The notes under the pieces were generated by a model, which ran no database searches, was not told the DNA's origin, and worked only from the letters and a program-made list of their open reading frames with translations. A stretch of 64,000 nucleotides of DNA from Schmidtea nova (taxonomy: Eukaryota). Each line of letters opens with the position of its first letter. Positions within the stretch are counted from its first letter, which is position 1. Positions 1 through 64,000 of the stretch are shown one piece after another. The stretch lies in contig CM097883.1 in NCBI GenBank assembly GCA_044892505.1, forward strand, positions 292,454,001 through 292,518,000. Direction: 5' to 3'. The position numbers and the translations under genes are program-made.

Positions 1-12944: not shown

Positions 12945-13421
12945 ATGACTAAACACAGATTCACCATCAAAAAGCGACGAGAACGAGCCCGAATTAGCCC
13001 ATTAAAGCCGGCTCCATTTGAAATTTTGCAACAAATCCATCAAAAAATGTGGGCATGGCGCCGAGAGCTTGAAACCGCATGTCCATTTACAGTATGGGAC
13101 CATCCACGGCATCACGTATGGTACCCGGGATGCGCTAGCTGGCCAATCATTCCAGACGAGGAATTCGAATCATGGCACGCCGCCTGGTTCGTCCTGATGT
13201 TAGATAAACGGGGATTCCCGAGATGTGTAATCTATTGGGGGTTCATTCCAGCCTCCACATTCAAGGAATTGGGGTTCACTTTCCATACAGCAATACGACC
13301 CCTTCGGGAAGCCGAGAGGATCCGTTTTCAGCAGGCCTCGTCCAACTCCACTGGAATCAGCTCTCATCTACAAATCAGATCGATATTTTCGTACCGAGGG
13401 AAAGTGACCGAAGATGGATAG
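12945..13421 (+). CDS. LTR ORF1, 158 aa, Trp-rich, unknown function
   Basis: ATG ORF richer in GC than the flanks; identical protein in the 3' LTR; preceded by ttctag, followed by AATAAA. Confidence 0.65.
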   Translation: MTKHRFTIKKRRERARISPLKPAPFEILQQIHQKMWAWRRELETACPFTVWDHPRHHVWYPGCASWPIIPDEEFESWHAAWFVLMLDKRGFPRCVIYWGFIPASTFKELGFTFHTAIRPLREAERIRFQQASSNSTGISSHLQIRSIFSYRGKVTEDG

Positions 13422-13757
13422 TTGAATCAATGGCCACCTGTTCTAAATTAAATAAATGTTTTAGAGAAATCTGAAGTGTTTCATTTTGTTAATAGCGCTA
13501 TAATGTAGATGAGAAATTTATTAACCTCTAGTGTTGTAGATATTACAGTCAGTAGGACATTCTTTCACTAATGTAAAACAGTTGAGTAAGAATTTTGAGC
13601 CTCCAATCATTAAATAGAAAAATAATTTTTGTGTAAAGATTTAATACTTAAACACAGTAGTATGCATTTTTGCTCCTAAATCGTAAATAGTCACTTAATT
13701 AAAATGACCTTGTTGATAGGTTCTCCAGCGAATTTATCGTTATAATATTCAGACATC

Positions 13758-14342
13758 ATGCCGGTTTCAGAAAACTCGAAGAGAATCATGGGACAAATCC
13801 AAGATAGAAAGTTGAGGGACCAGCAGCGGCAGATCAAGCGACTCACGGTCGCCAATGATGAATTGAGAGCGAAGTGGTTCTCGCCCGAACAAATGAAGGA
13901 CCAATCGAAAAAACTCGAGCGAATGCAGGAAGCACTAACCGCAACTAAATTGGAACTAGACGCCGTCCAGAGAGAACTACGAAATTGCCTAAAGGCAGTA
14001 ACAAGAAGTTATATCGACTCCGAATTACGAGCGCTAATCCGGCCGATCATGGCTCAGCGCTGGACACAAAGTACTTATCAAGATGTCGCTTGCGGGACGG
14101 AAGATGGTATCATCATGGCCCCCACTCTTGTAACGGCCGATTTGCCTACTTTTCACAGTGATCCATCGAGAACAATGGCGTCAGCACCTGTCCTAAACCA
14201 ACAGCTTCGAAAACACCGAATGGGATCGCGACAGCGTCGTCGTCGCCGAGAATTTGCGAAGCGCCTGGACGAGCAAATCCACCACTTGAACTCCTTAACC
14301 GAAGCGGAGTTGATTCAGGAGATTAGTCTGGAGTTTGCGTAG
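13758..14342 (+). CDS. LTR ORF2, 194 aa, coiled coil plus Arg-rich motif
   Basis: Copy in the 3' LTR; diverged homologue at 61921-62406; RKHRMGSRQRRRRRE; AATAAA near 14385. Confidence 0.8.
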   Translation: MPVSENSKRIMGQIQDRKLRDQQRQIKRLTVANDELRAKWFSPEQMKDQSKKLERMQEALTATKLELDAVQRELRNCLKAVTRSYIDSELRALIRPIMAQRWTQSTYQDVACGTEDGIIMAPTLVTADLPTFHSDPSRTMASAPVLNQQLRKHRMGSRQRRRRREFAKRLDEQIHHLNSLTEAELIQEISLEFA

Positions 14343-14909
14343 GAAAACATCAGTGTCAGATAACAACCTGTTTTTTTTTATTTTAATAAAAGTGTTTTTT
14401 GTGTAAATTTTGTCTCTCATCGTGTGATTTCACTAAATAAAATAAATGACTCGATTAAATCATAGAAATAGAAAATCTCATCAGTATTTTTCTCGGACCG
14501 ACCGTTTCTACGTAGAGACTGATTAATTACCTTGTAGATCCGTTAAGGAAAGTGCAATTGGGGAAAGCGGGTGATAGATCATGAGGACAGGTAGTATAAA
14601 ATTCATGGGGAAACGAACATCCATAGAATGTAAATGCGTAAGACCTTCTATCGGCAGCAAGGACCCGAGGGAAGATAAATGGGGAGTAGTTTTGGCAACA
14701 AAGCTCACCTGCCCATCATTTTTCCACCACCGTATGCAGTACCAACTTGACTAGTAGGGAATAGGCAAGGGCATACGCGTGTAGTAGTCATGTTATGTAT
14801 GGTTATGGGCGTGGAATCCCTAGTATACGTACTCATCAATAGTCGTTCAATTTATGATTAACTATTTATTTGAATTACTTAAAACCCACCCATAATCCCA
14901 ACATAAATT

Positions 14910-14922
14910 TGGGGGCTCAGCC
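14910..14922 (+). promoter_or_regulatory. Primer-binding site, tRNA-Pro-like
   Basis: TGGGGGCTCAGCC 6 nt after the LTR; the first 9 nt match the canonical tRNA-Pro PBS TGGGGGCTCGTCC. Confidence 0.7.
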
Positions 14923-15250
14923 ATGATTCAACTTTGTTTTTATGCGGAAAAGGTGAACCCAATGACAACAAAGAGTTTTAAAATCAGAATTTTATGAGTA
15001 ACCGAAAGAGTAATCGAGACGAAAGCGAGTTGCGTAGAAATAGATAGTTATAGACAGAGAAGTAAAACAAATTGAGTAAATAAATACAACAACTCAATGA
15101 AATAGATAAAGTAAATAAATGCAATTATAAATAACAGGTAGGGACGACAATTTACCGAAACACGGGGGGAGGCTACAAACTGTCGAAAACGAAACACAGT
15201 ACTACTTTTCCAATAATATTAACACATTATTTAAATAAATTATCTAGGAA

Positions 15251-15712
15251 ATGGAGGAAAAACTGAAAGAAATCGAAGAATTTTTCAACACCGAGAACGA
15301 AACATTTGAGACAGTCTGCGAAAAAATAACCCGAATAAGAGCATCCGAATATGAGGAACCTACGACACAAACTGAGGAAACAACTGAGTTAATAAAAATC
15401 ATAGAGAAAGTAAATAAACTCGATATAAATACGCGATATAAATGGTACAAAGCACGATTAGAGGATGCCGAGTTGAATATCAGATGCCGACATATAGAAC
15501 AGCAGTTAAGCCTAACATATAACCGATGGATGTCGCAAGGGGTCGAGGCAGCAAAACAATATAAACAATGTTACATATGCGAAGACAGTGAAATCCAAAT
15601 AATGTTTCTACCATGCGGACATTTTCGATTCTGTAAAAACTGTGCGAATAAGTGTGATGAGTGCCCCATGTGCAATTTCTCTGTAGCTGATAAAATTGTA
15701 GTTTATTTATAA
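15251..15712 (+). CDS. 153-aa protein with C-terminal IAP/Mdm2-type RING-HC finger
   Basis: CYICEDSEIQIMFLPCGHFRFCKNCANKCDECPMC...KIVVYL at the extreme C-terminus, as in IAP RINGs; no BIR motif seen. Confidence 0.85.
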   Translation: MEEKLKEIEEFFNTENETFETVCEKITRIRASEYEEPTTQTEETTELIKIIEKVNKLDINTRYKWYKARLEDAELNIRCRHIEQQLSLTYNRWMSQGVEAAKQYKQCYICEDSEIQIMFLPCGHFRFCKNCANKCDECPMCNFSVADKIVVYL

Positions 15713-16185
15713 TAAATATTTAGAGTGTTAATATATTGTATCGAATGACAAAGTCAGGGGAGCAATCAACAATGTTAATTAATTTTTGAGCTACTGTCAA
15801 GTAGTCCGTTAAGCACCCATTGGGAGGTACCAGTTGATCAACCCACTCGGGGTATATAGAAAGGGGCCAATCGCAAATGTTGGAAAGCTTTTGTGATGTG
15901 ATTGATCACCACATCCCGCATTAGTAGACCAACGCGATCTTTTTGTATATTTTGGTTGGGGAGAGAAATAGGGAAAACCTTGATGAGGTAAGATGCGCGC
16001 AGAGAAAATAATAAAAATTGAATTATGACTGATCAGCGAAATAATTAGTAATAAAACAAAGAATCGAGGAATTATAGAGAAAAATAAGAGGTGCATAATC
16101 AGCTCGCATGAAATTGAGAGAACTCAGCTGAGAAATTGTAGTCGCTAGCGAAGTTAAGAATTACGATTAACCGGTTAAGGGAAAT

Positions 16186-16459
16186 TTATTAGAATTTGTC
16201 CCTTGAAACAAAGGGTTATTAGAATTTGTCCCTTGAAACAAAGGGTTATCAGCGGTTTGTCCCTTGAAACAAAGGGTTATTAGAATTTGTCCCTTGAAAC
16301 AAAGGGTTATCAGCGGTTTGTCCCTTGAAACAAAGGGTTATTAGAATTTGTCCCTTGAAACAAAGGGTTATCAGCGGTTTGTCCCTTGAAACAAAGGGTT
16401 ATTAGAATTTGTCCCTTGAAACAAAGGGTTATCAGCGGGTTGTCCCTTGAAACAAAGGG
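16186..16459 (+). repeat. Tandem array: 9 x gtcccttgaaacaaaggg with two alternating linkers (61-bp higher-order unit)
   Basis: Cores at 16198, 16228, 16259, 16289, 16320, 16350, 16381, 16411, 16442; linkers ttattagaattt and ttatcagcggttt. Confidence 0.97.
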
Positions 16460-16461
16460 TT

Positions 16462-16619
16462 GAGGCCAAAGAGCCATATTGAATGACCTAGCTAGGCGTT
16501 ATTGAGAGATATGATTTAAGGCCAATAGAGCCATTTGAGATAATTGAGATATGAATTTAAGGCCATAAGAGCCATTTGAGATAATTGATATTAATTAGAG
16601 GCCAAAGGAGCCAATAGGG
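16462..16619 (+). repeat. Degenerate repeats, 4 x ggcca-N2/3-gagcca, ~40-55-bp spacing
   Basis: ggccaaagagcca, ggccaatagagccatttgagataattg, ggccataagagccatttgagataattg, ggccaaaggagcca. Confidence 0.8.
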
Positions 16620-16632
16620 ATATCCGGATATA

Positions 16633-16905
16633 TAGCAACGGAGGGAATATAGGCCCAGGGTTGCAATTAGTTAAAATTAAAGGAAGATAGTAACGGAGGG
16701 AATATAAGCCCAGGGTTACAATTGTTGAGTAGCAACGGAGGGAATATAGGCCCAGGGTTGCAATTATTAAAAATTAAAGGAAGATAGTAACGGAGGGAAT
16801 ATAGGCCCAGGGTTACAATCGTTCGAGTAGCAACGGAGGGAATATAGGCCCAGGGTTGCAAGTGATAAGAAATAACAACAGAGGGAATATAGGCCCAGAG
16901 TTGTG
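16633..16905 (+). repeat. Tandem array: 6 x aacggagggaatataggcccagggtt with alternating linkers
   Basis: Six near-identical cores visible. Confidence 0.93.
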
Positions 16906-17419
16906 ATCGTCGACGATAATGAGAATAGTGCGCACCAGGAATTGAGAAATGCGAGTAAAGCTGATTATGCGACCTAAAATAATGCATGCAAGTAGAATTG
17001 AGAAATAGGAGCTGACCGGAAAGACCGGCAGAATTAATAATTAGAGGCTAGCAGAGAGAAAGATAAAGAGATGATAAAATAATAATCGAGTCAAATGACT
17101 CAGGGAATTAGAGCGTTCGAACGACAAATAAATTGGGAGACCGCGGGAAAAATAATTGATGTATTTTAATAACCGATAGATAATTGTTATGACTAAATAG
17201 ATAATTGTGACCAGTATATAGATAATTTAAATAGACTTAAATAAAGGGGAATCTGGGAATGGGGAAAAATAATAGAAACCCAGTAATGAGAAGTCCCGTA
17301 AAAAGGGAATAAAAGCGCAACGATGACAATAGAGTATCGTTGAAGTGACATTTGTATTTTAAATAAATCAATCAAACCAAACCAAGCAACCAAGGAAGAA
17401 AAGAATCGGAATACGATAA

Positions 17420-18801
17420 GACAGGAAAATTGAGTATACAAAAGTAATCCCGTTGAGAAAAGGAGAAAAGAGTGTCATAATAAAACCAACAGAGAAGAAA
17501 GTCGACAATAAAAGTAACAAAAAAGATCAGACCAGTACTACAACAAACCCAACAAAACAGAAGAAAGCCGGCAAAGATAGTAACAAAAACCCAAAGGGAA
17601 GTAAAGCAAGGCAGATAATAATACAAAAGTCGATTATCGAAAACGATAAATTATCAGTAACAAGCAACAGTTCAAGCAACAAAGAAAATCAAGCAGAACC
17701 CGAGAGAAACCCAATAAGCGAAATAGAAGTCGACAAAACCAACAACGATTATATAGAAGAAATAGAAGACGAAGTAGAACAAGAAACAGAAAGTGACGAT
17801 ACCGATAACGATAGTAAAACATCGGACAACGAATCAGCAAAGGAAACTGAGATCGACATAAATTCAAGTGACGAACATAACAGTGAACTAGAAACAAGAG
17901 GAAACGAAAGTAAAATAACTACAGACAGTGGAATTGAAATGAGCGAACCCAGAGAAGAGATAAAAGACAAATTTTCCGGAGAACCGTTTATTGGAGATGC
18001 GAGTAAACTGGAAACTTTCTTAAAGGAATTTGGCATATTCGTGGAAGTATGCAAGTGGAAACCAGAAACAACTGTAAGCAGAATTCAGCTATATTTAAAA
18101 GATAGCGCATTAGATCTATATTTGGAAGCAAAAAACGGAACTAATCCACCTACAAGTTGGTCAGCGATAAAGGACTTTTTCCAACAAACCTTCCGAATAA
18201 ATAAAGTATTGAATGAGGCATTCACGGAATTCTCAATGAGGAAACAAAAGATAAATGAATCGAATGCGGTATATGCAAGCGAATTGAAAAAGTTAGCAAA
18301 GTTGATCTTTAATCAAGACAGCCCAATAAATGAGGAGTTAATGGCAGCTATCTTTGTGGGAGGATTAAGAAGACCCGACATAAGAGCGCAAGTTGGATGT
18401 CAAGGTTGTAAACCATCGACCAAGCACTAGAAACAGCTAATAGATTTGAACTACACATGATAGGAAATGATGGTAGAATCTATTTAGCTATGGATACAGC
18501 ACAAAACGAACAAGAAGTGAACCTGAATAACCACATTCCAAATTCACAACAATTAAACCGACCACCACCGCAACGAAGGAATGAAGGGAATAAAGTATCA
18601 AACTACGGAAATCAAAGCAATTACAACCCCCAAGGACCAACGAAACAATGCAAAACATGTGGGAAATTGGGACATTGGCAACAAGAATGTTATCAGAACT
18701 TGAATTGTGGAAAATGTGGAGTAAAAGGACATTCAGAGAGCAGATGTTACACAATAACCTGTTTTAATTGTGGACGACCTGGACACCTATCAAGAAATTG
18801 C
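17420..18801 (+). CDS. gag: Gag: acidic/basic N-terminal extension, capsid domain and three CCHC knuckles; 1-nt frameshift at ~18410
   Basis: Ty3-like CA (FLKEF...LYLKDSALDLY...SWSAIKDFFQQTF...YASELKKLA...FVGGL); frame change restores TIDQALETANRFE; knuckles CKTCGKLGHWQQEC, CGKCGVKGHSESRC, CFNCGRPGHLSRNC at 18649-18801; start codon unresolved. Confidence 0.9.
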
Positions 18802-19401
18802 GGACAAAGAAGCAATCAACGAGGAAACTGGCAGAATACCGGAAACCGACAAAACTATGGAAACCAACCAACTGGTGGAAACCGACAGAATTATGGAAAT
18901 CAGCCAAATAATGGAAACCGACCGGAATACGGAAACCAACCAAATAGTAATAATAATAACCAAAATAAAAATACCACTAAAGAGATACATTTAATGCAAG
19001 AGGCTCAAAGATTGACGGAGCTGATAAACAATACAACCAGAGGAAATCCGCAAACAGGTCAACAACAAATCAACATGATGAGAAAAATAGAAAGCGAAAA
19101 CGAACGATTGAATCGGGAAAGCCAAGCACGACATGCTCAGGAATGGGCAAGAATACAAAGAGAAGAGGAACAAAAACAGCAAGAAAGAGAACGACAACCT
19201 CTAAGAATTAATATGATGAGAGCAACCAATCAAACAAATACCCACGAGAAAGAGACGGTGCCAGAAATGAATCCAACAAACCTGAATCCAACCAATAACG
19301 AAAGTCGAAAAGAAATAGTACCAGGAAGCGAAGAAACAGAAACAGAGAAGGAAGTAGAAAAAGAAGGGAACCAAGAAGAGAAAAGGAAACTCGGGAAAAG
19401 G

Positions 19402-21770
19402 GGAATGATGGTAATTTTGCCAAACAACCACGTGTTTCGATTCCAATATAACATAAAGGAAGAAGTAGGAATATTGTTCAACAAAGTGAATGAAATGGCT
19501 CCAGGAGTAACGAAACTGCCCAGAGAAGCATTCCTAAAAATAGAAGGTGCACCAGAAGTAAAATTGAAACTAACAGATACATGGGAAAACATGGGAGTAG
19601 TAGAGACAAAAAGAAATGTGATGGTAATCAAGGAAATAGAACCAGAAGGAATTCCATCGCCAGTGCGTCACGAAACACGAATCAGTCGAATATTTAAAGG
19701 GAAAATGATACGAAGACGGTTGCGAGAAATAGACGAGTTGGAACGAAAAATGAGAAAAGTCAAAGTAGTAGACGACGAGAGTAAATCAACACAAAAAACT
19801 ATCGGAAGGGAAACGAAACCAACGGAAAATCCACCAAATGAAACCAACCAAATAAAACACATTAACATGTTGAGAGGCCAGGCAAAGAATTTTTCAGACG
19901 ACGAAGAGGATAGTGACGTCAGTAGTCTAGCAGGGGACATGCTAAACGAACCAGAAATTGAAGACAAAAAGATAGAAGTAGTAAAGACACCAGAAACTAT
20001 TCAAGTAAAAGAGGACGAGATCCAGAAATTACTAGATAATGCGCTAGAAGTAATATATAATGAGGAATTCATTGACAAGAAACACTATCGAAAATTCATG
20101 AGAGCGATATTACAAATGAACTATAAAGAGTGGTTACCAGGCCGGGAAGTAGAAACACTAAGCCAATACGTAGGAAAATTATTAAAAGAACCACTCCATG
20201 AATATATAATACTAATACAGATAAAAACATGTTTGCCAAGGATTTGGATCAAAACTCCACTCACGGAGGATATTTATCAATGGGTAGAAGACAGATTAGG
20301 GAGTTCGTATAAGAACAAATTCCTCTATTCACAGAATGGACTAGTGAAGAAAAGGACGCACCTGATAGAAACAGGCATATGGCCAGGAGAGGTGACAACA
20401 TTATCGATATGCGATGATAAGATAGAAGAGAACCTACAAGAAGTAGCAAAGGAAGCAAATACGTGTTTCGAGAGAAAAATAAAACCACGGTTAGAGTACG
20501 AAAAAGGACGAATCTTACGAGGAAATCTAAATTCCATGATAGAACAAATCATCCCACAAATCAAAAAACATAGAAAGGAGTTAATGAGAAGCGAATACGA
20601 GAAGTTGAAACGATGTATCGAGTGCATACGTGACACAAGTCACACGAGATGGTCACAGATCTCATACGGAAAAGTAATTGCAAAAATGGGAAAAGCAATG
20701 TTCAGACAAGGGAAAATAACAGATCTAAAAATTTCAGTGGAACTGCCTAATGAGGATACCAAGGAAATTGAAGTGGTAGCAGATTGTACCATAAAAGAAT
20801 TAGTAAATGTCATCAACGAGACACTATTACAAAGAGAACCAGAAGAAGAATGGGAAGATGACATAATCATGAAATATAATGAACATGTATTATGGGATCA
20901 CGATGAAAGACGACTATATAAGATGGGTATATGGGACAATCACCAAACCATCCACGTTATCAGAATGGACGATACACCAAGAGAAACTGCTAAAGATGAG
21001 AAAAGAGAACGAGAACGACAAAAAGAAGTTGTGCACAAACTACAACAGATAGTAGACATTTATCGAAATTGGCGGATTTGGCCAGAATGGGAAAATGTAT
21101 TAGAAGAACTCAATCTCAACAGACGATTACGAACACCTGTAGAAAAGAAATGGAACGAGCGAGGAAAATGTTGGGAACCAAAAGCAGGCGAATACGAAGA
21201 AGAATATGAAATAGGCATAGAAGACGATCACAAACCGGAAACCGGAAGAGTCTGTATGGTAACAAGAAAAGCCATGCCAGCGGATTTAGACGGACAAGAA
21301 ACGGCAACCATGTGGTTGGAAAGAGAAAAACAAAAAACGGAAGAATTTGTCGAAATATAAAAAACCAATGCTCATGGCAAGAGAAAATTAGTAAAAGGTC
21401 TCGCAGATTTTTTCGTAGTTAATGGAGAAGACATAACATGCTTGCGTAAAGTAGCAAAAGCAATCGCCGAATACAAAAGAATTAACGAGTGGTGTCCAGA
21501 ACAATTGGATCACGTAATTAAAAAATGGAGAAACCAAGAATTCTCGCAGGAATCGCCACAGAAAGTACACCTAAGAATAGTATATCCGAACCAAGAAAAG
21601 GAAGAGTTTTGGGTAGGGATAGCGGAGAAAGTTCGAGACATTAAAAAGAAATTGAGATATGAACCACCATTCCATTTACAACACCAAGGACGATCATTAG
21701 ATAACAGCTTGGAAATTGGAATAACGCCAGCGCAATTAGATATCGCAAATACATTGACAGTGGCAGCAAT
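19402..21770 (+). CDS. Polyprotein segment with four ubiquitin-like domains; in-frame TAA at 21358-21360
   Basis: By-eye alignment to ubiquitin at ~19402-19632, ~20200-20412, ~20725-20967 (clearest: LKISVELPNEDTKEIEVVADCTIKELVNVINE...LYKMGIWDNHQTIHVI) and ~21562-21770 (FHLQHQGRSLDN). Confidence 0.65.
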
Positions 21771-22257
21771 AGCAGGTCAACCATTGAAATTGAAAGAGGA
21801 AAAGAAACCAAAAGGAAGTATGAGTACGCCGAGCCCAATGAAATCGGTAATGACTCCAGGAACAAGCTCAGAACAAGCTAGAACAACACCAAGAGAGACA
21901 AGAGAAAGAACACCACCAGAACCATACGATGTAGACGAAATTTTTACAGATAGCGATGATATGTTAGAGGAGTTAATAGAGCTAACAAAAGAGAAAGATG
22001 ATAATATTTTCGAAAGAATTCAAGAATTACCAACAGCAATACCGGTAACCAACACCGAAGATGAAGTCGAACAAGAAATAATCATAGAAGAAGTAAATGA
22101 AATAGCAGAAGAGGAAGCAAGGAGGGCAAATGTAGAAAATGTACAATTCACACAAGAAATGGAAAGATGGTTAGAAGAAAGAGCCAATGAACCAAGAGAC
22201 GTCACAGAAGAAACTGGACGAGAAACAAGATTAGTAGAAACGGGCACGACAATGGAT

Positions 22258-22281
22258 AAACGACCTAGAGGTAGACCCAAG
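22258..22281 (+). other. AT-hook motif KRPRGRPK in the polyprotein
   Basis: Canonical PRGRP core flanked by basic residues. Confidence 0.7.
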
Positions 22282-22419
22282 ATAGATCCAGCAAATGTAG
22301 TTATAAAATCAAGAGAGGAAAAAAGACGGGATCAATGGGATTTGTGTCTAAAGAAACTAAATAAAATAGCCGAAACGAAAGAAAAAGAAACAACACAAAC
22401 ATACCAAGGCGAAGAATGG

Positions 22420-22800
22420 ATATCAAAGATGTTAATGGAAATACTGGCAATAATCGATCCAGAAGTAAAGAAATGGTGGAGAATAAACGAAATAAGCGAA
22501 AGGGCGAAATCACTGCGCCATCGCACCAATCCTACCAGAACTAATAAAAGTAAAGACAAGGTCAAACCAGTTAGATTGGCAAGGAACCACGATGTTGATA
22601 AAGAAGTTAACGGAAGGAGCAGAGACGGATAACAAATATTTAATAGCTATGGCATACACCATTTACAATCTGCTGACACTGAGTAGAGGTCGACTGAAAC
22701 CCACAGCACTTGAAAGACATATAAAGAATACAGCCAAAATTATAGAGAAGGAAATAGAACCGTACATCATCAGTAAAGGAGGATGGGAAACATTCACAAA
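22420..22800 (+). CDS. Bcl-2-like domain; frameshift at ~22500
   Basis: KEIEPYIISKGGWETF versus Bcl-xL BH2 DHLEPWIQENGGWDTF; degenerate BH1-position helix KYLIAMAYTIYNLL. Confidence 0.75.
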
Positions 22801-22918
22801 AACGAACCAAAAGAAAAACCAAGCCAAAAATATGAAAAAGAAATTCGAAGAGATATTGGGAGAATTGGAAAAGGAAAAGTCGGGAACAGGAAACGGGAAA
22901 TCATCACTAAACTTGAGT

Positions 22919-24735
22919 TCTATCATTATGATGATGTTAATATGGATGATTAGTACTGACGGCGCAACAGCATTTGAAGTATTCGATTGCGATCAAATGG
23001 CATTAGGTGAAAAATACTCATTACGAGGGACAGAACAATGTAAAGACGCAACCCCAACGGAGCTAAAAACATTAAAAAAGAGACAATTATACCACGTATA
23101 TCAGGAAGCTGAAATGATAAGAACAATGGTCAGAGAATGCAAAGTTTATAAAACCAGATTTGCTTTTTATTGTGGACACCGCCATTATTCAGCAATCGTG
23201 ATGCCAGGAACGGAAAGAGAATCGGTAATGCTGCAAGGAGAAGACTGTGAAAAATTATTCAAACATGGAGAAGTAGAGACTAGAGATAGAGTAAAGATAA
23301 GAGGAAAAACGGGAGTGATATTGCAACAAACATATTATGTAGCAGGAGCTATTACGGGAGGAGAAGGGTACTGCCAAGGAGCAACATATCCAATATTCGG
23401 AGTAGCAGCAACAAACCTAGTGGTAATAGATACCTATACAGTAGAATTAAAAACGTACGAGGCATTCTTCGATCCAACAACGGGAGAAATGAAAACCCTG
23501 CCCATGTGCAAAATCGAGTCAAACACTTGCCAAACCGGTATGTCAACCTTAACATACCAGATACGAGGAAAAGAATGTCAACTACAACTGTTAAAGGAAG
23601 CAGAATTCGATGAGATACAAGGGAAAACCTTCCAAGAGGAAGAAGAAGACGAGGCAGCAAGAGGAAAAATACTTCAAGACACAGTACGGGGAGAGAAAAA
23701 GATTGAAACCCGAACACAAGAAAAACAAATTAAAATGAGAAATACACCAACGGTACTAATTACCTCAGATGCAGATATCGGAATGAGGTTTGTAAAAGGA
23801 AAAACAGCCTTGAAATGCGGAATAACCATGTTGGAAACCAACTACCCCGGCATTTTCGTATCGAAACAAGAAGTACCTAGTGCGAAACGCAAAGTGAACA
23901 CGAACGATGTTAAATTACACCTTTACATGAACAATAAGATGGATTTTCTATTCCATAGAGGACAAGCGTCACTACAAAAAGTGTATTACGACTTAATTAA
24001 CAACGATTGCATATTAAATAGGGAAATATTAAAGACAAAACTAGCAGTAGCAATCACAAACCCGGATAGTGCAATGCCACTATTACCATTGAGAGAAGGT
24101 CATTTTGGAAGGGTAGTCGGAGAGGTCATGTATGTATACATATGTAAAAAGACAAACGCGAAGGTAGCGACAATGACAAAATTACAACCAGGTCAGTGTA
24201 CTAACGAACTAGAAATCGAATATAAAGGGAAAGTAAGATATGTGCAACCAGTGACAAGAATCATAAATCCAGTAAGCTTCGAACCAAACCCTTTCAATTG
24301 CAGCAACGCATATGGACCACTATACCAAAAACCAGACGGGAATTGGGTTATGTTTCCGTCAAGAACAGAGGTACCAGCACCAAGGGAATTTGAATTGATG
24401 CAACTATCAAAAGGACGAAAATTTAAAGACGTAGATGTAAGTAATATGGGATTCTATAGCGCAAAAGACTTAGAGGCAGCGAGACAAAACATACTATTTC
24501 CAGCAAGAAGGGAAGCGGTGCTATCCAGTATTGTAACAATAACAGGAGGAACAAATTACCAAGGTGGACCAAATTAAGAATTATTATTGTCACCAGCCCA
24601 CTTTAAGAAGGCAACGGAAAACATGATGAAAGCGATGTGGGGAAGATTTTTAATATTTGGACAAATGATGGCAGGAATACTTGGGGTTATACTAATTATA
24701 CAAATAATACGGGTAATAATAACGCAAATGTTAGC
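22919..24735 (+). CDS. env: Envelope: internal signal peptide, class III (chuvirus/gB-type) fusion glycoprotein and TM; in-frame TAA at 24575-24577
   Basis: SSIIMMMLIWMIS..ATA|FEVFDC...YSL....C; ECK...FYCGHRHYS; NDCILNREIL...GEVMYVYIC...CTNEL...QPVTRII...CSNAYGPLY; TM FGQMMAGILGVILIIQIIRVII lies after the stop, in the same frame. Confidence 0.85.
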
Positions 24736-25284
24736 CTGTTTTGACATCTATAAAAGAGAAAAGAAAGTAAATTGGAAATTGGTGGTAGGATTCTTACCAT
24801 TTTTGGCTAAAACAATGGTATTACACGGTCATTCAAAAGATATTCACCGAATAAAGAGACTCCTAAAAATACTGGCAAAAATGAAAGGAACCGATGAAGA
24901 GGTGGGACGAAAATTTAAAAAGATAATGAATAACGAGCAAGCAAGACAACAACTAAAGAAAGAGAGAAAAGGACTATGGGAAAGAATGAAAGGGTACAGA
25001 ACCCAAGACGATTCCAGTGACGACGATGATGATGATAACGAAGGAGGTCAAGTATTTAAAAATCAAGTACCACAGTACGTCGAAAAGAATCCAGCGGAAA
25101 TGTGGAAGTGTTACGCACCCCCACCAACCATGTACCAAGAACCAACACCAGGGATGAGACAAAATACAATGCAAATGATGCCGATGACAAACATATATCC
25201 TATGATACCAGAAGACTATAGAACGAGACGGTGCAGAAGCGTAGATCCGCAAGGAGACTCACATACAATTGCAGTAATGTCATC

Positions 25285-28200
25285 AAACACCGGTCCAGTA
25301 TTAACTACAACAATCGAAATTAACGGAAGGGAAATAGAAGCGATGATTGATACAGGAGCAAATATCTCAGCAATAGATATAAAATGGATACCACAAGAAC
25401 AAAGACGGGATATTGAGAGAACCAACGTTCACGTAATAGCATGCAGTAAAGAAGTAGTAGAAGTTGCCGGAAGATGGTGGGTAAAGATAAAACATCAAAA
25501 CACGGAAATCGAAACGTACGTAGCAGTAATACCAGCACTAAGCGTACCATGCATTATAGGCACGGATCTGATGCCAGCATTATTTAAAGAAATAGTTATT
25601 GATCTCGGAACAATGAGACTAAAGGATAGGACAGGACAGATATGCGCAATAGAAGCAAAAGTAACAAGTTCGAAACAAATAATCGTACCAGCACGGAGAG
25701 AGAAAATATGCTTCGTAAAAATAGACCCTACAATAGAAGGTGACATGATTTTTGAACCCAGTAAAAGATTTGAAAAGAGAAAGTCGTTGCCAATGGCAAG
25801 GGGATTAGTGAGTGCGAATGAAAACGGAGAAATCCCAATAAATGTAGTAAATTTCGATGAAGAGGATAAAATAATTTATGAAAATGAAAGATTAGGTAAG
25901 CTAACTCCAATGATGGATATCGAAATACCAATAAGAGAGGGAGAAAAAGATGAAGAACCCACCTGGAACATTGATAGCCAACTATTAAATGAGGATCAAA
26001 AGAAACAGCTAGAAAGATTACTGATAGAATATAAAGACATATTCGCAGCATCCGATTTAGATCTAGGGACATGCGACGTCACACTACATACGATTCCACT
26101 AACAGACGAAACGCCGATTGCGTTAAGACCATACAAGTTAGCTGAAGCGCAAAAATCAGTAGCAGAAGCAGAAGTACAGAAAATGCTAGACGCAGAAGTA
26201 ATTGAACCAAGCTGCTCACCGTGGCAATTCCCAGTTGTAATGGTGAAAAAGAAAGACGGAACACAACGATTTTGTATTGATTATCGGAGATTAAATTCAG
26301 TTACAAAAAGGGATACATACCCATTACCGGACATCAACGAGATGTTATTGACATTACAAGGAGCGGCATATTTTACATCATTGGATTTGAAAAGCGGATA
26401 CTGGCAAATTAAAATGAAGGAGGAAGACAAAGAGAAAACTGCTTTCACTATCGGAAGAGACTTGTACCAATTTAGGAAAATGCCATTCGGACTAACCAAT
26501 GCGCCAGCATCATTTCAAAGATGTATGAATTTCGTTACCCACGGCATAAAACAATGCATGGTTTACATTGATGACCTACTAATCTACTCAAGCACATTTG
26601 AACAACACATCCAAGATATCAGAGATGTATTTGTGAGATTGAGACAATGGAAACTCAAGCTCAAACCATCGAAATGCGATTGGGCAAAAGAGAAAGTGAC
26701 ATTTTTAGGACATATTGTGTCCGCAAAAGGAAAGGAACCGGATCCCAGAAACATTGATAAAGTAAAAGAATGTCCAATACCAAAGACTATAACGCAGATC
26801 CAAGAATTTATCGGATTATGCGGTTTCTATAGAAAATTCATAAAGGATTACGCAGGAATTGCAAAACCAATCCAAGAGCTAGTAAAGAAAGACGTATCGT
26901 TCATATGGGGAACCGAACAACAAACAGCTTTCGAAACATTGAGAGACAAGCTAATAACTGCACCAATATTGGTTCACCCGGATTTCAAAAAGCCATTTTT
27001 ACTCGCAACCGACGCAAGTGGATATGCAGCAGGAGCAGTGTTAGGACAATATGATGACGAGGGAAAAGAGCGGGTAATCGGATATTATAGCAGAACATTC
27101 AAGAAACACGAGAAGAATTATTCAGTAACGGAAAGAGAAGCATTGGCAATAATATTAGCAATAAAACACTTCAAATATCTATTATGGGGACACATTATAT
27201 GCATAACCACAGACCATCAACCACTTGTATGGCTAGGACAACATAAGGAAACATCCAGCAGGTTAATGAGATGGGCGATGCAATTACAAGAATATTCACC
27301 AGATATAAAATTCAAATCAGGAAAAGCGAATGCCAACGCAGATTGCATGTCAAGATTAACGTTTCCAGAACTAACAGACCCAGAAGTGCAAAGAATATGC
27401 ATAGTGATAGCAGAGGATTTGGATTTCAGCGAGTTAAAGAAAGATCAGCAAGAGGATAAAGAACTAAGATCCATCATAGAATTCCTAAGCTCACGGAATA
27501 TGGATGTATTCAAAGACAATGCGGAGTTAAAAGAACACATGAGGAAATACCAACATCGATACACAATAGAAAAGGATGGTTATTAATACAGGATGGAGAA
27601 AAACGATTAATGTGTCTGCCAGGTAATAGACGAAAAGAGATAATAACTCAATACCACGACGGAAAGTTGGGAGGACACATGTCCGATAAGAAAACATTAG
27701 ATCGCATGAGACAAAAATATTATTTGCCAACAATGGACGAGGACGTAAAGGAATGGATAAAGAACTGTTTAACTTGTGCCACAAGAAAGGATAGTGGGAA
27801 GAAATGGAAAAATCCCTTAAAACCCATGCCAATACCAGCGGAACCAATGACTACCATTGCGATGGATGTAATAGGACCATTGCTAGAAAGTTTAAACGGG
27901 AATCAATATATATTGGTAATAACGGATTATTTGACTAAATTCCCTGAGGCATTTGCGATGCCGGATCAAAAAGCAAAGACCGTAGCAAGAATTTTAGTAG
28001 AGGAAATATGTTGTCGATACGGAACCCCGAAACAAATACTAACAGATCAAGGAACAAATTTTATGAGCGAAATATTAGATGAAGTAACAAATTACTTCAG
28101 AATAGCCAAATTACGAACGTCACCATATCATCCGCAAACTAATGGACAAACGGAAAGATTTAACGGCACATTGATTCGAATGTTATCCAATTATGTAAGC

Positions 28201-28740
28201 AAACACCAAACAGATTGGGATGAGTACATAAAGCTATGTCTAATGGCATACCGAATGTCGATACACGCAGCAACAAAATTGAGTCCATTTCAATTAATGT
28301 ATGGAAGGGAATGCAATATGCCAATAGATCTTGAATATCAACCACCTTTGTCTCAATATATGGAGGAAGATGATTACGTCACCAAATTCAAAGAACGAAT
28401 GCAAGAGATATGGAAGACAGCAGAACTAAACATAAAGTTTTATCAAGAAAGTTACAAGGACCTACACGATCAAAAGAAAAATGTTAAAACAAATGATCTT
28501 AAACCCGGAGATTGGGTAATGATAGAAACCCCAGAAATAATACCAGGAACCGTTAAAAAACTACAAAGACCAGGAAAAGGCCCTTACGAAGTTATATACA
28601 AAAAGGAAAACAATGTGAAGGTAAAACTTGTTAATCGACCATTGATACGACCAATATACGTTAATACATGCAGATGTAAAAAAGTACCAAAGACAATAAC
28701 CACAGCGCCAGAAGAACGAATAATAACCAGATCCCAGACA
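25285..28740 (+). CDS. pol: Pol: aspartic protease, dUTPase-like spacer, RT, RNase H, integrase; 1-nt frameshift at ~27581
   Basis: DTGA 25349-25360; YIDD 26564-26575; TDASG...EREALA...TDH...NADCMSR; HHCC finger, MDVIGP, TDQG, QTERFN, GPY. Confidence 0.97.
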
Positions 28741-28769
28741 GCCAGAATGAATATGCTCAGAGCAACCAA

Positions 28770-30470
28770 TGAAAGTACCGAAGCAGAAAACAATCAACAA
28801 GAAAAAAGAAACAAGGAAATTGTACTAAAAGCCAGAGAAATGATGGGAAAATGGCATGTCAGAGACGATATATTAAGAGATATACAATTGATAATTAGTG
28901 ATTACGCAAGGGGACTACCAACAAAACCAGTCATTTCAGAACTACTGGAGAAAATTCCAGAAATACTTTCACTACAAGACATAGGAGGACAACCAGCATT
29001 ACATAACGCCATAAAATTGGGAGAAGTAGAGAGAGTAAAAGAATTTCTAAAAATCGCAAAGGAAACAAACCAACACCTTGGTTTTGGGAATAGCGAACAA
29101 GAAACACCATTAATGGTAGCAGCCATCTACAAATCGGATAAAACAATAATAGACCTTTTGATAAATGCCGATTTCAACTGGACGGAACGCGATAGAGAAA
29201 ACAAAACAGTCTTGAATCACGCAATATGGAGCTCAAATCAGATAATGCTCAAACAAATAATCGAGAAGGCCACTTGGGAAATAGACGAACTGATCAAGGG
29301 TGATATAATAAAGGAAGCAATAAAAATCGGTAACTGCAAAACAATACGCAAGCTAATAAAATGGAAAAGATCCGAAAATGATACATGGGTGCTAAATATA
29401 AACGAGGTATACAGTGAAGGACAAAACGCGTTATTACAATTCCTATTAAAATTAGTTTGTGATCAGAAAACACTGTTAATATTATTGGACAGAAGAAATA
29501 TCACAATTTCCAAAAACAAAGAGGAGTGTAAATTCGAAAGTGAAAAAGAAGCATTATTCAGGAAAATTAGGGAATGGTGTGCAAAATCGCTAACCAAGTC
29601 GATAACTTACAAAGATATATCCAATTTTCAAGATAAGTACAAAACGGTGGAGGAAGAGTATGACAAACTAGTAGACATATTAAACCACCCCGAAAAATGC
29701 AAACAATTCCTATGTCAAAAGGAAAGAGAAAGCAAAAGGAAATTTACACCACTTTTCAGCGCAGAGGTACCATATCAAGAAAGGTTGGATGCGATACAAG
29801 ACAAAGCAAAAGAACTATTACCAGAATTCGAAAATTCTAAACATACACTGGAGATACTCGGAGCAATTGTGGAAAAGGTACACGCATACGCGGAAGGAAC
29901 TTACAATGAAAACGATATGATGATCATAAAAAGAGAAATGCCAGTGACTTTCTTATTAACAAAGAAGGGAGTATTGCCAATACATAGAGCCTTACGAGCA
30001 GGAAAAGATAGGAGGGTAGTCGAAATTGCACGGTTGATGCAAGATTGCGGAAGTGACATGAACATGAAAGATAAATAGGGAGATACCCTCATGATATTCG
30101 CAGCAAGAGCGAACACAAAAACCCGAGTGTTACAGGAACTGTACGAAGCAGGTGCAGGACTCATGGGAAGAACGGGCAAAGACAGCTCAATACTAGACGT
30201 AGCATTGTTAACGCACAATTGGGAGGTGATAAATTTTATAAAAACAATCACAAATCAGGAAGAAATAGAATACCTTACAAGGACAGTTAAAAAAGCTAGC
30301 GTACATTCCATGATGCATAACGCTGAACTAACCGAAGCAATACTCAATTGGATGAACCCAAACACCAATGAACCAGCATTCAGGATCAACGAGTTCATGG
30401 AACAAGGCCAAAAATTTGTATATAAAGTGTGCATTAATAATAAACAAATGGCCAAAGATAATGGACAAGA
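28770..30470 (+). CDS. Ankyrin-repeat region fused after integrase; in-frame TAG at 30076-30078
   Basis: GQPALHNAIKLG, ETPLMVAAI, DRENKTVLNHAI, GVLPIHRAL, KDK*GDTLMIFAA, SSILDVAL. Confidence 0.88.
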
Positions 30471-30566
30471 AAAAAAGAAGAAAAAAAGAAGAAAAAAAGA
30501 AGAAAAGATTTACGATTCACAAACAACCCAAAAGAAACAGAACGTACGGACAAATGGAAAGAACTA

Positions 30567-32912
30567 ATGAAAACGTACCTTAATAATTGGATAAAAGCCA
30601 AGAAAGAGATTCTAGATTGTAAATTAACCGATAAGGAAATACCTAAGCAGGCAGAAACACAAGAATATGAAGCAAGTATACTCACAACCATAACGTATGA
30701 AAAAATGATAGAAGCAATTAATGTCGAGGACGACATTTTCAACGACCAAAGGGGAGGCGACAATACAGGAAACGACGACGATAGTACTCGAGAAAATCCA
30801 GAGGATCATGAGTTATCAGATAAAGAGGACAGTGAAGAGAAAGGAAGGGACACAGAGAAAAATGATAAGAAAAATGAATTTGGGAAACAAAGAAACAACA
30901 ACTATAAAAATAAAAACGAAGCAAAAAGAACAGGCTACAAACAAACAATAAACCCATTCTTTAAACCAGAACTATTATTACTAACGGTAATCATGACCTT
31001 AATTAGTCCAACTCAAGGAATGATATGTGAAGAAAGAGCGACAATACAAATTAGAAACGCAAAAGGAATCGAACGAGTATGTTGGTCAAAAAAGGACAAA
31101 ATCTCGGGACAAAATAGTCAAATGGATTGCAGGATCTCAGAATACGAACAAGAAATCATAGAGATCGATGACTTAGAGCTAGATACTTGGTACAAAATAT
31201 GCACCATCAGAAAACAAAGGAATCCAAGATCACACAACACAATCGCATGTGCAAACTACCTAACACCCAAAGTAACCATAACAGTACAGCAGTCATCCAA
31301 AGGAGACTATGTCGTAGGAAAGTGTGGAAGAACAGAGACACAAGGAACAAAAAACAAGAAACCCCAGACAATAGACAGACGAACAACGCCAACTATACGA
31401 ATTACAATAGACAAGCCCGAAGCAAGAGTAACCACAAACGAGACCGAAAGAGTGACCTACCAAACAGAATTACTATGTTTAGCACTCATATTAACAATGT
31501 TAAAACGGTTAGAAGAAGGGATAGACATTGACACAATGGCAGTAACAGAGATGAACGACACCCAAAATACCAACCCAAAGTGTTGGGCCCGAAACAACGA
31601 AGAAATTGGCATAAGCGAAATAAAGAGGAGTCGGAAAAGGAAAACAAATAAAGTAACCAAGATACCAAAAGTAAAAGCAGACAGGACGTATGAACTATGT
31701 TTACTAGAAAAAGAAAGACACAAGAAAGGAACGACAATTTGTAAAACATTTCAACCTGGGGAGGCAATAAAGTTCATAAGAAGAAGAAGAAGAAATATAC
31801 GCACCAAACGGAGAACAACTATAATGTTAGAGTTAACCGGGATAGAACCGGACGTCAAAGGCGTATGCTGGAAGAAGCAGGAAAAGAAAACAAACCAGAA
31901 TATACCGCCGCAATGTCGAACAAACAGAGGAACAACCACAATACAGATCGAAGGATTAGAAAGCAATCAAACGTACGAAATATGCCTGATTAGGAAAAGC
32001 GACAAAATAACAGTAAATGAATTGGAATGCAAATTATATAAAACACCCACCAGAACAAGAGTTGGAAAGACATCGCGAAAAAGTAGAAGACAACGGAACA
32101 AAGGAAAAGCGAGGTATACCACTACCTTTAAACCTAATGGACAACAGAAAAACCAAGAAATACAAATAAAAACCGAAAAGAATACTACAGCAACTCTTAT
32201 ACTATGGAGAATAGACAATAAAACGTTAGAAATATGTTGGGCAGTAGTTCAGGAACAAAAAGAAAGACAGCCACGATACTGCGAAAACGTAAAAGGAAAA
32301 GAAGAAATGAGTATCAAAAATCTGAAATTTAATAGAGAATACGAGATATGTGCGGTAGAAAAGACGGACATATTGGGAAATCAGCAGGAAAGATGCGAAA
32401 CGTACTACACACCGGTAAACTCAACGTCCAAAGGGAAAGTGAGAAAACTCGAATTTAAAGAATTAAGTCAGACAACGAAACAAATGGACGCAGAACAAGT
32501 AGTAATAGACCCTTACGCAAGATGGACGCCGGAAGAAGTAATTAAAGAAGTTAAAAGAAAACAACAAGAACGAGAACAATTACTAAATAAACTAAAGGGA
32601 CAATACGGACCAATGATTACCCAGAGTGAAATTACGAAGATGGACGTAAACAAACAAGTTAGAGAACTAATTGGTCTAGGAATACTAGCAGCAACTATTC
32701 CAGTAATAACAGTGTTATTAATAATATGGATATACGATGTACTCAACAAGAAACCAATAACACATTGGCCAGATATAAAAATTATGAACTACAGAATAGA
32801 ATTACCGGAAGAAGTACAGAAAGAATTTCAAAGGAGGACGAAAGGTAAAGAATTTTGGAGACAAATAGAAGATGAAGAGCGGTACGAAGGAAAGACAGTG
32901 ATGGTGATATAG
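30567..32912 (+). CDS. 781-aa membrane protein with four Cys-containing FN3-like repeats; frame open from 30462, probably continuous with the polyprotein
   Basis: Signal-like ELLLLTVIMTLISPTQG; repeated W...I..L....Y.IC motif (IDDLELDTWYKIC, IPKVKADRTYELC, IEGLESNQTYEIC, IKNLKFNREYEIC); polybasic linkers; TM LIGLGILAATIPVITVLLIIWIY. Confidence 0.75.
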   Translation: MKTYLNNWIKAKKEILDCKLTDKEIPKQAETQEYEASILTTITYEKMIEAINVEDDIFNDQRGGDNTGNDDDSTRENPEDHELSDKEDSEEKGRDTEKNDKKNEFGKQRNNNYKNKNEAKRTGYKQTINPFFKPELLLLTVIMTLISPTQGMICEERATIQIRNAKGIERVCWSKKDKISGQNSQMDCRISEYEQEIIEIDDLELDTWYKICTIRKQRNPRSHNTIACANYLTPKVTITVQQSSKGDYVVGKCGRTETQGTKNKKPQTIDRRTTPTIRITIDKPEARVTTNETERVTYQTELLCLALILTMLKRLEEGIDIDTMAVTEMNDTQNTNPKCWARNNEEIGISEIKRSRKRKTNKVTKIPKVKADRTYELCLLEKERHKKGTTICKTFQPGEAIKFIRRRRRNIRTKRRTTIMLELTGIEPDVKGVCWKKQEKKTNQNIPPQCRTNRGTTTIQIEGLESNQTYEICLIRKSDKITVNELECKLYKTPTRTRVGKTSRKSRRQRNKGKARYTTTFKPNGQQKNQEIQIKTEKNTTATLILWRIDNKTLEICWAVVQEQKERQPRYCENVKGKEEMSIKNLKFNREYEICAVEKTDILGNQQERCETYYTPVNSTSKGKVRKLEFKELSQTTKQMDAEQVVIDPYARWTPEEVIKEVKRKQQEREQLLNKLKGQYGPMITQSEITKMDVNKQVRELIGLGILAATIPVITVLLIIWIYDVLNKKPITHWPDIKIMNYRIELPEEVQKEFQRRTKGKEFWRQIEDEERYEGKTVMVI

Positions 32913-33037
32913 GAGGCGGGATATGACTGTAAATAATAGTGTAAATAACAATGCATTACCGTATTAGTAGGGGTATCGATATTATAAAAATATAAAAAGA
33001 GAAATCGAGAAAACGAATAATGTATATAATTTAGAAA

Positions 33038-33394
33038 ATGAACGAACAGGAAGAAATAGCAGAAACTACTATGGCTATGCGATGGAAAGCCCAGTGTGAC
33101 ATGTTAATACGAACAATCAACTCACTACAAAATCAGTTAATGGAGAAACAGAATTTGTTATCCGAAAGTTATAATAATAGTTTTGAGCAACTCCACAGAA
33201 TCGAGGAGCAACAGAGATTGATAACGCAACTTACCAGAGAGAATCAAGCGATAAGCGATATAAACCAAAGGCAAGCAATAGAGATAGACCGTTTAACAAT
33301 GGGAGAGACAGAAGAAGCAGAGGATAGATGGACAAATTGGGCAATAAACAGATCAGAAAATGACCCAGAACCAGATTCAACAAACGAGCCGTAG
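33038..33394 (+). CDS. 118-aa coiled-coil protein, unknown function
   Basis: ATG ORF bounded by AT-rich spacers; heptad-like Q/E/L pattern. Confidence 0.65.
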   Translation: MNEQEEIAETTMAMRWKAQCDMLIRTINSLQNQLMEKQNLLSESYNNSFEQLHRIEEQQRLITQLTRENQAISDINQRQAIEIDRLTMGETEEAEDRWTNWAINRSENDPEPDSTNEP

Positions 33395-33485
33395 ATAAAT
33401 AAAGCGAAAAATTGTAAATATGTAAAAACAAAAACAAGAAAAATCAAAAAATAGATAACAAATCAAGTGTATATATCATTGTAGA

Positions 33486-34868
33486 ATGAATACAGAAGGA
33501 AAAGCCGAAGAGCGGATAATCGAAATTTTGAGAGCCGAGAACAGGAAATGGAGTCAGAGACTCACTTGTGTAAATTGTAAAAACATAATATTGAAACCAA
33601 GACAAACCCTATGCGGATGCAGAGTATGTACCAAATGCATACACGAGTTAAGTATGAAAAGACCACCAGAATGTCCAGAATGCAAAGAAGGACAAATAAA
33701 ATTCGAAGAAACCGGACCAGATAGAGCAACTCAGAGAGAAATCATGAACACGAAAACCGAATGTATAAATCAACCATGTATATGGCAAGGACAAATACGC
33801 GATCTCGAGAACCATCTGGAGAACTGCGAGGAGAAGAGAACTGAATGTAACAAATGCCAACAAAAAATAACTATAAAGAATAAAGAGCAGCACAAAGATG
33901 AATGTAAAGAAGAGGAAAGTCTATGCGAATATTGTGGAACTCGAGAAACGAGGAGAAAGATCGAAGAAGAACACCTGAATGTAAAAGAGGAGAAAGTATG
34001 TAGACAATATGTAGGAATATGTTCAAACGAATGCGAGATAACGGTAGAAGTAAAATTACAAGAACATTGGAAAGTGTGCACGGAGAAACCAAGGGAATGT
34101 CCTTATAACAAACAGGGATGTATGGAGAAAAGAACGCAACAAACCATGAAACAACATCTGGAGGAAGCATTGCTAAAGCATGCGGAAATGACAAACGAAG
34201 CAACAAAAGAAACCGAACAAACAATCAAAAAATTAGAAAGAGAAATAGAGTCACACAAGATAATGGTAAACCTACTGTTGGAAACCAGAGAGCAATTCGA
34301 ACTAACACGAGAAAAGATGGAGGAAAAGATAAAAGCTATCGAAGAATTGGCTAAAGGAATGAAAATCCAGTAAAACAAACTCACCCAGGATACCGAGGAA
34401 AAGCTACCAATCGCACCATATGTGTGGAAAGTGACAGATTTTAGAGACAAATTAACAGAGGCCAGAAATATGACGAAAACAGCAGTAATAAGCCCACCAT
34501 TTTATTTATGGAGAAACGGAGCTAAAGTGAGATTGAAGCTATACCCAAATGGAGACGGAAGAGGACGGGGAACACATGTGTCAATATTTTTCTCGCTATG
34601 TAAAGGAGAATACGACGACCTCGTAGAATGGCCCTTGAAAGTAGGAGTCATTATAAGAATCAGAAGTGTAACAAAACCGGTGGAAAAATTCTTTGAGACA
34701 GAGAAACATGCGAGCACGAGCGAGAAACCAACCACAGAATGTGGATTAGCAGCGGGAGAACCGATGTTTATAACGAAAGAAAGCCTATGGGAACGATTAT
34801 ATGCAGACACCCTATACATAGAAATGGAAAGGAATGAGAAAGCGGATAGAAAAGGATGGTTGACGTAA
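33486..34868 (+). CDS. Full-length TRAF-like protein (RING, TRAF zinc fingers, coiled coil, MATH); in-frame TAA at 34371-34373
   Basis: CVNC...PRQTLCGCRVCTKC...CPEC; PDRATQREI...C....C.WQG; WKVTDF...ISPPFY...KVRLKLYPNGDGRGRGTHVSIFFSLCKGEYDDLVEWP. Confidence 0.92.
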
Positions 34869-34981
34869 CAAGAAAAGTGATCATGTAAATAATATGTACA
34901 GTTAAATACCCAAAAATTATTATATAAACAAAAATAACTGATATATAAACCGATTAAAATTTTCATTCTGTAATTATAGCA

Positions 34982-36043
34982 ATGGGAAATATCGAAGTAT
35001 GCTTACAGGAAATTACGATGCATCAAGCAGAAGCGATTAGCGATCATCTAGAACAGATTGAAATATGGGTCAATGCATATTATGGAAAGCCAGAGGAGAT
35101 AGAGAGACAAGCCGAATTATTAAAAGAAGCGGAAAGATCAAGTCAAAGAAATCGAGAAAAAATAGAAGAAGTATACAAAATGCTACAACAACAAAAGGAA
35201 TATTACCAGGGAATGATGAAAGAGCGACGAGAGGAAAGAGACAGACAGCAGATGGAAGCTGAACACAAGATGTATTCGATTACAGAACAAGCAAGATACT
35301 GGAAGAAAGAAGCGAAAGAATCTTACGAAAAAGCTAGAGGAATAATAGAAAAGACAGCTTATAGTGATGACTGGAAATTATATAAAGAAATCGACGAATT
35401 AAAAGACGAGTTAGAACAGAAAATACACCAAGAAGTGTTGAATAAGAGATGGAATACAAAGAGACAGCAATTTATCCGGGAACAAGCAAAGAAAATTAAA
35501 GGACTCACCTATCAAGTTCAAAGAATGGGAGAAGAACTAGATAATCAAGAACAACTGAAAATTATGCTCACCGGAATATGGAATCAGAAAGAAGAAGAGA
35601 TGAAGAGAGATATAAATGGTTATCAAGGAGTGATTACCCAGAAGAAAATAGAGCTAAAAAGAACCAGAGAAAGGTTAAAGGAAGAGAAACAAAGTTATGA
35701 GGAAAATTTAACGAATTTGATGAAAGAAAACGAAGAATTGAAACAGAAACGAGTAACAGTATCAGTAACACCCAAAGAAGCAAGTATAACGGCAGCCGTA
35801 ACAAAAATGATGAAAGAAGACGAACAAAAGACAAAAGCAATCGAATTAGAGAAGCAAATAGAAACATTAACAGAACAAGCAAATTACCTAGAATATTTGC
35901 TGGACGAGGAGATCCAGATATCTCACATGTATCGAGATGAAGTCGAAATGTGGAGGAGCAGGGTTGTTTGGATACCACTCCCCACGAACCAGGTAGAACC
36001 TCAGGACGAAGGTTTCTATGAACCAAATGAGACGATTGTGTAA
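34982..36043 (+). CDS. 353-aa coiled-coil protein, unknown function
   Basis: Long uninterrupted E/K/Q/R-rich ORF. Confidence 0.75.
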   Translation: MGNIEVCLQEITMHQAEAISDHLEQIEIWVNAYYGKPEEIERQAELLKEAERSSQRNREKIEEVYKMLQQQKEYYQGMMKERREERDRQQMEAEHKMYSITEQARYWKKEAKESYEKARGIIEKTAYSDDWKLYKEIDELKDELEQKIHQEVLNKRWNTKRQQFIREQAKKIKGLTYQVQRMGEELDNQEQLKIMLTGIWNQKEEEMKRDINGYQGVITQKKIELKRTRERLKEEKQSYEENLTNLMKENEELKQKRVTVSVTPKEASITAAVTKMMKEDEQKTKAIELEKQIETLTEQANYLEYLLDEEIQISHMYRDEVEMWRSRVVWIPLPTNQVEPQDEGFYEPNETIV

Positions 36044-36125
36044 ATAAAGCGGAAAATATATTTTTGTAAATAATTGTATGAAATGTAGTGTCAAATTGTA
36101 TTGACCTATCTGTAAAGAAAACAGT

Positions 36126-36697
36126 ATGAAAAAGCTCAGAATACCGATATTCCTATACCTAATAACAATCACCCTACAAAGAGAAGATCTTCAACTCACA
36201 GAGAAGGAGCTACGAGCCCTACCCGAGAAAACCTATCAAGAGCTAGATAAACTAATCAGCGAAGCAACACAAGAAATCACCCAACTTCAACAGATAACAT
36301 TAGACAACCCAAACGACGAAAAATTTCAACAGACCCTATATGAACATCGAATCAAATTGAAAACAATCAGAAAACCCTAAAAGAAGGTCGAGAACCCATA
36401 AAAAGCTTAGCCCAAGCAGAGATAGAATATCAAGAAAAATGGATCATCGCAATTATAATAATCCTTGCACTCAGCGTGACCATTATCGCGATCACAATCC
36501 TCATAACATCATACCGAGTGAAGATCCTAAAACAAAAACAAGTTATCCTGAATCGAACAACAATACAAGACATCAGAACCCAAAAGCGAATGAGAAAACA
36601 CCTAAACCGAATCCAAAGCCACTACGAACTACGAACAATCAGCGAAAGAACCCCAATCCAATCCAATACCAATCATGAAATCAAAGAGCTTGTGTAA
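36126..36697 (+). CDS. ~190-aa small type I membrane protein, reconstructed across a frameshift at ~36370
   Basis: Signal-like MKKLRIPIFLYLITITL; after the frame change ENPKRRSR (furin-like), then TM WIIAIIIILALSVTIIAITILIT and a basic tail. Confidence 0.55.
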
Positions 36698-36886
36698 AAC
36701 TGATAAATTACATTCACTTTATGTATGATCCACGTACAATTAACAATAATATGACTTTATGCTTAAGTATAAAAACTTATCACCTTATGTGATTCTTTGT
36801 GTATATGTAAATTGACATTTATCTGTTTAATTTTTATGTATGATGATATAGGTGTAAATGTATGATTAATTGCGGGACGCAATTTT

Positions 36887-36901
36887 GGGGTCCCCGAGTG
36901 A
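36887..36901 (+). promoter_or_regulatory. Atypical polypurine-tract position
   Basis: ggggtccccgagtga directly precedes the TG of the 3' LTR; not purely purine. Confidence 0.45.
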
Positions 36902-38289
36902 TGTTGGGCCAGCCAAATAGAGGGAAAAGTGAAATAAAAGTGGAATAATTAAAACAAAAAGAGAAAAATAAGGTAAAAAGGGGAATATTAATTTGTTAAA
37001 AGAAAAGAGTAATATAGTTAAAATATAGATAAATTAAGAACAAACTATAAATAAAAATAAATGAATTTCTAGATATTAACGGGCCCAGGAGACATCTAAA
37101 AACAAATAAAATACAAATAATAATAATTAAAACCAAATAAAAGTACTTGTTATTGAATAATTGTTTTTGAAACCCAGACCTCCGAGGAAGAATACAATCT
37201 AAAAAAAATAAAAATTAATTAGAATCAAAAATAATAATCAAACCCACCATGAAATTGGCCAAACTTGATTGGTCAGTCTAGACCCGACTGATCAGTATAA
37301 ATACTGATCAGATTTTGAACATAATCAGATTGTTAAGATTGAAATTGTTAACCCCAGACTAAGTTGAGTTACATAGCATAACCAGACTGAGATCAACAGC
37401 TTGACAGAATTTTTCAACACTACAGATTAATCTTTGACCAAATTTTGTTACAAGTAGACAGACTGAAATCAATATTCAAAATTCGATAAGCGAAAAACAG
37501 CAATCTATAACCGGATCAATTAGGTACTTTGGTTTCATTTTCGTTTTATTATTTTTGTCATTCGATTCATGTTGATCATTTATATGTATTTATATATTAG
37601 AAATAAATTTTATTAACATAATATCGAATTTTTCATCATATTAATTTTGCGCCGATTGGGAGCTTTAGGTTCCCAAGGTGTCAATCCGTGGCGTGGTGCT
37701 CGAGGGCTCCACACACGGTAAAGTAATAAATAAATTACGATTTTTAGTAGTTGAAGAGATTTGCACATGGGACACCCAACGAATCCGGGGAATTATTTTC
37801 CGATCATTTTAGCTATAGAGGAGGCGATTTTCAGATAAAGTCTAACGATGTAGGATAGGAAAGAATTTTTTTTTTTTTTTTGACTGTGAGGAGGCACAAT
37901 TTTTCACCCTCACCACAGCACAGTCACTAAATAAACATCTAATCAACCGTAGAAAATTATGTCGACCGCATTTGATACGAAAGGGGCGTTTTTCCGGGTA
38001 AGCTAGGAGGTACATGATGTGAGAGAGTTTCCGTTTTGAGATACAAATGTTTCGAGGTCCACGCAGACAAATCACCAATTTTCGACTATATTATTGATCG
38101 TAAACCGATAAATCTAAGCAGACACGAGAGTAATGTATACCGTAACGAGCAACAGTTTTTTCTTGATTTCAGTTAAGGTCTAAGCCGAAGGCAAATAATA
38201 AAGGCATCACGATGAGAGATAACATCTACTATAATTAATTATTGATTTAAATTGTTAACTATTATAAAATTCAGCATCGTTCTAGTATC

Positions 38290-38766
38290 ATGACTAAACA
38301 CAGATTCACCATCAAAAAGCGACGAGAACGAGCCCGAATTAGCCCATTAAAGCCGGCTCCATTTGAAATTTTGCAACAAATCCATCAAAAAATGTGGGCA
38401 TGGCGCCGAGAGCTTGAAACCGCATGTCCATTTACAGTATGGGACCATCCACGGCATCACGTATGGTACCCGGGATGCGCTAGCTGGCCAATCATTCCAG
38501 ACGAGGAATTCGAATCATGGCACGCCGCCTGGTTCGTCCTGATGTTAGATAAACGGGGATTCCCGAGATGTGTAATCTATTGGGGGTTCATTCCAGCCTC
38601 CACATTCAAGGAATTGGGGTTCACTTTCCATACAGCAATACGACCCCTTCGGGAAGCCGAGAGGATCCGTTTTCAGCAGGCCTCGTCCAACTCCACTGGA
38701 ATCAGCTCTCATCTACAAATCAGATCGATATTTTCGTACCGAGGGAAAGTGACCGAAGATGGATAG
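38290..38766 (+). CDS. LTR ORF1 copy in the 3' LTR
   Basis: Protein identical to 12945-13421. Confidence 0.65.
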   Translation: MTKHRFTIKKRRERARISPLKPAPFEILQQIHQKMWAWRRELETACPFTVWDHPRHHVWYPGCASWPIIPDEEFESWHAAWFVLMLDKRGFPRCVIYWGFIPASTFKELGFTFHTAIRPLREAERIRFQQASSNSTGISSHLQIRSIFSYRGKVTEDG

Positions 38767-39102
38767 TTGAATCAATGGCCACCTGTTCTAAATTAAATAA
38801 ATGTTTTAGAGAAATCTGAAGTGTTTCATTTTGTTAATAGCGCTATAATGTAGATGAGAAATTTATTAACCTCTAGTGTTGTAGATATTACAGTCAGTAG
38901 GACATTCTTTCACTAATGTAAAACAGTTGAGTAAGAATTTTGAGCCTCCAATCATTAAATAGAAAAATAATTTTTGTGTAAAGATTTAATACTTAAACAC
39001 AGTAGTATGCATTTTTGCTCCTAAATCGTAAATAGTCACTTAATTAAAATGACCTTGTTGATAGGTTCTCCAGCGAATTTATCGTTATAATATTCAGACA
39101 TC

Positions 39103-39687
39103 ATGCCGGTTTCAGAAAACTCGAAGAGAATCATGGGACAAATCCAAGATAGAAAGTTGAGGGACCAGCAGCGGCAGATCAAGCGACTCACGGTCGCCAA
39201 TGATGAATTGAGAGCGAAGTGGTTCTCGCCCGAACAAATGAAGGACCAATCGAAAAAACTCGAGCGAATGCAGGAAGCACTGGCCGCAACTAAATTGGAA
39301 CTAGACGCCGTCCAGAGAGAACTACGAAATTGCCTAAAGGCAGTAACAAGAAGTTATATCGACTCCGAATTACGAGCGCTAATCCGGCTGATCACGGCTC
39401 AGCGCTGGACACAAAGTACTTATCAAGATGTCGCTTGCGGGACGGAAGATGGTATCATCATGGCCCCCACTCTTGTAACGCCCGATTTGCCTACTTTTCA
39501 CAGTGATCCATCGAGAACAATGGCGTCAGCACCTGTCCTAAACCAACAGCTTCGAAAACACCGAATGGGATCGCGACAGCGTCGTCGTCGCCGAGAATTT
39601 GCGAAGCGCCTGGACGAGCAAATCCACCACTTGAACTCCTTAACCGAAGCGGAGTTGATTCAGGAGATTAGTCTGGAGTTTGCGTAG
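39103..39687 (+). CDS. LTR ORF2 copy in the 3' LTR
   Basis: Four amino-acid differences from 13758-14342 (T>A, P>L, M>T, A>P). Confidence 0.8.
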   Translation: MPVSENSKRIMGQIQDRKLRDQQRQIKRLTVANDELRAKWFSPEQMKDQSKKLERMQEALAATKLELDAVQRELRNCLKAVTRSYIDSELRALIRLITAQRWTQSTYQDVACGTEDGIIMAPTLVTPDLPTFHSDPSRTMASAPVLNQQLRKHRMGSRQRRRRREFAKRLDEQIHHLNSLTEAELIQEISLEFA

Positions 39688-41015
39688 GAAAACATCAGTG
39701 TCAGATAACAACCTGTTTTTTTTTTATTTTAATAAAAGTGTTTTTTGTGTAAATTTTGTCTCTCATCGTGTGATTTCACTAAATAAAATAAATGACTCGA
39801 TTAAATCATAGAAATAGAAAATCTCATCAGTATTTTTCTCGGACCGACCGTTTCTACGTAGAGACTGATTAATTACCTTGTAGATCCGTTAAGGAAAGTG
39901 CAATTGGGGAAAGCGGGTGATAGATCATGAGGACAGGTAGTATAAAATTCATGGGGAAACGAACATCCATAGAATGTAAATGCGTAAGACCTTCTATCGG
40001 CAGCAAGGACCCGAGGGAAGATAAATGGGGAGTAGTTTTGGCAACAAAGCTCACCTGCCCATCATTTTTCCACCACTGTATGCAGTACCAACTTGACTAG
40101 TAGGGAATAGGCAAGGGCATACGCGTGTAGTAGTCATGTTATGTATGGTTATGGGCGTGGAATCCCTAGTATACGTACTCATCAATAGTCGTTCAATTTA
40201 TGATTAACTATTTATTTGAATTACTTAAAACCCACCCATAATCCCAACATAAATATATTTGATGGGTTCGCAGATGATGAATACAAAATGACCTCAGTTC
40301 CATAAAGCCAGCAATGAATGAAAATTAAAAACGTGATCAGTCTAGCATTTTTCTATGTTTCGTGTAATTAAAAATGTTTAATAATAAATTTTTTGATGTC
40401 TCAGCAAAAAATAAATGCTACTTAATAACTTTTGACAAGTATTATATCGCTTTTTACAATCTTATTTGTTTTTGCCTATTTATTTAATCAAGTTTTGCTT
40501 TGATTACTTTCTGATTTTCCTTTCAGTGTTGATGTACATAGCTTAAAACTGATTTAAGATAAAAAAACAAAATTTAAAATTTCAGAAGAATCTGGACGTG
40601 TAGGATCAAAATGGATTCCATTTTCTTAATCACCTCAAAAATCTGATCTAGAAAAATCTAATGCTGTTAATTGAATCTAAAAAAAGTTTTTTGTTGCCCA
40701 GTGTAATTTATTAAATATATAGGTTTTTTTTATTATCAAATATTAACTTAAAATATATATGTGATTGGAAATTTCAAATACTCGAATACTAACAAAAATT
40801 GAACTGAATTATTCCTTGCTAGAGACGATGCTAAAATTGAGTTTTCTTCAAGAATAATTTTTATTACTTCATGTTTCGACATTATTGATAAAAGATTCTA
40901 GAGTTAAAAATTAAAAATAATGGTTTTAAATTAATTAAATATACTTTAAAGATAATACATTTTTATATTATTTTTATTTTTGGGATAAAATCCGCCTAAT
41001 AAAATGAAAGAAACT

Positions 41016-41248
41016 TTCAAAATATATAGAAATCAATATAATAAAAGTGTGTGTGCTAGCAGAATTAATATAAATCAAATAAAAAATATAAACTAAATCT
41101 GATTAGTTAATGAAATATTTCAAATATATAAATTATATATTTGAACTATTTAATTAACTAATCAGATTTCGATTATATTTTTTATTTGATTTATATTAAT
41201 TATGCTAGCACACACACTTTTATTATAATTATTTCTATATATTTTGAA
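41016..41248. repeat. Imperfect foldback palindrome / MITE-like element, ~115-bp arms
   Basis: ttcaaaatatatagaaat...aaagtgtgtgtgctagca... mirrored by ...tgctagcacacacactttt...atttctatatattttgaa. Confidence 0.85.
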
Positions 41249-41380
41249 TATTTTTTATTGTAACGACTCGCCTCGTATCATGACGAAAACTACCATTATT
41301 CGATAAAAAGTTACTATTCCCACACCCATAACCGCATCACTTACCTAATATGTCCCTTCTGTAAAATCACTAGTGTTTTG

Positions 41381-41428
<48 letters not shown>

Positions 41429-41899
41429 TTATATTCTCCATAAGGAACATTTGAATCAATTTCAATGTTCGAAAAAATCAATTTTTAAATAACCACGTGA
41501 TAATAATAATAATAAAAGAAAAATAATAATCTGTGATCCAATCTCATCTAAAATGATAAATTAAAATAATAACTATGATATAATTTACATCAGTGACGAC
41601 GATACTCTTTCCGTTTACGAACCCATCATAGATGTTCAATATGGTTGTTCTCTTTTTCCTAATATTTCAAACATAAAATTCAACTTGCGTAAATCATATG
41701 TCATTGTTAAAATGATGGTTTCCAACTTAGGTTTAAAAACTTAAGTATGACGTACCTAATATTTTAACGGAAAAATTAAATGAAACCATAAATGAAATGG
41801 GTCCAATCAAAATACTATTTTGTATTGATGTAGACTTTGAAAAGATTGTGAATTTTAATCATTCATCATTTCAAACTTGCAAGATCCGTGAGTATTACT

Positions 41900-42700
41900 G
41901 ATCTTAATGAAAAATTAACATTAATTAACAACAATGGGAGTAATTCGGTTATTAACAAACTCAACGGAATTCATTTTGCATTGACAAAATTTGCCCAAAT
42001 AATTCGTTGAAGTGGGTGTGGATATGTTGAAACCCATCAATCTTTACAATTAAAAGATTGTACTGTTAATGTAATTAACCCTGATGATTTGTGTTTCATT
42101 TATAGGATTTTAGCTATTTTGAAATAGAACGCGGTTGATAATAATTGAAATAGGGCCAATAATTGTAATATTGCTGATCTTGACTTTGACCCTTCTTAAA
42201 TGACCATGAGACTGTAATATAACAAAATTCGAGGCTATAAACCACGGACTTGCTATTAACATTTCTTCTTACGATGATGATGCTCTTCTTCATATTTTGG
42301 CCAATCCTGAAGTTTCCAAACACCCTTATGTCGATATTATCCACAAGTCGAAAGATGCTGGGGGAATTCCAATCAATTTAATTTTATTGGAAAGTGGTGA
42401 CGCATATCATTATATTGTAGTCACCGATCTTGATAAACTTTTAAATGACAATAAATCTCTTTCTGTTGCTCGTGTTCAAAGTATATGGTATCATCGATGC
42501 TTGAATGGATTTCCAAAACCTGAAGCATTCGATTTTCATCAACAGTTGTGAGCTAAAAATGAATTGGCACAACTTTCTATACTCTTCTTAAATTAAAAGT
42601 TATAATTTAAAAACTGGGCCAAAATAACTACTCTACCTTCTGTTCTACACGCCGATTTAGAGACAATCTTACCTACTAATGCCAAATATTTTCAAAGGAA
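41900..42700 (+). pseudogene. Maverick pPolB N-terminal region remnant
   Basis: SGCGYVE...VNVINPDDLCFIYRILA; INLILLESGDAYHYIVVTDLDKLL...HRCLNGF; LHADLETIL. Confidence 0.7.
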
Positions 42701-43453
42701 TATTCCCATCTCTGTAGTGTTTTACTTGTAAATAACTTTACTTGTGAAAAACATTTTCTAAAGAAACTTTTGTGAAGAAATTTTTCATGTTATGAGATTT
42801 TTAAGTATTCTTGTTCGCAATTCAATTCTTAATATATCAGCATTAAAAATATTTATTTTCGACTCATTTTTAATTTTTGGAAATCGTGAAAGTCGACCCA
42901 TTTTACGCGGGGAATCGTCCTCGGAAAACTGACTTTTAAAATTATCCATGTTTTTCTAAATTTGCTGAAAAGATTTTGAAAAAAAATATTAAATTTGAAA
43001 GTTTTTAAAAAACTTTGAAAAATAAAATTCAATAAAAATAAAAATCTTTTATTATTACATCATCGTTTATGTAATGAATAATGTTACATCATTAGTAATA
43101 TAACGAAATGTTATATAATCGATTCTGTGACAAATTATACAAATATAAAATATTACGTAATACATACATTTTTACGTAGTTATATAGCATTTCATAATTT
43201 TACATAACATCTTCCCCAAAGAAATTAGGAATACGGGGTTGGGGTAAGCTGTATAAATATTATATAATTTCATACAATCTAGCGCAAAATGGTTTGTGTC
43301 ACAAGTACGACGGACAATTAAACCTGCGGGTAACGAGCACCCTCGCGCGTTTGCAGTTTTAGATAAAAATTTCTTCTCAAATACCACAGCAAAATTGCAC
43401 CAGCTTTTCAATCAACCAAATAAATTATTAAAAATAAGAAATAATTTTTAAAA

Positions 43454-43640
43454 NNNNNNNNNNNNNNNNNNNNNNNNNNNNNNNNNNNNNNNNNNNNNNN
43501 NNNNNNNNNNNNNNNNNNNNNNNNNNNNNNNNNNNNNNNNNNNNNNNNNNNNNNNNNNNNNNNNNNNNNNNNNNNNNNNNNNNNNNNNNNNNNNNNNNNN
43601 NNNNNNNNNNNNNNNNNNNNNNNNNNNNNNNNNNNNNNNN
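43454..43640. other. Assembly gap
   Basis: Run of N. Confidence 1.
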
Positions 43641-43764
43641 TTATTTCAAACAAAATGCCTTTTATTTGACAAATAATAGTTCAAGATCACATTATTTTAG
43701 CAAAATAAATACTGAAATCCTTTTGACAATAAATAAAATTCAAATTCAAAACTGAAAAGTAATG

Positions 43765-44367
43765 NNNNNNNNNNNNNNNNNNNNNNNNNNNNNNNNNNNN
43801 NNNNNNNNNNNNNNNNNNNNNNNNNNNNNNNNNNNNNNNNNNNNNNNNNNNNNNNNNNNNNNNNNNNNNNNNNNNNNNNNNNNNNNNNNNNNNNNNNNNN
43901 NNNNNNNNNNNNNNNNNNNNNNNNNNNNNNNNNNNNNNNNNNNNNNNNNNNNNNNNNNNNNNNNNNNNNNNNNNNNNNNNNNNNNNNNNNNNNNNNNNNN
44001 NNNNNNNNNNNNNNNNNNNNNNNNNNNNNNNNNNNNNNNNNNNNNNNNNNNNNNNNNNNNNNNNNNNNNNNNNNNNNNNNNNNNNNNNNNNNNNNNNNNN
44101 NNNNNNNNNNNNNNNNNNNNNNNNNNNNNNNNNNNNNNNNNNNNNNNNNNNNNNNNNNNNNNNNNNNNNNNNNNNNNNNNNNNNNNNNNNNNNNNNNNNN
44201 NNNNNNNNNNNNNNNNNNNNNNNNNNNNNNNNNNNNNNNNNNNNNNNNNNNNNNNNNNNNNNNNNNNNNNNNNNNNNNNNNNNNNNNNNNNNNNNNNNNN
44301 NNNNNNNNNNNNNNNNNNNNNNNNNNNNNNNNNNNNNNNNNNNNNNNNNNNNNNNNNNNNNNNNNNN
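43765..44367. other. Assembly gap
   Basis: Run of N. Confidence 1.
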
Positions 44368-47300
44368 ATTGATATTTATTTAATACAATATTAAATGAAT
44401 ACCTGTTATACCATTTGTAGTGCAATTACTCAACAAATTACAAAGAGTATCTCCAATGGGCAACAACAGAGAATTATATTTGGGTAATAATAACAATATT
44501 ATTAATAATATTTTTTGAGGCATTTATAAATTTATCAAATATAGTTCCATTAAATAGCTCTCATAGTTCAATTGTCCTGGTAACTAACAAAATATCTGAT
44601 CAGATTATCAACGGAGACCAGAAAAAAATAATATTTTATAAACCGTCATAATGAATTATAATAATTAAATTTTACAAAAACATGCATTGGTTGTTTGATA
44701 GGAATATTTTCTATATTGTCAGTTTTAAAAATATTTAGCTAAATGTTGATTTCTTTTCAAAAATGATAAGATATGTTTTCTTTACATTTTAACTGAAAAA
44801 TTATATTAATTAAATATTATTGACATTAACTTCTCTTATTTTTACCTTTGATCTTTTCATTTCAATTTCAGAAATTTTCATTTTTAGTAAACTAAATCAA
44901 ATTTTATTTATTTTAAAAATACACCAATTTTTGGCACCTTTTTTCCATTATGTATAATTTATAAAATAATTTCTTAGAAACCTCTAAGCCAGAAATAACC
45001 AGAAAAATGGACCAAGGACCCGATAGAAAATTATGATATATTCACATTCCAATTTACTTTCTTAACGAAAATAATTTTGTTTTTCTTCAGTCTTTTCATT
45101 CAAACCGTCCTTTTCATTTCTTTTGTTGACCTAATTCAAAACATGCCTAAAATGATTTTGCGTTTTTTAATTTTTAATTTATTCCTCAATTCGAGGGTAT
45201 TTTACGTTATTCGATATCCGAATATTTCATAGTCGAAACGTTTATATTCACCTTGATTTTTTAGTTCTTATAGTTTTTTTTAGCAGCCCGAATAATGTCT
45301 GTAAGGAATCTAGATGGTAACACTTATATTCATATGACTTTAAATTTGCTGTCACTCGTTGTCAAGTTTTGCTTTTTTAAAAACAACATATTCTTCTTTA
45401 TTTAATAAAATAACAACGTATATTTTTCTATTGTTAACCTTTTGGAAAATAATAACGTATATATAATTTAAATTCTATGTTTTACTAAGGTGTAAGTGAA
45501 TTTATATATAATTGATCTCTGTAATATTATTTAACGAGATGATATCTGTAATATTTGATATTTATATTGTGTTTTCTTTTATTATAGATATGTATAATGT
45601 AATTAAACATATGTATAAAAGAAATTAATAGAGCCCAGCAGCGCCACCAGTAAAAAAGTATCAGGACAGCTATGATGAGATGTATGTATTTTGGTTTTGT
45701 TTGTGTGCATGCTTGTGTATGTATTTAAAAAACCAAAAAAATTTATGATTAAATTTATAAATTTTATTCCAAGAAAAATAACAAAATGTAAAAATCGTGT
45801 ACTCACAGATATTTTAAATAATCGTTTATATTAGTAAGGAATTTGGATATATGTTAGTTTTTGAATTCTCCGGTTTCTCCGGGTTTTCCCTTTTTTAAAT
45901 TACTCGTCTCCTTATTTCCAATCGATTCGTTTTAAATTTTTATTTCATGTTCAATTTTTATATTTCTTAAATATTTTCCATAGTTAGTTATTTGACAATA
46001 TTACTTAGTAATTTATTTTTTCTTAAAGGTTTAACTTTCTTTAATTATTTTTTTTGTTTCTAATTACTTGTTTCTTTTCTTCTGTTCTATTGTCTCTGTA
46101 ATGTGATGTTAAATGATTGTTTGTTATAATTATTTTGATGTTTTATGTTATTTTAGTGTGTGTTGATGTGGAAGATTGAAGAGCCCAATAGAATCTCCAG
46201 TAAAAACTGTGTCGGGACTGTTGGGGTGAATGTTATGTAATTGGGGTGTATGCGTGTGAGTGTGTGTTTCTTTACAAATATAGTTGAATTAAAAATGAAT
46301 AAAAAATAAAACAATTTACAATAAGTTTTTTTCTATTAACAACTTTGTAACGATCAAAATATTATACTCACGTAAAAATTAATTCATAAATTTTTCTTTA
46401 CTACTTCATAAAAAATTCATAAATCTTTCTTTCGTAAAATAATTCATTTCTATTCAAATTTTTCAAATTTTTCATTTAATTTTTTTTTGATCAATTTTTT
46501 TGCAATTTTCTTTTTGCTTAACTATAGGAATTGATAATTTATTTTAAAGTTTAATTATAATTAAAGAATTAGATGGCTACAATGATGAAACGATTTCTCG
46601 CATTAGTGATTGCATTAATCTTGCATTAGTTGAACTGGGAATACTAACTGTTTCTGAGCGGCTTTACGTGCCACCCCTTGTACTGGAACCACATGAAATA
46701 GCAGTAAAAGGCGAGTGGTGCAACACTTGTTAAGGCTGAAGGTGTCACAAATTTTCATGTATTAGATTATCTACAAATAAAACGAATTTAGTTCAAAACT
46801 ATTTCTTAAAATTGAAAAACGAATGAACGAAATAAGAAACAAAGCTTTGTTAGAACCGGAATTGTACCAAAATCAACAACATTTTTCAGTTACACAACAA
46901 AACGTGCTGCTAATAATAATGTTGAGTTAGATGAATGTGACGATGAGGCAGATGAAGTTGTTGCATTAGATGGTAGAAATGAAAATGTTTCTATTACCGA
47001 GGAATCTTTAAAAGAAAAACAACAACAACTGCTATTTTTTCCATAACATCTGCAACAAATCTCACTGTGAAAATAATAGAAATTTAATTTATATAAAAAT
47101 TTGTAAAATTAGGCAATTTCAAAAAAGGTACTGACAAACTGGTGATTCTGTTCATGGTCTATTGACAATCAGCCCAACAGCAACTATTACCGAAAGGGAA
47201 TTTTCTGCTATCGTCCCAAATTATTTTATCCTAAAAATTTTTCATTACTGCAACTGCCATACACAGACACTATAAATATAATTAAGAGTTTGCATTTGTA

Positions 47301-48858
47301 GAGTTGTCTATAAATGGTGTGCTGTGAAACGTCTGGACTAAATAAAGATAATAAAATAAATATATTTTCGATAAAAACACAATATCCATAAATGTGCATA
47401 AGGACCTTCAACATGGTATATTCTCTTCATTTACTCAGCATCTGGCATTTTACATTCCAGTAATGACCAGTAATGACCAGTAATGTATTATAATAAATAA
47501 AATCTTGTTAACAGTCATACTCTAAGCATAAATTAGATATAAATAAACTAAACTTTATTTTCAACATTTTTACAAAACTTTAATTAATTAATTAATTAAT
47601 AATTTAATTAATTAATTAATTATTATTAATTAATTATTAAATAATTTAATTAATTAATAATTTAATAATAGTAAACTATACCATCTTTTGTTTATTCGTT
47701 TGATCCTTTCTTTTCTATTTCACAAATTTAAAATAGGATTAATATTTGACATATATGTTTTTAGAATATACACTGGTGAAAAAGCTGTGCCTGAAATTTG
47801 TGCACTTTTAAACAAGAATTTGATTAAGTCTTTAAAAAAAATGAACAATTTTTATTTGTTTCGCCCAAAGTATTTTATATTGCTAAACTCAATACAAATT
47901 CTTCATTTTCATAATGTATAATTTATTTACTTTATGTCTTTACCAAACTTCTTTGGAATTTTCTTTTCCCCTTTATCTGTAGTCAATTGAATATATTAAT
48001 AATAAATTTTTATTTCAAATTTTTATAATGTGAATTCTTTTAATTTGTATTAATTTTAATAATTGCGACATTTAAAATTTATGTTTATTTAATTAATAGA
48101 CTAATTTATATATTTTGTTTTAATGATTTATATTTTATTTATTTTAGTAAAAATCAGAATTGTTTATCCCTTTTAAGGACATTGTAATATCTCCAGCAAG
48201 CATTTGTTTGGCTTTCAATTGTTTCCGTCTGCTGTCTTCTTGTTCAATTACGCCTTTTTGTATTCGATTCTTTCACAATATCCTGAATCCTTCTTACACT
48301 CCTCACCTCTACTCAAACAGGTTTAAATAGAAGATAAATTTCTGTTGCAGATAAATCATTTTGACTTAGTACAAAGACAAAGAAATTGGTGTTCTTCATT
48401 GTGACAGATAATTATTTTTATTTATTTTTAAAATATTTCCGGGGTTTTTTCAAGCGTTTGATTTATTATTATTTTATCTTATTTTACTTCTTTCCTCGAC
48501 TTAATTTTTATTTGTTTGGTTTCTTAAATTAAGAATATCCATAATTTTTAAAAACCATATTTTTAAACACAACACGAATTTCTGATATTATTCAAAGAAT
48601 TCAATTTTTATATTTGAGAATATTTTTGCAAGCATAGATTAGTAATTGAATAGGGAATATTCATACACAAACATTCAATAAATATTTTATATTTTAATTT
48701 TCAATTATTCTTAAATATGAAATTTACACTCAAACCAATTAATAACTTCAATATTTATATTTAATTTTTTATGCAAATTTATAATTTTATTATCTAATTT
48801 TATTATAGTATTTAAATTCATTAAAAACTGAAAATTAATTACTATTTCTATTTAATTA

Positions 48859-49636
48859 TGTAGTGTCGAATGATTACCTCACTAGTCACAGGTTGCGATG
48901 CAAGTTATGCATCGCATGGTGGCAGTTTCTATGTTACGCAACAGTGAAATGTAACATATATTTACTTATAAATAGTGATTTTATTAGTAATAAAGATTTA
49001 TCTTGTTAATTTAGATTTGACTTCCCTTCAAGCTATCCGGGCCAAATGGACAAATTAAAATTAATCTCGATATTTGCTGGAGATGGAGATGTCTAGGCTA
49101 GTGTCTAGGCTACAGAACGTGGACGAGATTGCTGATGTCCTTCCCTTGTTTCTCGATGGTGCAGCATTCGTAGTTTATCAAAATTTATCCGAAGGTCTGA
49201 AGAACAATGCCGGAGCTATTGAGAAGGCAATAATTAGTGCATATTCGATGGACTGTTTTACTGCTTTCGAATTGTTTAGAAACAGAGGGTGGTGAAACGA
49301 ACCGGTAGACGATTTCTTGGCAGATTTACGCCGATTACACTCGTTGGCATCGTAGACTGAATGTGTAGATAAAGATTCTCCTATTGGCTGTGGTGGCAGA
49401 CTACGCATGCCACCTATGTGGCTGTCGGATTACATTACAGAGTGAAGTAGGAATCATTGGGGTGTGTAGTGTGGAATGATTACCTCACTAGTCACAGGAT
49501 GCGATGCAAGTTATGCATCACATGGTGGCAGTTTCTATGTTACGCAACAGTGAAATGTAACATGGATTTACTTATAAATGGTGATTTTATTAGTAATAAA
49601 GATTTATCTTGTTAATTTAGACTTGACTTCTCTTCA
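48859..49636 (+). mobile_element. 778-bp internally deleted gypsy element (TRIM-like) with a gag remnant
   Basis: 172-bp LTRs 48859-49030 and 49465-49636 (TG...CA); AATTA 5-bp TSD; gag-like LPLFLDGAAFVVYQNL...FLADLRRL. Confidence 0.92.
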
Positions 49637-50353
49637 AATTATTCTAAAAGATAAAATTATTAAAATATGATAATTAATTTGATTCAACTAATAATTGAAG
49701 TATTTACAAATTTGATTATAACAGTAAGATAAAAATATGAATTAACATTAAAAAGCAAAAGAATCAACAATTTATTAAATGAAAAACATTCAAATTCGAC
49801 AAAAACATGATCGTCATTAGAAATTGACAGAATGAACAAAAGCAAACAATTAAATCATTAAACAGACAAATTTTTCAGTTCGCAAATAATATAAAGTAAT
49901 TAATTTTAAATTGAAGATAAAATAAATACATATATTATTTATATCAAAATCATACTTATAACTCTCAGTGAGAATTTAATATCTATTATGCAGAAAAAAT
50001 CAGTAAAAAAACAATTTATTAAATAAATCAATTAAATATTTCAGTATTAACCCTTTACGCTCCAACAGTAAATCTTTCCTTGTTATTATCTGCATGGATT
50101 CCAATTATCAATTTCACGCACATCACATTGCCTGTCACCGCAAAGGCAATTATCATTACATTTGGTTTCATTAAATTGCTTTTTTGTAGTGTGTGTTTGA
50201 TTAACGCACACATTACATGTTATGTTTTAATTGGTTGTTTTTATTGGCCATATTTTCAGTGCATTTTTAAAATAAATTAATTTGTTTTTTAAATGTTAAT
50301 TATGTGTAATTATTAAGTTAATGAATGAATATTTTTAAGAATTGTTATAGGGA

Positions 50354-52954
50354 TGTTCAATAATTAACTTTGTTTTAATATTATCAAGTTGGCACTGTTA
50401 TGAAAAAATATATATTTTAATTTGATAAATTGTAAGTATGCATTATGAAGAGATTGTAACTGGCGACCACGTCGAAAAAATCGAGCTGATTCACGTGTCG
50501 ACAAGAAATCAACATAGGAAGATGATTATGAAATCTTAGCCTAAACAGGCAAAAGACATTTTGAATTTTAATGTCAGAAGATTCAACGGCCGAAGCACGA
50601 TAAAAGCAGAGAAATGGCTCAAGGATATTGAAGATTAGATGCTACTAAATGATCTAAATTTAGTAAGTATTTTTTATTTATTATTGTCTGAAGAGGCACC
50701 AATTCTCTGGAAAGAATTTAAGGACATGCATAAGATATTTGAAGGATTAATTTTCAAAGGAGAGGTTGTCTATTTTGATGATATTTTAATATATGCTGAA
50801 AATCAGGACACTCATGATAAACTTTTACTTGAAGTATTCACACGCATTAAAGATGCCGGTTTAAAGGTTATCCCGAGAAATGCGCGTTCCATAAAAACGT
50901 ATTAAATTTCACTGGTCATACAGTGAGTGAAAAGGGAATTCAAACAAACAAAAGAAAGATTTCAGAAATTGAAAATGCAACTGAACCGAAGAGTGTTACA
51001 GAATTGAGGTCATTCTTAGGTTTAGTTAATTATTATCGGCGGTTTATCAAGAATTATTCAATAATAGCTGCACCTTTGTATGTCGCAAAGACAGGAAATG
51101 ATAAAATTATTGTTTGGACTGAAGAACGTAGAAAAGGTTTTATCAATTTAAAGAAACTCTTGTGTGAAGCACCAATATTACAATTTCCAAGGGCAGGTTG
51201 ACTATTTATTCTTGATACGGATGCTAGTTTTGGAGCCATAGGTGCAGTTTTATCTCAGATTAAGGAAGATGGTACTGAGGGAGTGATAGCGTATGGTTCA
51301 AGACATTTGACAACACATGAAATGGGATATTGTGTTACTAGAAAAGAGTTGTTGGCACTTCACGAGTTTATTGTACATTTCAAGCAATATTTATATGGAA
51401 GAAAATTTGTAGCCAGAACGAATCACAGGGCATTAACGTTTGTGAACACGACAAAGAAAACAATAAGCCCGCAGTTTCAGACATGATGGCAAATTTATCT
51501 GAATACGATTTTGAGTAACAATATAGGAAGGGAGAAGAACATGGAAATGCAGATGGTATGTCTCGTTTAAATAATGCCATATGCTATCGTTGTCAGATGA
51601 AACACAAGGATGCTAAAGAGGCAAAATGTAGAACTCGGTACATTAATAGTCTGCAAGGAAGTTTTAATATTATGAAAATTATTAAAGAGAAGCAAAACGA
51701 AGACAAAATTATTTCAGAAATCCTATCACATCTTAATGGAACAATCAGTAGCATTATTTTCAAGTATCTAAATATATTACAGATACAAGATGACGTATTG
51801 ATGATTAACGCAGATGGAAAACTTGCAGTTGTAGTACATGACAAGTACGTAAAAACATTGGTAAATTATTTTTATATTGAACTGTGCCATCTGGGTATCA
51901 AGAAAACCTTATTTTATTTAAAAGACTTTTTCTTTTGGCCATCGATGAATCAGAGTATTACGGAATGTATTAATAAATGCAACATTTGTGCTAGTAGAAA
52001 TATTGATCAAGGAAGAATAAAGGAAATTTTATTGCCAAGAACAGGAGAACGGTTTTTAGAACATATAGTAGTGTACATTGCATATATGGAGACAAAGGCA
52101 AGTAAAAAATATACGATAGTGATAATAGATCGTTTGAGTAAATTGGTCAGCTTATCCGCAACAAGTACGCAGGATGAATCAACAATTTTGAATGTCATTT
52201 TAAATAATTGGATATATTGTTTTGGTAAACCAGAAAGCATTCTTACAGATAGAGGAAGAATTTTTGAAGGATGAATGTTTCGTGATTGGATGGAGAAATT
52301 TGGTATAAAACAAGAATTCAGTTCACTATATCAACATCAATCAAACGGTTTAGCAAAACGAATCATAAGAACAGTTCGGGACATGTTGGCAACATCATTG
52401 ACAGAGATTAGAACAGAGAATAATTGGTGCAGATTGTTACCAAAGATTGAATTTAGTTTGAATGCTATAATACAAAACTCAACAAATCTCTCACCTTTTG
52501 AAATTGTATATGGTCGAAGATTAATTTATATTCTAGATTAAGACATACAAAAAAGCAAAGAAGAAATTGTGGATAAAACAAAAACTAATCTAGAGAAAGC
52601 AGCTATAACAATGAAAAATAGAGATATAGAACACCGGGGTACTCGAGTATTCACGGTGGGACAGAAATTATTAGTTCGCTTGGAACCACATAGACGAAAG
52701 AAGGAGGAAATCCAATATGAAGGACCTTACAAAATTTTAAAATTCTTTTCACCAAGACAAGTTGAATTACAATTTCCAAACTCAATCAAATCAAGAAGAA
52801 TTGAATGGCTGAAGAGATGCAAAGAAAATGAAGAGTAGGAGAGTGATGTTCAATAATTAACTTTGTTTTAATATTATCAAGTTGGCACTGTTATAAAATA
52901 TATGTATATTTTCATTTGATAAATTATTAGTATGAATTATGAAGAGATTGTAAC
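50354..52954 (+). mobile_element. Degenerate, deleted Ty3/gypsy element with ~107-bp LTRs
   Basis: LTRs 50354-50460 and 52847-52954; PBS-like TGGCGACCAC; PPT aagagtaggagagtga; broken pol fragments YFDDILIY, DTDAS, HLGIKKT...CNIC, TDRG, GPY; no clear TSD. Confidence 0.88.
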
Positions 52955-54037
52955 TGTTATCTATTTTGAAAATAGATGAACTAATTGGTAAATTTATCAA
53001 TTAAAAATTAAAAATAACAATTCTTTTTTATAAATATTTTTTCGATTTTTTAAATTTTTTTAACATTAAATTTTCAATTAGAAAAAACTAAATTAACTTA
53101 GCTCATCTGATTATTCACAATGAGGAAGCTTACTAAGAGTTGACAGTTCAGAAACATTTTCCAAAACCATTTTTTGATATAAAAACTTTGTATTATTGAA
53201 AGAAATTCAGTGAAATTTTATAACAAATATTTTGAATTTTTCTAGAGATATTTAAACATTTAAAACTGTTTAAAAAAATTAAATTGTTTTTTGTTGTCGG
53301 ATGACTAACTGATTAAAATGAATTTTATACTGATATTTGATTATAGTTATAATATTTAACACGTTTCGTGCTTAGTTCTCACAAGTATCATGTAAGAAAT
53401 TCAGTCCTACCTGGACTTGAGGACTTTTTGACTAAAGACAAGAATATAACTACTCTACAACCAAGTTACACCAAATGTTACATTTTACACTTTACTTTGA
53501 TCAGTCAGTCATCCAAAAATCAAAAATGATTTGATTCTATTAAATTACTTGCCGACATGTAATGCCTTTACAAACTTTAACTGTGTTTACAGTTATGATG
53601 ATACAGGAATTATATGAAGTAATCATACTCCTAGTTAGGAAAATATCAAATGGATTTCTATTCGAGTTCTATTTGAGATTGAATCGAGTTACTTACAAGG
53701 TATTGACGTGTCGAACAAGCTTATTTCTGCTATCAGAAGCGTGTTCAATATCAATTTATAAACCTTATTCGTATTTAGGCTTTCTATTAAGTTTCTATTA
53801 GGTTTTCTAGTTATAAAAACTTCAGATAGATGAATTAAAAATTTTAAACCTTTGGAACAACTATTATGATCAACATTGAAAAAGGGAGTTGTTTTTCTTT
53901 TCACCTTTGTCTTTTTTCTTTCAAATTTCACTTAACGTCATTTATTTTTAGTCTATCAATGTTTTCAGATTATTACAAATTTTCGACACTCCCTTTTAAA
54001 GCAATCTGTTTAGTTTATTGAAAACACTATACCTTCA

Positions 54038-54873
54038 TTACTTACTTGTTATGCAGACGTAATTCATCGTAGACGTACATTTACTATCTTTGAACGAATC
54101 ACTAGACAGATCATATGTCATACACAAATCCGACGAGCAGTCCCAAAGAATATTGGGATAATACGAAGAAAGGTTGTTGAACCAAAAAATACTTGGTGGT
54201 CGGATAAATCCTTTAAAGGTTATTGGATCACTCACTGTCATATTAATCCAAACTCGATTTCTACAAAAAGACAAGCCATGAAATAAAAATAATCCCAAAT
54301 AATTACTGTTATAAATAACATAAAAAATCTCTAATTTTAGTTTCAGAATTTTTAGAAGACCCTAAAGTTATTATTGGAAATCTGAAATCAAATCATAAAG
54401 ACCTAATGGAGGAATTGCTATGTCATCGTCACACAAACATTCCACTTCTAGAGCATTCATCCCATTCGGCAAAGATAGAAACACTTTTTCTTACAATTCT
54501 CTCAACCCATCGAACAAACAAGGTAGCTGCGTTAGAAATATTCTCTTTTTTTTCTGATTTTTATTCCCATTCCATTTTCTCAACATAAAGTAGACCTTTG
54601 GCATTTTTCTTTTTTTATTTCATTTAAATATTAAAAGTGAACATCCTACTTTTTAATATTTAGCAAATTTTTCCAAATAATAATTTACACTTACACATTT
54701 ATTAGTTTCAATATTATTTTGAGATCAACATAATCTGATTCAGTCAGAAAAAGAGGCAACTCCATATCCAATGACGAACAGTACGTCGCAGCTTCTGAAA
54801 GTTTGAGCTGGAAGGGAGAACTGACCACCTGTAAAATGCATAATCCTGATAGAAAAAAAATTAATTTTATCAT
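54038..54873 (-). CDS. Two-exon C-type-lectin-like gene (exons 54873-54695 and 54260-54038)
   Basis: GTAAGT donor and ctttttgtag acceptor give an in-frame join LINV-NRVWI; EAATYC..L..EL, VWI, C...FKDSKC...YVC; the apparent signal peptide could instead be intronic. Confidence 0.7.
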
Positions 54874-56246
54874 TGAAAATGTGCAATTTATGAACAAGTT
54901 ACTAACCTGATGTCAATTTAAAAGATTATCCCATTGAAAATACTCTTGGGAAATTATAATATGGAATTCTTGTTCTGACAGTTGATAGTTATCTTTTTTA
55001 ATGTAAATTTCAGTTGACTATTCAAGTGTAATTTTAAATAAATTCGGTGGGCAGCGAATGATTTTGCATTTTAATTTTGAAAATATTTTTTAAAAAAATA
55101 TTCTTTTATGAAAAATAATATTTACTTTTTGTTTAAATTTATAAAAATTTATATAATTAACTGCATGTTAACTTAAGGTTCGTATTGAAGGCTTCTTAAA
55201 AAAATCTTTTAATTGTAAACCATTCAACATTTTAAGAATGGCCTTACTTTGCCATTTTTGAACCCTTCTGTATTTCGATAATTGTTGAAGTTGTAAAGGG
55301 CCATAATTTAGAATTATTCATTATTATATTTAAATAAAATATATTTGTAAGACAGCATTTATCTTCCATAGTTTTTATGTCGGAGTTTGTCTAAACAGGC
55401 ACAAAATAAAAGTAAAGCACAGAACACTAAGTGTAAATAAATAAAATAACAAAATTTAAAAAGTAGCAAATAAAGTGCTTAATTAATTAAAAATTGAAAA
55501 AAAATAAAAATCAATATTTGGGGAGGAAACGGGTATAGGGGGATGCCAAATGATAATACAAATCCAAATAATATTTTATAAATTCAATGGAGTCCCCAGA
55601 GAAAGATATTAAAGGAAAATACAAGTTAATAAAAAAGTTAATTAATTAATAGAAAACAGGTAGCTAAAACAAAATAATTAAATTTTTTGAGCGAAATCTA
55701 AGAAAACCCGAGCCATGTTAGAAACATAAGCAAAATAATTAGATGTCGTAGGATAAAATAATTTTAATAAAGATCCAAATCAAAGGCGGCTGTCAAATTC
55801 AATCGCTATCTTGAGGAATGATCAAGAGTCTAGAAAACTTTAATTAATTTTATTGAAACAAATCACTATAAAAGTGGGAACAAATCCTCAAAAGCCGTCA
55901 GTAAGTCGAAGAAAAGATATTCTATCAAACAATTCAAAAATAATTATTATACAGAAAGAGAGTAAAGAGTGGTCAACCAAATAAAAGTAGAAAGTGTACC
56001 AGAAAGGTGATCTACCTTTAGAAAACCTACCTTATAGCTTCAAGAAAAATGGAAATAAAAAAGACATTGTTGAAAGGTTGAAAGGTTTCTTGTTGAGTGT
56101 GAGAAAATTTAAAAACATTTATTGATTTGGGTGTTATTTTGTTTAAAATAAGGAGAATATACTTATATAAATAACCCAAAATTTATTTAAAACAAAAAAA
56201 TAATTTCGAATAATTTAACAAATTGTTATTTAAAAGCTTTGTGATA

Positions 56247-56646
56247 CCCAGTGCAAAACTCCAACAGCAGAATAGTTTCCATGCATTTCTCATCAGTGTT
56301 ATGCAGGAGACGCGAAGATTGCTTTTTACACCAGGTAAATACAAAATAAAGTTGGAACAATTTTATTGAATACTTTTCCTGGTACATTAGATATTAGATC
56401 ACTTGAATATGCAAGGTCTTACATATAATCTCTAAACTTGCAAATATGGCGTATGGACATAATATTTGCCTCTGGTATTAATAATTAGTTTAACACAGAA
56501 ATTGTTTGCAAACGTACCCGACTGCTTTGATATTCCAAATTTGTTTTAAACTTATTTGGGATGAAGAGCTTTCCTCGTGTCTCCTGCATCGCCTTGATTA
56601 GAGTCAAAAGCTGGAAATTAGTCTGCTATTGAGGTTTTGCACTGGG
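56247..56646. mobile_element. 400-bp MITE with ~90-bp imperfect TIRs and TA flanks
   Basis: ta|cccagtgcaaaac...tgcaggagac and gtctcctgca...gttttgcactggg|ta. Confidence 0.8.
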
Positions 56647-58603
56647 TACCTCTAATTAATTGCTTTTTTAAAAACAGTCATCCGTCAAATATTTTTTAAA
56701 TTAATTATTTAAATAATTTACATAACTATTACGATAGTATATAATTTTAAAATATAATTTAAAAACCTCGTGATGACTGTAATGAATAGTGAACGTCGAA
56801 TTTTGGTTTACGTGAAGGTCATTAAAATATGAATAACAATTTCTTTTATTTTCAGTAAATATTTAATAAAAATGTAGCTATTTTATTAAATGTTATGAAT
56901 TTTGTAATCTATAGCAACATATTGTATCTGCTTTTTAGTATCAATTTTTACTGTAGCAATTTTTACATAAATTAATTAAAATTCATAGTTTTGAAATTTA
57001 TAAAAATATATTATAGAAATATTCCGTTTATAACTTTTAATTTTTTATATTTTAAAATTTTTATATTTTTAATTTTTATATTGTATCTTAATCAAATCAT
57101 TTGTAAAGTTTCAATGGTTCTCTCAACTTAATGTCTTACATAATTAATATGTCAAATGCTGGTTCGAGAAAATTTTATTAAATAACAAAATTGTATAACA
57201 TAATTAAGATTTACCGTGATGATACAGAGATTTTATATAATTTATCAATACTGTGTGTCCTTTGATTTGTATCAATAGTAACAGTTACTTGAGCTAAGTC
57301 ATGTAACCTGTATGCTCAAAATTTAGCTTGTTAAGTTAAATTACAAACTAAAACCTCTTCTGACGAGAAGATTTTGTGGGTGAACTAAATGAAAAATACT
57401 GTTGGGTTGGCCCAGACGATAATAATGCTTCACAATGGACAAATAATAAAAGCAATTAAATAAATAACTCAAAAGCAAAGCAATAAACGGAAATAGAAAT
57501 CAAAAATATCAAAGAATTGAGAAAATAATAATAACTAAAATGAGAAGATTAAAACAAATGAAAACGGGAAAACCCCCGAATTAACATGAAACAAAAGGAA
57601 AAAGAATAAAAAATAGAATTAAATTAATTAATAGAATTAAATAAGAAATAATAAGAAAAAGAAAGGAAATAATTAATAAGAAATAGAAAACAATAAAAAT
57701 GTTAAAAAAATCGATTTAATTAAGCAATAAAAATCGAGAGCGATTTTGATTGGCTGCTTGAGCGCCAAAATTAGTATTAAAAAGGCTCTCAAGTCAGTAG
57801 CAAATCATCTTTTTAAATATATTTCTAACATCAACTCACTTTGTTATCATCATTTCCAATATTAATTTGAAATTTACGACAACACTCGGAACGACATCTT
57901 TTAAACAACATTGGAAATGATCACGAAAGATATTGTAAGTAATTTTTAATTCTCTAATAAAATTTTATTATGAAGTATTGTGTTCTTTTTAATTCTAAAT
58001 TTTTCAAGTTAAATTAATGACGGTGGTAAGTTGCCTTGAGAATCTAGATGGCCCTAAGGGTTGCCCGCTTTCCGGTAGTTTCGCCCTCCAGTTCGCGCCT
58101 CGAGTGTGGGATAGATGGAGAAACTTCTGAATGGCAAGATAATGAATCATAATAATGCATGGTAGCGAATGTCGGAATACTGACGTGCCGGTAGTTCTCC
58201 CTTTTCAATGAATTATTTTAAGAGTCAGTTCTAGAAATTAAGTTTATTAATACTAGCGATCCCCTACGTAACAACTTAATGTAGAGAATTTCAAAGATAA
58301 CTAACTTACCAATGTCAGTAGTTGAGGGAAATTATACGAATTAATCTTACACCATACCCCGATTTAATTTGAGCGTCTTCGTTTCTTTTTTTAAATTAAT
58401 GATAAAGTAGGAGAATCTAATAGTTTAATCCAAGTTTAATCCAACATTTTCAAACAGCTTCTGATATTCTTAATGCAATTCTTAGTCTTCAAAAAATAAT
58501 CAACCCAATAAATATTGAACTTTCACAAATTTACACACTCCAATGTAACAATATAAATGATTCTGCTTTCTTTATCTGTCATTGTTTTTCAAGAGATATA
58601 CCT

Positions 58604-58956
58604 TTGACCACACCTTCCATTCATGCCATAAAAAGAAACATTAATAAAAATATTGAAAATATTATCAATAAAAGAAAACCTAATAATGACATCACTAAAT
58701 ATAGCAATATTTACAATAATATAATTACACTAATTAAAAATCAATCGTGCACTCCTGATGAAGCACTTGATGAAATTAAAAGAATCTTTTTGCATTAAAT
58801 CTTAATAAAAAAAACTTCTAAGAAAAAAAATAAGATAAAAAAGACAATAATAAAAATCAGCTTATTTTTAATCTAAGACTAAACTTTGATAAATATCCTA
58901 AAAAAACTATTGAAAACATCTTTATTAATAAAAAAATAATAAACTCAACTCCTGAT

Positions 58957-58997
<41 letters not shown>

Positions 58998-60545
58998 GCA
59001 CTTTGCCACTACTAAAAAATATACTATTGATTTTAATTATAATTTAATCACAGCTAAATGTGAGGACACAAATTATACTCAGTGCACTATTACAAATAAA
59101 ATGTTAATTGATACTCTTAAAATCCTTGACAAACGCTCTGCTCCTGGTAATGACAAAATAACCTATAAAGTCTGGCAAAATACTCTAGGCCCAAAGCTTG
59201 ACTTCCTTACTGCCCTGTTTAATAACATACTTCTTAATAATATCAGTCCTTCATCTTGGAAAACTTTTAAAACTAAACTTATTCTGAAACCAGGTAAAGA
59301 GTTAACCTCACATGACATCTCTTCTTAGAGACCTCTGGCCATACTAGACACATCTTATCGCATCTTCTCCTCAATCTTAAATGAAAGACTTCTCACCTGG
59401 ATATCTGAAGGAAATCTTATCTCTCCTAACCAAAAAGCTATAGGAATGCACTGAGCATAATACTGTCCTCACATTAACGAAAGAATGGGCTATAAGAAAC
59501 AAAAAAGACCTAAATATTGTGTGGCTTGGTCTTGCTGACGCTTTTGGTAGCCTACCACATGACCTTATATGGAATACTCTTGATAAACATTGACTTCAAC
59601 CAAAAACCTTAGATCTTCTTAAAGAAATGTACTCAGATGTCTTCACTTACTATGACTGCGAGAAAAAACTTACTGATAACATACCAATAATTAATGGGGT
59701 CAAACAAGGATGCCCATTATCAATGACCAATTTTTGCCTCTCAATTGATTTCATCTTAAAGACAATTCTCCTTAAACATCCCCTAATAATAAATAACTTT
59801 AACCTTAGCATAATAGCCTATGCTGACGACTTTGTCCTAATATCTGACAACTATATAGGAATCTCTGAAATGCTTAATGACATCATTAATATGACAAATA
59901 TGGCCAACCTTAAATTTAAATCCTGTAAATGCGGCCACTTTCAACTAAACTGCAACAACTTTAATAAACCATTACTTATCTACGGTGAAATCATCCTTCT
60001 GTAAATGAAAATATTCTCTATAAATACCTTGGTGTTAACTTTGGCAACAAAGGCAAACACAACATCGATAGCACTCTTGAAACTACCCTTAATGATGCTA
60101 ATAATATCTTCACATCAGACTTACAACCTGTCCAAAAAATCACTGCCTTTAAAACCTTCATTCACTCTCGTCTTATATTCCACCTACGCAACTGTACTGT
60201 TTAGCACATGAACCTTGACTCTAGTGGGAACAAAAGCGTACAAGGAAGAGCCAAACAAATAGGGTTCGATCAAAAAATTAAAAAAATCTTTAAATAATCT
60301 CTTGGCGATATATTTTTGAATATTAACAATAATTTTTTTATACTCACATGTCCCTAGGAGGTCTTGACATAATCCCTAGTATAGATGAATATTTAATACA
60401 GAGCATTACCCACCTTTTCAGACTCCTAAACTTAAAACACACCAATATGAGAAATTTTATTACTAATGAAATGATAAATGCTTGTGATATAAGATTTAAT
60501 AATACTGAGAGAAACCTTGAAGAAAACCTAAAAGGTGAGGGTTAG
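58604..60545 (+). pseudogene. Non-LTR retrotransposon RT remnant, probably R2/R4/NeSL-like
   Basis: SAPGNDKITY, RPLAIL, LADAFGSLPH, GVKQGCPLS, AYADDFVL, GGLDI; many stops and frameshifts. Confidence 0.85.
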
Positions 60546-61061
60546 AATAGTCGAATATGGAAGCCAAAAAATAGTCGCCAAAGAAAAAAAGCTTTAATTG
60601 GTTAAAATCGTCGTCAATGTTGAAACCCTAAAAAATTGTCGAAACTGTAGTACAAAAAAATAGCCGACAATATTGAATCCTAAAAAAATAGTCGAAACAT
60701 TAGGGGCCAAAAATAATACAATTTTTTAGAAGGGTGTTAGATAACTGGGAGATAGCATTAATTTTTACTGTAATAAGTAGTAAATATTCTAAATGTATTT
60801 ATAATTAAATTACCGGGGGAAGAGGTTTTTTTGTCAAAATTTAGTGTTATGAACTCAGGCCGTTGTTTAAATGCCACACAAATAATAATTTTTCAATTAC
60901 AAATACAAAACTTGTATCTAAATATATTTCAATTTTTGTTATAATAATGTCTTTACAAACCCGTTAGTTATACATGGTACTTATTAAATTGGAAATGAAA
61001 CAAACAGACTAAAAGTAAAATAGACAAAAAATTATGCAAATAAATATTACAACTTTTATAG

Positions 61062-61111
<50 letters not shown>

Positions 61112-61246
61112 CTAATATAGCTAAATATAGCTGTAGTGCCTTAGATTAAATTTTCAATTTTATAAATTAATTAATTATTAAATGGATTAAATTAGATGTT
61201 GTTTTAATATTTACATATTTTCACTTTTTCACGCTGATCAAAAAAA

Positions 61247-61723
61247 ATGCAAGCTGTTAACAATGATTCGATATATCCATTCACTCAAGACATTCACAGC
61301 GACTCGTTTTCATCAAATGACAACAATTATCAGTTCTACTCTAGTGGAGATTGTGTAGTCGATATTCAAAGAAGAAACAATTGCCAGTTCCGTAGATTGC
61401 AGAAATGTTTCGCTGCTGGAATGCGTAAAGAAGCCGTACAAACTGGAAGATGCTTGTCAACAACTGGATCAATATTAATATACTATCCAGACAAATCTGA
61501 AATGTATAACTCAAAAAATCTACAAATCAATACATTGGATCACAATCAATTAAACGATTATTCGCCAGCACCAGAAATCAATCAATACGGACTGTCATGG
61601 AGCTTACTCATTTCAACTCTTGTTATCATCGGTCAGGATTTCCGGTTGCCAAAGACCAACTTGTCAATTGGAGATCAATTTCTATTAATAAAATCTTATT
61701 TGCTTTTAACATTCCTACAATAG
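61247..61723 (+). pseudogene. Nuclear receptor fragment: second DBD zinc finger plus LBD signature
   Basis: DCVVDIQRRNNCQFRRLQKCFAAGMRKEAVQ (zinc-ligand Cys appears as Arg); LSIGDQFLLIKS resembles the LBD helix 4/5 signature; first finger not seen. Confidence 0.7.
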
Positions 61724-61920
61724 CTAATACAACTACACTATTTACTAACAACATTTAAAATTATCTAAATTAAATAAATTAACAAATATCAAACATAAGT
61801 TTTTTGTAAACATGAAACTTTTGGTGTTGGTAGCTTTCTTCAATTCAGTCACCGGGAAGGGTGATAAGTCGCGCTAACCCTTATAAACTAAGCATAAATA
61901 TGTAATATTTCCAGAAGTAA

Positions 61921-62406
61921 ATGCGTCGAGAGTATACAAAAAAAGATAGAATGCTGGATTTGGCAAGAGTAAAGGATCAAAGCGTCTCCTTATGAACCAT
62001 CGGAAACTTAAAGCTGGGGATATTAGATCAAGAGGACAGTTATTTTTCACCGGTCGAAATAAAGGCCGTGCAGGACAAATTATTAAGGACTAAGTGAACA
62101 TTGAAATATTGCCAATTAGAGTTCGAGGCCACGAGGATAGAGTTGAGAAACTGTCAGAAGATCATCACCCAAAACTTTGTAGCGAATGACTTGAAAGGGC
62201 TCATACGACCAATTACTCTGACGGGCTGGTACCCGGTGTCTAAAAATACAGATAATAACAGTGTTACTACGGGAGATGCCAGGAAGGGGACAAGGAAGCG
62301 CCGACGCACTCACGCTCAGCGTCGACGGTAAGCGAAACAGCGCTTAGAAGAAGAGCAAAACCTACTCTTGACTAACATTGGGTGGATCCAAAATGGAGAG
62401 AATTAA
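61921..62406 (+). pseudogene. Decayed homologue of LTR ORF2 (three in-frame stops, no frameshift); probable LTR fragment of a related giant element
   Basis: FSPVEIKAVQDKLLRTK*TLKYCQLEFEATRIELRNCQKIITQNFVANDLKGLIRPI aligns with FSPEQMKDQSKKLERMQEALTATKLELDAVQRELRNCLKAVTRSYIDSELRALIRPI; Arg-rich motif retained. Confidence 0.85.
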
Positions 62407-63288
62407 CTTGCATAAATTTTATCTAATGTGATGATCGATAATTAATCTTATGTATTAAATTAATGTAAATGTTGCATTTTGTTTTGACTTTATTATAACA
62501 TTAATAAATATAGTAGTATAATTTTGTATAGTGCTTTCCAACGAATAACTTAGATGGAATTTGGAGAGGTAATTAAGAGATAGCACCCGAAATGAAATAC
62601 GAGCGCAAGGGTGAGAATGGGAAGAAATATGACCTTCTGCCAGTCGTAAGAAACCCGTACGAGTGTCAATAGGGAGTAGTTAGGGGTCTAGCACAAGCCA
62701 TTTATCCCAAGAATGTATATTTTACATAATAATTATACCGTTTACCCCTGACTCACAAAATTTCGTAATACTTTATATGTTACGCAACATTACATACGAC
62801 TTTACATGTTATGGAATAATTACGTTATCATTACATAATACTTTAAGTATTACGTGGCAATAGTGAAATCATTAAGTAATAAGTTATGTATTACGTGCCC
62901 GTTAGGTAATAATTCATTTGTTACGTAATTTTTTAAAAGACCTTTGAAAATTTATGTAATTGCTTATTTGTTATTCAATTAATGATATAACACTGAAATT
63001 TATTAATTTTTATTTATTTTTTCATAATTTTTACAAAATATATAAAATAAAATAATTTTTTCAAAATCTTTTCCAAAACTTTCAAAAATGCTCAGATTTC
63101 AATATTTTTATACCAATCTACTGAGAATTCAATAGTGAACGAAAAAAGGTCAAAAAGTAAAAACATGAAAAATTGGTCTTCTCCGATCAATTTTACATGA
63201 AAAAACCTTACTTGGTTAAAAATGGTTAGAATTCAAGAAACTTTACATACAAATAATCATAATTTAACGCTCAACAAAAAGAGTGATA

Positions 63289-63900
63289 TTAACTAAATAA
63301 ACAACAAAAAACACAAAATATTTTAAAAAATAAAACTTTATTTATATAAATCTTCTCATCTTCGGTCAAATTGTTCATCATATTCAGCAGCATCTTCACG
63401 CACCCCCATAACCACATCAATTCCTTTATAATTTCCATAAGCCAGACTAACATTTTTCTCACCCAAAGTCTTTTGTCGTCAAGATTAGTCAAGGCAATCT
63501 TAGAAGATTTATTAGTAAAGAGTTGATGATTCTTACTAACAATTCTCGACTGATCAACAGAAACTATTGAATTATTATTGTAACAATCCAGGTAAGACTG
63601 ATGATTCAGTTTAGTATCCTTCAATGTTATACCCTTAGCCTTAATGCACTCTTCATCACCTAAAAGACTGTAACACTTTGGCCTAAGGAATACCCACTCA
63701 TCATACTTGAATCCTTTATTCTCGTCTTTGAATTTACTAATGACGGAATCTAGGTTTTTCGAGTACAAGGTATGACTTGGGTTATAATTCGAAATATCTA
63801 ATAACCTATCCCTAACCATAGCAGACAAAATAATATCCAACTTACAATTCTTAACTTCCAAGAAGAAAGAATCTGTATCACCAGCGACTATACCAATCTC
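63289..63900 (-). pseudogene. Maverick pPolB C-terminal fragment
   Basis: AGDTDSFFL, KFKDE, EWVFLRPKCYS, KAKGI, ALTNLDDKR. Confidence 0.88.
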
Positions 63901-64000
63901 GCAGTTGAACGATATTTTTGTAATTCTTCATACTGGAGTTGATACATCCTAAGTTTAGATAAATCCAGTACAGTTTGACCAACGTAGCTGGGTTTTTTTA

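Follow-up and report, generated by a model that had tools for sequence, protein, structure and literature searches.

Within the 64,000-nt stretch of Schmidtea nova DNA analysed here (the window, to whose positions all coordinates refer), a 28.7 kb LTR element of the Ty3/gypsy class and Burro type harbours, ahead of its envelope glycoprotein (Env), a diverged domain of predicted Bcl-2 fold. The reading that we favour as a whole, and hold to be rather probable, is that the hydrophobic helix that follows this domain is the likely signal peptide of Env, and that cleavage behind it would leave a product that ends in the Bcl-2-like domain and is tethered to the endoplasmic reticulum (ER). The domain is not a separate gene, but part of a single giant polyprotein.

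The element extends from 11552 to 40249 and is bounded by a 5′ LTR at 11552–14903 (+, TG...CA) and a 3′ LTR at 36901–40249 (+, placed by LTR–LTR comparison with the ends read), which are 99.5% identical over 3358 aligned nt. Because the two LTRs differ at just 11 positions and by 3 gaps, we take the insertion to be young; yet, with so few LTR differences, this copy has several stops and frame breaks. Its ORF pieces give Pfam matches to Gag, CCHC knuckles, a Monjiviricetes-type fusion glycoprotein, protease, reverse transcriptase (RT), RNase H and integrase, as well as to ankyrin, RING, TRAF zinc finger and MATH domains. Gag and the upstream polyprotein pieces (Retrotrans_gag, CCHC knuckles and a weak ubiquitin-like match) are found at 17420–21360 (+) and are broken in the window's copy. 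Env, which is of the Monjiviricetes type, lies at 22973–24760 (+, PF24664 at E 2e-57 and 3e-9), ends in a C-terminal transmembrane segment with a hydropathy peak at 24671, and in this copy contains an internal stop at 24575–24577, while protease, RT, RNase H and integrase, located from ORF translations and Pfam, occupy approximately 25300–28700 (+), with one frame break. A length of ~30 kb, long LTRs, a single ~5,000-aa Gag-BCL2-Env-Pol ORF and cargo connected with apoptosis and ubiquitin mark the element as Burro-type by comparison with the architecture described in PMC6431247.

Several further frames were observed in and around the polyprotein. An ORF at 15248–15712, just inside the 5′ LTR, encodes a C3HC4 RING (E 9e-12) and is IAP-like by position; no match to a BIR domain was found by Pfam in the element ORFs scanned. 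Three stretches within 19400–21790 look ubiquitin-like by eye, one of them with a weak Pfam match (E 0.035). A 198-codon open frame is present within each LTR (13746–14342 and 39091–39687) and has no convincing Pfam match, and a TRAF-like ORF at 33459–34868, with TRAF zinc fingers and a MATH domain, is split by a stop in the window's copy. Towards its end, at 30960–32770, the polyprotein region contains a second signal-like segment together with cysteine-bearing repeat units, for which Pfam gave no match, and a transmembrane segment; a second luminal excursion is likely at this point.

In the window's copy, the Bcl-2-like domain is distributed over two frames. Its N-terminal part, comprising a BH4-like helix 1 and the start of helix 2, is encoded at 22402–22514 (+) in the frame of ORF 21361–22632, and the remainder of helix 2 through helix 8 at 22516–22810 (+) in the frame of ORF 22496–24577. 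The initial annotation had started the domain at 22420 and placed a frameshift around 22500; a break is indeed present, but it is located near 22515, inside predicted helix 2 of a domain that starts near 22400. At the break (22514–22516) the window's copy is 5 nt shorter than 19 of the 19 other copies compared, and it is because all of these carry the 5 additional nt that the break is decay of the window's copy. Programmed frameshifting at 22515 was considered and rejected, as the other copies have no shift. Seventeen of these 19 copies are open across the whole domain, and, among the best 81 protein matches (95–100% identity) of the 150 listed, 34 lie in frames of at least 5,000 aa, 24 being exactly 5,140. 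Thus, Gag, the Bcl-2-like domain, Env and Pol share one open frame in many copies, commonly of 5,140 aa, and an unaltered natural copy (L008) was used as a stand-in for the Bcl-2-like domain in later tests.

The BH2-like motif EIEPYIISKGGWETF, whose close match to Bcl-xL BH2 was noted initially, is present at 22751–22795 (+) and contains the tripeptide GGW. Searched as a single sequence, the domain has Pfam Bcl-2 (PF00452) as the best of its two matches, at E 0.092 and 13.7 bits against a curated cut-off of 31.4, and has no match in a PDB sequence search; the window's family alone, compared with seven host-like Bcl-2 rows, reaches an HHalign probability of 33%. An element profile of seven rows matches Bcl-xL at E 5e-8, and a profile of five rows, none of them selected by Pfam Bcl-2, still does so at E 4e-4, the top row in that search being an unrelated designed repeat protein. 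Compared with each other by HHalign, the element and host Bcl-2 profiles give a probability of 96% (E 1.6e-9). For the other family representatives, Pfam Bcl-2 is the best match in five of six, two of which exceed the cut-off, and for the sister subfamily there is no Pfam match. Searches for protein homologs found nothing apart from two weak matches (P0003 and P0004) in the representative search, the ESM Atlas returned no usable match and the metagenome contigs no match at all. The viral contigs yielded a single locus, which we rejected, its match being short and its ORF unrelated in appearance.

Within the genome, a search with Pfam Bcl-2 finds host-like loci and, in addition, numerous matches that lie in frames of ~3,000 aa. 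When loci were chosen by Env family alone, blind to Bcl-2, a BH2-like GGW was found in frame ahead of Env in 28 of 30 (two families), in agreement with the expectation that GGW would be conserved in related elements. For the alignments, we used a subset of the loci in which GGW and [YF]DC are no more than 110 residues apart (92 of 110, 76 of them stop-free). In all eight families sampled in the genome, the Bcl-2-like domain is the last folded unit ahead of the hydrophobic helix. Over 226 codons, dN/dS between the window's family and the sister subfamily is ~0.05 (10 × 9 copy pairs, with dS near saturation), falling to 0.02 in the helix; the charged linker that connects domain and helix (22811–22900, +), for which a low-confidence model predicts a helix of its own, is constrained nearly like the core (dN/dS 0.08). 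In a short tree of 76 columns, the element domains form one group (94/96), with the window's family on the longest inner branch. Six of the host-like loci (L026, L028, L032, L040, L046 and L049) represent an expanded and divergent host-like Bcl-2 group, two members of which are nearest to the element domains in a midpoint-rooted tree, with no firm support.

Two AlphaFold models were built from element rows only, with pLDDT values of 44 and 59, the former being too poor for use alone. The latter comprises eight helices, one extra and seven spaced as in Bcl-2, with the family's helices 6 and 7 counted as a single long one; its weak spots are helices 2–3, which are mostly below a pLDDT of 55, and the groove helices, which are poorly resolved. 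In a comparison with 48,161 chains by VIA-align, ranks 1–18 are all occupied by the Bcl-2 family and the first outsider has a Z of 6.0. The top row is KsBcl-2 (KSHV), at Z 8.2 and an rmsd of 3.9 Å over 118 residues (model range 28–166), a Z of 8 being a middling value for helical bundles, and vaccinia A52 comes only at rank 25. Foldseek, which had been proposed as the check on the fold, lists rows that are all of the Bcl-2 family, none at E 0.001, and among its viral rows the top three are viral Bcl-2s (vBcl-2s). Because these individually modest lines (profile searches, HHalign, the Pfam matches of sister families and the structural ranking) point the same way, the predicted Bcl-2 fold is very likely, and the Bcl-2-type fold with a degenerate BH1 that the initial annotation had suggested is borne out at the level of prediction.

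Given this concurrence, and given that a BCL2-like motif was published independently for such elements (PMC6431247), a GGW arising by chance among helices is a very improbable explanation of the resemblance, weak as the single-sequence scores are. The helix at the BH1 position lacks the NWGR typical of pro-survival members, as already remarked in the initial annotation, and has TDNK instead (22625–22636, +, from an alignment read by eye and from HHalign with host Bcl-2 rows); of the motif only the basic residue is kept, Lys taking the place of Arg. Across the nine rows aligned by eye, the Arg position is basic in seven and the Gly is retained in none. It is through the BH1 Arg that the hallmark salt bridge with BH3 is formed, and mouse Boo, in which NWGR is altered, binds no pro-apoptotic partner; M11L and F1, on the other hand, bind BH3 without sequence similarity, and some vBcl-2s act without NWGR (PMC5691656). 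We judge an anti-apoptotic function through a modified BH3 groove to be about as likely as not. The domain may instead be a Bcl-2-fold scaffold that does not bind BH3 and interferes with signalling of the TRAF/NF-κB type, like vaccinia A52, B14, K7 and A49, a use of the fold that we regard as rather doubtful. It has a precedent in A52 and B14, whose Bcl-2 fold is directed against NF-κB (PMC2494871), and is in line with the loss of NWG in the window's family and of the Gly in nine of nine rows, with the long inner branch of this family, and with the TRAF zinc fingers, MATH, RING and ankyrin domains encoded by the same element. It is countered by the best structural matches, which are BH3-binding pro-survival proteins ahead of A52 in rank, if separated from it by small differences in Z, by the retention of a basic residue in place of the Arg in seven of nine rows, and by the ability of M11L and F1 to bind BH3 despite their lack of sequence similarity (PMC5691656).

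The hydrophobic segment SSIIMMMLIWMIS, noted initially some 40 residues behind the BH2-like motif, begins 44 residues past the Trp of GGW and, with its c-region, covers 22901–22972 (+). Hydropathy and the residues at −3 and −1 mark it as a likely internal signal peptide of Env, with the predicted cut between ATA and FEV, after 22972 and before 22973. Cleavable signal peptides combine a basic n-region and a hydrophobic h-region with small residues at −3 and −1. The helix has 19 uncharged residues (KD13 2.36, KD19 1.47) and Ala at both −3 and −1. Nothing ahead of it in the polyprotein pieces is strongly hydrophobic, no 13-residue window upstream of it reaching a KD of 2.0. Nine rows, which represent seven families of the genome and two other proteins and are related rather than independent, all have a basic n-region, then an uncharged run 14–23 residues long, and in all nine the residues at −3 and −1 of a candidate cut, placed three residues ahead of the Env [YF]DC or its equivalent, are small, as would be the case at 6.5% of background positions. 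Among 17 open copies of the window's family, one has Glu at −3. With a KD19 of 1.47 against 2.57 for the Env transmembrane segment, the helix is short if it is to act as a permanent anchor; sums on the Hessa scale, on which we do not rely, are mixed (−1.3 to +5.6).

Whether this helix belongs to the Bcl-2-like domain or to Env is indicated by its spacing. Its distance to Env is fixed, whereas that from GGW to the helix varies between 29 and 45 residues. The tail between helix and predicted cut is DGATA, with a net charge of −1, whereas three host-like Bcl-2 loci end basic; these end 43 codons after BH2, compared with 52–67 residues from BH2 to the cut in the element rows. A tail anchor is a C-terminal helix with a short basic tail, and here the frame continues into Env. 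In other elements, the ectodomain of gB-type Env is bordered by signal peptides or by two transmembrane segments (PMC13524379). Because the spacing to Env is fixed and that to GGW variable, because the tail is not basic, and because of this gB-type precedent, the helix is best read as an Env signal; judged from its sequence, it is probably Env's own signal peptide, which would anchor the upstream product only secondarily. The initial proposal, a Bcl-2 tail anchor doubling as Env signal such that one helix serves two proteins, is thus plausible in effect and less so in origin.

Along the lines of the reading that we favour, the helix would target the nascent chain to the ER and Env would enter the lumen, signal peptidase would cut before FEV, and the transmembrane segment of Env would bring Pol back to the cytosol. 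The upstream product would stay anchored with its Bcl-2-like domain in the cytosol, from where signal peptide peptidase may release it later, and the protease of the element would separate the domain from Gag. Of the outcome envisaged initially for a cut at this junction, the site itself holds as plausible and conserved (nine of nine rows), but the membrane-anchored product of this single cut would be a precursor of ~1,800 residues reaching from Gag to Bcl-2, and not a free vBcl-2, for which another cut, upstream of the domain, would be needed. A similar logic is known from the core–E1 junction of HCV, where an internal signal peptide, once cut, anchors core in the ER and a later cut frees it (PMC5402940); the two junctions are not homologous, the upstream partner in HCV is the capsid, and cleavage in the element is only predicted. 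In the last and least certain step, for which the chances appear about balanced, the domain would dampen host cell death via its modified BH3 groove and so protect cells in which the element is active.

The same helix could serve virus-like assembly, the Env signal either holding the entire Gag precursor at the ER, where budding would follow, or being quickly removed, with the Bcl-2-like domain as cargo that has no need of an anchor. We treat this as a tentative alternative, less likely than the tethering of a Bcl-2-ending product: the fixed Env spacing, variable GGW spacing and non-basic tail are expected from it, as are the flanking segments of gB-type Env ectodomains elsewhere (PMC13524379) and the removal of the anchor of HCV core by signal peptide peptidase (PMC5402940), and a pattern search for protease sites gave no convincing site beside the domain, the nearest upstream match being at 21760. 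It accounts less well for the position of the domain: in eight of eight families no other folded unit separates it from the helix, a place at which it can acquire an anchor, while other cargo shifts position (TRAF/MATH in or outside ORF1 in PMC6431247, and downstream in the window). Conversely, the helix could be a captured host Bcl-2 tail anchor that was recruited as Env signal upon insertion of the Bcl-2 domain. The order of BH2, linker helix and hydrophobic helix does resemble that of three host-like loci, and the single group formed by the element domains (94/96) is consistent with one capture; this origin is nevertheless improbable in view of the c-region and cleavage site, which are in the Env register in nine of nine rows, of the leading hydrophobic segment that Env of the same class has on its own elsewhere (PMC13524379), and of the earlier, basic ends of the host-like loci, 43 codons after BH2 as opposed to 52–67 residues to the cut.

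Ahead of the domain, an extra helix is predicted with low confidence at 22321–22377 (+, model helix 2–20), outside the range aligned to Bcl-2 structures, and contains a BH3-like core, LNKIAE, at 22357–22374. The core L-x-x-I-A-[E/N/S] precedes the BH4-like helix in six of eight families (that of the window and L030, L031, L083, L088 and L111), part of the motif rows having been cut around the motif, and a loose BH3-like pattern occurs twice among the 5,254 positions of the window's polyprotein pieces. Modelled as a complex with the extra helix, the core scored 0.01, which we count neither for nor against their pairing, and a host Bax-like BH3 exon, sought in three stretches, was not found. One may imagine an ER-anchored Bcl-2 made by processing, in which the domain is kept beside the Env signal for the sake of the anchor and the BH3-like helix is a tethered regulator that can be released by the element protease or a host signal. 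We consider this elaborate version unlikely; if true, a reverse-transcribing element would possess an anti-apoptotic Bcl-2 that is functional and regulates itself.

Viral pro-survival Bcl-2s are separate genes of large DNA viruses. With the element domain, KsBcl-2, EBV BHRF1, ASFV A179L and myxoma M11L share a predicted eight-helix bundle and degenerate BH motifs, but the element domain resides within a polyprotein and its anchor would be co-translational and ER-bound. Neither retrotransposons nor retroviruses are mentioned in a vBcl-2 review (PMC11209288). Closest to the window's element are the planarian Burro elements, in which a BCL2-like motif and then an in-frame env are placed between gag and pol: Burro/GYPSM1 likewise has a giant ORF with Gag, a ubiquitin-like domain, the BCL2-like motif, env between BCL2 and protease, Pol, ankyrin repeats and MATH/TRAF cargo (PMC6431247). 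The TRAF/MATH ORF of the window's element is downstream of the polyprotein, whereas Burro cargo is found inside or outside ORF1, and the ORF1 of a Burro-like element of another planarian has 5,140 aa, the commonest frame length here (PMC6431247), which may be either a coincidence or the sign of a close relative. GAG-ENV-POL errantiviruses with HSV/gB-type env, reported for Platyhelminthes, Nematoda and Bryozoa, share the gene order, and the main text of their description does not mention Burro, BCL2 or apoptosis (PMC13524379).

The Bcl-2 domain and its position before env are thus already published, as a motif only, and the passages that describe Burro in PMC6431247 do not discuss a signal helix, cleavage or topology. 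Among the papers that literature searches listed, none deals with a helix shared by Bcl-2 and Env; Grohme 2018 and Lee 2026 may already cover the helix. As new leads there remain the cleavage site, which is conserved, and the additional BH3-like helix of six of eight families, which together render the processing model testable with small natural fragments. If this model holds, it would explain how cytosolic Gag and Pol, a luminal Env and a membrane-bound apoptosis regulator arise from one frame of 5,000 residues. Next to the IAP known from reports on Burro1, it would also provide another means of opposing cell death; the IAP region of Burro1 is, at second hand, described as protective for stem cells (PMC13465017).

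Follow-up and report, generated by a model that had tools for sequence, protein, structure and literature searches.

The window, the whole stretch of 64,000 nucleotides that was analysed, contains a Ty3/gypsy element of 28.7 kb with LTRs of 3.35 kb that are 99.5% alike. The same 4 bases lie on both flanks of the element and likely represent a target-site duplication. Multiple recent copies, 97–98% identical, are present in the genome, and the family is abundant and young. Its architecture and AT-rich flanks point to a planarian flatworm as the likely host. The stretch of main interest covers the envelope of this Burro-like giant element; the copy is young but damaged, and its features are as follows.

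11553..14903, +, 5′ LTR (TG...CA), 3.35 kb; differs from the 3′ LTR by 11 mismatches and 3 gap openings in 3353 columns
14910..14927, +, PBS-like site that begins with TGG, 6 nt after the 5′ LTR (sequence inspection)
15248..15712, +, upstream accessory ORF with a C3HC4 RING finger (PF13920, E 9e-12)
17420..32912, +, family polyprotein, one ORF of ~5,140 aa, open in sister copies
18089..18801, +, capsid domain of Gag, with three CCHC zinc knuckles (PF03732, E 1.6e-4; PF00098, E 3e-08)
20728..20934, +, ubiquitin-like domain, weak match (PF18036, E 0.1)
22420..22790, +, Bcl-2-like domain adjoining signal 1, start approximate, frameshifted in the window copy (PF00452, E 0.11–0.12)
22913..22972, +, predicted internal signal peptide 1, cut before FEVFDC (hydrophobic core, small residues at −3/−1)
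22973..24637, +, ectodomain of Env, a chuvirus/gB-type class III fusogen (PF24664, structure model)
24575..24577, +, premature stop TAA, private to the window copy (sister comparison)
24638..24751, +, Env TM1 with the membrane-proximal region (Kyte-Doolittle 2.57)
25307..25579, +, aspartic protease of retroviral type with DTG at 25349 (PF00077, E 1e-08)
26243..27295, +, reverse transcriptase with YIDD at 26564, followed by RNase H (PF00078, PF17917)
27619..28596, +, integrase with HHCC, core and a motif at 28579 that we take to be GPY/F-like (PF17921, PF00665)
28999..29268, +, ankyrin repeats fused behind the integrase (PF12796, E 5.5e-13)
30948..31019, +, internal signal-like peptide 2 (hydropathy; −3/−1 residues judged by eye)
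31020..32420, +, second ectodomain of four repeats, which align with invariant C, W, Y and C
32658..32753, +, TM2 (Kyte-Doolittle 2.65), from which a short tail leads to the stop at 32910
33459..34868, +, downstream accessory ORF, TRAF-like, with zinc fingers and MATH (PF02176, PF22486)
36902..40249, +, 3′ LTR (pairwise match to the 5′ LTR)

One polyprotein frame in a giant Ty3/gypsy element

The solved structure nearest to the element's RT is that of Ty3 (E 8e-90). A preliminary description had drawn a parallel with the BEL/Pao elements Tas and Anakin, which fails for this element: BEL/Pao membership was rejected on the affinity of the RT, on the motif at 26564, which reads YIDD and not YVDN, and on the position of env upstream of PR. 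No tRNA gene was found in the window, and no polypurine tract precedes the 3′ LTR, the longest purine run in the last 30 nt being 5 in 12/12 sisters.

In the window copy, three stops (21358, 24575 and 30076) interrupt the polyprotein, and frameshifts lie around 18420, 22500–22630, 27460–27586 and 30460–30567. Sister copies were the best-scoring ones (40 scored of 779 and 40 of 919 candidates), a choice biased to young, intact copies. In these, every junction from Gag to the last TM is open in 15–19 of 17–19 mapped sisters, and the polyprotein stop at 32910 is common to 17 of 20 sister stretches. A frame of at least 5,095 aa is open in 30 of the 67 scored copies and measures exactly 5,140 aa in 21 of those 30 by hand count. 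The family ORF reads Gag–putative Ubl–Bcl2-like–Env–PR–RT–RH–IN–Ank–second signal–FN3-like–TM. The preliminary description had correctly joined Env and protease in one frame but missed Gag; the family frame runs from 17420 to 32912. Its view that no Gag-Pol frameshifting is used holds for the family, since in sister copies the junctions are open in a single frame.

The Gag knuckles lie at 18649, 18706 and 18760. The two domains that follow were also sought in a second family in the same genome, whose Env is 34–36% identical to that of the window family. There the ubiquitin match is weak too (E 0.076), and the Bcl-2 match at the same position is clearer (E 1.2e-4 and 7.8e-4), as it is in P0007 (E 1e-3). 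Between PR and RT, where Burro has a dUTPase-like domain, a Pfam search of positions 25601–25999 that admitted E values up to 1 gave no match. The upstream RING ORF has its stop in common with 17/20 sister stretches and a dN/dS of 0.12; from its position, the RING finger may be of IAP type. A Pfam scan of 13 internal ORFs of at least 100 aa and two LTR ORFs detected no BIR domain. The stop at 34371 in the TRAF-like ORF is private to the window copy, the ORF being open in 18/18 mapped sisters.

The envelope and its constraint

The signal, the ectodomain, TM1 and the DTG protease lie in one frame of the window copy, with env between gag and pol both here and in the sisters, as the preliminary description had it. 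A hydrophobic signal-like stretch ends at 22972 and FEVFDC starts at 22973; in an alignment of 109 relatives, 13 of the 14 Cys of the ectodomain reach a conservation of at least 90%. Behind TM1 come a basic flank, predicted to be cytosolic, and a second, marginal hydrophobic patch, and the protease motif IDTGA follows at 25346 in the frame of Env. This layout of frame and domains is far beyond chance. The match to PF24664 (Monjiviricetes fusion glycoprotein) runs up to profile position 510 before the TAA (E 2e-57) and picks up again from position 523 after it (E 3e-09), and the stop therefore cuts one domain.

TAA 24575 is the only stop in its frame between 22496 and 27583. Its codon is sense in 29/29 sisters chosen by env and in 19/19 mapped sisters chosen by RT, that is, in 48/48 mapped sisters. 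Ten stops occur in 30 aligned sister stretches, each of them once. A programmed stop, giving secreted Env and a little Env-Pol through readthrough or a separate pol start, has in its favour a TAA seen in the window copy only; it is refuted by the 48 sisters that read through and is vanishingly improbable. TAA 24575 is private damage of the window copy, and the conserved stop that the preliminary description had named as fatal to its reading was not found.

The structure model of Env (pLDDT 90.7) has a 48-residue central helix. Its top 11 fold matches are all class III and include gB, thogotovirus GP, vesiculovirus G and GP64, the first unrelated row standing at Z 3.7. The model aligns with HSV gB over 433 residues (Z 9.6, rmsd 10.1) and with HCMV gB over 408 (Z 8.6, rmsd 6.7), and Env matches chu-like glycoproteins at E 5e-36 with a TM-score of up to 0.73. 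A profile search against solved structures found gB alone (E 1e-4). A single-sequence PDB search with Env and a word-indexed protein search with its ectodomain gave no match, and an exhaustive protein search with the ectodomain returned 823. Modelled fold and sequence profile together place Env among the class III fusogens, in the chuvirus/gB type, and the ectodomain models as the preliminary description anticipated. As a separate observation, an Atlas look-alike search with Env had a best score of 0.89, to PF24664, and serves as a lead only.

Purifying selection on env matches that on the enzymes: dN/dS is 0.03 for Env, 0.03 for RT-RH and 0.04 for IN, and the shared variants of Env comprise 85 synonymous and 3 non-synonymous changes. 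Among 20 copies chosen by RT alone, 19 keep env; in the remaining copy, another insertion interrupts the RT region. This retention, together with the dN/dS of 0.03, indicates that replicating copies need Env, and a constraint equal to that of RT argues for a working envelope step. One could instead regard Env as an inert relic in frame, the element moving inside cells only, and the literature searched shows no particles or infection for Burro. The equal constraint on Env and RT-RH, the comparison of two subfamilies of the second family (dN/dS 0.035 vs 0.037, near saturation), the 13 conserved Cys and the complete class III fold largely refute such a relic, which we rejected as very improbable.

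Predicted membrane topology and packaging of Pol

The data show the one ORF, its domain order, the class III fold, selection on env and the conserved hydrophobic segments; on these, hydropathy and the −3/−1 rule predict four ER crossings. Signal 1 obeys the −3/−1 rule in 12 of the 13 proteins with the motif (15 examined), and the 30-residue flank behind TM1 is net basic in 11/12. Env is followed by protease in one protein in 9 of 16 library relatives scanned. In the second family, Env through protease lie in one frame in 31/40 stretches (four copies fetched twice), and in two stretches of 9.9 kb a single frame runs without a break through Gag, CCHC, Bcl-2, Env and Pol. One library relative is labelled a bacterial MAG protein, likely through contamination.

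Behind the integrase, a signal-like stretch is present in 6/6 sequences reaching that far, including P0003, P0008, P0012 and two second-family copies. The repeats that follow it are likely fibronectin type III, on the strength of a low-confidence, single-sequence model (pLDDT 43) that matched FN3 in Foldseek at E 6e-06 and aligned with it at Z 8.2 and rmsd 2.4 over 71 residues. Pfam and PDB sequence searches with the second ectodomain gave no match, its repeat profile reached tenascin at E 0.6–1.1 only, and no likeness to post-integrase ectodomains of other families was detectable.

Our main reading, to which we assign a probability of roughly 0.55, is that one ~5,140-aa frame of Gag, class III Env and Pol makes the four predicted ER crossings and that Pol is likely packaged by tethering and not by Gag-Pol fusion. 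Signal peptidase would cleave after signal 1 and after signal 2, with three predicted products. The first would be Gag–Ubl–Bcl2-like on the cytosolic face, held by the retained signal 1 like the flavivirus capsid by its anchor. The second would be luminal Env, whose cytosolic tail is the entire PR-RT-RH-IN-Ank block with its far end held by signal 2. The third would be a separate FN3-like type I membrane protein. Gag and Env-Pol, 1:1 on the same membrane, would co-assemble and bud, and the element's protease would afterwards release capsid and enzymes. The cytosolic position of Pol that the preliminary description had proposed is thus predicted from the conserved signal and TM.

Retroelements must bring Pol into the capsid, normally as a Gag fusion, which this layout forbids for translocated chains: by established ER topology, cleavage of signal 1 leaves Gag and Pol no longer covalently joined and excludes ordinary Gag-Pol packaging. 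Tethering itself, as read from the sequence, is plausible at somewhat under even odds.

About 1,850 residues of the chain precede signal 1, which is short, with a 19-residue hydropathy of 1.47 in the window copy, so that its use may be leaky. Some chains might skip it, or an env-less spliced RNA might be made, and a cytosolic Gag-Pol-like fusion would then be packaged ordinarily while translocated chains supply Env only; such a minority product would mimic the Gag:Pol logic of frameshifting. We consider this quite unlikely, because 0/20 RT-chosen copies are env-less, a joint removing env only is absent among the 15 of 50 joints listed (taken from four runs of contigs, uninformative on expression and splicing), and a skipped signal would leave the 14-Cys ectodomain unfolded in the cytosol.

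Other features bear on tethering. The second hydrophobic patch after TM1 is conserved (hydropathy 0.3–1.7, 1.39 in the window copy) and could be a further membrane crossing, upsetting the topology model. Retroviruses make Gag in excess; a Gag:Env:Pol ratio of 1:1:1 is far from this, so most Env-Pol would need exclusion or degradation. Protease clustering on Env trimers could free Pol before budding. With the same polyprotein and topology, the protease might detach Pol early from the tail of Env, whereupon Pol would enter particles by binding genomic RNA or Gag; foamy-virus Pol is packaged without Gag fusion. This would remove the need to pack one Pol per Env, a low-complexity linker of ~180 residues between TM1 and protease is at hand, and the two to five tandem protease-like D[ST]G domains of several relatives could permit cleavage in cis. 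However, the linker region is conserved (dN/dS 0.08) and the second anchor stands behind the integrase in every sequence reaching it, and we regard early release as possible but on balance improbable.

Taken further, the tethering model would make Burro-type elements true enveloped retroviruses of a flavivirus-like kind, with a four-crossing polyprotein, a membrane-anchored Gag, an Env whose tail is Pol and a fast-evolving FN3 partner of a gB-like fusogen. We put this forward as a tentative and rather doubtful extension. If true, the FN3 surface protein would be an attachment or trigger partner of the fusogen, a two-component entry that we did not find described for retroelements in the literature searched.

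Comparison with known elements

Canonical Metaviridae share with the window element the LTRs, a gag with CA and NC and the pol order PR-RT-RH-IN; they carry env, where present, downstream of the integrase and about ten purines before the 3′ LTR, whereas here env is upstream of PR and the longest purine run is 5 (PMC7879559). Anakin (BEL/Pao) has an envelope of the same chuvirus-type glycoprotein family (PMC7642597), Tas a gB-like env and Atlas a single Gag-Pol-Env polyprotein (PMC9094657), in the parts of these accounts available. All three place Env behind the integrase, in contrast to Env before PR here, and nematode belpaoviruses have YVDN in RT (PMC9094657) where the window element has YIDD. 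Atlas and the in-frame gag-env-pol elements below also show that the preliminary description was too broad in treating retroelement env as normally a separate ORF behind pol.

The closest description is that of Burro1-4/GYPSM1 of Schmidtea mediterranea and a Burro-like element of Dugesia tigrina. In the portion of PMC6431247 available, these are giant gypsy-like elements with long LTRs and one ORF of 4,873–5,140 aa, comprising an N-terminal Gag with 2–3 CCHC knuckles, Ubl, BCL2-like, an env in frame before PR that matches mononegavirus glycoproteins, ankyrin and MATH/TRAF. The window element agrees in its 28.7 kb, its three knuckles and its 5,140-aa frame in sisters, an equality that may be chance. 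It also agrees in its env in frame between the BCL2-like domain (a weak match at E 0.11 in the window family and a clearer one at E 1e-4 in the second) and protease, and in ankyrin (PF12796) and MATH/TRAF (PF22486). The MATH/TRAF domain belongs here to an accessory ORF downstream of the polyprotein but in Burro is placed in ORF1 or upstream, and three knuckles with a separate TRAF ORF combine two described Burro types. Unlike Burro1-4, the element is without BIR in the ORFs scanned and, compared by description and not by sequence, is filed as Burro-like only. As far as that account is available, its env is worded as gypsy-Env-like and not class III, and signal peptides, a second membrane protein or a packaging model are not named.

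HSV/gB-type GAG-ENV-POL "errantiviruses" occur in Platyhelminthes, Nematoda and Bryozoa and include Smed_errantivirus_1-6 (Chary and Hayashi 2026, PMC13524379). In the parts available, these share the gypsy-type Pol, the gag-env-pol order, a gB-like class III Env with a five-domain ectodomain between signal and TM and many recent copies, and by eye the Smed Env rows of supplement 3 share motifs with the window Env. Their flatworm elements measure 12–18 kb, and LTRs more than 14 kb apart were excluded from the LTR calls, so that giant forms fall outside; "polyprotein", "fused", "Burro" and "fibronectin" do not occur in the main text as available. Also cited there are non-canonical nematode ERVs in which env precedes pol, an order flipped after a metavirus captured an RNA-virus glycoprotein (Sacco et al. 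2022, J Gen Virol 103:1739). The arrangement with a class III env placed in frame between gag and pol has already been published, for Burro in 2019 (PMC6431247) and as a widespread class in 2026 (PMC13524379), at variance with the novelty implied by the preliminary description. By Pol, GAG-ENV-POL elements are not monophyletic (PMC13524379). Our quick Env tree (best 150 matches only, C-terminal part, 123 rows) unites the Envs embedded before Pol in a group of 21 rows with SH-aLRT 98, separate from P0065, a DUF5641-linked Env, and gives no sign of a single origin of the gag-env-pol order.

In the literature searched we found neither a conserved four-crossing topology with Gag anchored by signal 1 and Pol tethered at both ends, nor a paper asking how gag-env-pol elements package Pol; Lee et al. 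2026 (Burro1), Grohme et al. 2018 and Sacco et al. 2022 lay outside the search and may cover signal peptides or the FN3 protein. Expression of Burro1 is reported, in the parts available, from stem cells and gut of planarians (PMC8532177, PMC13465017), and piwi knock-down is reported to increase Burro RNA (PMC8532177); the expression makes the packaging question testable on native material.

Classification of the element

The element under study (28.7 kb, with copies, or sisters, elsewhere in the genome) lies among several smaller features.

Features in and around the element (window coordinates)
10085-10762: hAT dimerisation remnant, outside the element
11457-11530 and 40538-40612: 75-nt host repeat flanking the element on both sides, the right copy ~290 nt past the 3′ LTR
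11553-40249: whole element, two LTRs and internal ORFs
12906-13421 and 13746-14342: ORFs of 171 and 198 codons within the LTR, repeated at 38251 and 39091
16134-16921: tandem arrays (unit lengths 30/31 nt and 97 nt) in the leader that separates the RING ORF from gag
33035-33394 and 34958-36043: two accessory ORFs
41008-41256: inverted repeat (124 nt, 1-nt spacer, 92% complementary)
51519-52274: integrase fragment of an unrelated gypsy, outside the element
61238-61723: nuclear-receptor-type C4 zinc finger outside the element, which may be a host exon

Over 3353 columns the LTR pair differs by 11 mismatches and 3 gaps; the element is bordered on each side by the same 4 bases. Pfam searches identified a RING ORF, Gag with three CCHC knuckles, Env, protease, reverse transcriptase (RT), RNase H (RH), integrase (IN), ankyrin repeats and a TRAF-like ORF. 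Because the RT is closest to Ty3 (E 8e-90) and carries the motif YIDD, we assign the element to Ty3/gypsy; BEL/Pao membership is ruled out on the same grounds.

Both accessory ORFs lacked a family match above the cut-off and are under purifying selection (dN/dS 0.15 and 0.12, respectively); the second looks coiled-coil by eye. Pfam returned nothing of note for the LTR ORFs. No polypurine tract was found before the 3′ LTR, the longest purine run being 5 in 12 of 12 sisters (window 36872-36901); the window's 30 nt there can form a small hairpin (-4.8 kcal/mol, no control).

Reading frame of Gag, Env and Pol

As the preliminary description had claimed, one frame joins a hydrophobic stretch that runs up to 22972, the FEVFDC sequence from 22973, a TAA at 24575, a TM at 24638-24751 and IDTGA at 25346. 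The Env ectodomain holds 14 Cys. This TAA is the single stop within the signal-to-protease stretch, and PF24664 (Pfam) matches on either side of it at consecutive profile positions. A genome search with a 600-nt probe gave 779 candidates, of which 40 were scored and 30 reported as loci. When codon 24575 was checked in sister copies, as had been proposed, it was sense in 29/29. The signal-to-protease stretch was open in 19 of these 29, and each of the ten stops seen in the aligned stretches was found a single time. Among 20 further copies chosen by RT only, 19 kept env and read through the site, and the remaining one was interrupted by another insertion. We therefore read the stop, from these comparisons, as damage of the window copy.

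Flanks were retrieved for 20 sisters to map the window's other long-ORF breaks, and the six breaks were open in 19/19, 19/19, 18/19, 18/19, 18/18 and 15/17 of the mapped copies. The C-terminal part was used to score 67 copies; by a hand count of copies, the frame was open for at least 5,095 aa in 30 and for exactly 5,140 in 21. All of these sister samples are biased toward best-matching copies. Breaks open in sisters, together with these long frames, show that Gag, Env and Pol form a single ORF, with no programmed frameshift. In 18 of 20 sister stretches the family frame is open from 17420, and the first Met of the window copy lies ~170 codons further in (17420-17930).

A second family in the same genome was searched with PF24664 (3411 candidates, 68 scored). 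In 31 of 40 stretches Env through protease lay in a single frame; Gag, CCHC and Bcl-2 precede Env in this frame, as seen in two 9.9-kb stretches. This abundant family is more compact, with the same order and an Env 34-36% identical. Nine of 16 scanned library relatives placed Env then protease within one protein; one carried Env behind a BEL-type DUF5641, and a quick tree separated the Env-before-protease type from DUF5641-linked Env. Across these sequences, the layout is widespread.

Env fold, predicted topology and packaging of Pol

An Env alignment of 109 rows yielded a structure model (pLDDT 90.7) with a central helix of 48 residues, which was compared with 48,161 solved chains. The top 11 matches were herpesvirus gB, thogotovirus GP, vesiculo/lyssavirus G and GP64; Z values were modest (best 9.6, rmsd 10.1, 433 aligned), yet well over unrelated rows (3.7). 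Chu-like glycoproteins were the best matches in BFVD, and the Env profile found gB alone in the PDB. Together with PF24664, these results bear out the class III envelope claimed earlier, and Env is a predicted class III fusogen from model and profile. Pairwise dN/dS between sisters (Env 0.03, RT-RH 0.03, IN 0.04) indicates that Env is under selection.

In 12 of 13 proteins the signal before Env (signal 1) combined a hydrophobic core with small residues at -3/-1. The TM behind Env (TM1) had a net basic flank after it in 11 of 12, and a second hydrophobic patch behind TM1 was marginal. A second signal-like stretch (signal 2), an ectodomain and a TM follow integrase in the window family, two second-family copies and the library proteins P0003 and P0008, less clearly in P0012. 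In the window family this ectodomain comprises four repeats, which a low-confidence model grouped with FN3 domains. Four crossings are predicted, leaving Gag-Ubl-Bcl2-like and Pol cytosolic and Env and the FN3-like part luminal. No likeness was detectable between the ectodomain at 31020-32420 and same-position ectodomains of other families; the position is probably a swappable surface slot. That ectodomain is also the ORF's least constrained part (dN/dS 0.31). Behind the Env TM, P0003, P0004, P0005 and P0019 have a tandem series of two to five D[ST]G domains that resemble proteases and could work as single-chain dimers; P0003 has another behind integrase.

Under this topology, signal-peptidase cuts would leave Gag anchored via signal 1 and Pol held between TM1 and signal 2. 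We prefer co-assembly of Gag and Env-Pol on the membrane that would anchor them, with subsequent release by the element's protease. A close rival is early Pol release, after which RNA or Gag would mediate packaging; we give less weight to leaky translocation or splicing.

Relation to known elements

The novelty implied for an in-frame env between gag and pol does not hold, as it is already published for Burro (PMC6431247). Arkhipova and Yushenova 2019 describe Burro as one giant ORF in which env lies between BCL2 and PR; this env matches mononegavirus glycoproteins, and they present it as the first case of an env in frame between the gag and pol regions (PMC6431247). Chary and Hayashi 2026, citing Sacco et al. 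2022, report gB-type GAG-ENV-POL elements of flatworms, nematodes and bryozoans using DeepTMHMM and AlphaFold (PMC13524379), and our element fits this group. Env can also be in frame behind pol, as in Atlas (PMC9094657). The feature is thus real and was correctly described, but belongs to an already-known kind of element. What is worth adding to the published headline is the conserved four-crossing topology (predicted), the selection on Env and the packaging question. We call the element Burro-like by published description, not by sequence; the BIR domain of Burro was not found in the 13 internal and two LTR ORFs scanned. Both elements have env in frame within a single giant ORF.

Follow-up and report, generated by a model that had tools for sequence, protein, structure and literature searches.

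The window, i.e. the whole 64,000-nucleotide stretch of DNA analysed here, contains a giant Ty3/gypsy LTR element of Burro type whose 3' part carries a TRAF gene (33486 to 34868; coordinates written in this form, with 'to', are on the forward strand), and we consider it very probable that this is a selected accessory gene of old host origin. The gene is normally whole in its family, with 460 codons in open copies, and the copy of the window, interrupted by a stop codon, is decaying.

Architecture of the TRAF gene

A preliminary description had listed a RING with Cys at the His position, TRAF zinc fingers, a coiled coil and a MATH domain, in native order and without introns, and all of these are seen between 33486 and 34868. 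The RING (33567 to 33683) has eight Cys ligands, as in the host planarian TRAFs, at residues 28, 31, 43, 45, 48, 51, 63 and 66 (CGCRVC), and is followed by the TRAF zinc fingers (33756 to 34184, Pfam zf-TRAF), the TRAF-N coiled coil (34185 to 34391) and a MATH/TRAF-C domain of the TRAF2/3/5 type (34410 to 34835). Pfam matches on the window TRAF were MATH_2 (E 4.5e-22), TRAF-mep_MATH (2.8e-19) and zf-TRAF (3.9e-5), while the Pfam RING models stayed below the cut-off in every element TRAF row. In comparison with structures, the MATH domain matched TRAF5, TRAF3 and TRAF2 with E values of 1e-22 to 1e-20 and the RING region matched the RING structures of TRAF6, TRAF5 and TRAF2 with E values of 3e-11 to 6e-10. 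The predicted structure of a natural open copy (pLDDT 85.5) finds its best folds in TRAF3, TRAF5, TRAF1 and TRAF2, and in the model of a sister copy (L002) the coiled coil is one long helix, residues 229-302 with a pLDDT of ~90, directly before the MATH domain. The receptor-site residues of the element MATH are partly retained, with a serine stretch that varies among families. Trimerisation and the binding of receptor or adaptor tails are putative properties of the element TRAF.

The view of the gene as a complete TRAF fails for the window copy, since an in-frame TAA (34371 to 34373) splits it, within the coiled coil, into a product of 295 aa without MATH and a separate MATH piece. This stop is private to the window copy (1 of 30) and absent from all the others. 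The gene is open over 460 codons in 25 of the 30 closest copies, a fraction skewed to young copies because the sample consists of the closest 30, fetched from 40 scored, among 646 candidates. Six stops were seen among these copies, each confined to one of them.

Seven host TRAFs likewise run from RING to MATH in a single open frame with no intron in the coding region, so that the absence of introns is uninformative on an mRNA route and the argument for mRNA capture drawn from it does not hold. An intronless gene is compatible with capture through RNA or DNA, and the two cannot be told apart from the sequence; template switching in reverse transcription is the usual capture route for LTR elements. 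Nor can the change from His to Cys be read as a sign of decay, because host TRAFs share it: of 13 host rows examined nine match a RING, and all nine have the Cys, as do 7 of 7 further planarian-type proteins with such a match and 6 of 62 other TRAFs. The host TRAFs of the source genome are closest to Dugesia and Dendrocoelum proteins, with 70% identity for one of them, which points to a planarian-type host.

The element and its putative expression signals

The element, a member of what we call family A, spans 28.7 kb (11553 to 40249), with TG...CA ends and a probable 4-base target duplication. Its 5' LTR (11553 to 14903, ~3.35 kb) and 3' LTR (36902 to 40249) are identical at 3336 of 3347 aligned bases, with 11 sites differing. 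The polyprotein region (17420 to 32912) is broken into 8 open pieces in the window copy, with fewer in sister copies, and contains gag, zinc knuckles, a Bcl-2-like domain, a fusion glycoprotein (env), protease, RT, RNase H, integrase, ankyrins and an FN3-like membrane protein. The env lies between gag and protease (PF24664, E 1.8e-57) and is in frame in sister copies. The Bcl-2-like domain (approximate limits 22402 to 22823), split in the window copy, was modelled from a sister copy with a pLDDT of 66; the top PDB matches listed all belong to the Bcl-2 family (best E 0.003), and the Pfam Bcl-2 match of the same region reaches only E 0.11. The assignment to the Burro type rests on size, LTRs, domain order and cargo, the element being likened to Burro by description: the order protease-RT-RNase H-integrase in a giant LTR element is that of the type, and ankyrin, IAP-type RING and MATH domains of Burro-type cargo were found by profile match. 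The TRAF gene lies in an A-rich stretch that the two LTRs enclose.

Besides the TRAF gene there are several accessory ORFs. A stand-alone ORF near the 5' end (15251 to 15712, dN/dS 0.09) ends in an IAP-type RING (zf-C3HC4_3, E 8.6e-12), and no BIR was found in the window element by pattern scan. An ORF of 118 aa (33038 to 33394, dN/dS 0.08-0.09) precedes the TRAF gene in all four families that carry it, and a coiled-coil ORF of 353 aa (34982 to 36043, dN/dS 0.07-0.09) follows it. A further 3' ORF (36126-36700), frameshifted in the window copy, begins like a signal peptide and includes a membrane segment; its homologues measure ~190 aa in family A2 and ~175 aa in family B. Each LTR holds two ORFs of 158 and 194 aa (12945-14342 and 38290-39687) with no Pfam match, still recognisable in other families at 27-38% identity. 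Short tandem repeats occupy 16195-16910, in the 5' untranslated part. Outside the element we noted a hAT dimerisation fragment (10085-10762), an integrase fragment of another LTR element (51558-52274) and a C4 zinc-finger piece of nuclear-receptor type (61247-61723).

In the spacer between the 118-aa ORF and the TRAF gene (33398 to 33484) the upstream stop is followed by an AATAAA, and a T-rich tract leads up to an AG one base ahead of the TRAF start, in a manner suggestive of a splice acceptor; in all four families such a tract ends 1-3 bases before the TRAF start. By a criterion fixed after the sites had been seen, an acceptor-like site precedes 13 of the 495 internal ATGs in the window, including 3 of the 5 stand-alone ORF starts. 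These sites suggest that the accessory genes may be read from subgenomic RNAs. Coverage of the stretch in four runs of one study was even, with deeper LTRs, as expected of DNA, and none of the rows listed had a splice-like joint at an acceptor site.

The C-terminal membrane part of the polyprotein (30567 to 32912) ends in a conserved cytoplasmic tail of 55 aa. The preliminary description had suggested that the TRAF might signal to the element's own membrane proteins. Such a TRAF would serve the env tail or the FN3-like protein as adaptor, in a private receptor-adaptor pair. The membrane-protein gene does lie just upstream of the TRAF gene, and families A, A2 and B share its tail (55-73% to that of the window); against this, the canonical TRAF-binding motif is absent from the A and A2 tails and has one unconserved match in B, and family D keeps a full TRAF with neither env nor membrane segment. 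The predicted complex of MATH with the membrane-protein tail scored 0.22 (mark 0.34). Lacking a conserved motif in the tails, and with a family that has no env or tail, such a pairing is weakly disfavoured and we regard it as unlikely. The tail, conserved in three families, opens with a W-P-D-(I/V)-K motif, which we take to resemble the membrane-proximal box of cytokine receptors.

Distribution among element families

A full TRAF occupies the same slot, after a homologue of the 118-aa ORF, in four families (A, A2, B and D), the proteins of A2, B and D being 78%, 53% and 36% identical to that of family A. An exact 25-mer from the window MATH has 244 matches in the genome (0 for the reversed control), which fall in family A and in at least one copy of A2; one 25-mer of family B has 70 and one of family D 958, which amounts to more than 1,200 places. 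Family C carries MATH alone, within the polyprotein, in the stretches seen (L062/L063). Internal deletions in two family B copies (L068:1527-5438 and L072:1-3357) have joined pieces of pol, with the frame kept, to either MATH or the membrane protein.

Family D, the largest of the TRAF-carrying families, has an open TRAF in 19 of its 20 closest copies. Its polyprotein stops short of the membrane segment and there is no env; in three LTR-to-LTR copies with near-identical LTRs, protease and ankyrin are present, and gag, env, RT and integrase were absent in searches with family A queries (15 and 8 stretches). A BIR-RING IAP follows the TRAF directly, the BIR being found in family D only. The protease is 70% identical to that of C and 53-54% to those of A, A2 and B, and the LTR is 76-94% like the family C LTR. 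Since both protease and LTR are nearest to C, family D is likely, as judged by these comparisons, a non-autonomous partner of family C. Family D also has a long coiled-coil ORF and several seemingly secreted or membrane-bound ORFs, and is young and very abundant (loci L126-L128 and L164; L166, L152, L153 and L165; L169, L154, L167 and L168).

These families bear on whether the TRAF serves the life cycle of the element itself, through ubiquitin-dependent handling of element proteins (sorting, budding or turnover) instead of host signalling. The TRAF is conserved like the other accessory ORFs, and the element combines an env with several ubiquitin-related domains (also PMC6431247). However, family C manages with MATH alone in the stretches seen, and family D, which makes neither capsid nor RT, retains the full gene; such a role is very unlikely.

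Origin of the gene

The proposal of an old host capture, ameliorated since, is borne out by the phylogeny with host TRAFs together with the element-like composition described below. In the full-length tree (22 rows chosen from 88 collected, mixture model) the four element TRAFs group together as a single clade (97/95), apart from the host genes and within the planarian TRAFs (100/100), although the branches are long and the differing amino-acid make-up of the element rows can draw them together. The clade falls outside both host clades that hold Dendrocoelum orthologues, in agreement with a 54-row tree, and its sister is P0033 (97/94), a 452-aa TRAF on a 2.8-kb contig that may stem from a related element in another planarian. 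In AU tests the pairing of the element clade with the host TRAFs L035, L077 or L067 alone was rejected (p 2e-4, 4e-4 and 2e-6). The best host TRAF is 32% identical to the element TRAFs (range 26-32%). Outside the source genome no close relative was found, with 12 matches at 23-30% over most of the length, and the best full-length homologues among the 150 matches listed are 29-36% identical. A single capture from a planarian TRAF long ago is likely.

The branching of the TRAFs, ((A,A2),B),D, agrees with the protease order, in which D is closer to C. In a 50-row MATH tree the MATH of family C joins the element clade (98/94), and its separate capture from the host TRAF2A-like clade was not rejected by the AU test (p 0.09). 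The deepest split among the proteases has families with a full TRAF on either side; the ancestral state is therefore likely a complete stand-alone gene, with the fused MATH a later derivative or an independent gain. A co-capture of IAP and TRAF from a host locus near L035 was also considered and rejected, the IAP-like ORF at that place being an inserted family D element.

Selection and composition

Between A and A2 the TRAF has a dN/dS of 0.08-0.13 overall, at a dS of about 1-1.4. By domain the values are 0.06-0.26 for the RING, 0.09-0.25 for the zinc fingers and 0.05-0.14 for MATH, with dS saturated in the coiled coil. Values of 0.07-0.10 were obtained for the remaining accessory ORFs, of 0.15-0.25 for the membrane protein and of 0.003-0.004 for RT. 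Within family A, nonsynonymous and synonymous variants number 15/24 when shared among copies and 34/24 when confined to a single copy, for a neutral expectation of 2.4-3.8. At fourfold sites A makes up 56-71% in the element TRAFs (56-59% for the TRAF gene described above), 64% in pol and 30-39% in the seven host TRAFs, which upholds the reported A-rich codon usage and confirms that the element TRAF is ameliorated to element composition. The broken window copy would suit a neutral passenger or a recent host retrocopy, but in view of the 244 exact matches, the dN/dS of ~0.1, the best host identity of 32% and the AU tests these readings are hardly credible; a recent retrocopy at this one locus is ruled out by the same evidence, as the element TRAFs are an old ameliorated clade.

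The preliminary description also considered a dominant negative. In its classical form, with the RING lost, this misfits, because all domains are under purifying selection, and a subtler decoy may be considered, in which the element TRAF would use its MATH domain and coiled coil to occupy receptors, adaptors or TRAF trimers of the host without passing on a signal, so that a TBK1/TRAF response elicited by element nucleic acid is damped. Conservation between A and A2 is highest in MATH (88% identity) and lowest in the RING (58-61%). The hydrophobic pair of TRAF6 (C-P-I-C-L), which has a role in E2 binding, is missing in the RINGs of A, A2 and B yet present in the host TRAF L035. Furthermore, a planarian TBK1 pathway is reported to limit foreign DNA expression and to induce TRAF2/3/5 homologues (PMC13563047). 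On the other hand, the four families retain every one of the eight RING ligands as well as the zinc fingers, with the RING dN/dS given above, and human TRAF2, TRAF3 and TRAF5 signal without that pair, while TRAFs that do not bind E2 can aid a partner RING (PMC5702613). E3 ligase activity of the element RING is putative, and the decoy reading, the main rival of the one proposed below, seems to us rather improbable.

Discussion

We propose a role for the TRAF as survival adaptor in those host cells in which the element is active, and give this interpretation about an even chance. Its expression would use a subgenomic RNA formed with the acceptor-like site just ahead of the start codon; the protein would form trimers by way of coiled coil and MATH, join the TRAF complexes of the host and there supply or recruit ubiquitin-ligase activity, most likely with the element's IAP-type RING proteins, in analogy to TRAF2 with cIAP, so that stressed cells are tipped away from caspase death; surviving host cells would then hand on more element copies. 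In mammals the BIR is the part that binds TRAF2, so the step in which ligase activity is supplied or recruited is weakest precisely in family A, whose IAP-like ORF has a RING and no BIR. The RING, as the least conserved domain and without the TRAF6 pair in three families, would also count against a survival adaptor. We nevertheless favour this role because knock-down of a host planarian TRAF leads to more cell death (PMC7586133), the Burro1 IAP is reported to protect stem cells (PMC13465017), and the window element pairs its TRAF with IAP-type RING, Bcl-2-like and ankyrin domains. Contrary to it, the only viral TRAF found in the literature covered, that of the iridovirus ISKNV, is reported to promote apoptosis (PMC3352826).

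More speculatively, and with a distinctly lower probability, an ancestral Burro element may have carried a complete TRAF, and family D, by losing gag, env, RT and integrase, may have turned into a mobile TRAF-IAP signalling cassette, transported by a helper family and repaying by protection of the host cell; the element TRAFs would then outnumber the host TRAF genes and may be a working part of planarian survival signalling. The TRAF-IAP pair is the core of the animal anti-death ubiquitin complex.

Among known systems, the closest are the Burro / GYPSM1 elements (PMC6431247), of ~30 kb, with gag-env-pol in one polyprotein, ankyrins and Bcl-2-like, IAP-related and MATH_TRAF_C cargo, the MATH of Dugesia tigrina lying in a separate upstream accessory ORF. 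Of the TRAF, the part of that account covered here names the MATH domain alone, whereas in the present genome a stand-alone slot at the 3' end holds an entire RING-zinc finger-coiled coil-MATH gene; this is so in four families, one of which lacks gag, env, RT and integrase. The published form of Burro, with nothing but a MATH domain fused to the polyprotein, also occurs in the source genome, in family C. Like the Burro1 B-IAP (Lee et al. 2026, via PMC13465017), the TRAF comes from the host, has a proposed role in survival and is retained by an element of this kind, but that IAP was tested by experiment and the TRAF is known from its sequence. The TRAF2-like genes of planarians (Smed-TRAF-2A/B, PMC7586133; D. 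japonica TRAF2A; D. lacteum TRAF-2/-4/-5) share its architecture and Cys RING, together with a helix insert in the zinc-finger region and, in the source genome, a single-exon coding region; the element TRAFs differ from them in their 26-32% identity, separate clade, A-rich codons and hundreds of mobile copies. ISKNV ORF111L (PMC3352826), likened here by description, is likewise a TRAF-like gene on a virus-like element that acts on host death signalling, but it belongs to a fish DNA virus and is reported to promote caspase-8 apoptosis via TRADD.

MATH cargo in Burro is thus known; a full selected TRAF of a single old clade and a TRAF-IAP family without RT are apparently new, as no report of a full-length TRAF in an LTR element or of a non-autonomous TRAF-IAP family was found in the literature covered, which left aside subscription papers and supplements (Lee 2026, Grohme 2018 and Jurka 2007 may cover part). 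What the Burro literature labels as a MATH domain would accordingly belong to a selected full-length signalling gene with one old capture, retained across diverged families and, in a non-autonomous one, beside an IAP. If the gene works as inferred, the Burro1-IAP mutualism extends to a second survival gene, testable by family-specific RNAi. An NF-kB reporter would be a poor first readout, because a search in a planarian is reported to have turned up no clear NF-kB homologue (PMC13563047). Our genome searches for TNF-receptor and Rel domains gave no match, and as their controls gave none either, they carry no information on the point.

For TRAF counts, RNA-seq mapping and RNAi design in planarians, the element-borne copies, more than 1,200 in number, also need to be kept apart from the host genes, among which there is a separate tandem expansion. 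The host MATH/TRAF tandem arrays (G000:C2:405000000-455000000) are separate from the element-borne copies, and many of their genes have the N-terminal part and the MATH domain in different frames.

Follow-up and report, generated by a model that had tools for sequence, protein, structure and literature searches.

The locus at positions 61921 to 62406 is very probably (we put this at about 0.85) an old, inactivated copy of an accessory gene that a second Burro-like giant Ty3/gypsy family encoded in its LTR. On this identification, it descends from the same ancestral gene as ORF2, which is carried in both LTRs of a giant element in the same window, i.e., in the whole 64,000-nt stretch of DNA analyzed. 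The pattern of differences between the two genes supports purifying selection on the ORF2 protein while the two families diverged to synonymous saturation. Since the protein appears to have been kept under selection in two related families, it probably does a real job.

The giant element and the ORFs in its LTRs

The region from 11553 to 40249 is a Burro-like giant Ty3/gypsy element of 28.7 kb, in which the following features were annotated.

11553 to 14903, + strand: 5' LTR, 3351 nt
12945 to 13421, + strand: LTR ORF1, 158 aa, with a copy at 38290 to 38766
13758 to 14342, + strand: LTR ORF2, 194 aa, intact
14904 to 36901, + strand: internal region (Pfam); polyprotein in several pieces in this copy
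36902 to 40249, + strand: 3' LTR, 99.5% identical to the 5' LTR
39103 to 39687, + strand: 3' LTR copy of ORF2, differing at four residues

Both LTRs are bounded by matching 7-nt inverted termini. The element is flanked by a 4-nt duplication (11549 to 11552 and 40250 to 40253), which is ambiguous because the same bases also follow the 5' LTR, and by DNA of 20 to 30% GC. Pfam domains in the internal region follow the order RING, gag, zinc knuckles, mononegavirus-type fusion glycoprotein, and protease, continuing with reverse transcriptase (RT), RNase H, integrase, ankyrin repeats, TRAF zinc fingers, and MATH. The RING ORF (15251 to 15712) is located upstream of gag, and the TRAF zinc-finger and MATH ORFs (33486 to 34868) lie downstream of pol. 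A Bcl-2-like motif before the glycoprotein is weak (E 0.084, below the cut-off). No Pfam match to BIR or dUTPase was obtained in the element at E 0.01; in place of BIR, only the RING finger was seen.

Several other features were recorded in and around the element. A primer-binding-site-like stretch, which may resemble the 3' end of tRNA-Pro, is present at 14910 to 14922, 6 nt past the 5' LTR. Similar GGGACG...G-run motifs occur at 15140 to 15172 (about 240 nt past the 5' LTR) and at 36873 to 36898, immediately ahead of the 3' LTR; the second motif is no plain polypurine tract. The leader contains tandem arrays (16186 to 16902; periods 30/61, 41, and 43/97), and a 75-nt repeat, 97% identical, flanks the element away from its termini (11457 to 11530 and 40538 to 40612). 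Elsewhere in the window, a hAT transposase remnant with a C-terminal dimerisation domain was found at 9764 to 10762 (E 0.0008), together with two remnants in opposite orientation, 69% identical and without a Pfam match (1656 to 2031 and 63408 to 63790), the translation of which may resemble a Polinton-type DNA polymerase. Assembly gaps (N runs) span 2219 to 2384, 43454 to 43640, and 43765 to 44367; the ORFs listed at 2211 and 43762 overlap these gaps and were discarded as artefacts.

The ORF1 and ORF2 frames remain open in 2 and 1 of 20,000 mononucleotide shuffles, respectively. Both are located downstream of a CCAAT/TATA pair in the LTR, the putative promoter, with donor-like sites upstream (12368 and 12652), an acceptor-like site beside each ATG, and AATAAA at 13451 (after ORF1) and 14385 (after ORF2). 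Another TATA-like box, at 14595, has no conserved counterpart in the remnant described below; were it the true promoter, both LTR ORFs would belong to U3, as nef and sag do. The GC3 values of ORF2 (0.53), its homologue (0.50), and ORF1 (0.49) stand against 0.29 to 0.39 in all 13 internal ORFs, which are A-rich throughout (39 to 47% A). ORF2 has a pI of 9.8 and no transmembrane segment (peak 19-residue hydropathy, 0.84). A structural model from the single sequence (pTM 0.29; pLDDT 82 to 96 for aa 1 to 80) predicts helices at aa 5 to 40 and 43 to 109, a disordered linker, and a C-terminal helix at aa 143 to 179 that holds the Arg tract.

Database searches with ORF2 returned little. There was no Pfam match at the cut-off and no similarity to any host family, and none of the 147 candidates from a word-based search of 5.8 billion proteins, restricted to lengths of 106 to 340, reached E 0.1. 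Using phmmer against 1.84 billion representatives, one repetitive 501-aa match was retrieved (P0001; E 1.5e-4; 30% over 41 aa), and the best ESM Atlas match (0.89) is weak. In a viral fold library, none of 34 matches reached E 0.001 or better, and a lentiviral Rev fold at rank 8 (E 4.6, probability 0.08) was taken as noise. Comparison of ORF2 with the 120 pol matches by blastp gave none either. For ORF1, no Pfam family, no ESM Atlas match, and no tblastn match outside the LTRs in the 64-kb window were found, and Rfam had no match within this window. The blank ORF2 searches say little, because the element's own RT has no relative above 58% identity among the 120 matches listed (8000 candidates scored), none of which is an entry named Burro. 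The Burro-like family of this element, it appears, is simply not represented in the protein collections searched. ORFs inside Burro LTRs are not described in the portions of the literature searched, though the original Burro paper (Grohme 2018) or the Repbase entry may already annotate them; the text of section 7 of the review PMC6431247, figure aside, does not mention them.

The ORF2 homologue and signs of selection on its protein

The earlier note had reported a stop-interrupted but unshifted frame homologous to LTR ORF2. This frame is indeed present as one + frame of 161 codons with no frameshift and with internal stops at 61993, 62095, and 62329.

61909 to 61914, + strand: splice-acceptor-like site of putative function, ending 6 nt 5' of the homologue ATG
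61921 to 62406, + strand: pseudogenised ORF2 homologue, very probably of a second Burro-like family; 161 codons, ATG at 61921, stop at 62404 to 62406
62041 to 62229, + strand: conserved core matching ORF2 aa 40 to 102; heptad helix and Cys/Pro/Trp segment, 25 of 63 residues identical
62281 to 62355, + strand: Arg-rich tract with 7 Arg and 2 Lys among 15 residues, plus the beginning of the next helix; weak match to the ORF2 tract

The stops are of two kinds, one of them falling in the conserved core. This makes it highly improbable that the locus represents a functional host gene domesticated from ORF2, a view that could otherwise draw on the unshifted 161 codons, the retained ATG and acceptor-like site, and the position of the third stop in a donor-like site.

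The core is 39.7% identical to ORF2 over its 63 codons (tblastn, E 6e-11 to 8e-12 in three settings) and is the sole ORF2 match below E 0.4 outside both LTRs in the 64-kb window, with the runner-up at E 0.45. Shuffled and coiled-coil controls had been named beforehand as the hurdle for this alignment, and the match survives them: its local score of 132 was reached by none of 5000 plain, 5000 windowed, and 5000 heptad-preserving shuffles. The highest score among the six-frame tiles off the locus (1518 tiles in total) is 58, reversed ORF2 peaks at 62, and six other ORFs of the element, several of them charged and helical, score at most 49. Each half of the core is significant by itself (0 of 20,000 shuffles), including the post-heptad segment of aa 75 to 102, so the core match is not a coiled-coil artefact. 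A compositional artefact of two charged coiled coils could be suspected from the helical, charged nature of both proteins, the ease with which Arg tracts match, and the low DNA identity. This idea is refuted by the shuffle, tile, and post-heptad controls, and the codon-position pattern given below fits descent under selection, which leaves it next to no probability.

The significant alignment is nevertheless shorter than the more than 100 residues originally claimed, being limited to the 63 codons of the core. The Arg-rich tract, which had been included in that alignment, does have a match together with the next helix, but this match is separate and weak (score 43, 11 of 5000 shuffles), with a gap of about 30 residues from the core. 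The N-terminal 39 residues of ORF2 gave no alignment to the homologue (score 21; 2918 of 5000 shuffles). As the earlier note had stated, little DNA identity is left: it amounts to 49% across the core, whole-window blastn self-comparison does not detect the locus, and alignment of the DNA around the two ATGs is at chance level (601, 754, and 853 of 1000 shuffles under three scorings). The TTCCAG reported 6 nt before the ATG is found at the homologue, whereas the LTR has TTCAG at 5 nt, another acceptor-like site and not the same hexamer.

The best-conserved part of ORF2 is the helix, rather than the Arg tract. ORF2 and the homologue alike have a heptad position at which 6 of 7 residues are hydrophobic. 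The Arg tracts contain 8 (ORF2) and 7 (homologue) Arg in 15 residues, and 8 in 15 are also reached in another ORF of the element (1 of 13). The basic tract of ORF2 is positioned about 50 residues past the helix, and the length of the linker differs between the two families.

Within the ungapped core, 35, 37, and 21 of 63 sites are identical at codon positions 1, 2, and 3, respectively (Fisher p 0.002). The Nei-Gojobori proportions are 0.93 for pS and 0.38 for pN, pS being no larger than pN in 0 of 2000 bootstraps, and one of seven four-fold sites is identical. As core dS is saturated, a dN/dS ratio is not computable for this pair. Neutral simulations at the same DNA identity gave a mean of 13 and a maximum of 23 identical residues in 10,000 trials, compared to 25 observed. 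These selection figures are somewhat biased, since the core was chosen by its protein match, with a wide margin remaining. Taken together, the codon-position pattern, the saturated synonymous sites, and the 0 of 10,000 simulations that reach 25 residues support the proposal that ORF2 has been under protein-level selection. The wider label of a conserved protein family draws on just two families, both from a single window.

Between the LTR copies of ORF2 there are four non-synonymous and one synonymous substitution (dN ~ dS), accounting for 5 of the 11 inter-LTR substitutions. Such equality between young LTR copies is expected from neutral change after insertion or from assembly error, and lends no support for selection. 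At the second locus, three stops in 161 codons correspond to about 11% neutral substitutions since the death of the copy (95% range, 2 to 33%), suggesting that the homologue decayed neutrally after insertion.

Probable LTR sequence around the homologue

The earlier note had interpreted the locus as an old LTR fragment of a second family. Collinear non-coding anchors that flank the ORF support this interpretation, as does a probable LTR 5' end not mentioned in the note.

57400 to 57745, + strand: probable 5' end of the second LTR; 7-nt terminus of the intact LTRs, then an A-skewed tract
57746 to 57781, + strand: probable promoter; inverted CCAAT box, then a TATA-like box
58400 to 60530, + strand: decayed non-LTR (LINE) reverse-transcriptase remnant; RVT_1, Pfam E 1e-10, boundaries by eye
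61247 to 61723, + strand: open ORF of 158 aa encoding a degenerate second zinc finger of the HNF4-like nuclear-receptor type; Pfam E 7.8e-08
61764 to 61779, + strand: AATAAA-containing exact 16-mer in common with LTR 13442 to 13457, between ORF1 and ORF2
62614 to 62681, + strand: conserved non-coding block of 67/68 nt, 66% identical to LTR 14625 to 14691
62704 to 62712, + strand: possible LTR right end; one mismatch in the terminal inverted repeat, 805 of 1000 shuffles as good

Upstream of the ORF, the AATAAA-containing 16-mer is the sole exact 16-mer common to the 3351-nt LTR and the 70,402 nt outside the element. It lies 157 nt 5' of the homologue ATG. The alignment of the surrounding intergenic region between LTR and remnant was equaled in 1 and 20 of 1000 shuffles under two scorings, and a wider comparison around the 16-mer in 12, 20, and 760 of 1000.

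Downstream, an echo of the LTR 3' part had been proposed. The portion that stands is the 67/68-nt block, which is the best of 380 tiles (20 versus 13 for the next), while its shuffle support varies with the scoring (2, 19, and 545 of 1000). The ATCCCAA at the end of the proposed echo does not hold up: it is a lone 7-mer, equaled in 805 of 1000 shuffles, and is placed about 30 nt past the block, where the LTR has a spacing of about 210 nt. An RNA hairpin common to both versions of the block was rejected, as 0 of 9 pairs are compensatory and z is no better than -1.35. The candidate ends of the remnant show no target-site duplication, their flanks agreeing at 2 of 4 bases; for this reason, the locus is called an LTR remnant and solo-LTR status is not claimed.

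At the 5' end, the A-skewed tract after 57400 has an AT skew of 0.48, matched by 1 of 1314 windows. The sequence TTGATTGG occurs at three + strand sites, namely, both LTRs and 57746, at a distance from the 7-nt terminus of 346 nt in the remnant versus 363 nt in the LTR, and the TATA-like box follows the CCAAT box after 27 nt versus 29 nt in the intact LTR. Three minus-strand sites of this octamer lack the terminus-plus-TATA arrangement, the chance of which was estimated post hoc at about 8e-6 per site. Compared base by base with the LTR, the 57400 piece is not significant under composition-preserving shuffles (44 and 120 of 500; 14 and 18 of 150). After subtraction of an insertion of about 2.3 kb, the ATG offset from the LTR terminus is about 2200 in the remnant versus 2205 in the intact LTR, and all anchors have the same strand and order as in the intact LTR.

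The promoter piece and the ORF are separated by 4.5 kb of mixed repeats, comprising the LINE RT, a short-repeat element, AT-rich DNA, and the nuclear-receptor-like ORF. The LINE remnant includes a (TA)n tract at 58959 to 58991, and no insertion-site duplication was found around it. Repeated A-run/GTCG motifs at 60535 to 60740 resemble DNA-element subterminal repeats. The nuclear-receptor-like ORF occupies the position of ORF1 in the intact LTR, and ORF1 likewise has 158 aa; the shared 16-mer begins 41 nt past its stop and 21 nt past that of ORF1. Its best PDB match is HNF4-alpha, with two cysteines of that match missing. None of 237 longer candidates matched it, and a ligand-binding-domain signature suspected by eye had no PDB match at E 10. 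This ORF may be captured cargo that belongs to the remnant or a chance neighbor.

Overall, we consider it probable that a single LTR remnant extends from 57400 to about 62700 and was later invaded by the LINE and other repeats, about 2.3 kb in total. The alternative, in which the homology is real yet 61764 to 62700 and 57400 to 58300 are separate remnants, or the ORF is an internal gene of another element, is unlikely but of some weight. It draws on the mixed repeats between the pieces, the missing target-site duplication, the non-significant composition-aware alignments of the 5' piece, and the ORF1 remnant that tblastn did not find at the second locus. Against this alternative, the anchors share strand and order and their offsets agree once the insertion is removed, non-coding LTR anchors lie on either side of the ORF, and 280 six-frame pieces gave no match to internal-region proteins of the giant element near the locus.

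Other candidate parts were rejected. Short matches pointing to a second LTR end at 60040 to 60450 fall within LINE coding sequence. A polypurine-tract-like match before 57400 was equaled in 28 to 137 of 1000 shuffles, and a primer-site match after 62712 in 63 to 707 of 1000. The gypsy remnant at 50756 to 52550 was dismissed as a partner internal region because its identity to the giant element is only 27 to 39%; it belongs to an unrelated gypsy pol remnant with RNase H and integrase (50349 to 52956), near which 115-nt direct repeats occur at 50349 and 52842.

Candidate roles of ORF2 and comparison with known systems

By analogy, the coiled coil and Arg tract tentatively suggest that ORF2 is a Rev/Tat-like regulator of the element's own RNA, which we rank above a host-directed effector and, below that, a DNA transactivator. 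Because both ORFs are located behind the putative promoter and an acceptor-like site and are each followed by AATAAA, any LTR copy could give rise to short spliced or early-terminated mRNAs for ORF1 and ORF2 from the CCAAT/TATA promoter. The conserved helix would then mediate oligomerisation of ORF2, which, once in the nucleus, would use the Arg tract to bind RNA of the element and thereby permit expression of the 22-kb A-rich internal transcript through LTR poly(A) read-through, splicing control, or export. What the data show directly is the homology, the selection signature, the stops, the motif positions, the codon bias, and the helical model, whereas transcription, splicing, translation, oligomerisation, and RNA binding of ORF2 are steps that we infer. 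The early/late contrast in GC3 between LTR and internal ORFs is reminiscent of lentiviral Rev dependence and favors a regulator of the element's own RNA. None of six export-signal patterns matches ORF2, and the 67/68-nt block shows no shared RNA structure. ORF2 may act like Rev or Tat, but it is not assigned to the Rev-like proteins.

A host-directed accessory effector, whose helix binds a host partner and whose Arg tract is only a nuclear/nucleolar localisation signal, is an unlikely but serious candidate. Conservation centered on the helix and the Cys/Pro/Trp segment would suit this role, as would the lack of an export-signal pattern and the richness of the element in apoptosis and ubiquitin-pathway domains, e.g., RING, TRAF/MATH, and Bcl-2-like (PMC6431247). 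However, the Arg tract is kept in both families, and ORF2 resembles no host family in Pfam.

Less likely still is a DNA-binding LTR transactivator, similar to foamy-virus Tas or a basic zipper, for which the 67/68-nt block would be a DNA site or enhancer. The block is conserved in sequence and not in RNA structure, and ORF2 is both basic and helical, in agreement with such a protein. In contrast, the basic tract is far past the helix, beyond a disordered linker of family-specific length, which is unlike the layout of a basic zipper, and the fold library gave no match.

A broader version of the regulator reading holds that Burro-type elements are 'complex' Ty3/gypsy proviruses in which the LTR is a two-gene expression cassette, every copy, orphans included, supplying its products in trans. 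As a whole, we regard this as improbable. Its regulator part alone, a conserved Rev/Tat-like ORF2 gating the A-rich full-length RNA, is conceivable though unlikely; the captured-receptor part, in which an exchangeable first slot held a zinc-finger-damaged HNF4-like fragment in the second family, is doubtful. Both parts jointly are less likely than either.

Burro elements are abundant and are transcribed upon loss of PIWI control (PMC8532177), and they have been proposed to be integrated proviruses (PMC6431247). Control of the 22-kb A-rich transcript is not addressed in the portions of the Burro literature surveyed. With evidence of protein-level selection, a hitherto anonymous LTR ORF becomes a specific candidate for knockdown and long-read RNA studies, and ORF2 can serve as a protein probe for diverged Burro families invisible to blastn. 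If the Rev/Tat-like reading is true, regulation in the style of complex retroviruses would extend to Ty3/gypsy elements; for now, we see a solid yet modest addition to a known element class.

That class, Burro/GYPSM1, comprises giant Ty3/gypsy elements of dugesiid planarians exceeding 30 kb (PMC6431247). The present element shares with it a size of about 30 kb, multi-kb LTRs (3.35 kb here), AT-rich host DNA, a gag with zinc knuckles, a fusion glycoprotein placed between this gag and the protease, ankyrin repeats following integrase, and MATH/TRAF; the Bcl-2-like motif of the class may also have a weak counterpart here (PMC6431247). The Burro order of gag, env-like fusion protein, protease, RT, RNase H, and integrase is likewise that of the Pfam matches in 11553 to 40249. 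Together with the 20 to 30% GC of the flanks, this architecture points to a probable dugesiid host. At 28.7 kb, the element falls slightly below the >30 kb described, and its TRAF and MATH domains are encoded by ORFs of their own past pol, with a RING ORF upstream of gag; the Burro MATH is found inside the polyprotein in S. mediterranea and upstream in D. tigrina (PMC6431247). Flatworm gag-env-pol elements have also been described, apparently without reference to Burro (PMC13524379).

In Drosophila MDG1-group elements, two small accessory ORFs, sORF1 and sORF2, precede gag and are separated by a poly(A) site; their low dN/dS across families indicates purifying selection (10.1101/2025.03.14.642691). 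Similarly, ORF1 and ORF2 are small, precede gag, and have a putative poly(A) site (AATAAA) between them. Unlike sORF2, ORF2 is located within the LTR and has no transmembrane segment; its 194 aa and hydropathy of at most 0.84, versus a single TM helix in about 60 to 110 aa, led us to reject an sORF2/FAST-like fusogen (10.1101/2025.03.14.642691).

The Rev-like proteins Rev, Rex, Rem, and Rec of complex retroviruses combine a coiled coil with an arginine-rich motif (PMC5568270). ORF2 is comparable in being small and basic, with an Arg-rich motif and an acceptor-like site 5' of its ATG; its predicted helical region may serve oligomerisation. No export-signal pattern follows its Arg tract, no similarity in sequence or fold was found, and the 67/68-nt conserved block revealed no structured response element. 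ORF2 also differs in being encoded wholly within the LTR of a Ty3/gypsy element rather than a retrovirus.

HIV nef and MMTV sag are LTR-encoded genes situated in U3, ahead of the promoter, their expression coming from the 3' LTR. As with nef and sag, the protein genes studied here are duplicated in both LTRs. Unlike nef and sag, ORF1 and ORF2 lie downstream of the conserved CCAAT/TATA pair that probably serves as their promoter.
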